The position numbers were made by a program, and so were the translations under genes. A stretch of DNA of 57,760 bases from a virus (Duplodnaviria > Caudoviricetes): the IMG/VR virus record IMGVR_UViG_3300048858_000021, positions 1 through 57,760 of that record. One strand, written 5' to 3'. Of this stretch, positions 1 through 57,760 are shown in pieces; the stretch's first letter is position 1; the number at the start of each line of letters is the position of its first letter. The notes under the pieces were generated by a model. That model saw only the letters and a list, made by a program, of their open reading frames with translations, was not told the DNA's origin and made no database searches.

Positions 1-127
1 GGCCGATTGACGTGCAGGAATGTACCTGGCAGGAGCGGCGCGGTAGACTGTGGGTGCGGAGTTCGCTTGCCCGGCGCCGCATCACGGGTCGTCCCGGTCT
101 GGACCGTAGCCACCTCGTCGCTCCCAC
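1..127. repeat. Terminal direct repeat copy 1 (127 bp; probable circular assembly overlap)
   Basis: 1-127 identical to 57634-57760; 127 is a common assembler k-mer size. Confidence 0.95.
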
Positions 128-212
128 TCGACGAGGAAGCGCTCGCAGACCGGGACGACTCGCATTCTTGTGAACTGGACTTCGATGTGGGACAGTTCTT
201 GTGTTCGCACTC
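52..212 (+). ncRNA. Candidate structured leader or small RNA
   Basis: 17-bp stem 85-101/146-162 (one G-U), inner 8-bp stem 113-120/129-136, gaactg/cagttc hairpin, closing helix 52-60/204-212; GGTAGACT -10-like box at 42-49. Confidence 0.4.
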
Positions 213-234
213 CAACAAGAAGAAGGGCAAGGCC

Positions 235-468
235 ATGAAGGCTCTCCGGATCGCCTCGGCGGTTCTCGTGTTCACGCTGGCGATCGTCGGGATCCTCCTC
301 GGCGTCGCCCTCTCCCTCACGATCATCGGTGCCATCCTCGGCATCCCGATCCTTATCGGTTCGTGCGGCATGGTCATCCTCGGCCTCAAGATGCTCGGGC
401 TGGAGGCGCAGAGCGAGGCCTGGCGCCAGCGGACGACCGGCCGTCTTGCGCACAGCCACCAGGCATGA
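235..468 (+). CDS. Small two-TM membrane protein (77 aa)
   Basis: ATG 235 after purine-rich aagaagaagggcaagg; hydrophobic core IASAVLVFTLAIVGILLGVALSLTIIGAILGIPILIG. Confidence 0.75.
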   Translation: MKALRIASAVLVFTLAIVGILLGVALSLTIIGAILGIPILIGSCGMVILGLKMLGLEAQSEAWRQRTTGRLAHSHQA

Positions 469-508
469 GACGCTTCTCTCGTCACCGCAACGACTAGGGC
501 CAGGAGGC
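445..508 (+). promoter_or_regulatory. Early cassette promoter + RBS, copy 1 (degenerate operator)
   Basis: TTGCGC-N17-GACGCT preceded by TGA; RBS CCAGGAGG. Confidence 0.65.
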
Positions 509-512
509 CACT

Positions 513-1532
513 GTGATCACCAGCACCGACCGTCTCGCGAAGATGCTCGAGCGGGCACGCAACCTGATGGCCCGGGCTGACCACCCGAACACTCCGAAGC
601 CGGAGGCGGACCTCGCCCGGCGCCAGGCCGAGAGCCTGATGGAGAAGTACCGCCTCACCGAAGAGGACATGGTCCAGAGCGGTGAGATGGCCGCGACGGT
701 GGGCTTCCGTGAGATCATCCTGTGCCGGTCGGGCAGCGAGTTCCGGGACTACTACTACTCGCTCGGCCTTCAGGTCGCCGGACACCTCGACCTGCCGTAC
801 TCGGTGAAGTACAAGACCGACGATGAGGGGTGGCGCGTCATCGCCCTCGAGTTCGTGGGCTACGAGTCCGACCTCGCCATCGCGGACCTCATGGTCACCG
901 AGATGATCAACGCATTCGGGAAGCACCTCGAGCCGAAGTACGACCCGACCGAGAGCAACGAGGAGAACGCCTGGCGACTGCGGAGCGGAGGCTGGGAGCG
1001 GGCTCGCATCGCCAGCGTCCTCTACGGTCCGTCCGAGACGGAGAACGAGCAGAAGGCGAAGAACCGGAAGGTGACCGCCCTCATCCGCCAGTACGCAGAC
1101 CGGCACGACGGCCTCGACGCGGACGACCTCCTCGGCCGAGGGAACAACATCAAGGGCTACCGAAAGTCGTTCGCCGACGCCTTCCTCAACACCCTCGTCC
1201 GCCGCCTCTGGGAGATGCGCGAGGCTCGCTCGGAGGGCGGGGCCATCGTGTTCGCCAACCGCCGTGATCGGCTCATGGAGGCGCTGTACGAGCGCTACCC
1301 GGACCGTCGCCCGATGCCGCGCACGGCCGATCTCGAGGGCTCCTTCCCCGCGAAGGAGTGCCCGAAGTGCCTGCGGGCCAAGACCGGCTACTGCCGGGAG
1401 CACAAGCCTGCCGCCTACCCGCGCTCGCGGGCTACCGGCCCGTCGTACAGCAGTGCCGGTGCCCGACGGGGCCGCGAGGCCGCTGCCAGCGTGAACATCG
1501 GCAGCGGACCTGCCAAGAAGATCTCTCACTAG
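513..1532 (+). CDS. DUF2786-family protein
   Basis: N-terminal LERARNLMARA..TPKPEADLARRQAESLMEKY matches the DUF2786 pattern; strong RBS. Confidence 0.75.
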   Translation: MITSTDRLAKMLERARNLMARADHPNTPKPEADLARRQAESLMEKYRLTEEDMVQSGEMAATVGFREIILCRSGSEFRDYYYSLGLQVAGHLDLPYSVKYKTDDEGWRVIALEFVGYESDLAIADLMVTEMINAFGKHLEPKYDPTESNEENAWRLRSGGWERARIASVLYGPSETENEQKAKNRKVTALIRQYADRHDGLDADDLLGRGNNIKGYRKSFADAFLNTLVRRLWEMREARSEGGAIVFANRRDRLMEALYERYPDRRPMPRTADLEGSFPAKECPKCLRAKTGYCREHKPAAYPRSRATGPSYSSAGARRGREAAASVNIGSGPAKKISH

Positions 1533-1536
1533 AGGT

Positions 1537-1622
1537 CTTGCGCCCTCCTCCGATGTGTGAGAGGATACTCTCATCGGGGGAGGGCAAGGGGCTCTCAACC
1601 ACAACTGGTCCAGGAGGACATC
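1537..1622 (+). promoter_or_regulatory. Early cassette promoter/operator/RBS, copy 2
   Basis: TTGCGC-N17-GAGGAT; perfect TGAGAG-N4-CTCTCA at 1558-1573; GGTCCAGGAGGACATCATG. Confidence 0.8.
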
Positions 1623-1949
1623 ATGGCTAGCATCAAGGTCGTCATCGCTGAGGGCGTCAACACCAAGAACTTCCCCGAGGCCGTCAAGACCGGGCAGGTC
1701 CGCTTCTACCGGGTCCGCGAGAACGGCACCACCCGCAACGTCCCCGTCCTGTCCGACCAGGACCGCGAGACGGCGGAGGCCATCCGCACCGCACGCGCCG
1801 AGGGCGTGACCGTCCGCGAGATCGCCAAGACGCACCACATCTCGGTCGCCACGGTTCGCCGCCTCCTGGCCGAACTGGACCTCACCGAGCGGGTCGAGGG
1901 CCTGAACCGCTCCGGCATCATCCGCGTCTTCAAGGAGCGCTCGCTGTGA
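1623..1949 (+). CDS. Helix-turn-helix DNA-binding protein (108 aa)
   Basis: AIRTARAEGVTVREIAKTHHISVATVRRLL; ATG follows strong RBS. Confidence 0.8.
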   Translation: MASIKVVIAEGVNTKNFPEAVKTGQVRFYRVRENGTTRNVPVLSDQDRETAEAIRTARAEGVTVREIAKTHHISVATVRRLLAELDLTERVEGLNRSGIIRVFKERSL

Positions 1950-2059
1950 TCACGCTCGCCACTGACCAGGCTCTGGGATGGGTTCTCATCCTGGTCGGGG
2001 CGGGCGTGCTGGTCGGCTGGTGGCTCGGCCGCACGGCACGTCGCGAAGAGGACCGCTGA
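1946..2059 (+). CDS. Single-TM micropeptide (37 aa)
   Basis: GTGA overlap with upstream stop; VITLATDQALGWVLILVGAGVLVGWWLGRTARREEDR (below ORF-track cutoff). Confidence 0.6.
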   Translation: MITLATDQALGWVLILVGAGVLVGWWLGRTARREEDR

Positions 2060-2075
2060 CGGTCCGACCCGGGGT

Positions 2076-2150
2076 CTTGCACTCCGGGTCGAGCCGTGAG
2101 AGGATACTCTCATCAGGGCAACACACCGCAACAAGGTCCAGGAGGACAAC
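2076..2150 (+). promoter_or_regulatory. Early cassette promoter/operator/RBS, copy 3
   Basis: TTGCAC-N17-GAGGAT; TGAGAG-N4-CTCTCA at 2097-2112; GGTCCAGGAGGACAACATG. Confidence 0.8.
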
Positions 2151-2615
2151 ATGGCTAGCATCAAGTGCGGCAACTGCACCGGCACCCACGCCAGCGTCGC
2201 GGAGGTCCGCATGTGCCACGCGGTCGGCACCCTCGGCGCCGAGACGGTCGCCTACGCGCCGGTGACCACTGCCCCTCGCACCGTCCCGCAGGCCAACGCC
2301 GAGGTCCCGGACGGTCGCTACTGCATCACGTTCGACGGCAAGGTCCGGTTCTTCATTGTCGACACCGGCAAGAACGGTCGCTGGGCTGGGTTCCAGTTCG
2401 TCAGCGAGCAGGCTGGCGACGAGAAGTACCCGGTGCGCGGTCGTGGCCGCAAGGACGACGTGCTCGCCGCCATCCGCCGGGAAGGTGTCAAGGAGGCCTC
2501 TCTCCGGTACGGTCACGAACTCGGGCACTGCGGAGTGTGCGGTCGCACGCTTACCGACGAGTCCAGTCGAGCAGCGGGCATCGGCCCTGTCTGCGCTGGC
2601 AAGATGGGCTGGTGA
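2151..2615 (+). CDS. DUF6011-like zinc-binding protein
   Basis: C-terminal GHCGVCGRTLTDESSRAAGIGPVC; N-terminal CxxC..H..C. Confidence 0.75.
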   Translation: MASIKCGNCTGTHASVAEVRMCHAVGTLGAETVAYAPVTTAPRTVPQANAEVPDGRYCITFDGKVRFFIVDTGKNGRWAGFQFVSEQAGDEKYPVRGRGRKDDVLAAIRREGVKEASLRYGHELGHCGVCGRTLTDESSRAAGIGPVCAGKMGW

Positions 2616-2673
2616 CCGGCTGGGGCGGCCTACGGGCCGCCCCGCTGGCACCCGCCAGACAAGGAGATATGAA

Positions 2674-2949
2674 GTGGCTACATACGGAAGATGGCAGGTG
2701 AGCGACCGGGTGCACGAGTGCGCCGAGTGCCGCACGCCGATCGCGAAGGCAGACGTCTACATGCGCCTCGGCTTCGTCGACAACGAGACCTACGAGCGCA
2801 TCACGCGCGGCAAGGACCTCCTCAACCCAGACATCCTCAAGCGTCTGTTCGACGCGACGATGGCTGCCGGGTACCCGATCAAGAAGATCCACCAGTCGTG
2901 CTGGAACGGTGTGGCGAGCCTGGTGCAGAAGTCGGCGGCCGTTCGGTGA
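2674..2949 (+). CDS. Hypothetical Cys/His protein (91 aa)
   Basis: AAGGAG RBS then GTG 2674; HECAEC...IHQSC. Confidence 0.6.
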   Translation: MATYGRWQVSDRVHECAECRTPIAKADVYMRLGFVDNETYERITRGKDLLNPDILKRLFDATMAAGYPIKKIHQSCWNGVASLVQKSAAVR

Positions 2950-3302
2950 GGGCGTTCGACGGCACGGAGCAGTTCGCCGAGGGGCTGTGCTGTGTGCCGT
3001 GGCAGGAGTCGAGCGACCACATATGTGCCCTTCAGGAGTCTCTGAAGGCCCTCAGAGCGACGAACAGGGCGTCGTCGGCCTGTACCGGCCTGACGCTGGT
3101 GCAGTTGCTTGAGAAGGCCCTCGACGAGGTCTACGACGACCTCATGGAGTACGAGGGCAACGACGAGTCGACAGTGGCCGAGATGAGAGGCCGGGCTCAG
3201 GGTCTCGCCGCCGCCCTCGCCATCCTGCGCAGGCCGCACTACCCGAACATGGACGAGGTCCGACGCGAGGCCTCTGAGCGCTACACCGACCGTCAGGTGT
3301 AG
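2946..3302 (+). CDS. Hypothetical protein (118 aa)
   Basis: GTGA coupling with upstream gene; phage-like codon usage. Confidence 0.6.
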   Translation: MRAFDGTEQFAEGLCCVPWQESSDHICALQESLKALRATNRASSACTGLTLVQLLEKALDEVYDDLMEYEGNDESTVAEMRGRAQGLAAALAILRRPHYPNMDEVRREASERYTDRQV

Positions 3303-3303
3303 A

Positions 3304-4074
3304 GTGATGTCAACGACGGACCAGGAGGTCGAAGTGGGACAGCAGGAGCGAGCGGCGAAGAAGCGCCGCCAGGCAGATCTGAAGTTCGACGCGGTTCTGA
3401 CAGCCGCTCTCGAGAAGGTGCGGGCGAACCGGGAACTGCGCCCGGACGACACCGACGCCGAGGTGTGGGGTGAGGCCGCCGAGTCGGAGGGCGAGGAACT
3501 CGAACTCGCCCTAGCCGTCCGGCACCTCCGGGACACGCAGGGCGTGGCGTGGTGGACGATCGGCCAGATGCTCGGTCTCCCTGGGGCGGGCGACTCCGCT
3601 GCGACGGGGAAGGCTGGGGCGGCGTTCTCGCGGAAGTTGTACGCTCGAGCGTTCGGCTCAGCACCCCGCACACAGAAGGAGCGCGGTACCGGAGACGGTG
3701 CGAAGCGCAAGAAGGCCGAGCAGAACGAAGACCGCGCCGCCCTCAAGAAGACGCCGAAGGTCGAGCGGGTGGAGATGGTTCGCGCTGGCAAGAGCGTGAT
3801 CCGAGAGGACGCCACCGACGACGAGATCATCGCCATGCTCGCCGGTGGCCGCACCATCTCGTGGACCATCAACCTCAACAACGTGGACCACAAGGGCGAC
3901 CGGTTCTTCGAGCAGACCGCCGACGTGCACCTGCGCAACGTGTGGGTCCGGGAGATGAACGGCGAGCGGGTCGTCATGTTCCACCAGGTCTTCCGGGAGG
4001 GACCCTGGAAGTACCGGGAGATGGCTGGACCCGTTCGAGTGGTGCGTGTTCGTGCCATTCATTCTGTAAGGTGA
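3304..4074 (+). CDS. Hypothetical protein with possible HTH
   Basis: LAVRHLRDTQGVAWWTIGQMLGL resembles an HTH; operon-packed. Confidence 0.65.
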   Translation: MMSTTDQEVEVGQQERAAKKRRQADLKFDAVLTAALEKVRANRELRPDDTDAEVWGEAAESEGEELELALAVRHLRDTQGVAWWTIGQMLGLPGAGDSAATGKAGAAFSRKLYARAFGSAPRTQKERGTGDGAKRKKAEQNEDRAALKKTPKVERVEMVRAGKSVIREDATDDEIIAMLAGGRTISWTINLNNVDHKGDRFFEQTADVHLRNVWVREMNGERVVMFHQVFREGPWKYREMAGPVRVVRVRAIHSVR

Positions 4075-4078
4075 TCGC

Positions 4079-5944
4079 ATGGCAACGGTCAAGGCGACGA
4101 TCATCGAGGACCGCATCATGGTGCGGGCGCCCTTCGATTACAAGGAGCGCGTGAAGCGCGTCCTCGGCGCGAGGTGGGCGAAGACGGAGAAGGCGTGGTC
4201 CTACCCCGCCACCGTCGACACCTGCCTCGGTCTACGGCGTGAGTTCGGTGACGAACTTCGGGTGCTGCCCGCCCTGGCGGAGTGGTACGAAGCCGCCAGC
4301 GTGCGAGCCGCAGATCAGGCCGCGCTAGTGGGTGCCACCGACGCTACTCTGGTGCACGTGCCCGGCAGGGCGCCCCGCCTGGCGGCAACGCTGCGCCCGG
4401 ACCAGCGCGTAGGCGCACGGGCCATCGCCGAGGCGTACCACGGCTCGATCCTCGTGGCCGACAAGCCCGGCCTCGGCAAGACCCTCGAGACGATCGCTGG
4501 CGTCCTCGAAGCCGAACTGCCGGGCGACTACCTCGTCGTCTGCCCGAAGTTGTCCGTCAAGAACGTGTGGCACCGCGAGATCTCGAAGTGGACCGACGAG
4601 CCCGTCTACATGTGCCGTGGAACCCGCGCTCAGCGAGAGAGGGCTCTCGCCGCATTCAAGGCGGACCCTCGCACCGGCAAGTGGCTCATCATCGTGTCGG
4701 AGATGCTGCGAATTCGTGAGACGCCGGACCTGTCGTCGCCCAACGAGAAGAAGATGAAGTTCCTCGGGTACGAGTATCCGGAACTGTTCGAGAACGATTG
4801 GGGCGCCGTCGTCGTTGACGAGTCGCACAAGGTGATGGGCTCTCTCACTGTCGTCAAGGGCAACTTGATGGGGAAGGGTCTCAAGCGCCTTCCGGTCGCC
4901 CCGACCGGCCGTCGTATCGCAGTGAGCGGGACGCCGTTTGGCAAGGGCGGTCGAGTGCAGGGCATGTTCGGCACTCTCCATTGGCTCTGGCCCACGGAGT
5001 TCACGTCGTTCTGGAGGTGGGCTGGCACCTACTTCGAGATCGAAGAGAAGGTGATCGACTACCGGGGAAAGACTGCGAAGAAGGTCCTCGGCCTCAAGGG
5101 AGGTTTGGAGGGCGACGACTTCCTGCGTACCCTCGGCCCCCGCATCCTGCGCAGGACGAAGGAGGAGGTGCTCCCGTGGCTCCCTCCGAAGCAGTACGTC
5201 GAGGTGCTGTGCGAGATGACACCGGCGCAGAGGCGCCAGTACGTGTCGATGACGGAGGACGCTGAGATCATCGGCGAGAACGGAGTTCTTCTCGTCAATG
5301 GAACGCTCGCCCTCTACACTCGGGCGAAGCAGTCTGCCAATGGCGTGATCGACATTATCGAGGGCGAGACTGAAGAGGACGACGATGAGGTTGTCTTCAC
5401 GACCGAGTCGTGCAAGGTCGACGCCCTGTTCGAGAAGATGGAGACGCGCGGCATTCTTGATGGTACCGGCGACACCAAGATCATCATCGCCTCTCAGTTC
5501 AATCAGTTCCTCGACGGTTGCGTCAAGCCTCGCCTAGAGGCGGCTGGCGTGGAATATGTCGAGATCACCGGCAGCACCAGCGACACGAAGCGCGACGCCG
5601 CAATGGACGTCTTTCAGGGAGAAGGCGGTCCGCGTGTGTTCGTGCTCAACTCGAAGGCCGGTGGCGTGTCGATCACGCTGGACGCGGCCGACGAGGTGCA
5701 CTGCCTCGATGAGATGTGGTCGCCGGAGGACAACGAGCAGTTGGAGGACCGAGCCCACCGCGCCAGCCGCAACCACCAGGTCACGATCTTCTACTACCGG
5801 ACCGAGGGCACCGTCGACGAGCACATCGCTCAGGACGTTGAGGGCAAGCGGTTCGAGCAGCACAAGGTCCTCGACGGCCGTCGGGGCATCGAGTACGCTC
5901 GCCAGATGGTGACGTACCGGCCGACCAAGGAGATCGCAGCATGA
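4079..5944 (+). CDS. SNF2-family (SF2) DNA helicase
   Basis: ADKPGLGKT Walker A, VVVDESH Walker B, SGTP, RRTK, QLEDRAHR motif VI. Confidence 0.93.
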   Translation: MATVKATIIEDRIMVRAPFDYKERVKRVLGARWAKTEKAWSYPATVDTCLGLRREFGDELRVLPALAEWYEAASVRAADQAALVGATDATLVHVPGRAPRLAATLRPDQRVGARAIAEAYHGSILVADKPGLGKTLETIAGVLEAELPGDYLVVCPKLSVKNVWHREISKWTDEPVYMCRGTRAQRERALAAFKADPRTGKWLIIVSEMLRIRETPDLSSPNEKKMKFLGYEYPELFENDWGAVVVDESHKVMGSLTVVKGNLMGKGLKRLPVAPTGRRIAVSGTPFGKGGRVQGMFGTLHWLWPTEFTSFWRWAGTYFEIEEKVIDYRGKTAKKVLGLKGGLEGDDFLRTLGPRILRRTKEEVLPWLPPKQYVEVLCEMTPAQRRQYVSMTEDAEIIGENGVLLVNGTLALYTRAKQSANGVIDIIEGETEEDDDEVVFTTESCKVDALFEKMETRGILDGTGDTKIIIASQFNQFLDGCVKPRLEAAGVEYVEITGSTSDTKRDAAMDVFQGEGGPRVFVLNSKAGGVSITLDAADEVHCLDEMWSPEDNEQLEDRAHRASRNHQVTIFYYRTEGTVDEHIAQDVEGKRFEQHKVLDGRRGIEYARQMVTYRPTKEIAA

Positions 5945-6267
5945 CTCAGAAGCCGTACTTCATCGAGATCGAGCCGCCCGTGAACGGTCAGCCCTGGTGG
6001 GAGGCAGCCGGAGAGTTCCTCTCGAAGGGCCGATGGTTCTGGCGCGTCTACGACAAGGATCCGCAGCCGCAGCCCGACGAGGTCATCGTGTCTCTGGCGT
6101 CGGGCTACGCCCGCACAGAGGCCGGTGCACGGCTGGCAGCCGAGGAGTGGTGTGCGCGGCACCGTCGGGGCCAGTACACGTTCGACCCCGACCACCGACC
6201 CACGCGCATCCGCAAGGCCACGTTCCGGCCCGGAGGCCAGCGCTTCGACGAGCCGGACAACCTGTAG
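5941..6267 (+). CDS. Hypothetical protein (108 aa)
   Basis: ATGA overlap with helicase stop; AAGGAG upstream. Confidence 0.65.
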   Translation: MTQKPYFIEIEPPVNGQPWWEAAGEFLSKGRWFWRVYDKDPQPQPDEVIVSLASGYARTEAGARLAAEEWCARHRRGQYTFDPDHRPTRIRKATFRPGGQRFDEPDNL

Positions 6268-6305
6268 GCTCGAAGCCGCAGGTAGACGACGAGTTCGCTA
6301 GATGT

Positions 6306-6390
6306 CTTGCGCCGGAGGTCGCTGGCGTGAGAGCATGTTCTTGTCAGGGCAACACAACCCGCATCGGACCCCACTGGAGGGCAAGGAACC
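6306..6390 (+). promoter_or_regulatory. Early cassette promoter, copy 4 (variant)
   Basis: TTGCGC-N18-GAGCAT preceded by TGA, followed by TCAGGGCAACAC as in copy 3. Confidence 0.65.
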
Positions 6391-6969
6391 ATGAGCACCG
6401 ACACCACCGCCACCGAGACCCCCGAGGTCGAGGAGACCGTCACCGACGCCACCGAGGCCGAGGCCACGGAGACCGTCGAGGAGGTCGACCCGCTCGAGCG
6501 CAAGGCGGCCCGCGTGGGCGCGCTGCACCAGGCGCACGCGGACTACATCAAGGCGAACTTCGGCGTCGAGGTCGACCCGCTGCACGTCTTCCTCGTCTAC
6601 TCGACCCGCAACAAGTTCCGCAAGACGGACGCCTACCAGGAGGAGGTCAAGGCGCTCATCGAGCAGGAGCGCGAGGCCGCCGAGCAGGCGAAGGTCCAGG
6701 CCCGCGAGGCCCGCGAGGCGGAGCGCAAGGCGAAGGCCGAGGAGAAGGCCGCAGCGAAGGCGAAGAAGGCCGAGGAGCGCGAGGCCGCGAAGGCCGCGCG
6801 TGAGGCCGCCGCCGCCGAGAAGAAGGCCGCCAAGGAGGCCGAGGCCGCCGCGAAGGCCGCCGAGAAGGAGGCGACCGCCGAGGTCACCGCCGACGGCGAC
6901 ACCAAGACCACCAAGAAGCGCGGTGGCAAGGGCGCGGGCGACAAGCCGAAGGGCAACGCCCCGTTCTGA
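6391..6969 (+). CDS. Ala/Lys/Glu-rich coiled-coil protein
   Basis: Acidic N-terminus, AEEKAAAKAKKAEE-type repeats, basic C-terminus; strongly biased codons. Confidence 0.8.
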   Translation: MSTDTTATETPEVEETVTDATEAEATETVEEVDPLERKAARVGALHQAHADYIKANFGVEVDPLHVFLVYSTRNKFRKTDAYQEEVKALIEQEREAAEQAKVQAREAREAERKAKAEEKAAAKAKKAEEREAAKAAREAAAAEKKAAKEAEAAAKAAEKEATAEVTADGDTKTTKKRGGKGAGDKPKGNAPF

Positions 6970-6983
6970 TCGACCAGCCGGTG

Positions 6984-7010
6984 CCCCGGGGACTACGGTT
7001 CCCGGGGCTC
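6984..7010 (+). terminator. GC hairpin, putative intrinsic terminator
   Basis: ccccgggga-ctacgg-ttcccgggg after stop 6969; a second hairpin ctggtgt/acaccag follows. Confidence 0.55.
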
Positions 7011-7144
7011 TGGTGTCTCTACCGCAGTCCTCCGTTTCGGTAGACACACCAGTGCAGCAGCACCAGCACCTCGGCCGTGTGGGTGGCCGACGGTAGGCTG
7101 TACGCAGGCACAGACCCGGGAGGGCAAGCCCGGGAGAGGAGTGG

Positions 7145-8332
7145 GTGAGCGTGGCAGTAGACGTGTCTCTGAGGGGCGGTGTGCCCCTCCTGCGCACCAG
7201 CGAGCGGGGCGACTTCAAGCGCTGCCCGTGGCTGTGGAGCGTGGTCTGGGAGCAGGGCCTCACGACGCGGCGTGTGCCGACGTGGTCGTGGTTCGGCACC
7301 GCAATCCACAAGGGTCTCGAGGCCCGCTACCCAGTCGGCAACAAGCGCGGCAGCAAGGCCGACACCATCGACGCGTTCGTGGCAGCCCTCGACGGAGAGG
7401 TGCGCCGCGTCTACACCGAGGGCGGCGAACTCGACGATCAGGAGGTCGTCGACGGCAAGGCGCTCGGCATCGCAATGCTCGAGGGCTACATCCGCCACTT
7501 CGGCAAGGACTCCGAGTGGCAGGTGATCCACACCGAGCAGCCGTTCCAGATCGACGTCGTGGACCCCGATACCGGGGAACTCCTCGTCATTTACGCTGGC
7601 ACGTGGGATGCACTGATGCTCCACAAGCCGACCGGCGAGTTCTGGATCTGGGATCACAAGACGAGAAAGTCGTTCCCGTCGAACTGGAATTTCTACAACA
7701 TCAATGACCAGGCGGGATCGTACCTCTGGGTCGCTCCAGAGATTCTCCGGTTCATGGGCATCTTCAAGAAGAAGGACAAGATCGAGGGCCTGATCTTCAA
7801 TGCCCTCAAGAAGTCGATGCCAGACACCAGGCCGCGCAATGCGCAGGGCCTCGCGACTAACAAGCCGACGAAGCAGCACTACATCGACACGTTCACCGCA
7901 CGTGACGTGAACGTCCCGCCCCGTGCGACCCTCGCAGTCCTGGCGGCACAGGCCGAGGAGATGGGCATTACCGTCTTCGGCGACGTGTCCGCCACGCAGC
8001 CCGCCGAATTGTTCCACCGGGAGCGCATCTGGCGCAGCCCGCAGGAGCGAGTGACGCAGGGCCAGCGCGTGATCGCTGAGGCGAAGGCGATGACCGCCAT
8101 GCGCAACGGCACGCTCCCCATCTGGAAGACGCCGACGGAGGATTGCATCCGCTGTCCGATCTTCGAATACTGCGAACTGCACGAGCAGTCCCCGGAGGAC
8201 GCACCGGCATTCCGCGACTCCGTTCTGAAGCGGCGCGATCCATATCGCGACCACCGCGAGAACTTCGCGGACAAGGGTGTTAGCCTTACGGTTGAGGCTG
8301 CACCGAAGGGCAAGAAGAAGAAGGGTCACTGA
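7145..8332 (+). CDS. PD-(D/E)xK Cas4/RecB-like exonuclease
   Basis: RTSERGDFKRCP, FGTAIH, GTWDAL..WDHKT, Q..SY, C-terminal CIRCPIFEYC. Confidence 0.88.
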   Translation: MSVAVDVSLRGGVPLLRTSERGDFKRCPWLWSVVWEQGLTTRRVPTWSWFGTAIHKGLEARYPVGNKRGSKADTIDAFVAALDGEVRRVYTEGGELDDQEVVDGKALGIAMLEGYIRHFGKDSEWQVIHTEQPFQIDVVDPDTGELLVIYAGTWDALMLHKPTGEFWIWDHKTRKSFPSNWNFYNINDQAGSYLWVAPEILRFMGIFKKKDKIEGLIFNALKKSMPDTRPRNAQGLATNKPTKQHYIDTFTARDVNVPPRATLAVLAAQAEEMGITVFGDVSATQPAELFHRERIWRSPQERVTQGQRVIAEAKAMTAMRNGTLPIWKTPTEDCIRCPIFEYCELHEQSPEDAPAFRDSVLKRRDPYRDHRENFADKGVSLTVEAAPKGKKKKGH

Positions 8333-9169
8333 ATGCCACCCACCAACAAGGGCGCGAAGCGTCCTGCCGCCATCACGCGGCTCCAAGAGACCGACAGTAC
8401 GGGCAAGCGCAACTGGCTCATATACGCGCCGTCCGGCTTCGGTAAGACGGTGCTCGCGGGTACCGCACCGAAGGCGCTCATCCTCGCCGTCGAGCACGGT
8501 GGCACCGAGTCCGCGAAGATGATGGGCTCCACCGCCGACGAACTCGTCATCGACACGGTCGGGAAGTTGGAGTCGGCGTACGACTACTTCAAGAACGGTT
8601 CCGGCTGCGACGACTACGACTGGGTCGTGCTCGATTCCCTCTCGGAGATCGAGGACATGTACTGGCAAGACCTTCAGGGCGACTCCGTGGTCAAGAAGTT
8701 GCAGGACTACGGTGCCGTCGAGACCCGCGTCAAGCGGCTCGTGGACAAGTGGAACCGCCTGCCGATCAACGTGCTCTACACCGCTGGTGCTGCCCGCCTC
8801 GACACCGAGGACGTGGAGACCGACGAGGAGCGCATCATGCTGATCCCTGCGCTGGGGACGGCGAAGGGCGTGCTCTCGCAGCGCATCGCGGCGAAGGTCA
8901 CCCTCGTCGGCTACCTGTCGGTCCTGGAGTACACCGACGAGGACAGCGGCGAGATCAAGGAGATGCGTCGCCTTCAGTTGCGCGGCTCCGAGCGCGTCAC
9001 CGCGAAGGACCGGCACGGCATCGCGCCGAAGACCGGCTTCCTCCGCAACCCCACAATCCCCCGCATGATCGAGAAGGCCGAAGCGGCTCTCGCTGGTGGG
9101 AATGGCTCCGAGGAGAACCTCGAGAAGCCCAAGAAGAAGAAGGCCGACAAGCCTTCGGAGAAGGAGTAA
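8333..9169 (+). CDS. Sak4-like AAA ATPase (putative recombinase)
   Basis: YAPSGFGKT Walker A, VVLDSLS Walker B, AKDR; lies between exonuclease and SSB. Confidence 0.85.
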   Translation: MPPTNKGAKRPAAITRLQETDSTGKRNWLIYAPSGFGKTVLAGTAPKALILAVEHGGTESAKMMGSTADELVIDTVGKLESAYDYFKNGSGCDDYDWVVLDSLSEIEDMYWQDLQGDSVVKKLQDYGAVETRVKRLVDKWNRLPINVLYTAGAARLDTEDVETDEERIMLIPALGTAKGVLSQRIAAKVTLVGYLSVLEYTDEDSGEIKEMRRLQLRGSERVTAKDRHGIAPKTGFLRNPTIPRMIEKAEAALAGGNGSEENLEKPKKKKADKPSEKE

Positions 9170-9171
9170 CG

Positions 9172-9660
9172 ATGGGCAAGTGGGACGTCGACTACGACGA
9201 CTACGAGGAGCGGTCCGGCGGGTACGACGGCGAGAAGCCGAAGCCGGGCGTGTACGAGGGCTTCCTCCAGCACTTCGAGAAGCACGACTCCTCGGAGACC
9301 TCGCTTCACTGGGTCTTCGAGATCGACGAGGAGGACTCGGACTACACCGGGTGGCGCGGTCACCTGTACTCCGACATGGAGAACGCCAAGTGGAAGACGC
9401 AGCAGATCGCGAAGGCGATCCAGGGAGGCGAGGAGAAGAAGATCTCCGTCGACCCCGAGAAGGCCGAGAAGATCATCAAGGCCGCGAAGCGCGTCAAGAT
9501 CGTCGTCCGCAAGGGTGAGTACGACGGCGAGTACCAGCCCCGCATCGGCCGCGTCCTGGCGCTCGAGGAGACCACCTCGAAGGGCAAGGGCGGCAAGGCC
9601 GCGAAGGGCGGCAAGGCGAAGAAGGGGTCGAAGGACCCCTGGGCCGAGGGCGACGACTGA
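9172..9660 (+). CDS. Putative single-stranded DNA-binding protein (DUF669-like)
   Basis: AAGGAG RBS; PKPGVYEG motif, acidic/aromatic C-terminus DPWAEGDD; position in recombination module. Confidence 0.7.
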   Translation: MGKWDVDYDDYEERSGGYDGEKPKPGVYEGFLQHFEKHDSSETSLHWVFEIDEEDSDYTGWRGHLYSDMENAKWKTQQIAKAIQGGEEKKISVDPEKAEKIIKAAKRVKIVVRKGEYDGEYQPRIGRVLALEETTSKGKGGKAAKGGKAKKGSKDPWAEGDD

Positions 9661-9681
9661 CCGTCGTACCCCGGGCACACA

Positions 9682-9723
9682 CCGAGGGCGCGTTGCTGGC
9701 ATCGGCTGGCAACGCGCCCTCGG
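9682..9723 (+). terminator. 15-bp GC hairpin, putative terminator
   Basis: ccgagggcgcgttgc / gcaacgcgccctcgg downstream of SSB. Confidence 0.65.
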
Positions 9724-9842
9724 CGCACCTGGCCCGCTGGCGTCGGCCCAGAGCGGCCAACAGCCCCCGGCTCGGTACACGGTTCGGCACCGGCACTTCT
9801 GAGCCGTCTACGGGCCACCGCGCTCCTCTCCAACCGGCCCCG

Positions 9843-9948
9843 GGGACCTACCCCGGCTAGGGAAACGGAGGCGCCCTCACGCGCACGCGCGTGAGGTACC
9901 ACACGGATCGCCAGCCGGGGCCACGCCAGCCACCGACCGGAGAGGAGA
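9843..9948. repeat. Three-box non-coding element, copy A
   Basis: GGGACCTACCCC-N20-CCTCACGCG-N4-CGCGTGA-N38-CCGACCGGAGAGGAGA; recurs at 28238-28346. Confidence 0.85.
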
Positions 9949-10081
9949 TTTTGGGCCAGGAGCAACTCATCTGGAAAGACGACACGGAGGGCTCGAAGAT
10001 AGTCAGTAGTTAGGAAGGGCGTACAGTTAGCAGGCACAGCAACCCTCACTCCTCTTATTGCGAGTCTTGAATCTCGTCTCT

Positions 10082-10137
10082 AGAAGAGTGTTATATATAG
10101 GTGTTCCCGGAGGAGAGACCCCAAAAGGTCTCGAGGT
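10082..10137. other. AT-rich element copy A (possible origin or promoter)
   Basis: ATATAG-GTGTT-GGAGAG-AAGGTCTCGAGGT, similar to 29094-29137; upstream of primase-helicase. Confidence 0.45.
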
Positions 10138-10168
10138 AGTGGGAAGCCCGGGGAAGTGGGAGAAGTCG

Positions 10169-10378
10169 ATGGTGTGGAAGAAGGACCCGGAGAGGGTCAA
10201 GATCAATCAGCATCTCCACCGGATGCACGGTGGTTACGCTGCGAGCGGTGACACGCTGGCGCGCAACGTGGCTCACGAGATGCTTCACGACACGCCGGAT
10301 GGTTGGGCGGGCAAGCCCCGACACCGGCACCTCGATGGCGACCTCGAGCGCTTCGAGACCGAGGGCGACGAGGAGTGA
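10169..10378 (+). CDS. His-rich hypothetical protein (69 aa)
   Basis: ATG 10169 after GGGAGAAG; stop overlaps primase GTG. Confidence 0.6.
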   Translation: MVWKKDPERVKINQHLHRMHGGYAASGDTLARNVAHEMLHDTPDGWAGKPRHRHLDGDLERFETEGDEE

Positions 10379-13260
10379 GTGCCACGGCGAAGAAGGGCAG
10401 CGGGTGGGCTGAGAAGTTCGAGAAGTGGCTGACGACGGGCGAGCCCAACGAGAAGGGCGAGTACCGGGGCCACTGCCCCATCCACGAGGAGATCGGTGAG
10501 GGCACTCCGAGTGCCTCGTTCAACTTCGACAAGGGGCAGTTCTACTGCTTCTCAGAGGACATCGGAATGTCGATGGCCTCTCTCTGGTCGATCGTACGCG
10601 ACGACGAGCGCGAGGCGGGGTCGGAGCGCCCTCCCCGTGGTTCCCGACGCAGCAACGTGGAGAATCTGGACGCTGCCCGGCAGAGGAAGCGCGGCAAGGC
10701 GTCTCTGCCCACGGAGTCTCAGATCGAGAAGTGGCATGAGGCGCTCCGTCGTTCTCAGTCTGCCCTCAAGGTGATCCAGGACAAGACGGGATGGGACCTG
10801 TCGACCATCGACGAGTTCCAGATCGGCTATAGCATCCAGGACAGCCGGTACACGTTCCCGGTTCGCCATGAGAACGGCGAACTGATCAACGTCCGGAAGT
10901 ACAAGCCGAACGCCACCGGCAGCGTCGCGAAGGTGCTCGGCATCACCGGGCACAACGACACCGACCTCTTCCCGAGGCAGGTGCTCGCGAAGAACGACTG
11001 GGTGGTCCTCACCGAGGGCGAGAAGGACGCCATCACCGGTAACGCGAACGGCTTCCCCACCGTCACGGCTACCGGTGGCGCGAAGCGGATGCCGGAGCAC
11101 CTGGCGCAGATGTTCGCGGACAAGGTCGTCTTCATCTGCTACGACGTCGACGACACCGGCAAGGGCGGTGCGACGAAGGCGGCTATCCTCATCAGCCGCT
11201 ACGCGAAGTCTGTGCACATCGTCAACCTCCCGCTGGACGCGAAGAAGAAGGAAGACCTCACCGACTACTTCCACGTTCACGGGTACACGCCGAAGGAGTT
11301 CCAGACGCTCCTCGACGAGGCGAAGGAGAACCCCTTCACCGAGCGGGAGTACGCAAGCCGAGTCGGCAAGGGAGCCCGGGACGTCAGCCTCGAGCAGTCG
11401 ATGAGCGCTGAGCACGGCAACGACCCTCTCGCCATCACGGTGAGCGTGGCCGGGAAGGTGCAGCCTGCCTATCTCCTCCCGAAGACCGTCGCCTTCACGT
11501 GCGATCAGGACTACGGCAACAAGTGCGGGAAGTGCGACATGCACCTCCGGTACAACGGCGCTGTCTCGAAGGGCATCGCCAGAGACAACCCGGTGCTCCT
11601 GGAACTGATCGACGTTACCAAGATGCGCAGCGATCAGATTCTCGCGAAGGAGGTCGCAGGAGCGCCTCCCACCTGCCCTCGCCTCATGATCGAGGAAGAG
11701 GAGCGATGGAACGTAGAGGAACTGGTCGTCATGCCGTCGGTCGACGACCGCACCGAGGACCAGCAGAACCCGATCAGCCGTCGAGTCTACAATGTCGGAG
11801 AGTACAACACTCCGATTAACACGGTGAGCCGCCTCGTCGGCGTCAATACGACGGACCCGCGCAATCGTCGCAGCGTGTTCCAGACGTGGGAGGCGGAGCA
11901 GACCAAGACCAATCTAGATAAGTTCGAGATGACCGAGGAACTCAACGAGGCCCTCAAGATCTTCCGTCCGAAGAAGGGGCAGACGCCCATTCAGAAGATG
12001 AAGGAGATCGCCGACGACCTGGAAGCGAACATCACTCGCATCTACGGTCGACCGGAACTGCACATGGCGTACGATCTGATGTGGCATTCGGTCATGGACT
12101 TCAAGTTCCGTGGCGTGCAGTTGGGCAAGGGCTGGCTCGAGATCCTGGTCATGGGTGACACCCGTACCGGCAAGAGCGAAGCCGCGCTCAAGTTGACCGA
12201 TCACTATCAGTCGGGCGTCTTGAAGTCCTGTGAGGGAGCCACGCTGGCGGGTCTGGTGGGCGGTGCGCAGCAGACCGGAAACTCGTGGATGATCACCTGG
12301 GGAACCATCCCGCTCAACGACCGTCGTCTCGTCTTCCTCGACGAGGCTTCCGGCCTGAGCGACAAGGGCATCATCGAGCAAATGTCGGCGGTCCGTTCTT
12401 CTGGTCGTGCTCAGGTGACCAAGATTATCTCTCAGGAGACAAGTGCGAGAACGAGGCTCGGGTGGATCTCCAACCCTCCCGACGGCCGTCCCATCGCAGA
12501 GATGAGCCGGGGAGCCATCGAGGCTATCCAGATGCTCATCAAGAACCCAGAGGACATCGCCCGGTTCGACTTCGCCCTGGCGGCTGCGAGCAGCGACGTG
12601 GGGTCGGCAACGATCAACAGCATGACGCCGCCGAAGGTGGACCACGTCTACACCCGGGAACTGTGCAGCGCTCTCGTGGCGTGGGCATGGTCCCGGAGGG
12701 TTGACGATGTGGTGTGGGCCGACGATGCCGAGGAGACCATCCTCAAGATCGCAGAGGAACTCGGCAAGTCGTACATTCCGGAGCCCCCGCTGATCCAGGC
12801 CGAGAACGTCCGGGTGAAGTTGGCCCGCATCGCCGTCGCGATGGCCGCACGAGTGTTCAGCGCCACCTCTGACGGTGAGAAGGTCGTGGTTCGCAAGAAG
12901 CACGTCATCGATGCTCGTAAGTTCCTGGACTACATCTACGGCATGGACACGATGGGATACCAGCAGTTCTCCCACCGGACCATCACCAGCCGCCAGCGCG
13001 CCGAGGAGTCGATCAAGACCGCACGTCGCTACCTGATCAAGAACGAAGACGCAATGCGCGGCCTCCTGTCGTGCATGGGCTCTGACTTCAAGGTGCGCGA
13101 CTTCGAGGAATTCGCGGGAATGAGCCGTGACGAGGCTCAGATCACTGTGCGGGACCTCATGGGAATGAAGATGCTGCGTCGCATGAATCGTGGATACATC
13201 CGAATGGAGCCGCCTCTCCTGAAGATGCTCAAGGACATGGAGGATGACTTCGACCTGTAG
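10375..13260 (+). CDS. Primase-helicase: Zn finger + TOPRIM primase fused to MCM-like AAA+ helicase
   Basis: CPIHEE..FYCF Zn finger; EGEKD and CYDVDDTG TOPRIM; second Cys cluster; GDTRTGKS, VFLDE, ARFDF (MCM SRFD-like). Confidence 0.88.
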   Translation: MSATAKKGSGWAEKFEKWLTTGEPNEKGEYRGHCPIHEEIGEGTPSASFNFDKGQFYCFSEDIGMSMASLWSIVRDDEREAGSERPPRGSRRSNVENLDAARQRKRGKASLPTESQIEKWHEALRRSQSALKVIQDKTGWDLSTIDEFQIGYSIQDSRYTFPVRHENGELINVRKYKPNATGSVAKVLGITGHNDTDLFPRQVLAKNDWVVLTEGEKDAITGNANGFPTVTATGGAKRMPEHLAQMFADKVVFICYDVDDTGKGGATKAAILISRYAKSVHIVNLPLDAKKKEDLTDYFHVHGYTPKEFQTLLDEAKENPFTEREYASRVGKGARDVSLEQSMSAEHGNDPLAITVSVAGKVQPAYLLPKTVAFTCDQDYGNKCGKCDMHLRYNGAVSKGIARDNPVLLELIDVTKMRSDQILAKEVAGAPPTCPRLMIEEEERWNVEELVVMPSVDDRTEDQQNPISRRVYNVGEYNTPINTVSRLVGVNTTDPRNRRSVFQTWEAEQTKTNLDKFEMTEELNEALKIFRPKKGQTPIQKMKEIADDLEANITRIYGRPELHMAYDLMWHSVMDFKFRGVQLGKGWLEILVMGDTRTGKSEAALKLTDHYQSGVLKSCEGATLAGLVGGAQQTGNSWMITWGTIPLNDRRLVFLDEASGLSDKGIIEQMSAVRSSGRAQVTKIISQETSARTRLGWISNPPDGRPIAEMSRGAIEAIQMLIKNPEDIARFDFALAAASSDVGSATINSMTPPKVDHVYTRELCSALVAWAWSRRVDDVVWADDAEETILKIAEELGKSYIPEPPLIQAENVRVKLARIAVAMAARVFSATSDGEKVVVRKKHVIDARKFLDYIYGMDTMGYQQFSHRTITSRQRAEESIKTARRYLIKNEDAMRGLLSCMGSDFKVRDFEEFAGMSRDEAQITVRDLMGMKMLRRMNRGYIRMEPPLLKMLKDMEDDFDL

Positions 13261-13324
13261 AGGCGGTGTCTGCGGTACGATGGTGGGGCGCCCGGCAAGG
13301 GGCGCAGAGAGACAGGAGAGTGGG

Positions 13325-13831
13325 ATGCCTACGATGTCGAGGCGGCAGCGTGAAGCCGCACAGACGTTCCGGGAGAAGCACGGCGACGAGGCCGCTGCCG
13401 AGATGCTGGCCCTGATGGGCTTCACCGACCAGCAGATCGCTCGGGCGTTCATGCCGGTCCCGGCGCAGCCGGACCAGGGGTCTGTCGTGCGGTTCACGGC
13501 CCTCGGGACGTACCGCTACGCGGCGATCCGGATGGGTGCGTACTGGTACGTCACCAGCGACGGCGATCGCCGCTCGACGGCTCTGCCGAAGATGACCTGG
13601 GACGCGCTGCTCGAGTGGGGAGGCCCGCAGTTGATCGAGACGCTCGAGGTCATGGTGCCCAACTCGCAGTCGGTGTCCCCGTTCGAGTTCGACCGCCTGT
13701 CCGCTCACAACCGGTTCCTCCAGAACAAGGTCGACATCGCACTTGGTTCTCTGGCAGGAGCGATCACCCCTCCGGAGGGCAAGTCCAGGACGGACTATGC
13801 GATCGAGATCCTTCAGGCTGGCGACCGATGA
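13325..13831 (+). CDS. Hypothetical protein (168 aa)
   Basis: AGGAG RBS; GGTACGAT box upstream; coupled to next gene. Confidence 0.7.
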   Translation: MPTMSRRQREAAQTFREKHGDEAAAEMLALMGFTDQQIARAFMPVPAQPDQGSVVRFTALGTYRYAAIRMGAYWYVTSDGDRRSTALPKMTWDALLEWGGPQLIETLEVMVPNSQSVSPFEFDRLSAHNRFLQNKVDIALGSLAGAITPPEGKSRTDYAIEILQAGDR

Positions 13832-14649
13832 GGGTGCTCGTCCTGGGCTGTGGCCCTGCCGGTCTCATGGCAGCGCACGCAGCCGCTCTCGCTGGGCACG
13901 ACGTGCTCATCTACTCGAAGGCCCGGAAGAGCCGCCTGTACGGCTGCCAGTACCTCCACGCGCCCATCCCCGGCATCAGCGAGGACCAGCCCGTCGACGT
14001 GTCGTACCACCTGGACGGCACGCCGGAGGACTACCGTCGCAAGGTCTACGGCCCGACGTGGAAGGGTAAGGTGAGCCCGGAGACGCTGGACGCCGACCAC
14101 CACGCCTGGGACATCCGCGCCGCGTACGATCGTCTCTGGGACATGTACGGGTCGTACGTTCAGGACATCGACCTCCAGAACCCCGAGGCGCTCGAGGGCG
14201 TTCTGCACTCTGGTCAGGACGTCACGTTCTCGACGGTCCCCGCCCCGCTGCTCTGCGCAGACCCCGGGCACGACTTCGGCTTCGAGACGGTGTACGCGCT
14301 GGGCGACGCGCCGGAGGAGGGGCAGTACGTGCCCTTCAGACCGGCTCAGAACTACGGCGAGCACGCCGTGGTGTGCAACGGCCTGGACGTGCCGTCGTGG
14401 TATCGCCTGGCGACCGTGCATGGCTACACCACCGTCGAGTGGCCCGGTAGTAAGAAGCCGCCCGTCGCTGGCGTGGCAGAGGTCACGAAGCCGCTCGCGA
14501 CCGACTGCACCTGCCTCCCGGACGTGCACCGGCTGGGACGTTACGGCGCCTGGCGCAAGGGCGTCCTCAGCCATGAGGCGTTCTTCGAGGCAACCATCGT
14601 CCTCGGCAACTACTCCCTCGGTATTCAGGACACGTTGGAGGGGCTGTGA
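13828..14649 (+). CDS. FAD-dependent oxidoreductase (UDP-galactopyranose mutase-like architecture)
   Basis: MRVLVLGCGPAGLMAA Rossmann GxGxxG; GCQYLH; STVP; C-terminal LGRYGAW. Confidence 0.8.
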   Translation: MRVLVLGCGPAGLMAAHAAALAGHDVLIYSKARKSRLYGCQYLHAPIPGISEDQPVDVSYHLDGTPEDYRRKVYGPTWKGKVSPETLDADHHAWDIRAAYDRLWDMYGSYVQDIDLQNPEALEGVLHSGQDVTFSTVPAPLLCADPGHDFGFETVYALGDAPEEGQYVPFRPAQNYGEHAVVCNGLDVPSWYRLATVHGYTTVEWPGSKKPPVAGVAEVTKPLATDCTCLPDVHRLGRYGAWRKGVLSHEAFFEATIVLGNYSLGIQDTLEGL

Positions 14650-15296
14650 GGCTGGCACCGCGTCGCGCGCAGGTGGCGGCCCCTGGCGAGGTCCTCCGGC
14701 CGATCATCGGCCTGGACGTCGACGGCACGTTCGCCAGGTACCATGAGCACTTCGAGCGGTTCTTCCGAGAGTGGTCCGGCAAGGAGACCCCGGGCACCGG
14801 CTACGCGGGCGGGCAGTCGTTCGCCTCGTACCTCGGCACCTCGAAGGCCACGTATCGACAGGCGAAGTTGGCGTACCGCCTCGGCGGCTGGAAGCGCTCG
14901 ATGCCGGTGTACGACGGCGCTGCCGACATGGTCCGTGCCTGGCGTAGCCTCGGGGCCGAGGTCGCCATCTGCACCACCCGCCCGTTCCTGAGCCTCGAGG
15001 CGGTGGAGAAGGACACGCACCACTTCCTCCGGCGCAACGGCATCCAGCACGATTATGTCATTCACGGCGAACGGAAGTACCTCGACCTGGCGCGTTTCGG
15101 TACCGACCGCATTGCATTCGTGGCCGACGACCTTCCCGAGATGGTTCGTCAGGCTGACTCTGCCGGTCTCATCTCCGTCATTCGTACGCAGCCGTACAAC
15201 GCGGACATGGACTGGAACATCGACGCCTATGACATTGAGCAACTTATGTGGGTAGGCTGTGCTCTAATCGAAGAGTGGAAGGCGAAGCACGCATGA
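14646..15296 (+). CDS. HAD-family phosphatase / nucleotidase
   Basis: GLDVDGT motif I, CTTR motif II, K motif III, ADD motif IV. Confidence 0.85.
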   Translation: MRLAPRRAQVAAPGEVLRPIIGLDVDGTFARYHEHFERFFREWSGKETPGTGYAGGQSFASYLGTSKATYRQAKLAYRLGGWKRSMPVYDGAADMVRAWRSLGAEVAICTTRPFLSLEAVEKDTHHFLRRNGIQHDYVIHGERKYLDLARFGTDRIAFVADDLPEMVRQADSAGLISVIRTQPYNADMDWNIDAYDIEQLMWVGCALIEEWKAKHA

Positions 15297-15616
15297 AGAT
15301 CACCGTAAAGGTCGAGGCCGATCCCGGGGAGGAGCAGGCCGACGCACTTGTGTACGCCGAGACTCTTCAGAACGCTGCGAACCTGTTCGTCGAGAAGAAC
15401 CGCTTCTACGGCGGCGCCTTCCGTGAGCAGGGGTGGATGGGAAACCTCGCTCGCATCATGAGCAAGACGGCCCGGTTGCGTTCGATGCAATGGAGACCGG
15501 CTCCGCTCGACGACGCGAACGAGACGGTAGACGACACGCTCGTCGACCTCGTCAACCTGTCAGTGTTCGGCATCATCAACCGGCAGGAGCGGAACATCTG
15601 GGGTCGACGTGGCTGA
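15293..15616 (+). CDS. DUF1599/Nmad1-like nucleotide-modification-associated protein
   Basis: KNRFYGGAF...RIMSKTARL...ETVDDTLVDLVN matches KNxDYG/KxxRL/DTxxDL pattern. Confidence 0.7.
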   Translation: MKITVKVEADPGEEQADALVYAETLQNAANLFVEKNRFYGGAFREQGWMGNLARIMSKTARLRSMQWRPAPLDDANETVDDTLVDLVNLSVFGIINRQERNIWGRRG

Positions 15617-15938
15617 CGAGGGCTTCGGCTATCTGAGCGGTCCGAGCGGCGACCCCCGCATGGTGGGGGTTGGCGTCGGTCCTGCGCCCACATGGCCCGA
15701 GGGCGGCGAGCCTGAGGCCACCTGCCGCGTGTGCGGCGAGCCCCTGTGGGAGAGCGATCCGGACGTGTGGGTGCACCACTCCGACCAGGACGTCCACGAG
15801 GGGGTCCCGGAAGGCTGTGCGCACGTCGTGTCGTACGGCTCTCGGAACCCCGACTCGCCGCGCTTCGGCCCGGACGAGTTCTGCGAGAACTATGCCACTC
15901 CGAGTTCCGACTACTGCACGGACCACGGTGGAGAATGA
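15609..15938 (+). CDS. Cys/His-rich hypothetical protein
   Basis: CRVC, FCEN..YCTDH; operon-packed. Confidence 0.6.
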   Translation: MADEGFGYLSGPSGDPRMVGVGVGPAPTWPEGGEPEATCRVCGEPLWESDPDVWVHHSDQDVHEGVPEGCAHVVSYGSRNPDSPRFGPDEFCENYATPSSDYCTDHGGE

Positions 15939-16237
15939 GCATCGCAACGGATACGTTCGAGCAGTTGACGGAAGGTCTCGAGGCGAAGACGCCTTGCCTG
16001 ATCCATGAGGTTCTCGGAAGCGACGACCCCTGCGGGAACGAGGCGGGGCGGCTCGTCTTCTGGCGTAACCCGTGCGGTAACGGCAAGATGGTCGAACCTC
16101 CGTTCGCCACGGCGCTGTGTCGAGCCCATGCACAGGAACTCGTGCGCGGCTTCGACTCTGGCATCTTCGCCTGTGAGGCCTGTGACACTGTCATTCACGA
16201 CTCGACGCACGCGATCAAGAGAGTAGAGGATCTGTAG
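15935..16237 (+). CDS. Cys-rich hypothetical protein (100 aa)
   Basis: ATGA overlap; LCRAH, CEAC. Confidence 0.6.
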   Translation: MSIATDTFEQLTEGLEAKTPCLIHEVLGSDDPCGNEAGRLVFWRNPCGNGKMVEPPFATALCRAHAQELVRGFDSGIFACEACDTVIHDSTHAIKRVEDL

Positions 16238-19200
16238 TGGGTCGGTTCGTCTCCCTTCACCACCACTCGACTTTCTCCTACCAGGATGGTTTCCGCCAGC
16301 CCGAGGAGCACGTCAAGAGGGCCGCAGAACTCGGTATGGAGGCGATGGCGCTCACCGAGCACGGCAACGTGACCAGCCACGTCAAACTTGAGCGTGCGGC
16401 CCTTGAGGCTGGCATCAAGCCCATCTTCGGGGTCGAGGCGTACACGGGCGGTGTGGGGGAGAACGCCAGCCGGTACAAGTGGCACCTCACGATGCTGGCG
16501 CAGACGCAGACCGGCCTCGCCAACCTGTACGAGATGGTCTCGCGAGGATGGGCCGAGGGCTACTACTACGAGCCCACCATCTCAGGCGACATGCTGGCAG
16601 AACTCCACGAAGGCGTCATTGTCCTGAGCGGGTGCAGCGGTTCGAAGTTGGCCGTAGACCTCCTGGGTGGCAAGGGCACACCGCTCCACAAGGCGGACAT
16701 CCAGGCGGCCACCAGGACGGCAGAGAAGTTCCGTGAACTCCTCGGGGACCGGTACTACCTAGAGGTCCAGGCGTTCCCGGAACTCGAGCGCACGAAGGCG
16801 ATCAACGAGTCGTACCTCCGTATCTCGGAGAAGACTGGCATCCCGATCGTAGTCACGACGGACGTGCACTACCCGCACGCTCACGACAATGAGATGCAAC
16901 TCCTCATTCATGCCATCGACCGTGGCGGTAAGAACAACACGATCGAGAAGCAGGCGCAGGGCTGGGGGTATGACATCCCGCTCGTGGACCACCCGGACAA
17001 GGTGCTCGTCAAGAAGTTGCGTGCCACGGGATTCTCCAAGTCGGAGGCGTGGGCGGCAATCGAGACGTCGAATGAGATCGCACAGCGCATCGACGTCAAA
17101 CTGCCTCGGCTCGAAGACCTCAAGTACACCGGCAGCATCGACGCGTCGAAGGAGCAGTTCCGCCAGGCAATCCGCGACGGGTGGGTCTACCGGGGCTTCG
17201 ACAGGCTGCCGACGAAGACCCGCAAGGAGTACAGTCGCCGTCTCAAGTACGAGATGGAAATGATCGAGGAAAAGGGCTTCGTTGACTACTTCCTGACGGT
17301 GGCCGACGTGGTCATCTTCGCGAAGAGCAACGGGATCCCTGTCGGCCCCGCCCGAGGTTCTGCCGCAGCCTCACTGGTCTGCTTCATCATGCGGATCACC
17401 GAGGTCAACCCGATGTTCTTCCCGAACCTGATCTTCGAGCGGTTCATCGACATCAACCGGCACGACCTCCCCGACATCGACCTTGACTTTGACGACGAGC
17501 GTCGCTATCTCATTCGCGAGTACCTTGTGATGAAGTACGGTGAGGAGCGCGTCGGCAACATCGGAACGTTCACGAAGTACAAGGGCAAGAACAGTATCGA
17601 TGACGTGGCTCGGGTCTACCAGATCCCGAAGTTCGCCACCGACGGCGTCAAGGAGATGCTCATCGAGCGTTCCTCCGGCGACCTGCGTGCAGGTGCCACC
17701 ATCGAGGACACTATCGAGATGTTCCCGAAGGTGAAGGACATCTTCGATAAGTACCCGGCGCTCTACAAGGCGCAGCAGTTGGAGGGCAATCTCCGGGGCT
17801 TCAGCGTGCACGCCGCTGGGCTGGTCGTGGCAAACGACCCGCTCACCAACTCCGTTGCGGTGTACCGGCGCTTCGACCAGAAGGGCAACGTGATCGGCGA
17901 GGTGCTGTCCATTGACAAGCATGACGCCGAGTACATCAATGCCCTCAAGATCGATGTGCTGGGGCTCACGACGATGGGCATGATCCGCCGGTGTCTCGAA
18001 ATGATCGGCATGACGCTCGAGGAACTGTACGCGGTTCCGCTCGACGACGAGAAGGTGTTCGACGGCTTCCGGCGTAACGAGGTCATCGGCGTGTTCCAGT
18101 TCGACGGGCGTGCGATGCGCTCTGTGAACCGAGAGGTGAAGCCGGACACGTTCGCCGAGGTCTGCGACATCAACGCGCTTGCACGACCCGGCCCCCTGCA
18201 CTCCGGCGCAGCAGCCGAGTACATCATGGTGAAGCACGGGAAGAAGAAGGTGGAGATTCTCCACCCGGTCGTCGCGCGCATCACGGCTCACACGAATCAG
18301 CAGATCGTGTATCAGGAGCAGATTCTCCAGGTCGTTCGCGAACTCGGCAACTTCACGTGGGAGGAGGCCGCGCTCATCCGCAAACTGATCTCGAAGAAGC
18401 AGGGCGAGCAGGCGTTCAACCGCATGATGGACAAGTTCGTCAAGGGCGCTATGGAGAACGGCCTCAACGAGCAGAACGCCGTCAAGGTCTGGAAGCAGTT
18501 GGTCACCGCTGGCGCGTACGCCTTCAACGCTGCGCACTGCGTGTCGTACGGGATGCTCGCCTACTGGACCATGTGGCTCAAGCAGAACTATCCGCTCGAG
18601 TTCTATTGCGCTGCCCTCCAGAAGTACGACCCGAAGACGAAGGGGTTCGATCTCCTCAAGGAGGCGATGCTGGACAAGGGCATCGAGGTCCTCCCTCCGG
18701 ACCCAATCGAGTCGGACATCACATGGTCGTTCGACAAGGCGGGCAACAGCCTTCGGGCGGGCTTCCTCCAGGTCTCGGGTATTGGCGAGAAGACCGCCGT
18801 GCCCATGCTAGAGTTCAGGGAGAAGTGGCTGGCCGATGGCAACGATCCGTCGGACTTCACGTGGGACCACTACACCGCCGTGAGAGGTATCGGACCGGTC
18901 GCCATGCGGAAGGTGCGAGAGTTCGTTGAGGACCCCGACCCGTTTGGGGTCCACGTCATGGGCCAGACGCTTCGAAAGGTCCGGCGGCGCCTGTATAACG
19001 AGGAGGATATCCTCGGCATCCCGTACCCGTACAGCAAGAGCGAGGACGTGCCCTACGAGGCGATCACCGGAGCGCACATCTGGTCTGGTATCGTTCGAGA
19101 GCGTAACCTCAAGGACATCTACGAACTCCACCGGTCTCGTACCGGTGAGGAACTCGACCCTAAAACGGTCCGGGAACCGAAGTACGTGAACTACGTCGTT

Positions 19201-19398
19201 GTCACGGGAGAAGATGAGACCGGCCCGCTGGTCATCACCATCCCCCGGTTCGGCGGCCTGTACGAGCGGTACAAGGATCTCATCTGGAACATGGATGTCA
19301 AGCGGGATATCCTTGTGGTCGAGGGGTACAAGCGGCGAGAATACCGCAGGGCGATCACCGCGAAGAAGATCTGGGTCATCAACCCAGAGAAGTTCTGA
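16237..19398 (+). CDS. dnaE: DNA polymerase III alpha subunit (family C)
   Basis: PHP SLHHHSTFS/TEHG; GPARGSAAAS; PDIDLDF; HAAG; KIDVLGL; YAFNAAH. Confidence 0.97.
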   Translation: MGRFVSLHHHSTFSYQDGFRQPEEHVKRAAELGMEAMALTEHGNVTSHVKLERAALEAGIKPIFGVEAYTGGVGENASRYKWHLTMLAQTQTGLANLYEMVSRGWAEGYYYEPTISGDMLAELHEGVIVLSGCSGSKLAVDLLGGKGTPLHKADIQAATRTAEKFRELLGDRYYLEVQAFPELERTKAINESYLRISEKTGIPIVVTTDVHYPHAHDNEMQLLIHAIDRGGKNNTIEKQAQGWGYDIPLVDHPDKVLVKKLRATGFSKSEAWAAIETSNEIAQRIDVKLPRLEDLKYTGSIDASKEQFRQAIRDGWVYRGFDRLPTKTRKEYSRRLKYEMEMIEEKGFVDYFLTVADVVIFAKSNGIPVGPARGSAAASLVCFIMRITEVNPMFFPNLIFERFIDINRHDLPDIDLDFDDERRYLIREYLVMKYGEERVGNIGTFTKYKGKNSIDDVARVYQIPKFATDGVKEMLIERSSGDLRAGATIEDTIEMFPKVKDIFDKYPALYKAQQLEGNLRGFSVHAAGLVVANDPLTNSVAVYRRFDQKGNVIGEVLSIDKHDAEYINALKIDVLGLTTMGMIRRCLEMIGMTLEELYAVPLDDEKVFDGFRRNEVIGVFQFDGRAMRSVNREVKPDTFAEVCDINALARPGPLHSGAAAEYIMVKHGKKKVEILHPVVARITAHTNQQIVYQEQILQVVRELGNFTWEEAALIRKLISKKQGEQAFNRMMDKFVKGAMENGLNEQNAVKVWKQLVTAGAYAFNAAHCVSYGMLAYWTMWLKQNYPLEFYCAALQKYDPKTKGFDLLKEAMLDKGIEVLPPDPIESDITWSFDKAGNSLRAGFLQVSGIGEKTAVPMLEFREKWLADGNDPSDFTWDHYTAVRGIGPVAMRKVREFVEDPDPFGVHVMGQTLRKVRRRLYNEEDILGIPYPYSKSEDVPYEAITGAHIWSGIVRERNLKDIYELHRSRTGEELDPKTVREPKYVNYVVVTGEDETGPLVITIPRFGGLYERYKDLIWNMDVKRDILVVEGYKRREYRRAITAKKIWVINPEKF

Positions 19399-19415
19399 CA
19401 GAGAGAAGTGGGAAC

Positions 19416-20072
19416 ATGATCAGCGAGACGATGCTGCCTGAGACCAGCCGAGACAGCGACAAGAGCGACGTCGCCTTCCACGATATGGAGCAGACGTGGG
19501 AGCGGTGGGCTGACCGCCGCGTGCGGTTCTTCGACTTCCAGAAGGACGCTGCCGAGTCGGCTCTCGCCGTGCTGGGCATCATCATGCCCATCGACGAGAT
19601 CGCCATCATGGTGACCGACGAGCACCAGGAGTACCATCTCCTCGAGGGTGCCGTGCGCAACGGGTGGCGCGTGTTCAACGCCGCCGAGGACGCCGTCGAG
19701 ACGTACCCGATCAAGTCGGAGTACCGGGTGCACTACACCTTCCTCGACCACCCGGAGACCGGCTACCGCCTGGAGATCATGCGTCTCCTGGACGGCATCA
19801 GCCCGCTCCACATGGCGCTCTCCTCGAACGCCTTCCTCGCCGACCACCTCACCCCGGTGATGGTGCACGCCTCGTTCAAGGTGAAGGACCTCACGCAGTT
19901 GGGTGAGATCGAGTCCCGCCTGACCGACAGCGGTTCGTTCATGCTGGCGCAGGGATGCCGGTCGACCTACGGCGCGTTCGCGTACTACGCGCGCACCGAG
20001 AGCAACGACCTCGGGTCCGACGACCTCACGGTCTACCTGAAGCCCCGGGTGAACCTGCGGGACCAGGCGTGA
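19416..20072 (+). CDS. Hypothetical protein, possible VOC/glyoxalase-like fold
   Basis: IDEIAIMV...LEIMR...VHASFKV resembles VOC metal-ligand strands; fold is inferred. Confidence 0.55.
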   Translation: MISETMLPETSRDSDKSDVAFHDMEQTWERWADRRVRFFDFQKDAAESALAVLGIIMPIDEIAIMVTDEHQEYHLLEGAVRNGWRVFNAAEDAVETYPIKSEYRVHYTFLDHPETGYRLEIMRLLDGISPLHMALSSNAFLADHLTPVMVHASFKVKDLTQLGEIESRLTDSGSFMLAQGCRSTYGAFAYYARTESNDLGSDDLTVYLKPRVNLRDQA

Positions 20073-20767
20073 CCGCCCCACGAATGGCGCTCGGCTACCC
20101 GCCACGGGTGGCGGTGTTCGGCGCTCGTAGCGGCAGCCTCGGCGCGGCAGTGGCTACCCGGCTCCGGGCGCAGGGCGTGAGCGTGCGCACGTACGGCATC
20201 GGTGACGAGGACGTGCCCATCTCGTACAACTTCATGACGCTGGACGCCGAGATGGCCGACTACATGCCGTCGGACGTCCTGGTCACCACCGGCATGAACC
20301 GCCCTCGCAAGATCGACGCGGCGGACTTCGAGGCGGTGTTCAACGAGACGATGAACGCCAACGTGACGCTGCCCCTGCGGGTCCTCCGTGCAGCCATCGA
20401 GAACGTTACGGCCGACGTTCGGTCGGTGGCGTTCATCAGCAGCAACAGCGCACATATCGCGAGGACAGAGAGCGCGGCGTACTGTGCGAGCAAGGCCGCC
20501 CTTTCGATGGCGATCCGTGTGGCTGCGAGGGAGCAGGCGGGTCGGGGTCCGATCGTCTATGGGTACGAACCCGGTCTCCTCGACGGCACCCCGATGACGG
20601 AGAAGAGCGCTGCCTCGTTCGGTGGTGCGCTGCACCGCATCCCCGGTCTACCGCCCCGCGAGGGTCTGGACGTGGAGTGGTTCGCGGAGTACGTCGCCGC
20701 CAACCTCATCCACCCGTCGATGGCCCTCAACGGCACGCTGATGCGCCTGGACGGAGGAGAGCAGTGA
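20069..20767 (+). CDS. Short-chain dehydrogenase/reductase (SDR)
   Basis: GARSGSLG cofactor loop, NAN, ISS, catalytic YCASK, EPG. Confidence 0.88.
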   Translation: MTAPRMALGYPPRVAVFGARSGSLGAAVATRLRAQGVSVRTYGIGDEDVPISYNFMTLDAEMADYMPSDVLVTTGMNRPRKIDAADFEAVFNETMNANVTLPLRVLRAAIENVTADVRSVAFISSNSAHIARTESAAYCASKAALSMAIRVAAREQAGRGPIVYGYEPGLLDGTPMTEKSAASFGGALHRIPGLPPREGLDVEWFAEYVAANLIHPSMALNGTLMRLDGGEQ

Positions 20768-21156
20768 GCGCGGGAAAGGTCTACATCTCTGGCCCGATCA
20801 TGCACGCGACCAGCGAGCAGCAGGACGCATTCGGTGCAGCGAAGCGCGTGCTCGAGCGCCTCGGGATGGAGCCGGTGAACCCGAAGGAGGTGGACGCCTG
20901 CCCCGAGAGGGACTGCGCCCGCGCTCCGCACGAACTCGAGAAGGGCATGGAGCATTCCTGGGCGTGCTATCTCAAGTACGACCAGAAGGCCCTCCTCGAG
21001 TGCGACGCGATTCTCATGCTGCCCGGCTGGATGGAAAGCCGTGGCGCCATCGAGGAGAACCACACCGCGATCATCTCCGGAATGCGTGTGCTGTACTTCA
21101 CGAACCGGGGTGTCATGGAGATCAACCGCTACGGTGCGATTCGCACCTTCGACTGA
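20764..21156 (+). CDS. DUF4406 / nucleoside 2-deoxyribosyltransferase-like protein
   Basis: KVYISGP, VNP, LLECDAILMLPGWMESRGA..E. Confidence 0.85.
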   Translation: MSAGKVYISGPIMHATSEQQDAFGAAKRVLERLGMEPVNPKEVDACPERDCARAPHELEKGMEHSWACYLKYDQKALLECDAILMLPGWMESRGAIEENHTAIISGMRVLYFTNRGVMEINRYGAIRTFD

Positions 21157-21169
21157 AAGTGGGACAGCA

Positions 21170-21595
21170 ATGACCGGAAACTCGAACCACCCGCCCATCC
21201 AGGCGTACGCCCTGGACCTCCACCAGAACAGCGTCGACCATGGCTTCTGGCCCGACGCGGTCGAGGGCGAGCCCGGCTTCCCGACGCGCAACTTCGGCGA
21301 GATGATCGCCCTGATGCACTCGGAACTGAGCGAGGCGCTGGAGGAGCACCGGGCCGACCGCCCGGCCTTCTACCACGACCCGGACACGGGCAAGCCGGAG
21401 GGCATCGCGATCGAACTGATCGACGCGGCCATCCGCGTCTTCGACGCGCTGGGCAGCATGGTCGACACTGCGCAGGGCGGCATCGAGGGCGCCGACCAGG
21501 ATGGAAACCCGATCGTCCTGCCGATCGACAACCTGTTCAACCTCAAGGCCGTGTTCAACAGCGGTCGTCCGCCGAAGCACGGCAAGGCGTACTGA
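21170..21595 (+). CDS. MazG-like NTP pyrophosphohydrolase
   Basis: IALMHSELSEALEE...ELIDAAIRVFD. Confidence 0.85.
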   Translation: MTGNSNHPPIQAYALDLHQNSVDHGFWPDAVEGEPGFPTRNFGEMIALMHSELSEALEEHRADRPAFYHDPDTGKPEGIAIELIDAAIRVFDALGSMVDTAQGGIEGADQDGNPIVLPIDNLFNLKAVFNSGRPPKHGKAY

Positions 21596-21680
21596 CCGGA
21601 TCGAGCAGGGCGGCCCTTGTCCGTGGTACGATGTGTCTCATCGGCCAGGGCAAGGGCCGCTGTCGTAGTGGGGAGAAGCA

Positions 21681-22802
21681 ATGACAGGCAAGGACGTCGA
21701 GCGCTGGGCCGACGAGTTCATGTTCACTGCCGAGACGAGTGACGCTGCGGCTGGCCCGCAGGCGTACCTCCTGGGTGGTCCCAACGACCCCCTCGGTCAG
21801 ATCGCCGCGTGTGCGAAGATGTACCTCGGCGAAGTCGTGCGCGACCTGGCGGACGTCACCGACGACGAGCGCCGGTACTACGCTGCGGAGATGCAGAAGA
21901 CGAAGTTGAAGATGCCCCTCGAGGCTGTCAACTTCCACTTCATGATCGAGGGCGTCACGCGCGGTTTCACGCACCAGATGGTGCGCCAGCGCACGGCGGC
22001 CTACGCTCAGGAGTCGACGCGGTTCGCGGTCAAGGAGGACATGACCACTGCGACCGCCCTCCCGCCCTCCCTCGCAGGCACCGTGTCGTTCGACCAGTGG
22101 GCCGAGGGGATGGGCTGGGACGAGAAGACCGGCATCCCGGAGGAGTGGGGGCGTTTCGCCAGCGAACGGCAGAAGCAGCGCTTCCGTTGGGACGAGGCGG
22201 TCAAGACCGTCGGCTCGGCGTACATGGACCTCGTGAACACGGGGATGCCTGCCGAGGACGCGCGCGGTCTGATGCCGACCAACATCACGACGCGACTCAA
22301 CTACATCACGAACCTCCGTGGCATCCTGGACCACGCGGGCAACCGGCTGTGCACTCAGGCGCAGTTCGAGTGGCGCGTGGTGTTCGCTCAGATCGCGAAC
22401 GCGCTGCGTGCCTACGGGCGCTCGCAGACGTACCGCGTTCGGGAGCGCGTCGACCGCTCAGACGAGGGTCGGGGCTCGTACGCCAACGAGGCCGAGCGCC
22501 CGTCTGCCTGGCAGTACGAGGTCCTCGCCGACCTGTTCCGGCCCGTCTGCTACGCGACCGGCAAGTGCGAGTTCATGGCGAACTTCGACCGCAAGTGCAG
22601 CATCCGAGACCGGGTGCAGGCCAGCCACGACATCAACCGGTCGAGCACCGAGTGGGGCGAGGAGTACGACAACGTCCAGGGCAACCCGCTGATCACCGGC
22701 GTCGGCCCGCAGAGCGTGGTCCGCGACGAGGGCGGCACCCCCGTCTTCATCGGCGCCATCCACCCGCGCGAGTGGCTCGCCGATCCGGCGGCTGCACGAT
22801 GA
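21681..22802 (+). CDS. thyX: Flavin-dependent thymidylate synthase ThyX (divergent)
   Basis: FMIEGVTRGFTHQMVRQRTAAYAQESTRF (RHRx7S with H to Q), EDARGLMP, AQFEWR. Confidence 0.85.
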   Translation: MTGKDVERWADEFMFTAETSDAAAGPQAYLLGGPNDPLGQIAACAKMYLGEVVRDLADVTDDERRYYAAEMQKTKLKMPLEAVNFHFMIEGVTRGFTHQMVRQRTAAYAQESTRFAVKEDMTTATALPPSLAGTVSFDQWAEGMGWDEKTGIPEEWGRFASERQKQRFRWDEAVKTVGSAYMDLVNTGMPAEDARGLMPTNITTRLNYITNLRGILDHAGNRLCTQAQFEWRVVFAQIANALRAYGRSQTYRVRERVDRSDEGRGSYANEAERPSAWQYEVLADLFRPVCYATGKCEFMANFDRKCSIRDRVQASHDINRSSTEWGEEYDNVQGNPLITGVGPQSVVRDEGGTPVFIGAIHPREWLADPAAAR

Positions 22803-23239
22803 GCGGGGCGCTGGTCGCTCTGACGGAGCCGAGCCCTCGGGAGGAGATGCTCCTTCAGACCGCTCGTGCTGCCGCGTCGTTCTCGACGTGCAAGCGCCGT
22901 CAGGTGGGTGCAGCCATCATCGGACCGGACGACAAGATGATCGCGATGGGGTACAACTCCATGAATCCCATGCACGGGTCGTGCGGTGACGGTGACTGCC
23001 CGCGCGGGAACCTCTCCTACGACGACCAGCCGAAGGACGTCGGGTACACGAACCCCGACGCGCCGTGCCACGCGCTGCACGCCGAGGAGTGGGCCGTCAT
23101 CAACGCGATGGGGCTGGGTGCCACGCTCTACATCCTTCGCCAGTCGTTCATAGTCGTGACGCACAAGCCGTGCCCGAACTGCGAGCGCTTCATCCGTGGG
23201 GTGGGGCTCCAGAACATCGTCTACGACGACCGTGGCTAA
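22799..23239 (+). CDS. dCMP deaminase-family protein
   Basis: STCKRRQVGA, GYN, HAEE, PCPNC zinc deaminase motifs. Confidence 0.9.
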   Translation: MSGALVALTEPSPREEMLLQTARAAASFSTCKRRQVGAAIIGPDDKMIAMGYNSMNPMHGSCGDGDCPRGNLSYDDQPKDVGYTNPDAPCHALHAEEWAVINAMGLGATLYILRQSFIVVTHKPCPNCERFIRGVGLQNIVYDDRG

Positions 23240-23489
23240 GCCGCAGCCCGCCCTCCCTGAGCCCACGGACCCCGCCGAGTACGCGGGGCTCGTGGGCCAG
23301 ATGGTCGAGGACGCACGTGACGAGGACGGGGACATCTTCTACTGCCCGCACAGCGCGGCCATCATCGCCCACACGGGCGGCCTCGTGAGCGGCACGGGCG
23401 AGGACGCCGACTGGTGGGTGCACGACAGTGGAGAGTGCGGCTTGCCCGCTCAGGCGAAGAGGCCAAAGCACCTTCGACGCGGACACTGA
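23232..23489 (+). CDS. Hypothetical protein (85 aa)
   Basis: GTG 23232 overlapping upstream gene; CPH..WVH..GEC. Confidence 0.55.
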   Translation: MAKPQPALPEPTDPAEYAGLVGQMVEDARDEDGDIFYCPHSAAIIAHTGGLVSGTGEDADWWVHDSGECGLPAQAKRPKHLRRGH

Positions 23490-23594
23490 GTCCTTTCTGT
23501 CCGTTCTGGGAGTAGGTGTACCCATCTGGGCGATCTGTCTGCTAGAGTGGTCGTACCGGCTCAAGAGGGCCGGTCAGCCGCAGCAGGAGGAATC

Positions 23595-24929
23595 ATGAAG
23601 AAGATCGTCCCGGGCCTCAGCGCCCTGGCCCTGGGCGTGGTGGGCGTCGTCGCCTTCGCGCCGGTCGCATCGGCCGCCACGTGCGTCCCGAGTGCGGGCA
23701 CCCCCGCCGTCGCTCCCACTTCCACCGAGGTCCTCGTGACGCCGGGCACCCCGGGCTCGCCCGCCGTGACGCACAACGAGACCCGCTTCGTCCGGACGGT
23801 CATCGACGTCCCCGGCAAGCCCGCTGTCGACCCGGTGTACCGCACCGACGAGAAGTGGTCGCGCTCCACCTTCATCGAGGGCTGGACCAACACGAACGAG
23901 ACCCGCATCGTCGTGCTCGTGCCGGGCGTCGACGCCGTCACGCACGAGGAGTACCGGTTCCAGCGGACGGTCATCGACCAGCCGTACGTCCCGGGCATCC
24001 CCGCGATCCCGGCCGTGCCGGACCGCACCGAGGAGCGCCTCGTCACCCCGGCCTACGACGAGACGGTCGTCGTCACCCCGGCCTGGGACGAGCAGGTCCT
24101 CGTGTCCGAGGCCGTCCCCGCCGTTCCCGCCGTCACGCACGTCGAGTACCTCTACAAGCACTTCGTCACGGGCAAGACGCAGTGGTCGAAGGTCCCGCTC
24201 GGCTGGGGCTGGATCGAGATCGACTGCAAGACCGTCGTCGACGTCCCGGCCGTCCCGGCGAAGCCCGCCGTCTACAAGACGGTCCACCACGAGGCCGTCA
24301 CGAAGGTCGTGCACCACGACGCCGTCTACGAGACCGTGACGATCCCGGGTACGCCCGAGGTCCCCGCCGTCCCGGAGATCCCGGAGGAGTCGCACGTCGA
24401 GACGACCGACTGGGTCCTCACCGCGCCGGAGGGTGGCGGCTGGGAGCAGATCGACCAGCGCACCGTCACCGACGTCGAGGCGATCCCCGCCGTCACCCGG
24501 ACCGAGTACCGCCACACCCGCGAGGTGCTGGTGACGCCCGGCGAGGACGCGGTCGAGGAGATCTCGCACGAGGAGTCCGTGTGGGTGCCCGAGGAGGAGG
24601 ACGCTCCCGAGGGCTACACCGCCACCGAGGACGTGCGCACCGTCGTCGACCAGCCCGCCATCGAGGGCACCGAGGACGTCTACGAGACGGTCACGACCCC
24701 GGGCAGCCTCGGCACCCCGGCCGTCGTGTGCTCGCCGTCCGACATCTCGGTCGTGACCACCGCCGAGAAGACCGCCACCCGGGCTGCGACCCCGCAGTCC
24801 GAGGACACCGAGACGCTCGCCGAGACCGGGTCCGACATGGCCCCGCTCTACGTGGCCGGTGGTCTCCTGGCCCTGGGTGGCGCGCTGATGGCGACCCGCC
24901 GTCGCATCTCCAGCCACAACGAGGGCTGA
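23595..24929 (+). CDS. Secreted, LAxTG sortase-anchored cell-wall protein (444 aa)
   Basis: AGGAGG RBS; signal peptide MKKIV...PVASA; V/P/T/E-rich repeats; LAETG + TM helix + RRR tail. Confidence 0.88.
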   Translation: MKKIVPGLSALALGVVGVVAFAPVASAATCVPSAGTPAVAPTSTEVLVTPGTPGSPAVTHNETRFVRTVIDVPGKPAVDPVYRTDEKWSRSTFIEGWTNTNETRIVVLVPGVDAVTHEEYRFQRTVIDQPYVPGIPAIPAVPDRTEERLVTPAYDETVVVTPAWDEQVLVSEAVPAVPAVTHVEYLYKHFVTGKTQWSKVPLGWGWIEIDCKTVVDVPAVPAKPAVYKTVHHEAVTKVVHHDAVYETVTIPGTPEVPAVPEIPEESHVETTDWVLTAPEGGGWEQIDQRTVTDVEAIPAVTRTEYRHTREVLVTPGEDAVEEISHEESVWVPEEEDAPEGYTATEDVRTVVDQPAIEGTEDVYETVTTPGSLGTPAVVCSPSDISVVTTAEKTATRAATPQSEDTETLAETGSDMAPLYVAGGLLALGGALMATRRRISSHNEG

Positions 24930-25080
24930 CGGTCCGGCTGGTTAGGCTGGCGGACCGGGCGCACACCGCGCTCGGCCCGCTGGCCCGACCCGCTGGGCCG
25001 TAGAGCGCCTAACAGGGCTGGGTCGGGGCAAGGGCCGAGGGGCACTCCTCGGCGCGTACACGCGAGGGAAGGCGATAGCC

Positions 25081-26346
25081 GTGGCAGAGGACAAGACGTA
25101 CGACGAGGACCACGAGTCGGAGGCCTGCGAGGACCATGGCGGGGAGGGTGTCTCGCAGCAGAACTCGCCGGGAGTGTGGATCACTTCGATCACCCCGGAC
25201 CAGGCGAAGGAAGCCGGTCGTAACGTCGGCAGCACAGTTCGTCTCATGCTCGACAACCAGAAGGCGCTCCGGGAGGGGTTCCTGTCGGGGCTCCTGGAGG
25301 TCGCTGAGGGCGACGAGACGCACGTGGAGATCGGCGGCGTCCGCATGACGACCCGCCAGTACGAGGCGTCCACGGTGCACCTGCGGGAGACCCTCGGTAG
25401 GCTCAAGGCGGAGAACGACCGCCTCCAGAACCTGGCGCGGGGCTTCGAGAACCCGTCCGGTTTCACCGGACCGGACGTGCCGTGCACGCCGTGGGTTCCG
25501 GAGTTCAGCGAGGACGAGGAGCCCACCGTCTCGGCGGCCGCCCGGCAGGCGCTCGGAGCGGCGTCGGTGTGCTGGGACGAAAAGGGCATGTTCCTCTCGG
25601 AGCGTGCCAACTGGATCGCTGATGGTCTCCTGGCGTTCGTCGATGAGCACTACCGCGAGGTCGAGCACGCCTTCTTCCCGGAGGACAAGGCGTACGAGGT
25701 GCTCGGCCTCTTCACCGACGACACCCCGGCGATGGAGCAGTGGGAGCGAGCCGAGCGGGTCGGTCAGGTCGTCAACGGGTGGCTCGCCTCTGTCCGTAAG
25801 GGCTGGGGCACCGACACCGGGCAGGGCTACGAGACCCCGCCGATCGAGCCTACCATCACCGACTCGGGTGCGCCCGGTCTGATGCCGGAGGACTTCGAGG
25901 CGGCCCTGGGGCTCGTGTGCGAGCAGTGCGGCGCGCCGATCGGCCAGTGGTGCGACCTGTCCGTCGGCGGTATCGAGAGCGGCAACCCCGCCCTCCACGC
26001 GATCCGCCTCCAGATGGCGCAGGGGTTCAAGCCTCCGCTCCCGTCGGCCGGGCGCCTCCTGGACGAGACGAAGCCGACGATCAAGACGCTCCAGGAGCCG
26101 GACGTCGAGTGGGGCGGTGGCGAGGGCGTCAGCGACGAGGCGCCGGGTCGCAAGACGATGGTGTACGTCGGCACGATCATGGACCTGACGGCCGACGTGG
26201 ACCGGTGGCTCAGGGAGCGCATCCCGGAGAAGGCGGCACGTGTGGCGGCTCGTCAGACCAGCGCGAGTGGCGTCGCGGACGGCAACGGCTGGATCGAGTC
26301 GCTGGCGTGGGTGCTGGCCCGCAAGATCGAGGAGGCCTCGCTGTGA
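25081..26346 (+). CDS. Hypothetical protein with zinc-finger segment
   Basis: 421-aa ORF; CEQCGAPIGQWC...H..R. Confidence 0.7.
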   Translation: MAEDKTYDEDHESEACEDHGGEGVSQQNSPGVWITSITPDQAKEAGRNVGSTVRLMLDNQKALREGFLSGLLEVAEGDETHVEIGGVRMTTRQYEASTVHLRETLGRLKAENDRLQNLARGFENPSGFTGPDVPCTPWVPEFSEDEEPTVSAAARQALGAASVCWDEKGMFLSERANWIADGLLAFVDEHYREVEHAFFPEDKAYEVLGLFTDDTPAMEQWERAERVGQVVNGWLASVRKGWGTDTGQGYETPPIEPTITDSGAPGLMPEDFEAALGLVCEQCGAPIGQWCDLSVGGIESGNPALHAIRLQMAQGFKPPLPSAGRLLDETKPTIKTLQEPDVEWGGGEGVSDEAPGRKTMVYVGTIMDLTADVDRWLRERIPEKAARVAARQTSASGVADGNGWIESLAWVLARKIEEASL

Positions 26347-26561
26347 TCCTGGACGTGCTCGGGTGGCTCCTGGTCGCGGTGCTGGTGGCCCTGGTCCTGT
26401 TCGTCGGCTCTGCGGCCGTGGCTGGCGTTCTGAGGGCCGTACGGCAGCCCTCCCGGGCGGAGGCCTGGGACCAGGGCTGGGAGGCGTCTGAGGCGCACCG
26501 GGCGATGCCAGCGGTGTACGGCAAGGACAACCCGTACCGGGAGGAGAAGACCGATGGCTGA
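26343..26561 (+). CDS. Membrane protein (72 aa)
   Basis: N-terminal TM; AEAWDQGW...NPYR; GTGA coupling. Confidence 0.65.
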   Translation: MILDVLGWLLVAVLVALVLFVGSAAVAGVLRAVRQPSRAEAWDQGWEASEAHRAMPAVYGKDNPYREEKTDG

Positions 26562-26949
26562 CAACCTCGTGGCTGGGGACCTCTCGGCCATCATCAAGAA
26601 CGTGTTCTACTCGTACCGCGACCAGGGTCGCACCATGCACCAGGCGGCCGAGGAGGCCGAGCGTCGCATCCTCGAGCGGCTGGGTGCGGAATCGGCTACC
26701 AGCGGCGTCGACCCGAGCACCATCCGCCTCGGCAACCTCGTGGGAATCCACGACATCATCAAGGAGGCCAGCCGCCAGGCGCACGAGATCGGCAACCGAG
26801 GGCAGGCTGGCAAGGCCCTCCACCTGGCGGCGGACCTAGGGCTCGACTACGCCCGCGACTGGCCCATCGTGGTCGGTGTGTGGGTGGCCGTGGAGATGCT
26901 CCTGACCGGTGCAGCGCTGCCGGTGGAGGACCACGTCAATGCCTCGTAG
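26554..26949 (+). CDS. Hypothetical protein (131 aa)
   Basis: GGAGGAG RBS, operon-packed. Confidence 0.65.
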   Translation: MADNLVAGDLSAIIKNVFYSYRDQGRTMHQAAEEAERRILERLGAESATSGVDPSTIRLGNLVGIHDIIKEASRQAHEIGNRGQAGKALHLAADLGLDYARDWPIVVGVWVAVEMLLTGAALPVEDHVNAS

Positions 26950-27139
26950 CCGCAACCGCATCAAGAAGAGGCCTGGCACGGTGGAGCAGCGCGTGGAGAA
27001 GTTGCTTCGGGAGGCCGAGCACTACGCGAACCAGAACAGCGCGTACACGCTCGAGTTCGCACGGTGCAAGGCACAGGTCGCAACCGCCCTCATCGAGTTT
27101 GAGCGGTTCAAGGCCGAGAAGAAGGGAGGGAAGAAGTGA
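26939..27139 (+). CDS. Basic hypothetical protein (66 aa)
   Basis: GGAGGA RBS then ATG 26939. Confidence 0.55.
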   Translation: MPRSRNRIKKRPGTVEQRVEKLLREAEHYANQNSAYTLEFARCKAQVATALIEFERFKAEKKGGKK

Positions 27140-27342
27140 CACCGGACCCGAACGAGTTCAGTCTGAGCCCGGGGGACGTGGCGGAGCGATTGGGCGTGAA
27201 TCCCAAGACCGTCACCCGTTGGGCGAAGGCAGGAATCATCGACTGCCTGGTCCTTCCTTCCGGGCACCGTCGCTACTCGGAGGCCTCGATCGAGGCGATG
27301 AAGAAGAGGGCGGAGGAGCGTGCGGCACGCCAGGCGCTTTGA
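27136..27342 (+). CDS. BldC/Xis-like MerR-type HTH protein
   Basis: LSPGDVAERLGVNPKTVTRWAKAG...GHRRY closely follows the BldC-family signature. Confidence 0.85.
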   Translation: MTPDPNEFSLSPGDVAERLGVNPKTVTRWAKAGIIDCLVLPSGHRRYSEASIEAMKKRAEERAARQAL

Positions 27343-27382
27343 GACCCCGCCCCGGCATTCCCGACGCAGGAGTCCGAAGAAG

Positions 27383-27466
27383 ATGTCGATTGGCGACCGC
27401 GTGTTGCTCGGGGCGGGTCTCGTAGCCATCGCCATGATCGTGAGAGTAGGAGCGTGGCTGGCATGA
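27383..27466 (+). CDS. Putative TM micropeptide (27 aa)
   Basis: MSIGDRVLLGAGLVAIAMIVRVGAWLA; AGGAG upstream; ATGA coupling downstream. Confidence 0.4.
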   Translation: MSIGDRVLLGAGLVAIAMIVRVGAWLA

Positions 27467-27633
27467 ACATCTGGGAGTTCTACGACGTTCGCGAGGCGCA
27501 GACAAGGCGCATTCAGAGCGACAGCATCCGTTTCATCGACGGCGGGCTGGCGTTCTTCAACAACGACAACGAGACGTTGGTCCTCGCCATTCCGGCTGGG
27601 AACTGGCACGAACTCAAGGAGATCCTCCAGTGA
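27463..27633 (+). CDS. Hypothetical protein (56 aa)
   Basis: MNIWEFYDV...AIPAGNWHELKEILQ; AGGAG RBS; coupled on both sides. Confidence 0.6.
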   Translation: MNIWEFYDVREAQTRRIQSDSIRFIDGGLAFFNNDNETLVLAIPAGNWHELKEILQ

Positions 27634-27983
27634 AGAACGCGCGGTATCACATCGAGAAGGCCGAAGAGGCGCTCGACAACCTGTACGCGGAGATGGAGAT
27701 CGACGGCCACACCGTGACGAAGGAGGACCTCGACCTGGCCCTCCACCTGTCCGGTGTGCACGCGACTCTCGCCCTCGCCATCGTGCAGTCGGAGGCGGCG
27801 ACGGAGACCGTGGACCTCGTGGCTGACGGCGCGACCGTCGCCTCGTACCCCGAGGAGGTGCTCCAGTGCTTCTACCCGGGCGAGCGGTTCGAGACGTTCC
27901 GGCCAACGGACGGGGAGGAGTTCGGAGGTCGTCGCACATGGGAGGTCAACGACTCCGGCATCCCGTTCCAGACCAGCGTCTAG
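27630..27983 (+). CDS. Hypothetical protein (117 aa)
   Basis: AAGGAG RBS, GTGA overlap. Confidence 0.65.
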   Translation: MKNARYHIEKAEEALDNLYAEMEIDGHTVTKEDLDLALHLSGVHATLALAIVQSEAATETVDLVADGATVASYPEEVLQCFYPGERFETFRPTDGEEFGGRRTWEVNDSGIPFQTSV

Positions 27984-28237
27984 CAGCGCAGCCCGAAGGG
28001 CTGACGTCAGCCTACCCTACGAGGCAAGTCGAGGGGTAGGAAGGCGGGGAGAACGGTGGTTCCCGGGGAGGGCGGTTTGGAGTCGAGCCCCCTCCCCGGG
28101 TCGCCTAGAAAGATCGAACTTCGGAGTTCCGGGGTGTCTCGGATCAATGTCGACAAAGGGGCTCCTCCGGGCTCCTGTGGCATATGGGTGGAATTGGGCC
28201 GTTCTGTACGGGTGAATGTCTCCTCCGTCAGCCGCCA

Positions 28238-28346
28238 GGGACCTACCCCACCCGGGGTAAATGTGTGGTAGCCTCACGCGGGCGCGCGTGATGGCGGGTA
28301 CAGTTCTGGCGTCGCCGGGCGGCGCAGGGGCCGACCGGAGAGGAGA
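28238..28346. repeat. Three-box non-coding element, copy B
   Basis: GGGACCTACCCC-N22-CCTCACGCG-N4-CGCGTGA-N39-CCGACCGGAGAGGAGA. Confidence 0.85.
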
Positions 28347-28356
28347 ATCGGCGCTA

Positions 28357-29028
28357 GTGGGAAGTGGGATTGAAGTGCTCGAATCGACAGAGAACAACGA
28401 AGCAGATCCGAGGCTCACGGTTCTGGCGTTCGACATGGGCGTGACGGTCGGGTGGAGTTGGTTCTCGCTGGACCAAGCGACGCTCCTGAGCGGTGGCGAC
28501 GACCGGCTCTCGATGGGCAGGCAGTTGCGCTCCGGAGAGATGGGCTGCGGGGAGATCACCGGGGAGGCCGTCAACGAGGACTATGCCCTGAGAGGGTCTG
28601 CCCCCTCGTCGTCGTGGGTGGCGTGGGATCACGTGGCGGCTAGCCGGGCGATCGAGAAGGTCCGGGAGGTGTGGGTTGAGGCCGAGGTCGACCCGGAACT
28701 GGATGTGTTCGTCGTGGTGCTAGAGGACTTCATCCTCAGGACGTCGGACAGCGGGCGGCACACCATCTCTCCGGTTCGGCTGAATGCGATCTTCGAGTGG
28801 GAGTTGAGGAACTCTGGCATTCAGATCATCAAGCAGAGCGCGGGGGACGTCAAGAGGACCATCACCGACCAGCGGTTGCAGGGCTGGGGTCTCTACGACT
28901 GGTGCACTCGTGGGTTTGGGGGTCGGGAGCATGCAAGGGACGCCACCCGGCACGCGACGATGGCGGTACGGAAGTGGGCAGGAGATAAGAGGTTCCGGCG
29001 AGGTCTCGTGACTGGGCTGGTTAACTAA
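28357..29028 (+). CDS. RuvC-like Holliday junction resolvase (start uncertain)
   Basis: LAFDMGVTVGW, VVLEDF, QSAGDVK, HARDA RNase H-fold motifs. Confidence 0.8.
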   Translation: MGSGIEVLESTENNEADPRLTVLAFDMGVTVGWSWFSLDQATLLSGGDDRLSMGRQLRSGEMGCGEITGEAVNEDYALRGSAPSSSWVAWDHVAASRAIEKVREVWVEAEVDPELDVFVVVLEDFILRTSDSGRHTISPVRLNAIFEWELRNSGIQIIKQSAGDVKRTITDQRLQGWGLYDWCTRGFGGREHARDATRHATMAVRKWAGDKRFRRGLVTGLVN

Positions 29029-29140
29029 TTCTCCTCAATGGCAGTAGTAGTAGATTTATCGCGTCAAGAAGAGAGAGAGTAGTAATTCGAGTAATATAGA
29101 GAGTGTTGGGGGAGAGGGCCTATAAGGGTCTCGAGGTTTC
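29029..29140. other. AT-rich element copy B
   Basis: Conspicuously AT-rich; ATATAG-GTGTT-GGAGAG-AAGGGTCTCGAGGT like 10095-10137. Confidence 0.45.
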
Positions 29141-29167
29141 TAGTTTCGACGGGATGGGAGTAGGGCA

Positions 29168-29371
29168 ATGGCGAGAAGGTCAAAGAAGCCGAGCGAGTTC
29201 GGTGGGGTGCCGGGGCTGGTGGCGCCACAGCCGCACGACATCTCGTCGTCGGCGTACGAGCAGGCTCGGCTCCAGAGGGCTGTCGATCCGGCGGACTCGA
29301 CGGACAGCGTGGAACTGGCGCTGGCCCGGGAGTGGGAGCGCGAGGGGCGCAAGACCGGCGATGCGATCTGA
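29168..29371 (+). CDS. Hypothetical protein (67 aa)
   Basis: GGGAG RBS. Confidence 0.55.
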   Translation: MARRSKKPSEFGGVPGLVAPQPHDISSSAYEQARLQRAVDPADSTDSVELALAREWEREGRKTGDAI

Positions 29372-29373
29372 CC

Positions 29374-29574
29374 ATGCCGAAGAACGAGTTCGGCGAGAAG
29401 GGCTACGAGCCGGAGCGGTATCACATAGTCGATACATGGGACCCGGAACCGATCCCGCTACGAGTCTCGATATGTCGATGGTGCGGGTGCGTAGTAGCCG
29501 ACACTGGAGTGCATCGTCGGGTGTGTCGGAAGAAGAAGCCATTCGGGAAGAAGCGGAAGAAGAGGAACGGGTAA
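29374..29574 (+). CDS. Small zinc-binding protein (66 aa)
   Basis: CRWC...HRRVC; basic tail. Confidence 0.55.
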   Translation: MPKNEFGEKGYEPERYHIVDTWDPEPIPLRVSICRWCGCVVADTGVHRRVCRKKKPFGKKRKKRNG

Positions 29575-29759
29575 TGGCGACCTTCCGAGCGAAGTACCGA
29601 GGGCAGTGCGCCGAGGGCGACTCCATCTCCGAGGGAGACGAGGTGATGTACGACTCGTCTGGTAAGTTGGTCCATGTCGACTGCAAGGCCGACGACCTCG
29701 TGGCCCGGGGACCGATCTGCCCCTCGTGCCACCTCGAACACAAGGGAGAGTGCTGGTGA
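29574..29759 (+). CDS. Small zinc-binding protein (61 aa)
   Basis: AKYRGQC...HVDC...CPSCHLEHKGEC. Confidence 0.6.
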   Translation: MATFRAKYRGQCAEGDSISEGDEVMYDSSGKLVHVDCKADDLVARGPICPSCHLEHKGECW

Positions 29760-30499
29760 CCGCAACGACCAGCGACGGAGAGACGCCTCGTACGTTCGAC
29801 GAGGTGATGCTCATGATCTACGGCCTCGCGAAGTCCTCCAACGAGGCACTTCTCGATGCCGCTCGCGACCTGGCGAGTGTGACGCCACTGTCGTACGAGG
29901 AGGCGGTGCGCGTCGCGCGTGAGGCCGTCAACGTCTTCCACCTGATGGAGGACTACGGCCTGCGCACGGTCGAGACGCTCATGAAGGTGACCGCTACGTT
30001 CGTCCAGGAGCCTGTCGCTCAGGTGCCCGCGCACGAGGGCGAGATGTCGGCCGAGGAGGCGTGGCAGCAGTACGGCAAGCCCGCGTACGAGCAGCACGTG
30101 AGCGGTCGACGCATGGGCAAGGGGCAGGTGTCTCGGAACATGGCTGATGCGGTGGCGTGGCTCGAGGCGCAGGAGCGCCCGGATGCACCGCTAGAGCGTC
30201 GACGGGCGATGGCTGAGATCAAGGCGAGCGGTACTCGCATCAGCGTCCTGGAGAACGGTCGGTTCGCGGTGTACGTGGCAGGGAGGAAGGAGCCGACGGT
30301 AGTCGACCGAGTGGCAATGGAGCGGTTCATCTCCATCCACCAGGGTCCGGGCACCATCTCTATCGGAGGTGTGGAGGGAGAGACCGGTACCCTCACGAGA
30401 CTGGCTCAGGCGACCCTCCCGGCGACCCTCCCGCAGTCCATGCGTCCTCGCGAGACCTACGGCTTCACGCCGATGCGTCCGGATCGCGAGGTGCGGTGA
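29756..30499 (+). CDS. Hypothetical protein (247 aa)
   Basis: GTGA coupling; GGGAG RBS. Confidence 0.65.
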   Translation: MTATTSDGETPRTFDEVMLMIYGLAKSSNEALLDAARDLASVTPLSYEEAVRVAREAVNVFHLMEDYGLRTVETLMKVTATFVQEPVAQVPAHEGEMSAEEAWQQYGKPAYEQHVSGRRMGKGQVSRNMADAVAWLEAQERPDAPLERRRAMAEIKASGTRISVLENGRFAVYVAGRKEPTVVDRVAMERFISIHQGPGTISIGGVEGETGTLTRLAQATLPATLPQSMRPRETYGFTPMRPDREVR

Positions 30500-30654
30500 T
30501 GTTGATGGGGTGGGCTCTCGCCTTGTTCATCTCGTTCCTCGTCATCGTCGTCGGGTACCTGTGGGACAAGGACGGTGTCGTCTACTTCGGGTTCCTGATG
30601 ATGGCGTTCTCCATCTGCGGGCTCATCGGATACACGATGGTGGTGATGACATGA
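30499..30654 (+). CDS. Two-TM membrane peptide (51 aa)
   Basis: MLMGWALALFISFLVIVVGYLW...FGFLMMAFSICGLIGY; coupled on both sides. Confidence 0.6.
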   Translation: MLMGWALALFISFLVIVVGYLWDKDGVVYFGFLMMAFSICGLIGYTMVVMT

Positions 30655-30866
30655 CCGTCGAGGTCGGTGGTCCGGCAATGTTCGAGTCGTTCGGTCCCGA
30701 GGGTGGAATGCGCTCGACCTGGAATGGTCGGGTGCTCGTTCTGGAGATCGATCCGTATTACTTCGGATACGGACTCGCTGGCATCAAGGTGAAGGGTGAC
30801 GAGCCTTCGAACGTTCACGAGATGTTCTGGTGCTACCCGCACGAACTGCGAGCCCTCGGTGGATAG
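30651..30866 (+). CDS. Hypothetical protein (71 aa)
   Basis: ATGA coupling. Confidence 0.55.
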   Translation: MTVEVGGPAMFESFGPEGGMRSTWNGRVLVLEIDPYYFGYGLAGIKVKGDEPSNVHEMFWCYPHELRALGG

Positions 30867-30996
30867 CGACACCGGTATGCCAGCCGGTCGGTCCATCACG
30901 TACAGGCGTGCGCAAGGGCGCGTGTGCTGGACGTGTGGAGCACAGCCGGGAGACCCGCACGACGCCGAGGCACACGCTGCCCTGCGCGACGGGTAG
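30859..30996 (+). CDS. Possible small zinc-binding protein (45 aa)
   Basis: CWTC...H...H; fills gap before putative TerS. Confidence 0.4.
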   Translation: MDSDTGMPAGRSITYRRAQGRVCWTCGAQPGDPHDAEAHAALRDG

Positions 30997-31018
30997 GATG
31001 GGCCGCCAGGAGGTCACA

Positions 31019-31735
31019 GTGACTGAGGACGATGGCAAGAAGAAGCGGACCGGCAAGAAGCGTCCGCTCCGTGGGCGGGTGTCGCAGCCGCCTCCGGTGG
31101 CGAGCGTCGTCAGCCTGTTCGGTGAGGACGCGAAGAAGAGCGCAGGGCCGGTCGTCATCCCTCCGCCTGGCATCCCCGGGCAGGAGCACGACTCGCGCAA
31201 GCGGCACAACATGGACCCGCTCGAGACCGGTACCAAGACGCGGCTCGGCAAGCGCTGGTCCCAGATCTTCGACGAGGTGGAGCGTCAGCACCTCTACACG
31301 TGGGACGAGTTCTGCCAGTCTCTCAGCCCGACCGAACTGGCGCGCGGCACTCTCGCGGACAAGAACGGCAACTTCGCCGGTCGTCCTCCGAAGTTCGTCC
31401 CCCGCCAGTTCCTCAACGCCTGCACGCGCGAACTTCTGCGCCGTGGTGGCGAGATGTACCGCGAGTCGTACACGGTCGCCATCGAGGCGATGACGTCGAT
31501 CGCGGGTGACAGGACGGCGAAGGCGTCGGAGCGGATCAAGGCAGCGCAGTTCGTCATCGAACGCATCGAGGGTAAGATCCCCGACCGCGTCGTGGTGAGC
31601 GCGGAGGACCCGTGGCAGGTGGCCCTCGATGGCATCGTGGCGGAGGTGGCGGAGGACGAAGCCATCGCCCGGGCGCATACGGCGGCCTACGATGCCCGAG
31701 CAGCCGACGCAGACGCCCCTCAGATCGGAGAATAG
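31019..31735 (+). CDS. Putative terminase small subunit
   Basis: CAGGAGG RBS; ELARG..GNFAGRPP..VPR and ERIKAAQFVIERIEGK resemble actinophage TerS-type proteins. Confidence 0.6.
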   Translation: MTEDDGKKKRTGKKRPLRGRVSQPPPVASVVSLFGEDAKKSAGPVVIPPPGIPGQEHDSRKRHNMDPLETGTKTRLGKRWSQIFDEVERQHLYTWDEFCQSLSPTELARGTLADKNGNFAGRPPKFVPRQFLNACTRELLRRGGEMYRESYTVAIEAMTSIAGDRTAKASERIKAAQFVIERIEGKIPDRVVVSAEDPWQVALDGIVAEVAEDEAIARAHTAAYDARAADADAPQIGE

Positions 31736-31738
31736 GGC

Positions 31739-32035
31739 ATGGCTGGTACGTGGGGCGCGAGAGGCCGTTCTAAGCCGCTAGCGGGGCACCAGCCCTCGCA
31801 GCAGGCTAAGGCGATCGGCGTCATCGAGCGATGGCAGGCTACGGCCCGACGGCAGAAGGACATCATCGACCGTCTGACGGCCGGTGACGACGGAAAGCGC
31901 GCCCTCGTCGCGGAGTCCCTGGCGGCTCAGCGGCTGGCGTACGAGACCCTGCGGTCGACTGGTCTGGACCACGAGCAGGCGGAGCAGATGCTCGCCGACG
32001 AGATGGCAACGGCACGAGGGGAGACGAAGTTATGA
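31739..32035 (+). CDS. Hypothetical protein (98 aa)
   Basis: Operon-packed ORF. Confidence 0.6.
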   Translation: MAGTWGARGRSKPLAGHQPSQQAKAIGVIERWQATARRQKDIIDRLTAGDDGKRALVAESLAAQRLAYETLRSTGLDHEQAEQMLADEMATARGETKL

Positions 32036-32373
32036 CACTGAGCCCTGAGGAGCGCATCGAGCGGGAGTTCCGTCTCAAGGTCGGGAACGAACTGCGAGGT
32101 CTCCTGGAGCGCGTCGAGTCCCTCCGCCCACTGCGGTGCGTCGAGCACGACCAGCCGCTCGCCACGTGCGACGACGAGGGCGAGGACTGCACGGTCGATG
32201 GCGCCGAGCCGTACGACTTCGCCATCCTGGGTGACTTCGCCGTCATCGTCGACTGGCAGATCCCCGGCAAGACGATGGTGGATGACGAGGCCGTCGGCAT
32301 GGCGTTCTGGGCACCGGGCATGACGCGCTCGAGGCGCTTGGGTTTGCTCGAGGTCACGCACGAGGCACAGTAG
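32032..32373 (+). CDS. Hypothetical protein (113 aa)
   Basis: ATGA coupling. Confidence 0.6.
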   Translation: MTLSPEERIEREFRLKVGNELRGLLERVESLRPLRCVEHDQPLATCDDEGEDCTVDGAEPYDFAILGDFAVIVDWQIPGKTMVDDEAVGMAFWAPGMTRSRRLGLLEVTHEAQ

Positions 32374-32595
32374 GTGTGCGAGGGGACCCCGGAGGAGTGC
32401 CGGTGCTGGGGTACGGTCCGAGAGGCGGACACGCCGAACCTCCACACGTACCCGTTCAACGACGTCGTGCTCCACGACTGCTCGGTCCGGTGTCCGTGTG
32501 GGCCTCGCTGGGAGGCGGTGTGGAACCCCGCGCTGCAATCCGTCGTCTGGCTCTTCGTACATCACAGCGCGGACGGTCGCGAACGTAACGAGTAG
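32374..32595 (+). CDS. Small Cys/His metal-binding protein (73 aa)
   Basis: HTYPFND..H..CPCGP...HHSADGRE. Confidence 0.6.
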   Translation: MCEGTPEECRCWGTVREADTPNLHTYPFNDVVLHDCSVRCPCGPRWEAVWNPALQSVVWLFVHHSADGRERNE

Positions 32596-32600
32596 GTGCT

Positions 32601-32640
32601 CTCGACCCCACCCGGAGGCTAGGTCCTGGGTGGGGTCGAG
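32601..32640. terminator. Hairpin between convergent units (putative bidirectional terminator)
   Basis: ctcgaccccaccc / gggtggggtcgag. Confidence 0.7.
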
Positions 32641-32646
32641 GAACGT

Positions 32647-32799
32647 TCAGATGACGGGGAGCAGCGAGCGACCGACGCGCACGTAGTAGGTCCAGCCGGT
32701 CTGGTACCCGTTGCGGGTGCGGGGCTTGATGGCCTCGACGGTGCCGGTACCAACGGCGGCGACGGTGACGGTCTGACCGATGCTGTAGCGCTTGTTCAT
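32647..32799 (-). CDS. Small protein (50 aa), probably leaderless
   Basis: MNKRYSIGQTVTVAAVGTGTVEAIKPRTRNGYQTGWTYYVRVGRSLLPVI; ATG 6 nt after TAGACT -10. Confidence 0.65.
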   Translation of the reverse strand: MNKRYSIGQTVTVAAVGTGTVEAIKPRTRNGYQTGWTYYVRVGRSLLPVI

Positions 32800-32834
32800 G
32801 AGATCAGTCTACAGACGATCCTCGAGACCGCAAG
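32800..32834 (-). promoter_or_regulatory. SigA-type leaderless promoter (cassette variant 5)
   Basis: TTGCGG-N16-TAGACT-gatctc-ATG; CTCGAGG in spacer. Confidence 0.65.
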
Positions 32835-33061
32835 GACCTCTTTCGGGTCGGGTTCTGCCGGTCGTGGATGCGCAGTTCGTTGCGGAGGCGTGCCTGGCGC
32901 ACAGCGGCTTCGATGGCGTCCCAGAGACGGAGTTCCGAGCGCCAGTCCCGACCGGTCACCTCGGCGAGAGGCGTCTCCTCGCGACCCCGGTACACCCGCA
33001 GGGTGCGGCCCTCGATGGTGATGGTGATGAGGGCCGCACCGCGACGGAAGGGCTCGGCCAT
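32804..33061 (-). CDS. Hypothetical protein (85 aa)
   Basis: TGATG coupling with upstream minus-strand gene. Confidence 0.55.
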   Translation of the reverse strand: MAEPFRRGAALITITIEGRTLRVYRGREETPLAEVTGRDWRSELRLWDAIEAAVRQARLRNELRIHDRQNPTRKRSLRSRGSSVD

Positions 33062-33366
33062 CAGTAGTCCGACGTCGAGCCGAGGTCGAGGGCGCGGGCC
33101 AGGTGGGCAGCGTGCGCCTTGCGGATGGTCTCAAGGGCACCGCTGGAGACCATCATGGCGTCGTGCAGGCACTCGACGGCCATCGGCGTCAGACCCCGGA
33201 GGCTGAACTGCCAGTCGGGCCGGACGTCGAAGTGGTGCGAGTGGCAGCCCATGAGGAGGCGTGCTGCCTGGGCCATCTTGTCCCGGTCTCGGAACGAGAT
33301 GGAGTAGCGGTCGTTCGTCTCCTTGTCGGCGTCGGCGCCGACTTCCAGGACGGGGTTCTCGGTCAC
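33061..33366 (-). CDS. Hypothetical protein (101 aa)
   Basis: AAGGAGG RBS before GTG 33366. Confidence 0.65.
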   Translation of the reverse strand: MTENPVLEVGADADKETNDRYSISFRDRDKMAQAARLLMGCHSHHFDVRPDWQFSLRGLTPMAVECLHDAMMVSSGALETIRKAHAAHLARALDLGSTSDY

Positions 33367-33491
33367 TTCTGGTCCTCCTTGAGGATATCTTCGACGGTGG
33401 GAACGTAGACACGGTTCCCGATGGCAGACCCGATCCCCCACGCTGCCCATGCAGCGGCGACGGCGACCAGGGCGATGAGAAGGCCGGTCAT
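33363..33491 (-). CDS. Single-TM peptide (42 aa)
   Basis: MTGLLIALVAVAAAWAAWGIGSAIG...; coupled on both sides. Confidence 0.6.
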   Translation of the reverse strand: MTGLLIALVAVAAAWAAWGIGSAIGNRVYVPTVEDILKEDQK

Positions 33492-33718
33492 CGCATGGCC
33501 CGGCGGATGACGCTGGCAGCGATGAGGCTGACCTTGAGGTCGAACTTCTTGCCGATGTGCTCACCGAGGAGCACCTCGTAGCGGACCGTCGCGCTGATGC
33601 CCGTGTTCATGACCGAGATCAGCCGGGCCTCCTGGAGTGCCACTGCCGCGAGCAACTGCTCAGCGGACTTGATCTCGTGGCTCGGGACGTCCTGCGGGCC
33701 GGGCTTCCTGCGCTTCAT
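33488..33718 (-). CDS. Hypothetical protein (76 aa)
   Basis: GGTCCAGGAGGACAGC RBS. Confidence 0.7.
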   Translation of the reverse strand: MKRRKPGPQDVPSHEIKSAEQLLAAVALQEARLISVMNTGISATVRYEVLLGEHIGKKFDLKVSLIAASVIRRAMR

Positions 33719-33780
33719 GCTGTCCTCCTGGACCGTTGCGGTGTACGACTAGTGTCTCATCATCCTCGATGAGATGCAAG
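33719..33780 (-). promoter_or_regulatory. Early cassette promoter/RBS, copy 6
   Basis: TTGCAT-N17-GACACT preceded by TGA; GGTCCAGGAGGACA. Confidence 0.7.
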
Positions 33781-33815
33781 AGAGGCCCGACCTTGGAGCC
33801 GGGCCTCCCTGCCGG

Positions 33816-33911
33816 TCAGGCGATCGGGGTGAGTTCCTTGATGACGAGGCCGTTGGCGAGGTTCTCCTGGAGGACCTCGAGCCAGTTCTGGGCGATGTCG
33901 TTGCGGTTCAT
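33816..33911 (-). CDS. Micropeptide (31 aa)
   Basis: MNRNDIAQNWLEVLQENLANGLVIKELTPIA with its own promoter, RBS and downstream hairpin (33782-33808). Confidence 0.6.
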   Translation of the reverse strand: MNRNDIAQNWLEVLQENLANGLVIKELTPIA

Positions 33912-33989
33912 GTTGTCCTCCCGGACCCGTAGTTCAGGCCCCGTTGGCCTGATGAGAGTATCCTCTCACAGACCTCGAGGACATGCAAG
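33912..33989 (-). promoter_or_regulatory. Early cassette promoter/operator/RBS, copy 7
   Basis: TTGCAT-N17-GAGGAT; palindrome 33953-33968; GGTCCGGGAGGACAAC. Confidence 0.8.
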
Positions 33990-33991
33990 AC

Positions 33992-34210
33992 CTATCGCCA
34001 AGACTCCTCCGGCTCTCCGAACTCGGCGCCGAGCATCTTGCGGGTGCGGTCGCTGACCTCCTCGGCGCGACGCTGGGCCGTGCGAGTGACGAACATCGGG
34101 TTGCCGCACGACTCTGTCTCGGAGACGAGGGTGACGCTGGCGAGGACGGTGCCGTCGGTCGCGAGGACCTCGGTCGTAAGGGTGGTGCGGACGCCGTCAA
34201 GGCTTCTCAT
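33992..34210 (-). CDS. Hypothetical protein (72 aa)
   Basis: CCAGGAGGGCATCATG start context. Confidence 0.65.
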   Translation of the reverse strand: MRSLDGVRTTLTTEVLATDGTVLASVTLVSETESCGNPMFVTRTAQRRAEEVSDRTRKMLGAEFGEPEESWR

Positions 34211-34254
34211 GATGCCCTCCTGGGGTCGTAGGATCGATTCTGAGGCGATGGGGT

Positions 34255-34294
34255 GCCCGGCCGGTGCCCCGCAGGGGAGAGGCACCGACCGGGC
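34255..34294 (-). terminator. Hairpin, putative terminator
   Basis: gcccggccggtgcc / ggcaccgaccgggc after stop at 34305. Confidence 0.55.
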
Positions 34295-34304
34295 GGTCTG
34301 AGGG

Positions 34305-34658
34305 TCAGTAGGAGAAGTTCCGGTAGTAGTGGGCCGACCCGAAGGTGACCAGCGCGCCGGAGGCGGTGCGGTAGTGACCGTCCTTGCGGAGGAAGACGCG
34401 GGTCTCCTGCGCTCCGTGGAGGGTGTACTCAGCGACCTCCTCGTCGGTGTACGTGTGGTCGTAGACCGGCCACGGCCCGTCGTACCGGGAGGGCTCGATG
34501 CTGTCGATGCTGCTAGCCGCGACCACGGTCTTGATCCAGGCCGTCTTGCCGGACTTCGTGGCGCGGACGACGACGGCGGGGTACGAGTCCTGCGGGTAGT
34601 GGATGGTGGCGTGCGTGCCCTCGACGGGGACGATGGTGGCCTGGTCGATGTTGCTCAT
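34305..34658 (-). CDS. Hypothetical protein (117 aa)
   Basis: Own cassette promoter; ATIHYPQDSYPAVVV...FGSAHYYRNFSY. Confidence 0.75.
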   Translation of the reverse strand: MSNIDQATIVPVEGTHATIHYPQDSYPAVVVRATKSGKTAWIKTVVAASSIDSIEPSRYDGPWPVYDHTYTDEEVAEYTLHGAQETRVFLRKDGHYRTASGALVTFGSAHYYRNFSY

Positions 34659-34729
34659 GATGTCCTCCTGGACCTAGTGGCTGTTGCCCTGATGAGAGAA
34701 GCCTCTCACACCCTCGAGGAAGATGCAAG
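34659..34729 (-). promoter_or_regulatory. Early cassette promoter/operator/RBS, copy 8
   Basis: TTGCAT-N17-GAGGCT; palindrome 34693-34708; GGTCCAGGAGGACATCATG. Confidence 0.8.
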
Positions 34730-34747
34730 AGGCTTCTCTGAGATGGA

Positions 34748-34957
34748 TCAGGCGGCCTTGCGGGCGCAGGGAGCGACGTCGTAGTAGTCGTCCACGTAGA
34801 CGGTCTCGGTCTCGGCGACGAGGGTGTTCGCGTCCTTGACGGGACCCTTCGAGTCGGCGCGGTGCTGGCACCCGGCAGCGTGGAGGCGAGCGCCCTTCGT
34901 GGTGTAGTGCATCTGGACGGACTCGGCCTTGACCGTGTGCGAGAAGTTGATGCTCAT
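34748..34957 (-). CDS. Hypothetical protein (69 aa)
   Basis: Own cassette promoter; LHAAGCQH...VAPC. Confidence 0.7.
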   Translation of the reverse strand: MSINFSHTVKAESVQMHYTTKGARLHAAGCQHRADSKGPVKDANTLVAETETVYVDDYYDVAPCARKAA

Positions 34958-35035
34958 GATGTCCTCCTGGACCTAGTACCCGGTGCTCCTTGCCCCGATG
35001 AGAGTAGTCTCTCACACTCCTCGAGGGAGTGCAAG
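34958..35035 (-). promoter_or_regulatory. Early cassette promoter/operator/RBS, copy 9
   Basis: TTGCAC-N17-GAGACT; palindrome 34999-35014; GGTCCAGGAGGACATCATG. Confidence 0.8.
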
Positions 35036-35052
35036 AGACCACTCGGAGCGGC

Positions 35053-35301
35053 TCAGAGGCCGAGGGCGGCGAGGTCGGCCTCGCCCTTCTTGACAGCCTT
35101 CTCGTGGCGGGCGACGGCCTTGCGGAGCGTGGCGACCTGGTCGGCGACGAACTCGGCGTTGATCGCGTTGCCGAAGCGGTCGGTGCCGGTGGAGAGCATC
35201 TGCTCAGCGGTGGCGAGGTCCCGGGCGGCGATGCGACCGGCGGTCTCGGCGCGGACGATCTTGTCGCTGATCTTGCGGGCGGTGATCATGGTGCTGAGCA
35301 T
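35053..35301 (-). CDS. Coiled-coil hypothetical protein (82 aa)
   Basis: Own cassette promoter and RBS. Confidence 0.7.
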   Translation of the reverse strand: MLSTMITARKISDKIVRAETAGRIAARDLATAEQMLSTGTDRFGNAINAEFVADQVATLRKAVARHEKAVKKGEADLAALGL

Positions 35302-35376
35302 GTCTACTGTCCTCCTGGACCTTGTGCCGTACTGCCTGATGAGAGTAGTCTCTCATACGATCTGGAGGAGTGCAAG
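35302..35376 (-). promoter_or_regulatory. Early cassette promoter/operator/RBS, copy 10
   Basis: TTGCAC-N17-GAGACT; palindrome 35340-35355; GGTCCAGGAGGACA. Confidence 0.8.
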
Positions 35377-35466
35377 ACCTTCGAGGAAGAGTCTTCGATG
35401 GTAGCGCTTCCATCGGCTCGAGAACCGACGAGGATCGGCGTGTTCTAGCCGATGTAGAATGGGTAC

Positions 35467-35498
35467 GACCCCGGGGAGAGTTGCGGCTCCCCGGGGTC
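35467..35498. terminator. Hairpin, putative terminator
   Basis: gaccccgggga / tccccggggtc. Confidence 0.6.
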
Positions 35499-35504
35499 TT
35501 CCCG

Positions 35505-35705
35505 TTACCAGACGGGCCGGTTCCAGACGATAATGCTGCCGTCCGGCTCGGCGGTGCACCGACGTGGGTCGCCACCTGCCAGCCTGAGTGCCTTGCGGAG
35601 CACTCGCCGGTCGGACTGCGCCAGCGGAGCAGGGAGGGCGGTGTACCAGGCCGCCAGGCCCCGGAGCGTGTGCTCCGGGAGCGTGACGACCTGCCTCACC
35701 TTCAC
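35505..35705 (-). CDS. Hypothetical protein (66 aa)
   Basis: GTGA coupling with 35702-35890. Confidence 0.55.
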   Translation of the reverse strand: MKVRQVVTLPEHTLRGLAAWYTALPAPLAQSDRRVLRKALRLAGGDPRRCTAEPDGSIIVWNRPVW

Positions 35706-35890
35706 TCGCCCACCACGCGGTAGACGGAGCCGTCGACGATGACGAACTGTCCACGGTAGTTCGTGGCCTCCGGACCGAGCACCGGGCCGCCCGCGTAGTG
35801 GGGCGGGAAGGCGTCCGGAGCGGTGGTGTTCTCGTCCGCGTCGCACAGCAGGACGATGTCGAGGTCGCTGGCGGGGAACGTGTAGGTCAT
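35702..35890 (-). CDS. Hypothetical protein (62 aa)
   Basis: CCAGGAGGGCATCATG start context. Confidence 0.7.
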   Translation of the reverse strand: MTYTFPASDLDIVLLCDADENTTAPDAFPPHYAGGPVLGPEATNYRGQFVIVDGSVYRVVGE

Positions 35891-35962
35891 GATGCCCTCC
35901 TGGGCCGGTAGGATGTTGCCCTGACAGAAGACAGTCTCTCACAGGACCTCGAGGAAGGCAAG
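35891..35962 (-). promoter_or_regulatory. Early cassette promoter/RBS, copy 11
   Basis: TTGCCT-N17-GAGACT; CCTCGAGG in spacer; TCAGGGCAACA. Confidence 0.7.
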
Positions 35963-35967
35963 AGAGC

Positions 35968-37413
35968 GTGAAGCGTGTTCTCGTGAAGGACAGACTCTGG
36001 CCCCACCTGGCCTACCGGCCGCACGCGGGACAGGTCCGAGTGCACGCGAGCGCCGCTCGCCACCGCGTCAACGCTGCCGGTCGCCGGTTCGGTAAGTCGA
36101 ACATCGGTGGGCACGAACTGACGGTGGCTTCTCTGGAGGCGAAGACCCGGGCACGGCTCCTGGAGGACCTGGGCATCCGCCAGGAGTACTGGATCGTCGG
36201 TCCGAACTACACGGACGCCGAGAAGGAGTTCCGTGTCCTCTACAACGACCTGAAGCGACTCAAGGTTCCGTTCGACCGTCCTGGAACGTACAACGATCCG
36301 AAGTCCGGGTCGATGCAGATCAGCCTCTGGGACGGCCGGTACCTCGTCAGCGCGAAGAGCGCTGCGCACCCGGAGTCGCTCGTCGGTGAAGGCCTCCACG
36401 GCGTCATCATGGCCGAGGCTGCGAAGATGAAGGGGTCGGTCTGGAGTAAGTACATCCGACCGACGCTCAGTGACTTCCAGGGCTGGTCGCTGTGGTCGTC
36501 CACGCCCGAGGGCCGCAACCACTTCTTCGAGATGTGGGAGATGGGCCAGGACCCGGCGAACACGGAGTGGGCCTCGTTCAAGAGCCCGTCGTGGCTCAAC
36601 TACTACGTCTTCCGTCACGGCGTAACCGAGAAGCAACTCGAGATCCTCAAGCATCCGAACGGCGGTCCTGCCGCTGCGATCACGGCGGGTATCGACCCCG
36701 AGATCGCTGGCATGTACGCGGAACTCGGACCGATCATGTTCGGGCAGGAGGTCGAGTGCTCGTTCAGTCAGTACGCCGGTCTCGTGTACTCGGACTTCGA
36801 CGAGGAAGTGCACGTCCGGGATCTCCAGTACAACCCGACGCTCCCCGTCTACATCGCGACGGACTACGGCTACACGAATCCGAACGTCGCACTGTTCATC
36901 CAGGTCGACATCTGGGACAACGTCTACATCATCGGCGAGTACTACCAGCGTCTCCGGACCGAAGAGGAGTTCGCCACGGACGTGCTCAGTGACCCGCGAC
37001 TCGGCCCCCTGGTCCGTGCAGCGACGCGGCTCTATCCGGACCCCGAGGACCCGGGTGCAACGCGCGTGCTGGCGAACAAGTGGAAGGTGCAGCCGATGAG
37101 TGGGACGGGCGGTCTCATCAAGGACCGCGTCAACCTCATCCGAAAGCACATTAAGATCTCGAACACCCATCTCCCGTTCGGTCACATTGACCGACAGCCG
37201 AAGTTGTTCGTGGACCGGTCATGCACTGTCTTCCGAGAGGAAATGTCAAAGTACCGGTACCCGGAGAACAAGAGCGAGATCCGAGAGGCTCAGGAGAACC
37301 CGCTCAAGAAGGACGACCACGCGCCGGAGGCTCTTTCTCGCTTCTTCGGTGGTTACTACGGGTCCTCTACTCGCGGACGGACCCGCGTTCGCCGGGCCAC
37401 CGTTCGCGGGTAG
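35968..37413 (+). CDS. terL: Terminase large subunit
   Basis: AGRRFGKS Walker A, VIMAEAA Walker B, SSTPEG, nuclease DYG/DPED/DDHAPEAL. Confidence 0.93.
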   Translation: MKRVLVKDRLWPHLAYRPHAGQVRVHASAARHRVNAAGRRFGKSNIGGHELTVASLEAKTRARLLEDLGIRQEYWIVGPNYTDAEKEFRVLYNDLKRLKVPFDRPGTYNDPKSGSMQISLWDGRYLVSAKSAAHPESLVGEGLHGVIMAEAAKMKGSVWSKYIRPTLSDFQGWSLWSSTPEGRNHFFEMWEMGQDPANTEWASFKSPSWLNYYVFRHGVTEKQLEILKHPNGGPAAAITAGIDPEIAGMYAELGPIMFGQEVECSFSQYAGLVYSDFDEEVHVRDLQYNPTLPVYIATDYGYTNPNVALFIQVDIWDNVYIIGEYYQRLRTEEEFATDVLSDPRLGPLVRAATRLYPDPEDPGATRVLANKWKVQPMSGTGGLIKDRVNLIRKHIKISNTHLPFGHIDRQPKLFVDRSCTVFREEMSKYRYPENKSEIREAQENPLKKDDHAPEALSRFFGGYYGSSTRGRTRVRRATVRG

Positions 37414-37446
37414 GCTGGGCCAGCACACACCGAAGGAGGGCAAGCC

Positions 37447-38943
37447 GTGGCGAACGGTGTCTTCACCCCGTACTCGACCGTCTCGGGCTTCGTTGCGGCA
37501 ATGCCCGGATGGGTGCCGCTGGAGGAGCAGGAGAGAATCTCGTCGTATCAGGTCTACGAGGAGATCTACTGGAACCACCCGGAGGCATTCCGACTCACGC
37601 TGCGTGGCACGGACACGAAGCCGGTCTACATCCCCTCCGGTCGCATCATCGTCGACGCCATCTGCCGGTACACGGCGAAGAAGTTCGAGGTCCTGACCGT
37701 CGGCACGAACGCCGATGCTCTCAAGGCCGAGTTCAACCTCCTCTTCGCCCGCGAGCGGTTCCGTTCGAAGTTGAACTCGGGCAAGAAGATGGGTGCGATC
37801 CGAGGCGACTGGCTCTTCCACGTCACGGCTGACGACACCAAGCCGCAGGGCTCTCGGCTGTCGCTTCACATGGTCGACCCGGCCTCGTTCTTCCCGATCT
37901 ACGACGACGAGACGCAGACCCGAATCGTCCGGGTGCACCTCGCCGAGCAGTTCACCACGGCCGACGGGAACGAGCGCGTCCGCCGTCAGACGTACGAGAA
38001 GACGCCGCAGGGCATCACGACGGAACTGACCATCTGGGAGCCCGACAAGTGGGCCAGCGGCGACGCTCGACCGCTGGAGACCCCGGTTCCGAAGAAGTTG
38101 CTCCCTCCGGCCATCACGCAGATCCCGGTGTACCACATCAGGAACTCTGTGACCGACGACCTCCAGCCCTACGGCAACTCGGAGATGCGCGGGCTGGAGC
38201 GCCTCATGGCGTCCATCAACCAGTCCATGAGCGACGAAGATCTCGCCCTTGCCCTTGAGGGTCTCGGCGTCTACAAGTCCGGGAACGGCGCGCCGGTGGA
38301 CGACGACGACGAGGAGACGGACTGGGTCATCGGCCCGGGACGCGTCGTCGAGGACCCCACCTTCGAGCGGGTGAACGGTATTTCCTCCGTCGCACCGTTC
38401 CTGGACCACGTCAAGGCGATCGACGGATACATGAAGGAGGCGTCCGGTACCCCGGACGTCGCCATCGGTAAGGTCGATGTCCAGGTGGCTGAGAGCGGCG
38501 TGGCTCTCGCACTGAAGATGGCCCCGATCCTGTCCCGTGCAGAGGACAAGGAAACGGAGATCGTCGAAGTTCTCAATCAGATGTTCTACGACCTCCTGTC
38601 GTGGTTCTCTGTGTACGAGGGCAAGACGTTCCCGGAGACGTCCGCTGTCGCGACGTTCGGTTCTCCTCTCCCGGTCAACACCGAGAAGGAGATCGACTAC
38701 TGCGTCAAGATGATCGAGTCTGGCATCATGTCCACCACGACGGCGCGTGCCTACCTGAAGGCGAAGTGCGGCATCGACTTCGCTTCGGACGAGTTCACCA
38801 AGATCGTCCAGGAGAAGGCCGCTCTCGCCGAGGCCGAGGGGCCTGCGCTGGGGGAGGGCGTCGGGACGGAGTACAGCGGGCGCATCGCGACCGAGATGGC
38901 TGGTGACACCGCTGGCGCTCCGAGCGAGGACGACGCCGAGTGA
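37447..38943 (+). CDS. Portal protein
   Basis: 498 aa directly after TerL; YGNSE, ESGVAL. Confidence 0.85.
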   Translation: MANGVFTPYSTVSGFVAAMPGWVPLEEQERISSYQVYEEIYWNHPEAFRLTLRGTDTKPVYIPSGRIIVDAICRYTAKKFEVLTVGTNADALKAEFNLLFARERFRSKLNSGKKMGAIRGDWLFHVTADDTKPQGSRLSLHMVDPASFFPIYDDETQTRIVRVHLAEQFTTADGNERVRRQTYEKTPQGITTELTIWEPDKWASGDARPLETPVPKKLLPPAITQIPVYHIRNSVTDDLQPYGNSEMRGLERLMASINQSMSDEDLALALEGLGVYKSGNGAPVDDDDEETDWVIGPGRVVEDPTFERVNGISSVAPFLDHVKAIDGYMKEASGTPDVAIGKVDVQVAESGVALALKMAPILSRAEDKETEIVEVLNQMFYDLLSWFSVYEGKTFPETSAVATFGSPLPVNTEKEIDYCVKMIESGIMSTTTARAYLKAKCGIDFASDEFTKIVQEKAALAEAEGPALGEGVGTEYSGRIATEMAGDTAGAPSEDDAE

Positions 38944-39275
38944 GGAACCCCGCCCTGGTCATCGAGGCCGCACGCCATGCGCACCCGCGCGAGGCGTGCG
39001 GCATCACGATGGACGGCATCGCTGTCGAACTGACCAACATCTCGTCTCGCCCTCGGTTCACGTTCAACGTGGGGCCGGTGGAACTCAAGGAGGCGATCGA
39101 GACGTACGACGGTCGCTGGGATGGCGTGTGGCACAGCCACCCGGACGATGCGACCGAGCCTAGCGAGGACGACCTCAACTGGCACCCTCCGGGCAAGGCG
39201 CTCTACATCGTGGCCGGTGGCCGCGTGTGGGAGTACGACGAGGAGGGCGTCCTCCAGGCGGTGCACGATGGCTGA
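38940..39275 (+). CDS. JAB/MPN (Mov34) metalloprotease
   Basis: HPREACG...WHSHP..PSEDD JAMM motif. Confidence 0.85.
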   Translation: MRNPALVIEAARHAHPREACGITMDGIAVELTNISSRPRFTFNVGPVELKEAIETYDGRWDGVWHSHPDDATEPSEDDLNWHPPGKALYIVAGGRVWEYDEEGVLQAVHDG

Positions 39276-40212
39276 GGAGAACCCGCTCCAGAAGTACCTC
39301 CGTGTTCAGAACCGCTTCGATCGCATGATCGCGACCATTCTCAAGGACGCTGCGAACGAGGCTGCGAAGACCGTTATCGAACTCGGGGCAAAGGGCAACT
39401 TCTCTGCCGCGATCGAGCGCGAGAGAATGCGCATGGTCGAGATGGAACTGCGCCAGCAGTCGGAGGACTACTGGAACGGCATTCGAACCGCGATGGAGCG
39501 TTCGTACGTGGACGCTGCGAGCGCTGCCGCAGACGCCGTAGCCACCGAGGACGCGGTGCTCTGGCGCTCCGTCGGGCTGTCGATGCCTCAGTACAACGGC
39601 GCGATGCTGGTCCAGGCGGTGAACAACGTGCCGACCCTGATCGCACGCGGCATGAACGGGGTGCCGCTTGCCCAGTCGGTGTACGGCACGCGCAATCTGG
39701 CCGACGGCTACGTGGACCGCGTCATCAACCGGGGCATTCTCCTCGGGAAGTCCGCTCGCCAGATCGCCAACGACGTCAAGGGTCTCATTCGCCCAGACGT
39801 TCGCGGAGGCGTCTCGTACGCGGCTTACCGCCTCGGTCGAACGGAACTGAACAACGCCTTCCACCGTACTCAGACGGACCTCGCGGCTGCGGAGCCGTGG
39901 GTGACGGGGATGCAGTGGCACCTGTCTCGTTCTCATCCGAAGGCTGATGAGTGCAACGAATACGCGAACGAGACCCATTACCGAGGAGGATCCCCTGGCG
40001 TCTTCCCCGCAGGCGACGTCCCTCCGAAGCCGCACCCGCAGTGTCTCTGCTTCATCACGAATGTGCAGGTCGACGAGGACGAGTTCATCGAGTCTCTGGT
40101 CAATGGTGACTACGACGACTATCTCAATGGCACGATGAACGTCCTTCCTGCGGATCGGCATGAGACCGGGATGGCGAAGGTTCTGCGATTCCGTCAATCT
40201 CGAACGGATTGA
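39268..40212 (+). CDS. MuF-like minor head protein
   Basis: RLGRTELNNA, SHPKADEC, PHPQCLC. Confidence 0.8.
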   Translation: MAEENPLQKYLRVQNRFDRMIATILKDAANEAAKTVIELGAKGNFSAAIERERMRMVEMELRQQSEDYWNGIRTAMERSYVDAASAAADAVATEDAVLWRSVGLSMPQYNGAMLVQAVNNVPTLIARGMNGVPLAQSVYGTRNLADGYVDRVINRGILLGKSARQIANDVKGLIRPDVRGGVSYAAYRLGRTELNNAFHRTQTDLAAAEPWVTGMQWHLSRSHPKADECNEYANETHYRGGSPGVFPAGDVPPKPHPQCLCFITNVQVDEDEFIESLVNGDYDDYLNGTMNVLPADRHETGMAKVLRFRQSRTD

Positions 40213-40284
40213 GCCAGGATTCCCTCCGGCGCGACTCGCCTCTTCCGTGGTAGCGTTCATCCCAAGCAACCCACGGAGGTAAAG

Positions 40285-41016
40285 ATGAGTCAGAGGCTCA
40301 TTCTCAAGAACTCCCGGGCCTGTGGAAAGACGACGAAGGACGATCTCGTCCTCGCGTCCCTCGGGCTGCGGGGCAGTACACCGAACGACGACGGTGGCGA
40401 CGGCGGCGATGGCTCTGAGGGCCAGAACGTCGACGACAGCGGCGACGGGGACGGGTCCGGTTCGGAGGACCGGGACGGCAACGGTGGTGGCAGCGGTGAC
40501 GATGCGGAGGGCGCCGAGGATTCGGCCGCTCTCAAGCGTCGGATGCAGGCTGCTGACCGTCGCGCGGCGGAGGCCGAGCGGCGGCTCAAGGAGATCGAGG
40601 ACGCGAACCTCTCCGAGCAGCAGAAGAAGGACCGCGAACTGGAGGACCTGAGGTCCTTCCGTGAGCAGGCCGACTCGCAGATCGCGAACCTCACTCTTCA
40701 GGTCTCGTTCCTCTCTGTGAACGACGTGCAGTGGCACGACCCCGCCATCGCTCTGTCTCAGGTCGACCTCGATGCGATCAAGGACGACGAGGGCAAGGTC
40801 GACAAGAAGGCCCTCAAGCGCGAGATCGAGCGGCTCAAGAAGGACCGCCCGTACCTCGTGAAGAGCGCCAGCACCGGAGGCGACTCCGGCGGAGGGGCTG
40901 GCGAGGGTGGTCACGGCGCGTCCGGCAGCGGAGTCGGGAGCGGGACCGGTGGCAAGAAGGGCGGAGGCCTCTCCGAGGAGGAACTCCGTCGGCGTTACCC
41001 GTCCCTGAACGTCTGA
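40285..41016 (+). CDS. Scaffolding protein
   Basis: Gly/Asp-rich N-terminus, coiled coil, PYL, position before capsid genes. Confidence 0.8.
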   Translation: MSQRLILKNSRACGKTTKDDLVLASLGLRGSTPNDDGGDGGDGSEGQNVDDSGDGDGSGSEDRDGNGGGSGDDAEGAEDSAALKRRMQAADRRAAEAERRLKEIEDANLSEQQKKDRELEDLRSFREQADSQIANLTLQVSFLSVNDVQWHDPAIALSQVDLDAIKDDEGKVDKKALKREIERLKKDRPYLVKSASTGGDSGGGAGEGGHGASGSGVGSGTGGKKGGGLSEEELRRRYPSLNV

Positions 41017-41038
41017 TCCTCCGGAAGGAGAACCCATC

Positions 41039-41404
41039 GTGGCACGTGTCGACAAGTACGAGCCGACGACCGGTGGTCACCGAGCGGTCCTGGGCTTCAC
41101 GCCCGCGGCCGAGGACCTCGAGGCCATCATCCCCGTCGGCCTGGACGCCAACGGTCGCGTCCAGCGGCTCGCGGACTCGAACACCGGCGTCGTCGGTGTC
41201 CTCGTCCCCCTCACCCGTCCCATGAACCAGGGCGACGTCGTCGACGTCGGCCAGGACATGGAACTGGTGGAGTGCACCGGCTTCACGGCCGGTACGCGCT
41301 ACTACGTCGGTGCGGACGGTGTCGTCGACACCACTGCCACCGACTCCACGTCCATCGGCTGGACCGTCGAGGCCGACCGCCTCGTCGTCCGCCTCGGCCG
41401 CTGA
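41039..41404 (+). CDS. Capsid decoration / minor capsid protein
   Basis: 121-aa beta-rich protein between scaffold and MCP. Confidence 0.6.
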   Translation: MARVDKYEPTTGGHRAVLGFTPAAEDLEAIIPVGLDANGRVQRLADSNTGVVGVLVPLTRPMNQGDVVDVGQDMELVECTGFTAGTRYYVGADGVVDTTATDSTSIGWTVEADRLVVRLGR

Positions 41405-41417
41405 AAGGAGCGGTGAC

Positions 41418-42605
41418 ATGCACAACGCACTCATGACCAGCCGTCGTCCGCTCCTGGACGACCAGGCGCTCGCCGACCTCGGCCTCTTCGGTGGTGTGCC
41501 GCAGGGCTTCAACACCGAGGGCGACGTCATCACCGTCACGGCGGACGGAGTCGACCTGAACGTCATCTGGGCCGAGTTCCAGCAGGCGGTCGCTCTGCGG
41601 AACGCCAACCGCCAGCGCCTGATCGACTTCCTCACGTACACCGTGACGCAGCCGGTCGAGACGGTCCCGCAGTTCGGCGAGGGCGACGACTTCGAGGTCG
41701 CCTCCGAGTTCGGCGTGCCGCGCTCGATGCGGACCGAGGGCGAGTACTTCCAGATGGGCTTCCCGTTCGAGTGGTACGACACGGCGAACCGCTTCACCTG
41801 GCGCTTCCTCGCGGAGGCCTCGGCGGAGCAGATCCGGTCGATCAACTCGGCGGTTCTGGAGGCGGACAACCGGAACATGTTCCGGGACGTCATGCAGACC
41901 CTCTTCTCGGACCAGAACCGCGTCGCCTCGATCAAGAAGCAGGCGTACAACGTCTACGCCTTCTACAACGGCGACGGCACCGTGCCGCCGTCGGTCGGCG
42001 CGACCTCGTTCGAGGGCTCGCACTCGCACTACCTCGTCTCGGGCGCCGTCACGGTGGACCCGGGTGACCTCGAGGCCCTGATCGACACGATCGAGGAGCA
42101 CGGGTACACCCGGACCAACGGGGCCGACCTCGTGATCATGGTCAACAAGACCGAGGGCGACGCGATCCGGAACTTCCGGTCGATCGCCAACGGTGGCTCC
42201 GGCCGGTACGACTTCGTCACCGCGCAGGGGCAGCCGTCGATCCTGGTGCCGCGCGAGGTCCTCACCGAGGGCCAGCGGGCCGCCGCGACCCTCCGGGGCA
42301 TGAACGTCATCGGTACCTACGGGACCGCGACGATCGTCCAGGAGGACTACATCCCGACGCGCTACATGGTCGCGTTCGCCACGGGCGGTCAGGCCTCCCT
42401 GACCAACCCGATCGGCATCCGGGAGCACGCGAACCCGGGCCTGCGTGGTCTGCGTCTGGTCAAGGGGCGGTCGAACGACTACCCCCTCCAGGACGCGTAC
42501 TACCAGCGCGGCTTCGGGACCGGCATCCGCCAGCGCGGGGCCGGTGCGGTCATGCAGATCAAGGCGACCGGGTCGTACACCGCGCCGTCGATCTACGCTC
42601 GCTGA
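41418..42605 (+). CDS. Major capsid protein
   Basis: AAGGAG RBS; 395 aa; highly biased codons; FEVASEFGVP, RGFGTGIRQRG; followed by hairpin. Confidence 0.85.
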   Translation: MHNALMTSRRPLLDDQALADLGLFGGVPQGFNTEGDVITVTADGVDLNVIWAEFQQAVALRNANRQRLIDFLTYTVTQPVETVPQFGEGDDFEVASEFGVPRSMRTEGEYFQMGFPFEWYDTANRFTWRFLAEASAEQIRSINSAVLEADNRNMFRDVMQTLFSDQNRVASIKKQAYNVYAFYNGDGTVPPSVGATSFEGSHSHYLVSGAVTVDPGDLEALIDTIEEHGYTRTNGADLVIMVNKTEGDAIRNFRSIANGGSGRYDFVTAQGQPSILVPREVLTEGQRAAATLRGMNVIGTYGTATIVQEDYIPTRYMVAFATGGQASLTNPIGIREHANPGLRGLRLVKGRSNDYPLQDAYYQRGFGTGIRQRGAGAVMQIKATGSYTAPSIYAR

Positions 42606-42612
42606 GAGCACT

Positions 42613-42653
42613 GAGCCGGGCCACTCGGGTGAGATACTCGGGTGGCCCGGCTC
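42613..42653 (+). terminator. Hairpin terminator after MCP
   Basis: gagccgggccac / gtggcccggctc. Confidence 0.7.
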
Positions 42654-42685
42654 TCCTCGAAACCGCAACGGAAGGAGGGGACACA

Positions 42686-43249
42686 ATGTCCCGACAGATC
42701 GACTTCACCAAGCCGCTGTCTGACAGCGATCGCGAGTGGCTCGTCACGAACGCCCGCTTCGACCTCATCCGACAGAACGAGGCGTACCTCGCTGGCACCA
42801 TCGGCGAGGACCCCAACGTCCCGGACGAGCACCCGGGCGCGTCGCCGGACGCCGTGCCTGCTTCGCCCGCCGCCGTGCTCCGTGCGCAGGCCGAGCAGAA
42901 GTCCGGGGCCGTGCCCGTGGCCGATCCGGTCCCCGTCGGCGGTCTGGCGGCCGACCAGGGCGGGCAGGCAGCCGACGCCAGCGGCGGGCAGGGCCAGCAG
43001 CCCACGGAGCCCACCATCCAGGCGGGCGACGGGTCCGAGGACGATGAGGACGCCGACGACGAGGACGCCGAGGACGAGGGCGACAACTACGACGACGAGG
43101 AGGTCTGGTCGTACCAGGACCTCGTCGACGAGTACAAGGCTCGCGTCGAGCGCGGTCTCGAGAAGGGTCCGAACTACAACGGTTCGCGCGAGGAGATCAT
43201 CTCGTACCTTCGCGAGGACGACGAGTCCGAGGACGAGTCGGACGACTGA
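42686..43249 (+). CDS. Acidic hypothetical protein (187 aa)
   Basis: AAGGAGG RBS; MSRQIDFTKPLSDSDREWL. Confidence 0.7.
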   Translation: MSRQIDFTKPLSDSDREWLVTNARFDLIRQNEAYLAGTIGEDPNVPDEHPGASPDAVPASPAAVLRAQAEQKSGAVPVADPVPVGGLAADQGGQAADASGGQGQQPTEPTIQAGDGSEDDEDADDEDAEDEGDNYDDEEVWSYQDLVDEYKARVERGLEKGPNYNGSREEIISYLREDDESEDESDD

Positions 43250-43254
43250 TGACC

Positions 43255-43300
43255 GGCCGGGGAGAGGCTCCTGGGTTGCTCGCCTTCCCTCTCCCCGGCC
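43255..43300 (+). terminator. Hairpin, putative terminator
   Basis: ggccggggagagg / cctctccccggcc. Confidence 0.6.
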
Positions 43301-43322
43301 CCTCAGAACTTAAGGAGAGAAT

Positions 43323-43649
43323 GTGGCTGCCACCGACCAGGATGTCATCTACCTGAAGACGCTCATTGGTGACACCACTCTCACCGACGAGCAGTTGAAG
43401 ATCATCATGGACCAGAACCTCAACGAGGACGGTTCGGTCAACTTCAACAAGAGCGCTGCGAGCGTGTGGGGATCGAAGGCTGCGGAGTACGCGGGCCTCG
43501 TCAATGTCTCTGAGAGCGGGTCTTCTCGATCCCTCGGGGACCTTCACAAGAACGCGCTCGCCATGCAGAAGTCTTTCGAGAGCAAGGACGCTGCCGCCAT
43601 CGTGGAGATTACGCGCCGCTCTCGCACTCGCGCCATCGTGAGGCCGTGA
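43323..43649 (+). CDS. Head-to-tail adaptor
   Basis: LKTLIGD..LTDEQL, VSESGSSR; synteny. Confidence 0.7.
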   Translation: MAATDQDVIYLKTLIGDTTLTDEQLKIIMDQNLNEDGSVNFNKSAASVWGSKAAEYAGLVNVSESGSSRSLGDLHKNALAMQKSFESKDAAAIVEITRRSRTRAIVRP

Positions 43650-44008
43650 TGATTCCGGCTGCGGAGGCAGCGGTCCAGCGGGCGGTCACCCGCGCGTTCG
43701 TGGACGCCGACGCCGAGAGCGTGGTGCTCAACGCCCGCGTCAAGGTCTCCAACGGTGCCGGTGGGTACCGGTGGGAGGAGAGCCCGCGTCCGGCGCAGGT
43801 GTGCCGCCTGAACCCGCTCAGCGAGGGCGCGGAGCGCATGAGCAGTGACGGGCGGCTGGTGCAGTCTACGCACACGCTGGTCGGCTACTACGGCACCGTC
43901 ATGGATCGGTTCGACCGGTTCACCCTCGGCGGTCGGACGTACGAGATCACGTACGTCTACGAGAACCGGGAGTACCAGACGAAGGCGGAGGTCATCCACG
44001 TTGGCTGA
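43646..44008 (+). CDS. Head-to-tail stopper
   Basis: DRFTLGGRTYEI; synteny. Confidence 0.65.
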   Translation: MMIPAAEAAVQRAVTRAFVDADAESVVLNARVKVSNGAGGYRWEESPRPAQVCRLNPLSEGAERMSSDGRLVQSTHTLVGYYGTVMDRFDRFTLGGRTYEITYVYENREYQTKAEVIHVG

Positions 44009-44366
44009 CGCCGTACGAATGACGCTGGACCTCGGTCCTCTCAGGCAGCGCATCAACGGGATTCCGGACTATCTGGACCGGAACATCACCGCGCTGATGG
44101 CGTACCACTCGGGGCGCGTCTCCTCTGCCGCGAAGATCAACGCGCCGTGGACGGACCGAACTACGAATGCGAGGAACGGTCTGACGGCCGGAGCCGGTAA
44201 GGCGAACGGCGTACACTTCATCGTGCTGGCGCATCGAGTTCCCTACGGAATCTGGCTCGAGATCCGGTGGTCCGGGAAGTACTCCATCATTCTGCCGACG
44301 CTCCAGGAGTATGCGCCGACGGTGATGAAGGGCTTCGAGAAGTTGCTCGATCGTTACGGGGTGTGA
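44001..44366 (+). CDS. Neck protein (HK97 gp10-like)
   Basis: NAPWTDRTTNAR, VPYGIWLE. Confidence 0.7.
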   Translation: MADAVRMTLDLGPLRQRINGIPDYLDRNITALMAYHSGRVSSAAKINAPWTDRTTNARNGLTAGAGKANGVHFIVLAHRVPYGIWLEIRWSGKYSIILPTLQEYAPTVMKGFEKLLDRYGV

Positions 44367-44367
44367 A

Positions 44368-44757
44368 ATGCGGAAGACCCTCTTCAACTACCTCGTGAGT
44401 GACGAGGATTCTGTCGCGATGGTGCCTGCGGATCGGTGGGTGGCTCGGGGCTCCGTAGACGAGCGTCCGAGCCTTCCGTTCGTCGTCTACGCCTTCGGCC
44501 TGACGGATCCCGCCCTCGGTCCTGTCCGCAGCCAGACGGTGGAACTGTGGGTGCACGACGAGCCCGGTGACTACACCCGGATCGACGACATCCTGGATGC
44601 GATCGAGAAGAACGCCGAGAACCTCCTTCAGTACGAGAGCGACGGCTGGCGAATCATGTCCGTGGAATGGAACGGTCGCTCGGGAGACCTGGGCGACGAC
44701 GGATTCCGCACGGCCACCCGAAACGTGACGCTCCTGGCGCGGGGACGAAGGCTGTAG
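44368..44757 (+). CDS. Tail terminator
   Basis: PFVV, VWVHD-like ELWVHD, synteny. Confidence 0.65.
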   Translation: MRKTLFNYLVSDEDSVAMVPADRWVARGSVDERPSLPFVVYAFGLTDPALGPVRSQTVELWVHDEPGDYTRIDDILDAIEKNAENLLQYESDGWRIMSVEWNGRSGDLGDDGFRTATRNVTLLARGRRL

Positions 44758-44801
44758 CATTGCCTCACGCCCGTGTCTGCGGGCAGACAGAGGAGGCAGA
44801 A

Positions 44802-45179
44802 ATGGCGAACCGAGCCACCGCGACCACGTCCAGCACGGACGCCACGGACGCGACCGCCGTCACCACGAGCGAGACCCCGGCCGACGAGAACGTGTCGGCG
44901 AAGGAGTCCGCTCAGGTGGAGGTGAGCGACATCGAGGCCCCGGAGAGCGAGGCCCCGGACCCGATGGTGACGGTCGAGTACACCGGCACCAAGCCCTACG
45001 GCCGCACCTTCGTCGGGGAGCGCTCCATCAAGAAGGCCGACCTGAAGAAGATCGGCATCACCCACGACGGGGACCTCGTCTTCACGCCGATGAACGGCTG
45101 GCGTCAGGAGATCCCGGCGAACAACACCGCGCTCGTGGAGTACTTCGACAAGACCGACTCCGGCTTCAAGATCGTCTGA
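44802..45179 (+). CDS. Hypothetical protein (125 aa)
   Basis: AGGAGG RBS. Confidence 0.7.
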   Translation: MANRATATTSSTDATDATAVTTSETPADENVSAKESAQVEVSDIEAPESEAPDPMVTVEYTGTKPYGRTFVGERSIKKADLKKIGITHDGDLVFTPMNGWRQEIPANNTALVEYFDKTDSGFKIV

Positions 45180-45182
45180 CCG

Positions 45183-45383
45183 ATGGACCTCCACTGCGAG
45201 AACGGCATCAAGTTCGCGGAACTGTTCGATGGTTACGCGGAGTTCAAGTGCCGTTCTCGACGGTGTGGAGCCATTCGCGGTGAGACGGTCGTGATTCACC
45301 GGTTCAGCACCGAGGACGGATCGCTCCTCGGGACACGGGTCTTCAAGGACCCCAACGGAAAGAAGGAGAGGGGAAAGAGATGA
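45183..45383 (+). CDS. Com-like zinc-ribbon protein
   Basis: DLHC..KFAE..EFKCRSRRC..HRF. Confidence 0.55.
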   Translation: MDLHCENGIKFAELFDGYAEFKCRSRRCGAIRGETVVIHRFSTEDGSLLGTRVFKDPNGKKERGKR

Positions 45384-45913
45384 CGACTCTGCCCTACGGT
45401 CTCCGGGACGTCAAGATCGCGCCCATCGGCGTGGACGGTGCCCCGGGTACCCTGGTCGACCTGCCGAACGCGAGGACGCTCTCGTTCTCGGAGTCGGAGG
45501 AGTTCGAGGAGTTGCGCGGTGACGACAAGGTCGTCGCCAGCCGTGGCTCCGGTCCGGCTGTCGAGTGGGAACTCGAGTCGGGTGGTATCTCGCTCGAGGC
45601 CCTCGTGGTCCTCAACGGTGGTTCGCTGGTCGTGAGCGGCACCGAGCCCGCCATCGTCAAGACGTACTCCAAGCGGACGTCCGACGCCCGCCCGTACTTC
45701 TTCGCCGAGGGCCAGGCCATCAGCGACAGCGGCGGCGACTTCCACGCCCGCCTCCACCGGTGCAAGAGCACCGACTCGGTCGAGGGCGAACTTAGCGACG
45801 GGTCGTTCTGGCTCACCAGCGCCAGCGGCACCGCCTTCGGCTCGCTCGAGACCGGCAACGAGGACCTCGTGTACGAGTTCGTCGAGAACGCGCAGGTCAC
45901 CGCGATCGGCTGA
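45380..45913 (+). CDS. Major tail protein
   Basis: LPYGLRDVKI, EELRGDD; precedes chaperone and TMP. Confidence 0.8.
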   Translation: MTTLPYGLRDVKIAPIGVDGAPGTLVDLPNARTLSFSESEEFEELRGDDKVVASRGSGPAVEWELESGGISLEALVVLNGGSLVVSGTEPAIVKTYSKRTSDARPYFFAEGQAISDSGGDFHARLHRCKSTDSVEGELSDGSFWLTSASGTAFGSLETGNEDLVYEFVENAQVTAIG

Positions 45914-45956
45914 TCGCAACGTCAACTGTTCGACACGGTAGGAAAGGACCACACGG

Positions 45957-46526
45957 ATGGCATCCACCGACAGCAAGAAGAAGAAGTCCGGCAAGAACCC
46001 GACGGACCGGCTCAGGCCGACCAGCGTCAAGGCGTGGAACCGCACGGGCAAGGTCGAGGAGGACGTTCTCCTCCCGAGTGGCAACGTTGCACGACTGCGA
46101 CGTGTCGGCCCCGCCGCGATCCTCCGCAGCGGCATCATGCCCGACTCCCTCATGCCGATCATCAACAAGGCGATCAAGGAGGGGAAGGGCGAGAAGATCG
46201 AGGAGTCGCTCGACATCGAGGACCCCGAGACGCTCACCAAGATCACGGAGGGTATGGACAAGGCCCTCCTCGAAATCGTCGCCGAGCCTGCGGTCGCGTA
46301 CCACCTGCGACCGGTGAACGGGTCGGACGTCTGGGAGGTCATTCCGGACAGCGACCGTGACATCGAGTCCTTCATCTACACCGACGAGGTGGACATGCAG
46401 GACAAGATGTTCATCTTCAACTACGCGGTCGGAGGCACCCGCGACCTCGAGTCGTTTCGTGAGCAGCACGCAGAGCGTGTGGGAAGTCTGGCTCACGACG
46501 CAGGCGATGGGGATCCGGCCGAGTGA
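45957..46526 (+). CDS. Tail assembly chaperone (G)
   Basis: Between MTP and TMP; LPSG motif. Confidence 0.75.
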   Translation: MASTDSKKKKSGKNPTDRLRPTSVKAWNRTGKVEEDVLLPSGNVARLRRVGPAAILRSGIMPDSLMPIINKAIKEGKGEKIEESLDIEDPETLTKITEGMDKALLEIVAEPAVAYHLRPVNGSDVWEVIPDSDRDIESFIYTDEVDMQDKMFIFNYAVGGTRDLESFREQHAERVGSLAHDAGDGDPAE

Positions 46527-46743
46527 GTACCTGGGTATTCACGACGAGTGGGCGGCCTACTGCCTGGACCGTTCGGTCTACGCGTTCGGCAGCAGCCTCC
46601 AACATGAACTCGAATCCGTCCGTGTAAAGGACGACAAGGACGGGAGGAAGGCTCAGCGAAAGCGAGAGCAAATCCTTCACAAGTGGATCCCGGAGTTGAA
46701 GAAGGCGAGCAAACCTAAGTACGCAGACCCCGGGAAGAGGTAA
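46456..46743 (+). CDS. Tail assembly chaperone extension (T), +1 frame
   Basis: RPSEYLGI..AAYCLD; +1 frame relative to G; TCG TTT CGT at 46452-46460. Confidence 0.6.
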   Translation, partial: FVSSTQSVWEVWLTTQAMGIRPSEYLGIHDEWAAYCLDRSVYAFGSSLQHELESVRVKDDKDGRKAQRKREQILHKWIPELKKASKPKYADPGKR

Positions 46744-46747
46744 GAGA

Positions 46748-49570
46748 ATGGCGGATTACAACCTCGGTACGGCCCGGGGCCGTATCGAGATTGACGCCTC
46801 TGGTGCTGAGAAGGGCGCTCAGCAGGCAGAGAAGGCGACAGAGTCCGCCGGGAAGGGCATCAAGAACGTCACCGATGGTCTCGGCACCGCTGGTGCCGGG
46901 ATCGCCACCGCTGGTGCTGCCATCGTTGGAGCCCTCGGTCTTGCCGTCGCATCCGCTGTCGGCTTCGAGAAGCGCATGTCCGCCATCGGAGCCGTCAGCG
47001 GTGCGACGGCTGACGAGATGGACTCCCTCCGAGAGAAGGCCCTCCAACTCGGAGCGGACACCGTCTTCTCGGCCGACGAGGCCGCCAGTGCGATTGAGGA
47101 ACTCGTCAAGGCTGGCGTGCCCGTAGCGGACGTCCTGAACGGTGCCGCAGACGCCGCCGTAAACCTGGCAGCAGCCGGTGAGATCGACCTCCCTCGCGCT
47201 GCCGCGATCGCCAGTGCGGCGATGAACAACTTCAACCTCGCTGGCGAGGACATGCCGCGCATCGCGGACCTCATCGCTGGCGCCGCGAACGCCTCGGCCA
47301 TCAGCGTCGAGGACTTCGGGATGAGCCTGTCCCAGTCTGGCGCCGTCGCCAGCCTGGCGGGTCTGTCGTTCGACGACCTGTCGGTCGCGATCGCTGCGAT
47401 GGGTAACGCGGGCATCAAGGGGTCGGACGCGGGTACGTCGCTGAAGACGATGCTTTCCAACCTCCAGCCCACGACCGAGGCCCAGTCCGGGGCGATGCGT
47501 GAACTCGGCCTTATCTCTGAGGACGGTGCGAACGCATTCTACGACGCCGAGGGTAACCTGAAGTCTCTCCGAGACATCATGACGATCCTTCAGGGCGCAA
47601 CCAGCGGCCTCACCGCTCAGCAGAAGCAGATGGCTCTCGAGACCATCTTCGGCTCCGACGCAATCCGAGCCGCTGCGGTTCTGAGTTCGGGTGGCGCGGC
47701 AGCGTACGACGAACTCTCCACTGCGATGAACAGCGTCACCGCCGAGGCTGTCGCGCAGGAGCGGATGAACAACCTCGCGGGCATGTGGGAGCAGTTGAAG
47801 GGCTCCATCGAGACGCTTGCGATTCAGATCGGTAACGCTCTCCTCCCCGCCCTCAAGTCCATCGTGAGTGCGATCCAGCCCGTGGTGGATTGGTTCTCGA
47901 ACCTCTCCGAGAGCACCCGTTCCACCATCGTGATCATCACCGCCATCATCGGCGTGATTCTCCTGGTGGTCGGCGGGATCCTCACGCTTGTCGCTGCCGT
48001 CGGTGCCTTCATGGCGGCCATCGCCCCGGTAGCGGCCGCGATCGGCATCGGCGTGGGTGCGCTGATGGGGTGGGTGGCGGTGATCGCAATCGTGGTCGCC
48101 GCAGTGGTGGCCCTGGTAGTCATCATCGTCAAGAACTGGGACACGATCAAGGAGTGGACGGTCAACGTCTGGAACTCCATCGTGGACTTCTTCAAGAACG
48201 TGTGGAACGGAGTCGCCAGTTGGTTCTCGGGTGTCATGGATGACATCCGATCCGTCTGGGAGAATGTCTGGAACGCCGTCTCGGACTTCTTCGGTACCAT
48301 CTGGGACGTCATCGTTGGTATCGCCCAGACTTACGTGAACATGCTGGTGACGTTCTGGACCACCGTCTGGACCGTTATCTCGACGGTCGTCATGACCGTG
48401 TGGAACGCCATCACCTCCTTCCTGACCGGTGTGTGGAGCGGCATCGTCGCTGTCTTCACCACCATCTGGAACGGCATCATGGCGTTCTGGCAGGGCTTCT
48501 GGAACATCTTCGGTGGCGTGATCACCGCTGCGTGGGAAGTCATCGTGGCGGCGGTGCGGCTGTACCTCGCCGTCATGGAGTTCGTCATCATGACGGTCTT
48601 CAACGCTGTCTGGGGATTCATCCAGATGGTGTGGAATGGCATCGTCGAGTTCTTCACTACCGTGTGGAACGCCATCGTCTCTGCCGTCACGACGTACATC
48701 AACTTCGTCCTGAACATTGTCACGACGGTGTTCAACGCAGTCCGCAACTTCGTCGAGTCGGTGTGGAACGCCATCGCGTCGTTCTTCTCCACCGTCTGGA
48801 ACACGATCTACAACTACGTGTCCCAGAGGGTCCAGGCTGTCTGGTCCGTCATTCAGTCGGTGTTCAACACCGTCTCTTCGTTCATCTCCAGCATCTGGAA
48901 CAGCATCGCCTCGTTCATCTCCGGGATCTGGAACCGCATCTACGGCAGCGTGTCATCTGCGGTCCAGAGCGTGTGGGGGTCGATCACCGGTACGTGGGGC
49001 CAGATCGCGGGCTGGGTGTCGAGCGTGTTCCAGGGTGCGTACAACGGCGCCGTCGACTGGATCAACAACCTCGTCAACAAGGTGATGGGGATCAAGGACA
49101 CGATCGTAGGCTTCTTCTCTGGCGCCGGTCAGTGGCTCTGGAACGCTGGCAAGAACATCATCCAGGGCCTCATCGACGGCGTGACGAACATGCTCGGTAG
49201 CATCCGAGACACGTTCAACAACATCACGAACATGATCCCAGACCTGAAGGGTCCGGAGCGGGTGGACAAGAAGTTGCTGACGCCGAACGGTCAGTGGCTG
49301 ATCCAGTCTCTCATCAAGGGCGTTCAGAACGAACTGCCGGGTCTCTGGAACATGATGAGCGGCATCACGACTCAGATGCCCACGACCGTTGTCGGGGTCG
49401 GCTCCGGAAACACCCTCCCGCCTGCATCCCGTGCAGTCCCGACGAACCCTGGCACCACCATCAATGTAGACTGGCACGCGGCGGACAATGACACCGTCGA
49501 GACCAGGAAGCAGGCGATGGACCTTCTCACGCGGGCAGCCCGCCTCGGCGGAATCGGAGACGAGGACTGA
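46748..49570 (+). CDS. Tape measure protein
   Basis: 940 aa; TP901-type core (GIKGSDAGTSLK, FGSDA); W/F-periodic repeats. Confidence 0.95.
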   Translation: MADYNLGTARGRIEIDASGAEKGAQQAEKATESAGKGIKNVTDGLGTAGAGIATAGAAIVGALGLAVASAVGFEKRMSAIGAVSGATADEMDSLREKALQLGADTVFSADEAASAIEELVKAGVPVADVLNGAADAAVNLAAAGEIDLPRAAAIASAAMNNFNLAGEDMPRIADLIAGAANASAISVEDFGMSLSQSGAVASLAGLSFDDLSVAIAAMGNAGIKGSDAGTSLKTMLSNLQPTTEAQSGAMRELGLISEDGANAFYDAEGNLKSLRDIMTILQGATSGLTAQQKQMALETIFGSDAIRAAAVLSSGGAAAYDELSTAMNSVTAEAVAQERMNNLAGMWEQLKGSIETLAIQIGNALLPALKSIVSAIQPVVDWFSNLSESTRSTIVIITAIIGVILLVVGGILTLVAAVGAFMAAIAPVAAAIGIGVGALMGWVAVIAIVVAAVVALVVIIVKNWDTIKEWTVNVWNSIVDFFKNVWNGVASWFSGVMDDIRSVWENVWNAVSDFFGTIWDVIVGIAQTYVNMLVTFWTTVWTVISTVVMTVWNAITSFLTGVWSGIVAVFTTIWNGIMAFWQGFWNIFGGVITAAWEVIVAAVRLYLAVMEFVIMTVFNAVWGFIQMVWNGIVEFFTTVWNAIVSAVTTYINFVLNIVTTVFNAVRNFVESVWNAIASFFSTVWNTIYNYVSQRVQAVWSVIQSVFNTVSSFISSIWNSIASFISGIWNRIYGSVSSAVQSVWGSITGTWGQIAGWVSSVFQGAYNGAVDWINNLVNKVMGIKDTIVGFFSGAGQWLWNAGKNIIQGLIDGVTNMLGSIRDTFNNITNMIPDLKGPERVDKKLLTPNGQWLIQSLIKGVQNELPGLWNMMSGITTQMPTTVVGVGSGNTLPPASRAVPTNPGTTINVDWHAADNDTVETRKQAMDLLTRAARLGGIGDED

Positions 49571-50466
49571 TGGCTGGTCAGCATCAACTCACGCTGTCTA
49601 AGGGCGGCATCTCGATCGACCTCTACTCGTGGCTCAACACGAAGAGGCTCGGGAAGAAGGGCACGCAGGCGCTCTCGGGAATCGTGGGCTTCGGCTTCCC
49701 GGACCAGTCGAACCGGTGGTTCGAAGGTGCCGGGGACGGTGCGTCGTGGCGCGGTGCGCGGCAGGGTCGTCGCTCCATTGACCTGCCCATCATGGTAGAG
49801 GGCGATAACCGCAACGAGGTCATGCAGGGGCTCAGCGACCTGGCGCGCGTGCTGGACCCGAAGACCGGACCGGCCCGCCTGCACTTCGCGCTGCCGGACG
49901 GCGAACTGTGGTTCGTGGACGTCGTGCGGGACGGCGGAGGCGATTGGTCTCGCAACACGAAGGACAGCGACAACAGGACGTTCGTCAAGTTCATCCTCAC
50001 ACTCGTCGCTGGCGACCCGTACTGGACCCGGGAGCGTGCGGAGAACTTCTTCGTGCGCCAGGACGATAGCGGTCGCGGCCTCATGCCTCGCCCGGCTCGC
50101 CTGGAACTGAGCGATGCCGGTGCGTTCGGTATCAACGAGGTCACGAACATCGGAGACGCCGAAGCGTTCCCGCTCATCTACGCCAATGGTGCATTCACTC
50201 GAATCGTGATGACCGGTCCGAACGGAGAGGTTCTGGACTGGTCGGGTAACGTCAACGCTCAGGAGCGCCTCACGTTCGACGCTAAGACCGGGACGGTGAA
50301 GGACCAGGACGGAGACAATCGCTACGACGGCTTCTCCAGCGACCCCCCTCCCCTCTTCTGGTCGATTGCTCCCGGCACGAGCGAGGTCACGATCCAGGCG
50401 TTCGACACGGACAACAGCACGGAGATCGTCGCGACGTGGCAGCCTCGCCGCTGGATGGTGATGTGA
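49570..50466 (+). CDS. Distal tail (Dit-like) minor tail protein
   Basis: Follows TMP; AGDPYW, NIGDAEAFP, PGTS. Confidence 0.8.
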   Translation: MAGQHQLTLSKGGISIDLYSWLNTKRLGKKGTQALSGIVGFGFPDQSNRWFEGAGDGASWRGARQGRRSIDLPIMVEGDNRNEVMQGLSDLARVLDPKTGPARLHFALPDGELWFVDVVRDGGGDWSRNTKDSDNRTFVKFILTLVAGDPYWTRERAENFFVRQDDSGRGLMPRPARLELSDAGAFGINEVTNIGDAEAFPLIYANGAFTRIVMTGPNGEVLDWSGNVNAQERLTFDAKTGTVKDQDGDNRYDGFSSDPPPLFWSIAPGTSEVTIQAFDTDNSTEIVATWQPRRWMVM

Positions 50467-53160
50467 GTGCTCCCGAGCGACATCCTTGTCGAGGTTCGTG
50501 ACAAGAACCTCAAGCGCTGGGGGCAGATCCGACCCCAAGACCTCGATCTCAAGGCGATCAAGATCGACCTTGGCGTAGGGGAATGGACTCTCCGCCTGCC
50601 CACGGAGCACCCGATGGTTCCGTACCTTCGCACGCCCGGATCTGGCATCATCATCTACATTCGCCAGAAGCGGTTCATGAGCGGGTCGTGCATCTCGCCG
50701 ACGGAGACTGCGAGCCCGGAGGATCCGGGTGGCGTCGTTACTTTCAACGGCGTTGACGACAATGACATCATCTCCGGCGCCGTGTCTCTGCCCGACCCCA
50801 CTCGGACGTACGAGCAGCAGGCGACGGAATCGCACGACATCGTGCAGGGCAAGGCCGAGACGGTCATGAAGTCGTTCGTCCGCCGGAACATCGGTCAGGA
50901 CGCCATCTCCTCTCGGAGAACGGGGCTCCGTCAGTACCTCCGCACCGCCACCGACCTCGCTCGTGGTCCGGTGGTGACTAGAGAAGAGCGATTCACCAAC
51001 CTGGGAGTGATCGAGGGAGAGGTCGCAACCTACGCCGGTCTTGGATTCGATACGGGGCAGGTCGGTAACGAGATCGTCTTCGACGTGTTCGAGCGCAGGG
51101 ATCGCACGAAGTTCGTGCGCTTCGACGTGCGTAACGGCACGCTGTCGGAGGAGACCGTCGCCATCAGCGCACCGAACGTAACGCGTCCGATTGTGCTGGG
51201 GCAGGGCCAGGGCACAGACAGGCAGGTCGTGGCGCGTACGACGCCGGTGAGCGTGGCAGCCGAGGCGGCGTGGGCCAGGCCGCGCGAGGTTGTGTACGAC
51301 CAGCGCCAGACCAGCGACGTGACGGTGTTGGAACAGAAGGCGTACGAGGCTCTCGAGACCGACGGATTCACTGCCACGAACGTCAAGGCAGTGCCCGCCG
51401 ACGAGAACACGATGCGTTATCTAGAGGACTGGCGCGAAGGTGACAAGATCACCATCGTCGTCCAGGGCAAGGAGACCGTTGCTACCGTCACGAAGGTATC
51501 TCTCGTAGCCAACTCGTCCGGTGTCGCCATCGGCTCTGCTATCGGCGACGTGTCCGGCTTCGATGCGGCGGCTGCGCTCAACAAGAGGGTCGAGGACACC
51601 GAGAAGCGCATCTCTTCTCTCGAGCGAAACACCGAAGCGGCTGCGGGAGGAACCCTGGCGGGTGGGACCGACCTCAACAACCTCCTGACTCTTGGTAAGT
51701 TCTTCATTCCCGACGCTGCACTCTCGAACACCCTCAAGCATCTTCCGGTCCCTCCCGCCGGTGCATTCCGCAGCGGGTCGACGGGGATTCTCTATGTGGA
51801 GAGCGCCGGTAACAATCGAGTCATTCAGCGATTCGATGTGATGGGGCGACCTGGCGTCCCTCAGATGTTTCCGCACGTTCGTGTTCGCGGTAGCGATGGC
51901 GTCTGGGGTCCGTGGCTCCTGGAGCGGCACTCCCTCGGGGTGGCAAACGACCAGGAGAGGTTCCTGATTGCAACGCAGTGCTCGGCCCCGAGCATGCATT
52001 CTCCGCTCGAGTTCGTTCAGACGGACTGGGTCCCCAACACCACTACCACCGTCGGAGCCAACCGAGCGCTCGCTCGGCACGTGACGGTGGACGGCGTACA
52101 GTGGCACGACGGCAGCGGCAACCGCGAGTACAGCCCCTCTTGGGTCGCGCTCGCGTACGCGCCGAACTGGTCGGACTACTCCACCGGCACCTCGTGGGGT
52201 ACCGGACCGCAGGTAATCCGAACGAGCGCTGGCATCATCATCATGCGCAATCTCGTGAAGCCTGCGAGCACGGCCCAGATCGGCAGCGTCATCACCACGC
52301 TCCCGGACGGTTACCGCCCTGCCCGCCTGGTCCGCATCGTCACTGTCAACGGCGCGAACAACGGTGGGTCCATCGTCTACGTGTGGCCGGATGGTCGCGT
52401 CACCTGGGAGGGTGCTTTCCAGAACAACATCGGGTTCGTCTCTCTCTACCAGGTCATGTTCCCGGCTGCTGACGTGGCTCCGGTCTCCGCCTGGACTCCG
52501 GCCACGGTTCTCCCGGGCTGGACGGCTGTCCCTGGAGACGGTCCGGCGTACTGGCAGGACCAGTTCGGTCGAGTCTGGAACACGGGTGGCGTCACCTGGG
52601 GTGGCGGTAACACGAGCCCGACCTCTGACACCCCTATGATCCAGTACCCGGCAGAGTTCGCTGCTTCCGGTCAGGAGCACATGCCTGCGCTCGGGCTCGG
52701 GGCTTCGCTCTACTACGCTCCTCTCGATTACACGGCTGCCGCCCAACTTCGATTCAAGGCGGGAGCCGTGGCGGGCGCTGCGGCGGCTGTCTACATATCG
52801 AACGTCGTTCTGTTCCCGGCAGCGAAGATCCCTGACAATCTCTGGAGGGTTCCTGGGTACGTCAGTTCGTGGAAGGCTTACAATGCAGCAACGCATCCGA
52901 GCCCTTCCTTCTGGTCGTCTCCCGACGGCATTCAGCACTGGAGGGGTCTGGCAGGAGCGGGGACGGCCCCTCCTTCTACAATGACGACCCCGAGAGGCGT
53001 TAACGACCGGCAGTTGGCAGGGATGAGTCTTCTCCATCTCGTGTCGTCTGTCAATTCCCCTGCTCGAATCACTGTTCAGCCGGACTATGCCCTCGCAGCA
53101 CAGTCCGGAAGTTCTCAATGGATGTCTCTTTACGGCGTTTTCTGGTTCCTGGAAGGATGA
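50467..53160 (+). CDS. Tail hub/Tal-like protein with C-terminal receptor-binding domains
   Basis: N-terminal siphovirus hub-like region (GQGQGTDR, DWREGDKITI), coiled coil, then repeated beta domains. Confidence 0.8.
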   Translation: MLPSDILVEVRDKNLKRWGQIRPQDLDLKAIKIDLGVGEWTLRLPTEHPMVPYLRTPGSGIIIYIRQKRFMSGSCISPTETASPEDPGGVVTFNGVDDNDIISGAVSLPDPTRTYEQQATESHDIVQGKAETVMKSFVRRNIGQDAISSRRTGLRQYLRTATDLARGPVVTREERFTNLGVIEGEVATYAGLGFDTGQVGNEIVFDVFERRDRTKFVRFDVRNGTLSEETVAISAPNVTRPIVLGQGQGTDRQVVARTTPVSVAAEAAWARPREVVYDQRQTSDVTVLEQKAYEALETDGFTATNVKAVPADENTMRYLEDWREGDKITIVVQGKETVATVTKVSLVANSSGVAIGSAIGDVSGFDAAAALNKRVEDTEKRISSLERNTEAAAGGTLAGGTDLNNLLTLGKFFIPDAALSNTLKHLPVPPAGAFRSGSTGILYVESAGNNRVIQRFDVMGRPGVPQMFPHVRVRGSDGVWGPWLLERHSLGVANDQERFLIATQCSAPSMHSPLEFVQTDWVPNTTTTVGANRALARHVTVDGVQWHDGSGNREYSPSWVALAYAPNWSDYSTGTSWGTGPQVIRTSAGIIIMRNLVKPASTAQIGSVITTLPDGYRPARLVRIVTVNGANNGGSIVYVWPDGRVTWEGAFQNNIGFVSLYQVMFPAADVAPVSAWTPATVLPGWTAVPGDGPAYWQDQFGRVWNTGGVTWGGGNTSPTSDTPMIQYPAEFAASGQEHMPALGLGASLYYAPLDYTAAAQLRFKAGAVAGAAAAVYISNVVLFPAAKIPDNLWRVPGYVSSWKAYNAATHPSPSFWSSPDGIQHWRGLAGAGTAPPSTMTTPRGVNDRQLAGMSLLHLVSSVNSPARITVQPDYALAAQSGSSQWMSLYGVFWFLEG

Positions 53161-53165
53161 TCTGA

Positions 53166-53465
53166 ATGACGAACTACCCGCTGTTCCCCTACCCGCAGTT
53201 CATGAGCGTGGACCCCGAGGCTGGAACCCTCACGATCGAGTCCTACGAGCAGCCCGAGGACCCGATGGCGATGCCGGAGTACCGGGCGTCCGTCGTCATC
53301 CCGCTCTCGGCCCTCACGATGTGGCCGCACGGCACCGAGAAGCCCGCAGAGCCCACGCACGTCTACGGCGACGCCGAGGAAGAGGCACCCACGGAGCCTC
53401 CGACCGAGGACCCGGAGCCGACCGACCCGCCCACGGAGGAGCCCTCGCCGGAGCCCGAGGCCTAG
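53166..53465 (+). CDS. Acidic Pro-rich hypothetical protein
   Basis: PTEPPTEDPEPTDPPTEEP tail. Confidence 0.65.
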   Translation: MTNYPLFPYPQFMSVDPEAGTLTIESYEQPEDPMAMPEYRASVVIPLSALTMWPHGTEKPAEPTHVYGDAEEEAPTEPPTEDPEPTDPPTEEPSPEPEA

Positions 53466-53510
53466 GCCTCTTCCGGTAGGATGGCGCGGTAACCGAAGGA
53501 GAATGCAGAG

Positions 53511-54239
53511 ATGGCCTACACCTCTTACCCGTACGTCGACCAGGCGACGACTGACGTCGAGTACTCGCGTCTGTTCCGGCATTTCTCGCGGAGCGGTGTG
53601 GTCGGCTCGTTCGCGTCTTCTGCCGGTGCCGACGGAACAGAACTCTCCGGGACCGTCGGTACCGGACTGCGAACCATCCTCCAGCCGGGCAGCGCCATTC
53701 TCCGTGGCTACTTCTTCCGGATGCCGGACCCGCAGGAGATGGTGCACGACGCTGGGGACTCTCAGCCTCGCTACGACAGGGTCATTCTTCGGCTCGATCT
53801 CAATCAGCCAATCGGCGACCGCATCAAGCCTGCCGTCGTGAAGGGCGACCCCGCCGCCTCTCCCGCAGTCCCGGCGCTCGTCCAGACCGACACGGGCATC
53901 TTCGAGATCCCGTGCTACTACGTTCTCGTTCCGGCGAATGCCACCGGATTCTCGACCGGCAACATCACGCCCGAGAAGCGATACATCTACAACACCTGGA
54001 CCACCGGTCGTCGTCCGGAGATCCCCGTCATCGGACGTGACTTCGGTTACAACATCACGACGAAGTCATGGGAGTTCTACGACGGCGACGGCTGGAAGCA
54101 CATCGCTCAGGGGCTCTCTTACAACGACCTCTCCAACAAGCCGTCTGCGACGTGGCTGGACGGGACGACGGTGTTCAAGCAGGACGCCGCCCCGACCGCC
54201 GCGCAGGGTGCCAACGGCGACGTCGTTCTGGAGTACTGA
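53511..54239 (+). CDS. Minor tail protein
   Basis: PRYDRVILRLD, KGDPA..P.P.L.Q.DTG..EIP. Confidence 0.75.
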   Translation: MAYTSYPYVDQATTDVEYSRLFRHFSRSGVVGSFASSAGADGTELSGTVGTGLRTILQPGSAILRGYFFRMPDPQEMVHDAGDSQPRYDRVILRLDLNQPIGDRIKPAVVKGDPAASPAVPALVQTDTGIFEIPCYYVLVPANATGFSTGNITPEKRYIYNTWTTGRRPEIPVIGRDFGYNITTKSWEFYDGDGWKHIAQGLSYNDLSNKPSATWLDGTTVFKQDAAPTAAQGANGDVVLEY

Positions 54240-55297
54240 TGCCTACTTCTTACTCCGGAGGCGGACAGCAGGGCTCCAATCTGGAGCAGGTGATCATTGA
54301 GGTCATCTGGGAGGAGCCCGCGGGCCGCACCTCCATCGCAGTCGCCGTCGTCTTCTACGTTCAGTGCGCCTACTCCACGAGCGACGACCAGGTCCTCACG
54401 ATCTCTGGCTCCGGGATCGGGGCAGGATCGCCCATCGGCTTCCGTGCCGTGCAGGGGCGAGTCCAGGTGGCCCGCATCGAACTCGGTCAGCAGGGCATGT
54501 CGTACGGCGGTGGCCCTGCGTACGCCTGGCGCGGTTCGGTCTCTGGTCACTATGGCGGGGCGACTCCGTGGCACGAGGTGGGGTGGACGCTTCCGGCTCG
54601 CCCAGCCTCCGTTCCGAACGCACCGGGTGTCGGTGTCGACTCCATCACTGCTAGTAGCGCTCGATGCGTCGTCATGGCACCGGCGAACAACGGAGCGACG
54701 ATCGATGCGTATGAAGCGTTTGTTCAGCGAGCCCGAGACGCTGTCAAGATCAAGGCGTGGAACGGTGGTACCGGTTCTGTCTCGGGTCTGGAGAGGGCTA
54801 CGGGGTATCAGTTCTTCGCAAGGGCTCACAATGCTGTCGGGTGGAGCGCGTACCAGGGAATCGGCTTCAACACTCTCGCTACCGTCCCCGGAGCGCCCAC
54901 CGGAGTGTCCGTCAGCGATGTGACGACCACGACCGCGAAGGTGTCGTGGGTGGCGCCTGCGGATAACGGTGGGTCGGCGATCACTTCGTACGGGGTCCAG
55001 GTCGCGGAAAACGCTGCATTCACAGAAGGCGTGAGACCACTGGTCGGCGGCAACGGAGCCGCCCCTCCAGCCACCCTCACCGACCTCGTACCCGGCAGAA
55101 CGTACTACGCGCGCGTGAGAGCCGGGAACGCAATGGGCGCCGGTGGGTGGAGTAGCACCGTAGTGTTCACGGCGCTGAGCGGCGCTAAGATGAAGGTGGG
55201 GGACGCATGGGTCCCCATTCGAGTTTGGCTCAAGGTCGCAGGGACGTGGCGAGCAGTCACCGTCCATCAAAAGGTCGATGGCGTTTGGCGTCGTTGA
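54239..55297 (+). CDS. Fibronectin type III minor tail protein
   Basis: Two FN3-like repeats (PANNGATIDAY; WVAPADNGGSAITSY; YYARVRAGN..G). Confidence 0.85.
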   Translation: MPTSYSGGGQQGSNLEQVIIEVIWEEPAGRTSIAVAVVFYVQCAYSTSDDQVLTISGSGIGAGSPIGFRAVQGRVQVARIELGQQGMSYGGGPAYAWRGSVSGHYGGATPWHEVGWTLPARPASVPNAPGVGVDSITASSARCVVMAPANNGATIDAYEAFVQRARDAVKIKAWNGGTGSVSGLERATGYQFFARAHNAVGWSAYQGIGFNTLATVPGAPTGVSVSDVTTTTAKVSWVAPADNGGSAITSYGVQVAENAAFTEGVRPLVGGNGAAPPATLTDLVPGRTYYARVRAGNAMGAGGWSSTVVFTALSGAKMKVGDAWVPIRVWLKVAGTWRAVTVHQKVDGVWRR

Positions 55298-55313
55298 TCA
55301 ACGAGGGGGAGCA

Positions 55314-55613
55314 GTGTTGCCAGAGACCATTCCGGCATGGGTGGGCGACATCGCTCTCATCCCAATTCTCGCCGGGATGCTCTACGGCCTGTTCCGCATC
55401 ATCTCCTCGGGCCTCCTTGTCCCCCGGAGCACGGTCGAACTTCTGATCGCGGCGAACGACAAGGTCGTTGCCGCAAAGGACAAGACCATCGAGAGCCAAG
55501 AACGCCAGATCGCCGCAATGCTGGACGTCAACGAGACCACGAAACACGCACTTGAGAGTCTCAAGGAGGCCGGGGAGCGGCAGTCCCAAGGCAGTGTCGG
55601 AGGCACCGCATGA
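55314..55613 (+). CDS. Membrane protein of lysis cassette
   Basis: One TM, GLLVPR, coiled coil. Confidence 0.7.
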   Translation: MLPETIPAWVGDIALIPILAGMLYGLFRIISSGLLVPRSTVELLIAANDKVVAAKDKTIESQERQIAAMLDVNETTKHALESLKEAGERQSQGSVGGTA

Positions 55614-55807
55614 GGAAGCCGAAGCGAGACCTGAACGACCACCTTCGCCACCTCCAGGAGGAGGCGAGGGAGGCAGAGATCGTGCAGCGACGTGTAGAAT
55701 CCCGAGAGCCTGCTATTGATAGACTGGCGTCGGAGATGCGCGGTATCCGGGCGCAGAACCACTTCACCGAACTGTTCATCAGCACTGTGGGAGGTCTACG
55801 GAGATGA
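55610..55807 (+). CDS. Small lysis-region protein (65 aa)
   Basis: RAQNHF motif; coupled on both sides. Confidence 0.65.
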   Translation: MRKPKRDLNDHLRHLQEEAREAEIVQRRVESREPAIDRLASEMRGIRAQNHFTELFISTVGGLRR

Positions 55808-56178
55808 CAATCGCTCAGGCGATCATGCTGCACGTCAGCACGGTCGCAATGGGTGCCGTCGTCATCGTCTTCGGATGCCTCGCCCCGTGGTACAGGACCA
55901 GGACGGGAGCAACGCTCTTTCTCGTGAAGGTCGCGTTCTTCATCATCCTCGTCCTTATCAATCTAGGGCGTTACGGCATCGACGGGGCGATCGTCGACGT
56001 TCTGCGATTTATCGCTTATCCGCTCACCACCATTACGGCGATTTCTCTTCTGTGGGTGATGATCGAAGCACAGGTCGTGGGGCCGCGCAGGGGCGTCGAC
56101 CGCGACCTGTTCCAGAAACACCAGCCCGAACCCGAAAAGTGGGACGGGGTCGAGAGAAGGAAGGTTCACGATGAGTGA
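55804..56178 (+). CDS. Three-TM membrane protein (holin-like)
   Basis: Three hydrophobic helices; PWYRTRTG. Confidence 0.65.
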   Translation: MTIAQAIMLHVSTVAMGAVVIVFGCLAPWYRTRTGATLFLVKVAFFIILVLINLGRYGIDGAIVDVLRFIAYPLTTITAISLLWVMIEAQVVGPRRGVDRDLFQKHQPEPEKWDGVERRKVHDE

Positions 56179-56353
56179 CAATCCAGAGGTGAAGAAGGTC
56201 GAGGCTCTCGCCGCAGAGCAGGGCGAGGCCTTCGACCCGACGTACAACCCGGAGGGCGCCGACCTGCCCCCGACGGAGTTCCCCGAGGACGAGTTCCCGG
56301 ACCCGCCCCAGACCACGACCGGCTCGGTCCCGGACCAGGCGGGTGAGGTCTGA
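56171..56353 (+). CDS. Acidic small protein (60 aa)
   Basis: Coupled to endolysin start (TGATG). Confidence 0.6.
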   Translation: MSDNPEVKKVEALAAEQGEAFDPTYNPEGADLPPTEFPEDEFPDPPQTTTGSVPDQAGEV

Positions 56354-57285
56354 TGGCTGCCACGGCTGACGCGGTCATCGCGAAGGCGATCTCTCAGATC
56401 GGCGGCTACTTCCCGGGTGCCTCGCCGTACGGCGTCTGGTACGAGCAGAAGACGAACAGCCGTGGGTTCGCCACGTCGTCCTTCTGCGCGATGGGTCTGT
56501 CGTGGGCTGCCGACCAGGCGGGCGCGCTGGACATCATCCCGCTCCACGCCTGGACGCCGTCGGGCGTCGCGTGGTTCAAGGCCCGTGGTCAGTGGCACGC
56601 TGGCGTGGGTGGTGCTCGCCGTGGCGACATCGTCTACTTCGACTTCGCCGGTGCTCCGTACCGCGTGTCCCACGTCGGCATCGTCGAGAACGTCAACTCG
56701 GACGGCTCGGTCAACACGATCGAGTTCAACACGAGCGGCACGGCTGCGGGAGACCAGCGCAACGGGCGGGCCGTCGTCCGCAAGCGGCGCAAGTCGTACA
56801 TCGTCGGCTACGGGCGTCCCGCCTACGTCGGCTCGAAGCCCGGTGCTCCGGCGGTGGACACCCGCCCGAAGAACCGCGACGGGTCGCTGACCATCGCGGT
56901 CGACGGCATCCGTGGTGGCGCCACCATCTCGCGGGAGCAGGAGGTCTTCAGCACCCGCCAGTTCCCGCTCGTGATCGACGGCGTCATCTCCCGTCCGTCG
57001 GCTCTGATCGAGCGCAAGCAGAACATCCTGAACGACATCATCACCGACAAGGACTGCATCGCGCTCACCGGCAAGGCCCGGATCAAGGAGGACGGCATCG
57101 AGGGCCACGACACCGTGATCCTGGAGCAGTTCGTTCTTCGGAACTGGGTGAACCCGGTGCACCAGCAGAACCTCATCGGTCACCCGCTGGCGTTCGACGG
57201 CGTCCGTGGCCGGGAGACGAACCTCGTTCTCCAGTTCGCCCTCAACAACGCCCAGGCGTACTCCGGTACGTACCCGCACGTCTGA
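56353..57285 (+). CDS. Endolysin (CHAP domain + putative peptidoglycan-binding repeats)
   Basis: FCAMGLSW, HVGIV, TIEFNT; repeated DGIRG/DGVI/DGIEG/DGVRG. Confidence 0.88.
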   Translation: MAATADAVIAKAISQIGGYFPGASPYGVWYEQKTNSRGFATSSFCAMGLSWAADQAGALDIIPLHAWTPSGVAWFKARGQWHAGVGGARRGDIVYFDFAGAPYRVSHVGIVENVNSDGSVNTIEFNTSGTAAGDQRNGRAVVRKRRKSYIVGYGRPAYVGSKPGAPAVDTRPKNRDGSLTIAVDGIRGGATISREQEVFSTRQFPLVIDGVISRPSALIERKQNILNDIITDKDCIALTGKARIKEDGIEGHDTVILEQFVLRNWVNPVHQQNLIGHPLAFDGVRGRETNLVLQFALNNAQAYSGTYPHV

Positions 57286-57297
57286 CAAGGAGTCATC

Positions 57298-57594
57298 ATG
57301 GCCGAGCACATCTCCGACGAGGAACCGGTGATCGACGCTGCGAAGATCGCGGCGAAGGTGACCGGCACCATCACCGCGATCGGTGGTCTCGCCAGCCTGT
57401 ACGGCTACGGGACCGAGACGGACTACTCGGCGTTCGCCGCTGCGTCCGGAACGCTGGTGATGGCGGGCGGTGCCCTGGTGGGCACCGTGCTCCCGATCAT
57501 CAACGCCTTCAAGGCCCGGGCGAAGGTGACGCCGCTGGCGAACCCGAAGTCCGACTCGGGCGTTCCGCTCGTGGAGGCCCCGCCCCTGCGCTGA
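57298..57594 (+). CDS. Putative holin
   Basis: Two hydrophobic segments, ARAKVTP motif, follows endolysin. Confidence 0.7.
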   Translation: MAEHISDEEPVIDAAKIAAKVTGTITAIGGLASLYGYGTETDYSAFAAASGTLVMAGGALVGTVLPIINAFKARAKVTPLANPKSDSGVPLVEAPPLR

Positions 57595-57605
57595 TCCGCA
57601 GTCTT

Positions 57606-57638
57606 CGGCCCCGTCTCTCGTTCTGGGAGGCGGGGCCG
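57606..57638 (+). terminator. Hairpin terminator after lysis genes
   Basis: cggccccgtctc / gaggcggggccg. Confidence 0.65.
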
Positions 57639-57760
57639 ATTGACGTGCAGGAATGTACCTGGCAGGAGCGGCGCGGTAGACTGTGGGTGCGGAGTTCGCT
57701 TGCCCGGCGCCGCATCACGGGTCGTCCCGGTCTGGACCGTAGCCACCTCGTCGCTCCCAC
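57634..57760. repeat. Terminal direct repeat copy 2
   Basis: Identical to 1-127. Confidence 0.95.

What the first reader, a model, noticed from the sequence alone, without database searches (positions are those of the whole stretch)
13828..23239. Candidate uncharacterised nucleotide-modification pathway wrapped around the phage DnaE
Seen: mostly translationally coupled genes for a UGM-like FAD oxidoreductase, HAD phosphatase, DUF1599/Nmad1-like protein, DnaE, VOC-like protein, SDR, DUF4406 deoxyribosyltransferase-like protein, MazG, divergent ThyX and dCMP deaminase. Established: base-substituting phages combine a synthase, nucleotide-pool purging enzymes (MazG, HAD) and a dedicated polymerase, and Nmad domains were defined by linkage to such loci. 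Inference: the flavoenzyme, SDR and VOC-like proteins are not needed for ordinary dTMP supply, so they may build a non-canonical pyrimidine nucleotide or sugar adduct that this DnaE incorporates. I know no characterised pathway with this set. Caveats: no glycosyltransferase or kinase was recognised, and the SDR could simply be a FolM-like pteridine reductase.
Basis: partly seen in the sequence, partly recalled or inferred. Interest (0 to 1): 0.78.

Follow-up and report, generated by a model that had tools for sequence, protein, structure and literature searches.

The report
Phage nucleotide-metabolism genes flanking DnaE
A complete phage genome carries, around its DNA polymerase gene, a conserved block of nucleotide-handling enzymes that includes an unstudied virus-only flavoprotein, but nothing found here shows that its DNA contains unusual bases.

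Summary

The window is a complete 57,760-bp virus record with terminal repeats.

The block is not unique. A flavoprotein + HAD-phosphatase pair upstream of DnaE recurs in 126 GenBank actinophage records and in 80 IMG/VR loci:
- HAD phosphatase in 71 of 74 loci.
- DnaE in 49 of 49 loci.
- ThyX in 30 of 43 loci nearby, and elsewhere in 10 of the 10 further records tested.

SDR, VOC, DUF1599, DUF4406, MazG and the deaminase come and go between relatives.

The flavoprotein belongs to a compact virus-specific family. UGM is only one of several equally distant fold neighbours. The phosphatase family is NT5C-like, that is, deoxynucleotidase-like.

Nothing supports a modified base:
- No ThyA-like hydroxylase, GT1 or GT2 glycosyltransferase, or nucleotide kinase was found in the genome.
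- Extreme restriction-site avoidance (AGCT 0 against about 164 expected) suggests the DNA is exposed to restriction.

Best reading (0.45): a dNTP-pool conditioning module with an uncharacterised redox side branch. Non-canonical nucleotide: about 0.2.

The parts
13325..13831 (+). g2, small protein of unknown function. It is the first gene after a 64-nt gap that carries a GGTACGATG motif.
   Evidence: phrog_1342 E 2.8e-16, no Pfam match. 4-nt overlap with g3. No tblastn match in the related loci.
13828..14649 (+). g3, compact (273 aa) two-domain flavoprotein of a virus-specific family. GenBank phage records annotate it as 'oxidoreductase'.
   Evidence: phrog_8720 6.2e-98. AF2 pLDDT 95. Fold neighbours are DAAO, UGM and aromatic hydroxylases, TMq 0.43-0.54. 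1051 50%-identity cluster representatives at E<=1e-3. Atlas clusters are 95-100% viral.
14646..15296 (+). g4, HAD-superfamily phosphatase of an NT5C-like (5'(3')-deoxyribonucleotidase-like) family.
   Evidence: DxDGT motif invariant: D24, D26, G27, T28. 28 of 45 family members match Pfam NT5C, best E 2.4e-10; the window copy itself does not. Lies next to g3 in 71 of 74 loci.
15293..15616 (+). g5, DUF1599 (Pfam name 'nucleotide modification associated domain 1') protein.
   Evidence: PF07659 26.3 bits against cut-off 25. 4 of 9 orthologues scanned match at E<=0.01. Present in 13 of 43 loci.
15609..16237 (+). g6 (15609-15938) and g7 (15935-16237), two small Cys-rich proteins of unknown function just upstream of DnaE.
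   Evidence: No family match at threshold. Overlapping junctions. No tblastn match in the related loci.
16237..19398 (+). g8, DnaE-type DNA polymerase III alpha.
   Evidence: PHP 6e-36, DNA_pol3_alpha 6e-69, finger 8e-43. Best cultured relatives are 47-49% identical.
19416..20072 (+). g9, VOC-fold protein (methylmalonyl-CoA epimerase / glyoxalase I-like) with an N-terminal helix.
   Evidence: No Pfam, PHROG or NCBIfam match. Atlas structure matches to Glyoxalase_4 clusters, TM 0.55-0.59 by query and 0.71-0.79 by target. AF2 pLDDT 80.5; Foldseek top hit is MMCE 3gm5, 1.6e-6. No homologue in 50,697 phage records.
20069..20767 (+). g10, classical short-chain dehydrogenase/reductase, start overlapping the end of g9.
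   Evidence: adh_short 1.4e-14. phrog_3142 'FabG-like'. YCASK motif in the translation. Always present with VOC, 12 of 12 loci.
20764..21156 (+). g11, DUF4406 protein (nucleoside 2-deoxyribosyltransferase-like).
   Evidence: PF14359 1.8e-16; phrog_355 1.5e-24.
21170..21595 (+). g12, MazG-like NTP pyrophosphatase.
   Evidence: phrog_3301 1.2e-22, no Pfam match. An acidic ELSEALEE ... ELID pattern is visible in the translation.
21681..22802 (+). g13, divergent long ThyX (373 aa) with a Cys-bearing C-terminal extension. It follows an 85-nt gap with the second GGTACGATG motif.
   Evidence: Thy1 96.9 bits. TIGR02170 69.5 against cut-off 87.9. RQR in place of RHR. S112, R114, R195 and R222 are invariant; C290, C296 and C306 are invariant in 24 sequences.
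22799..23239 (+). g14, dCMP deaminase.
   Evidence: dCMP_cyt_deam_1 3e-16. phrog_174 2.2e-26. HAE and PCPNC motifs in the translation.

Best explanation
This is the replication-linked nucleotide-pool module of a DnaE-replicating actinophage lineage, and the DNA it feeds is canonical.

Shown by family membership:
- dCMP deaminase supplies dUMP.
- A long-form ThyX that keeps the uracil- and phosphate-binding Ser and Arg residues makes dTMP.
- A MazG-like pyrophosphatase, an NT5C-like 5'-deoxynucleotidase and a DUF4406 (deoxyribosyltransferase/N-hydrolase-like) protein can take unwanted (d)NTP to (d)NMP, then to nucleoside, then to base plus sugar.

Inferred:
- The virus-specific flavoprotein is always paired with the nucleotidase. 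It oxidises the soluble product that the nucleotidase releases, or its precursor.
- The SDR and the VOC epimerase/isomerase-like protein, where present, carry that small molecule further by reduction or isomerisation.
- Together they form a disposal or salvage side branch that keeps the pyrimidine deoxynucleotide pool in the state ThyX and DnaE need.
- The block is expressed as two units, g2-g12 and g13-g14, each behind a shared GGTACGATG-containing gap.
For: - Family assignments.
- The ThyX residues aligned to T. maritima S88, R90, R147 and R174 are invariant in 24 clade members. The residue roles are recalled from the ThyX structure literature.
- Flavoprotein-nucleotidase adjacency in 71 of 74 loci, and DnaE in 49 of 49.
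- ThyX lies within 10 kb in 30 of 43 loci. It lies elsewhere in the record in 10 of the 10 tested out of the 13 remaining.
- The accessory genes vary between relatives, as expected of a modular pool-tuning set rather than one obligate pathway.
- The flavoprotein family is acidic to neutral (median pI 6.06), which suits a small-molecule enzyme more than a DNA binder.
- The complete genome has no hydroxymethylase, GT1 or GT2, or nucleotide kinase.
- AGCT occurs 0 times against 164 +/- 10.7 expected, and GCCGGC 0 against 41.8 +/- 7. This implies the DNA is cleavable at such sites.
Against: - No substrate is known for the flavoprotein, SDR or VOC protein. Their placement in a 'disposal or salvage branch' is inference from neighbourhood only.
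- A nucleotidase beside a thymidylate synthase is counter-intuitive for plain dTMP supply. In classical cases, phage dNMP phosphatases accompany base replacement (recalled: PBS2 dTMPase).
- DUF1599 carries the Pfam name 'nucleotide modification associated'.
- The ThyX is atypical: RQR motif, a 130-aa Cys-bearing extension, and a score below the TIGR02170 cut-off.
- Site avoidance does not exclude a partial or context-specific modification.
Confidence: 0.45

Rival explanations
1. First reader's reading. The flavoprotein, with the SDR, VOC protein and DUF1599, makes a non-canonical pyrimidine nucleotide or a sugar-modified nucleotide. MazG and the nucleotidase purge the competing canonical nucleotide, and the phage DnaE incorporates the product.
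For: - The logic matches known base-replacing phages: a synthase plus purging enzymes plus their own polymerase (recalled).
- The flavoprotein-nucleotidase pair is virus-specific and tightly linked to replication genes.
- The structural neighbours of the flavoprotein include N-heteroaromatic ring hydroxylases: MHPCO, HspB and a Bacillus niacini dihydroxypyridine monooxygenase.
- Phage flavoenzymes do act in base modification: NGTO of PaMx11 (PMC11472151, passages read) and the flavin-bound ThyA homologue that makes 5hodCMP (PMC13326640, abstract and passages).
- The Pfam DUF1599 match.
- The atypical ThyX.
Against: - No ThyA homologue, GT1 or GT2, thymidylate kinase or dNK in the complete genome.
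- SDR is present in only 27 of 43 relatives, VOC in 11 and DUF1599 in 13.
- The flavoprotein occurs in at most 126 of 1443 phage records with a DnaE homologue.
- Complete avoidance of AGCT and GCCGGC, and near-complete avoidance of CCGCGG.
- The ThyX uracil-binding residues are intact.
- NGTO entries 8Z2O and 8Z79 are not among the 50 PDB matches listed.
- No report of unusual DNA in these phage clusters was found.
Confidence: 0.2
2. Cofactor support for ThyX. The flavoprotein and the SDR regenerate or supply the reduced flavin, pterin or folate that the phage thymidylate synthase consumes, with the SDR acting as a FolM- or PTR1-like pteridine reductase.
For: - ThyX was found in every flavoprotein-bearing record that was examined fully: 30 of 43 in the locus, and 10 of 10 of the others tested.
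- ThyX chemistry needs reduced FAD and methylene-tetrahydrofolate (established knowledge).
- The ThyX extension with three invariant Cys could be a redox or metal site that docks a partner (inference).
Against: - No FolM, PTR1 or dihydropteridine-reductase entry appears among the 9 PDB matches or the 25 NCBIfam matches shown for the SDR.
- ThyX regenerates tetrahydrofolate rather than dihydrofolate, so no folate reductase is needed (established knowledge).
- This reading does not explain the invariant pairing with a deoxynucleotidase.
- ThyX is common in actinophages in general, so the co-occurrence may be simple lineage inheritance.
Confidence: 0.15
3. Counter-defence. The nucleotidase, MazG and the redox enzymes destroy host-made antiviral nucleotides (chain terminators, signalling nucleotides), or they compensate for dNTP-depleting defences.
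For: - The enzymes act on nucleotides and the flavoprotein family is virus-restricted.
- Gene content is variable and mosaic, as is typical of arms-race genes.
- The strong restriction-site avoidance shows that this phage is under heavy defence pressure.
Against: - No homology to any characterised anti-defence enzyme was seen in the Pfam, PHROG or NCBIfam scans.
- The position inside the replication operon, conserved across hosts of six genera, fits a core replication-support role better than a host-specific counter-measure.
Confidence: 0.1
4. The flavoprotein, SDR and VOC genes are unrelated auxiliary metabolic genes (host-metabolism morons). They merely ride in the early operon and have no nucleotide substrate.
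For: - PHROG files the SDR family under 'moron, auxiliary metabolic gene and host takeover'.
- The VOC protein's nearest folds are CoA-ester epimerases and glyoxalases.
- The SDR's nearest matches are acyl reductases.
Against: - Morons are sporadic. The flavoprotein-nucleotidase pair keeps the same place in 71 of 74 loci, across DnaE identities of 40-71%.
- The flavoprotein family is almost wholly viral, which argues against a borrowed host-metabolism gene.
Confidence: 0.1

Closest known systems
Replication modules of cultured actinophages: Mycobacterium phage Hawkeye, PBI1 and PLot; Arthrobacter phage Wollypog; Microbacterium cluster EF phages such as AnnaSerena; Gordonia phages such as Xenia2 (cluster DV); Streptomyces phage Gibson
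   Same: The order is the same: (primase/helicase) - 'oxidoreductase' - 'nucleotidase/phosphatase' - (FabG-like SDR) - DnaE - ... - ThyX. Protein identity is 35-49% for the flavoprotein and 47-49% for DnaE.
   Different: - There is no DNA-level similarity beyond 357 bases of ThyX.
- The window adds a VOC-fold gene that has no homologue in 50,697 phage records.
- In the window the SDR sits after DnaE, coupled to the VOC gene.
- None of these modules has a published function.
Classical phage dTMP supply (dCMP deaminase plus thymidylate synthase, as in T4 cd/td; recalled)
   Same: dCMP deaminase and a thymidylate synthase are adjacent, with overlapping start and stop codons.
   Different: The synthase is a flavin-dependent ThyX with an unusual extension. 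The block also carries a flavoprotein, a nucleotidase, an SDR and a VOC protein, none of which has a role in that scheme.
Thymidine hypermodification clusters of M6, ViI and PaMx11-type phages, including the FAD oxidase NGTO (PMC8989533 and PMC5889632, search listing only; PMC11472151, passages read)
   Same: These are phage-encoded, include a compact GR2-family FAD enzyme, and PaMx11-type phages carry a flavin oxidoreductase in a base-modification route.
   Different: - No dUMP hydroxymethylase (ThyA homologue) is present here.
- No aGPT-Pplase or kinase was recognised in the ORFs scanned.
- NGTO acts on DNA, while the window's flavoprotein family is acidic.
- NGTO is not among the 50 PDB matches listed.
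Glycosylated 5-hydroxycytosine pathways of RB69, DLP3 and RL38J1 (PMC13326640, abstract and passages read)
   Same: These use a HAD phosphatase in phage sugar-nucleotide synthesis, and RL38J1 carries a UDP-galactopyranose mutase.
   Different: Those routes need a ThyA-type 5hodCMP synthase and DNA glycosyltransferases. Neither a ThyA homologue nor a GT1 or GT2 domain is found in this genome. The window's flavoprotein lacks the GLF domain.
Mammalian and bacterial NT5C 5'(3')-deoxyribonucleotidases (Pfam PF06941)
   Same: HAD core with DxDxT. 28 of 45 members of the window protein's family match PF06941.
   Different: The window copy itself does not reach E<=0.1 for PF06941. No solved structure matches by sequence. 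The substrate is untested.

Membership tests
UDP-galactopyranose mutase (UGM, Pfam GLF PF03275) | Match to the GLF domain | tested here: not met
   No PF03275 match at E<=0.1. Only the first ~35 residues match generic FAD/NAD(P) Rossmann models.
UDP-galactopyranose mutase (UGM, Pfam GLF PF03275) | Fold closer to UGM than to other flavoprotein families | tested here: not met
   UGM entries score E 2e-7 with TMq 0.46-0.52. They are interleaved with D-amino-acid oxidase (8.7e-8) and aromatic hydroxylases. The Atlas neighbours are Amino_oxidase and FAD_binding_3 clusters.
NT5C 5'(3')-deoxyribonucleotidase (PF06941) | HAD catalytic DxDxT motif | tested here: met
   D24, D26, G27 and T28 are invariant in 45 sequences.
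NT5C 5'(3')-deoxyribonucleotidase (PF06941) | Profile match to PF06941 | tested here: inconclusive
   28 of 45 family members match (best E 2.4e-10), but the window protein itself does not.
ThyX flavin-dependent thymidylate synthase (PF02511 / TIGR02170) | Profile match over the curated cut-off | tested here: inconclusive
   Pfam Thy1 96.9 bits against cut-off 24.8 is met. The NCBIfam equivalog TIGR02170 scores 69.5 against cut-off 87.9 and is not met.
ThyX flavin-dependent thymidylate synthase (PF02511 / TIGR02170) | RHRxxSxxxxSxR signature (recalled form of the motif) | tested here: not met
   The window reads RQRTAAYAQESTRF. The His is replaced throughout the 24-sequence clade, while the distal S and R are invariant.
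ThyX flavin-dependent thymidylate synthase (PF02511 / TIGR02170) | dUMP-binding residues equivalent to T. maritima S88, R90, R147 and R174 (roles recalled) | tested here: met
   They align to S112, R114, R195 and R222, all invariant.
VOC (glyoxalase/bleomycin-resistance/dioxygenase) superfamily | Paired beta-alpha-beta-beta-beta fold | tested here: met
   Atlas TM 0.71-0.79 by target to Glyoxalase_4 clusters. The AF2 model hits MMCE and glyoxalase I, E 1.6e-6 to 1e-4. There is no sequence-profile match.
Classical SDR | adh_short profile and YxxxK catalytic motif | tested here: met
   PF00106 54.5 bits. YCASK in the translation.
FolM/PTR1-type pteridine reductase | Closest matches among pteridine reductases | tested here: inconclusive
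   None appears among the 9 PDB matches, nor among the 25 of 93 NCBIfam matches that were shown. The other 68 were not visible.
DUF1599 / Nmad1 (PF07659) | Profile match over the gathering score | tested here: met
   26.3 bits against 25, a marginal pass. 4 of 9 orthologues match at E<=0.01, and one of them is over the cut-off.
MazG NTP pyrophosphatase | Profile match | tested here: inconclusive
   No Pfam or NCBIfam match. PHROG pyrophosphatase families match at 1.2e-22, 1.1e-12 and 4.2e-9.
dCMP/cytidine deaminase (PF00383) | Profile match and the zinc motifs HAE and PCxxC | tested here: met
   59.6 bits against 25. HAEEW and PCPNC in the translation.
5-hmdU-based thymidine hypermodification system | dUMP hydroxymethylase (ThyA homologue) | tested here: not met
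   PF00303 has no match in the six-frame search of the complete genome. The control rang in 10 of 14 genomes.
5-hmdU-based thymidine hypermodification system | 5-hmdU DNA kinase and aGPT-Pplase | not tested
   No dedicated search was run, because I was not sure of the accessions. No such family appeared in the Pfam or PHROG scans of the ORFs examined. ORFs in 27-30.8 kb and many small ORFs were not scanned.
Glycosylated-base systems | DNA glycosyltransferase | tested here: not met
   GT2 (PF00535) and GT1 (PF00534) have no match in the genome. The controls rang in 14 of 14 genomes. Other glycosyltransferase folds were not searched.
Base-replacement systems in general (synthase + purge + kinase + polymerase) | Phage-encoded nucleotide kinase for the new dNMP | tested here: not met
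   Thymidylate_kin (PF02223) and dNK (PF01712) have no match. Host kinases could substitute.

The most novel reading that the evidence does not exclude
The virus-only flavoprotein and its NT5C-like partner, together with the Cys-bearing long ThyX, carry out a so far undescribed flavin-dependent transformation of a pyrimidine deoxynucleotide, for example ring hydroxylation or oxidation of dUMP or dCMP. The product enters the DNA of a whole lineage of DnaE-replicating actinophages at partial or context-dependent levels. The SDR/VOC/DUF1599 subclade elaborates it further.
Probability: 0.17. Interest if true: 0.85.

Novelty: new variant of a known kind. Interest (0 to 1): 0.5.

Why it matters
- A compact flavoprotein family with over a thousand 50%-identity clusters is almost confined to viruses. 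It always sits next to a deoxynucleotidase and a DnaE polymerase, and it has no known substrate.
- It is carried by more than a hundred cultured, easily grown phages of laboratory hosts such as Mycobacterium smegmatis, Microbacterium foliorum and Gordonia. The question can therefore be settled at the bench with knock-outs, nucleoside mass spectrometry and enzyme assays.
- Either outcome would teach something:
  - a new branch of phage nucleotide-pool control linked to ThyX, or
  - less likely, a new DNA base chemistry.
- The long ThyX with three invariant cysteines is also an untested variant of an enzyme that is a drug target in mycobacteria.

Tried and rejected
1. Complex prediction of the flavoprotein with the nucleotidase (alignments A1 + A2). 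No verdict: score 0.00 against a mark of 0.32. This counts neither for nor against binding.
2. Bridging the flavoprotein to a named family by sequence.
   - phmmer and a profile against PDB matched only the dinucleotide-binding motif.
   - NCBIfam gave the same result.
   - The profile search of 1.84 billion representatives returned a closed family. Only the best 150 were listed, all about 200-330 aa, so no distant named relative could be read off.
3. hhalign of the DUF1599 family (A5) against the MazG-like protein, to test whether the two are related. Probability 0.1, so no relation.
4. Sequence search of the HAD and VOC proteins against PDB. Nothing usable.
5. Megablast of the whole block against phages. 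It matched only 357 bases of ThyX at 78%.
6. Sigma-70 promoter and terminator scan of 13000-23700. It found 0 promoter-like sites and 2 terminator-like sites on the wrong strand, fewer than in shuffles.
8. The paper that defined the Nmad domains (recalled: Iyer et al. 2013, Nucleic Acids Res.) is not held, and 'Nmad1' found no relevant paper. What I say about Nmad rests on the Pfam name alone.
9. I considered a DprE1/DprE2-like oxidise-then-reduce sugar epimerisation (FAD enzyme + SDR). It stays a bare analogy, because the flavoprotein is not of the VAO fold and no sugar-nucleotide enzyme is present.
10. Supplementary files of the papers were closed. Gene tables there might list homologues of these genes.

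Full report
WHAT IS THERE

The window is a complete virus record of 57,760 bases with direct terminal repeats. G+C is about 65%.
- Replication and nucleotide genes lie on the + strand in the first 23 kb.
- Terminase, portal, capsid, tape measure, tail and endolysin genes lie from 35.9 kb onward.

- A 273-aa flavoprotein: phrog_8720, E 6e-98. Pfam matches only the N-terminal dinucleotide-binding motif.
- A HAD phosphatase.
- A DUF1599 protein: 26.3 bits against a gathering score of 25.
- Two small Cys-rich ORFs.
- DnaE.
- A protein with no sequence-family match.
- An SDR.
- A DUF4406 protein.
- A MazG-like pyrophosphatase, recognised by PHROG only.
- A ThyX.
- A dCMP deaminase.

With the start codons I chose, 9 of the 12 junctions from g2 to g14 overlap by 1-8 nt. 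The remaining gaps are 13, 17 and 85 nt.

THE UNKNOWNS

Flavoprotein.
- It gives a confident model: pLDDT 95, from an alignment of 43 of the 120 listed homologues.
- Its PDB neighbours are D-amino-acid oxidase, pyridine- and phenol-ring hydroxylases and UDP-galactopyranose mutase. All have TMq 0.43-0.54 and E about 1e-7.
- 'UGM-like' is therefore no better than 'DAAO-like' or 'hydroxylase-like', and no GLF domain is matched.
- A profile search over 1.84 billion representatives finds 1051 proteins at E<=1e-3 (833 at 1e-10). The 150 listed are all of similar length.
- The Atlas clusters nearest to it are 95-100% viral.
- The family's median pI is 6.06.

Phosphatase.
- It keeps the HAD DxDGT motif.
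- 28 of 45 family members match Pfam NT5C, the 5'(3')-deoxyribonucleotidase family. The alignment used the window copy plus 44 of 71 orthologues. The window copy itself does not match.

The protein with no family match.
- It has a VOC fold.
- Atlas structure matches to Glyoxalase_4 clusters give TM 0.71-0.79 by target.
- An AF2 model (pLDDT 80.5) hits methylmalonyl-CoA epimerase and glyoxalase I first.

SDR.
- It has a YxxxK motif.
- Its best matches are ketoacyl and hydroxyacyl reductases, not pteridine reductases.

ThyX.
- It is divergent, and in a clade-wide way.
- In 24 sequences (the window plus 23 of 26 orthologues) the RHR signature reads RQR-like.
- The residues that align to T. maritima S88, R90, R147 and R174 are invariant.
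- A C-terminal extension of about 130 residues carries three invariant cysteines.
The roles of the T. maritima residues are recalled, not computed.

DISTRIBUTION

There is no close DNA relative in 50,697 phage records. By protein:
- The flavoprotein occurs in 126 records: Gordonia 46, Microbacterium 36, Mycobacterium 32, Streptomyces 9, Arthrobacter 2, Nocardia 1.
- The phosphatase occurs in 83 records.
- The SDR occurs in 47 records.
- The VOC protein occurs in none.

In Hawkeye and Wollypog the annotated order is oxidoreductase - nucleotidase - (FabG-like) - DnaE - ... - ThyX.

A scan of IMG/VR gave 160 relatives, of which the best 80 were kept. I searched them with tblastn, using the window's proteins at E<=1e-4. 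The two GenBank loci and the window's own locus were left out of the counts.
- Phosphatase: 71 of 74 loci with at least 1.5 kb downstream.
- DnaE: 49 of 49 loci with at least 6 kb downstream.
- Of the 43 loci with at least 9.9 kb downstream: ThyX 30, SDR 27, DUF1599 13, VOC 11, DUF4406 9, MazG 7, deaminase 7.
- VOC is always accompanied by SDR and DUF1599 (12 of 12 loci). It is confined to the subclade whose DnaE is 57-71% identical to the window's.
- Of the 13 loci without ThyX nearby I tested 10 whole records. All 10 have a ThyX elsewhere: four of the long type and six weaker, shorter matches.

These counts underestimate divergent orthologues. Conversely, DnaE homologues occur in 1443 phage records, so most phage DnaE genes do without the flavoprotein.

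DOES IT MODIFY DNA?

I found nothing that says so, and several things lean the other way.
- Six-frame searches of the complete genome find no ThyA homologue, no GT2 or GT1 domain, no thymidylate kinase and no deoxynucleoside kinase. The controls rang in 10-14 of 14 genomes.
- The Pfam and PHROG scans of the larger ORFs showed no aGPT-Pplase-like or DNA-modification family. ORFs in 27-30.8 kb and many small ORFs were not scanned.
- The accessory enzymes are not a fixed set.
- The genome avoids restriction sites to an extreme degree:
  - AGCT 0 against 164 +/- 10.7 in shuffles, or 142 by a Markov estimate.
  - GCCGGC 0 against 41.8 +/- 7.
  - CCGCGG 2 against 30.
  - GGGCCC 0 against 18.7.
  - A relative of the same subclade, L012, also has AGCT 0 against 64 expected.

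By inference, a phage whose C or T were wholly replaced would be under little pressure to purge such sites. This argues against blanket pyrimidine replacement. It does not argue against a partial or context-specific mark.

Literature searches found no report on the function of this block or on unusual DNA in these phage clusters.

READING

I take the block to be a replication-linked dNTP-pool module.
- The assignable part runs dCMP deaminase to ThyX, with MazG-like, NT5C-like and DUF4406 enzymes able to strip and recycle unwanted nucleotides.
- The flavoprotein, with the SDR and VOC protein where present, is inferred to work on the soluble product of the nucleotidase.
- The only two sizeable gaps in the block carry the same GGTACGATG motif. 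These are the only two exact copies in the genome. That suggests two transcription units, g2-g12 and g13-g14.

Confidence is 0.45, because the substrates are unknown. The rivals are:
- a non-canonical nucleotide (0.2);
- cofactor support for ThyX (0.15);
- counter-defence (0.1);
- unrelated auxiliary genes (0.1).

COMPARISON AND NOVELTY

The block is a new, distant member of a module already deposited and annotated in more than 100 cultured actinophages, but never characterised. Its VOC-SDR-DUF1599 extension is known only from uncultured viruses.

It shares single parts with two kinds of known system: thymidine hypermodification systems (a GR2 flavoenzyme, NGTO; PMC11472151, passages read) and glycosyl-5hoC systems (a HAD phosphatase and a UGM; PMC13326640, abstract and passages read). 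It fails their defining features: hydroxymethylase or hydroxylase, transferase and kinase.

I rate it a new variant of a known kind, with interest 0.5.

Noticed in passing
whole window; also L012:1-20186: Extreme avoidance of some palindromes. AGCT occurs 0 times against about 142-164 expected. GCCGGC 0 against 33-42, GGGCCC 0 against 19, CCGCGG 2 against 30, TGGCCA 0 against 9, CTGCAG 0 against 8. The related locus L012 also has no AGCT (64 expected). This points to a host range rich in type II systems of these specificities.
   Followed up: partly
window 22440-22802 (C-terminal part of ThyX); alignment A4: The long ThyX of this phage clade has a C-terminal extension of about 130 aa with the pattern P-x-C-Y-x-x-G-x-C ... 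D-R-x-C-x-I-R. C290, C296 and C306 are invariant and C224 nearly so in 24 sequences. This may be a metal or iron-sulfur site. I found nothing about it in the papers searched.
   Followed up: partly
window 23547-24929, + strand: A 460-aa protein just downstream of the block. It has a signal-peptide-like N-terminus, proline/valine-rich repeats and a C-terminal LAETG motif, followed by a hydrophobic stretch and a basic tail. That is the layout of a sortase-anchored (LAxTG-type) cell-wall protein, which is unusual cargo for a lytic-looking siphovirus.
   Followed up: no
window 13261-13324 and 21596-21680: The only two exact copies of GGTACGATG in the genome lie on the + strand in the two largest gaps of the block, within a shared TGTCyGyGGTACGATG context. 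They may be phage middle promoters (-10 TACGAT). No sigma-70 consensus site was found by the scan.
   Followed up: partly
L001:8998-12874; L010:19607-20536; table: Relatives carry interrupted replication genes. Wollypog's DnaE is split by an HNH endonuclease gene. The Microbacterium phages listed (cluster EF for AnnaSerena, PMC7302621) have DnaE in two genes. The ThyX of L010 carries an insertion with a Cys/His-rich, HNH- or intein-like stretch.
   Followed up: no
L031:10342-10890, L037:9284-9847, L039:8858-9427, L045:10087-10614, L063:12347-12856: In some relatives the DUF1599 protein has a C-terminal tail of about 70-90 aa of low complexity, ending in a conserved basic R-x-V-x-[DE]-x-P-[QK]-[AP]/[QS] motif that the window's copy lacks.
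   Followed up: no
window 28001-36000: GC skew rises to +0.195 at 28-30 kb and stays high to 36 kb. Small minus-strand genes lie at 33.5-35.9 kb just before the terminase. This region was not analysed.
   Followed up: no
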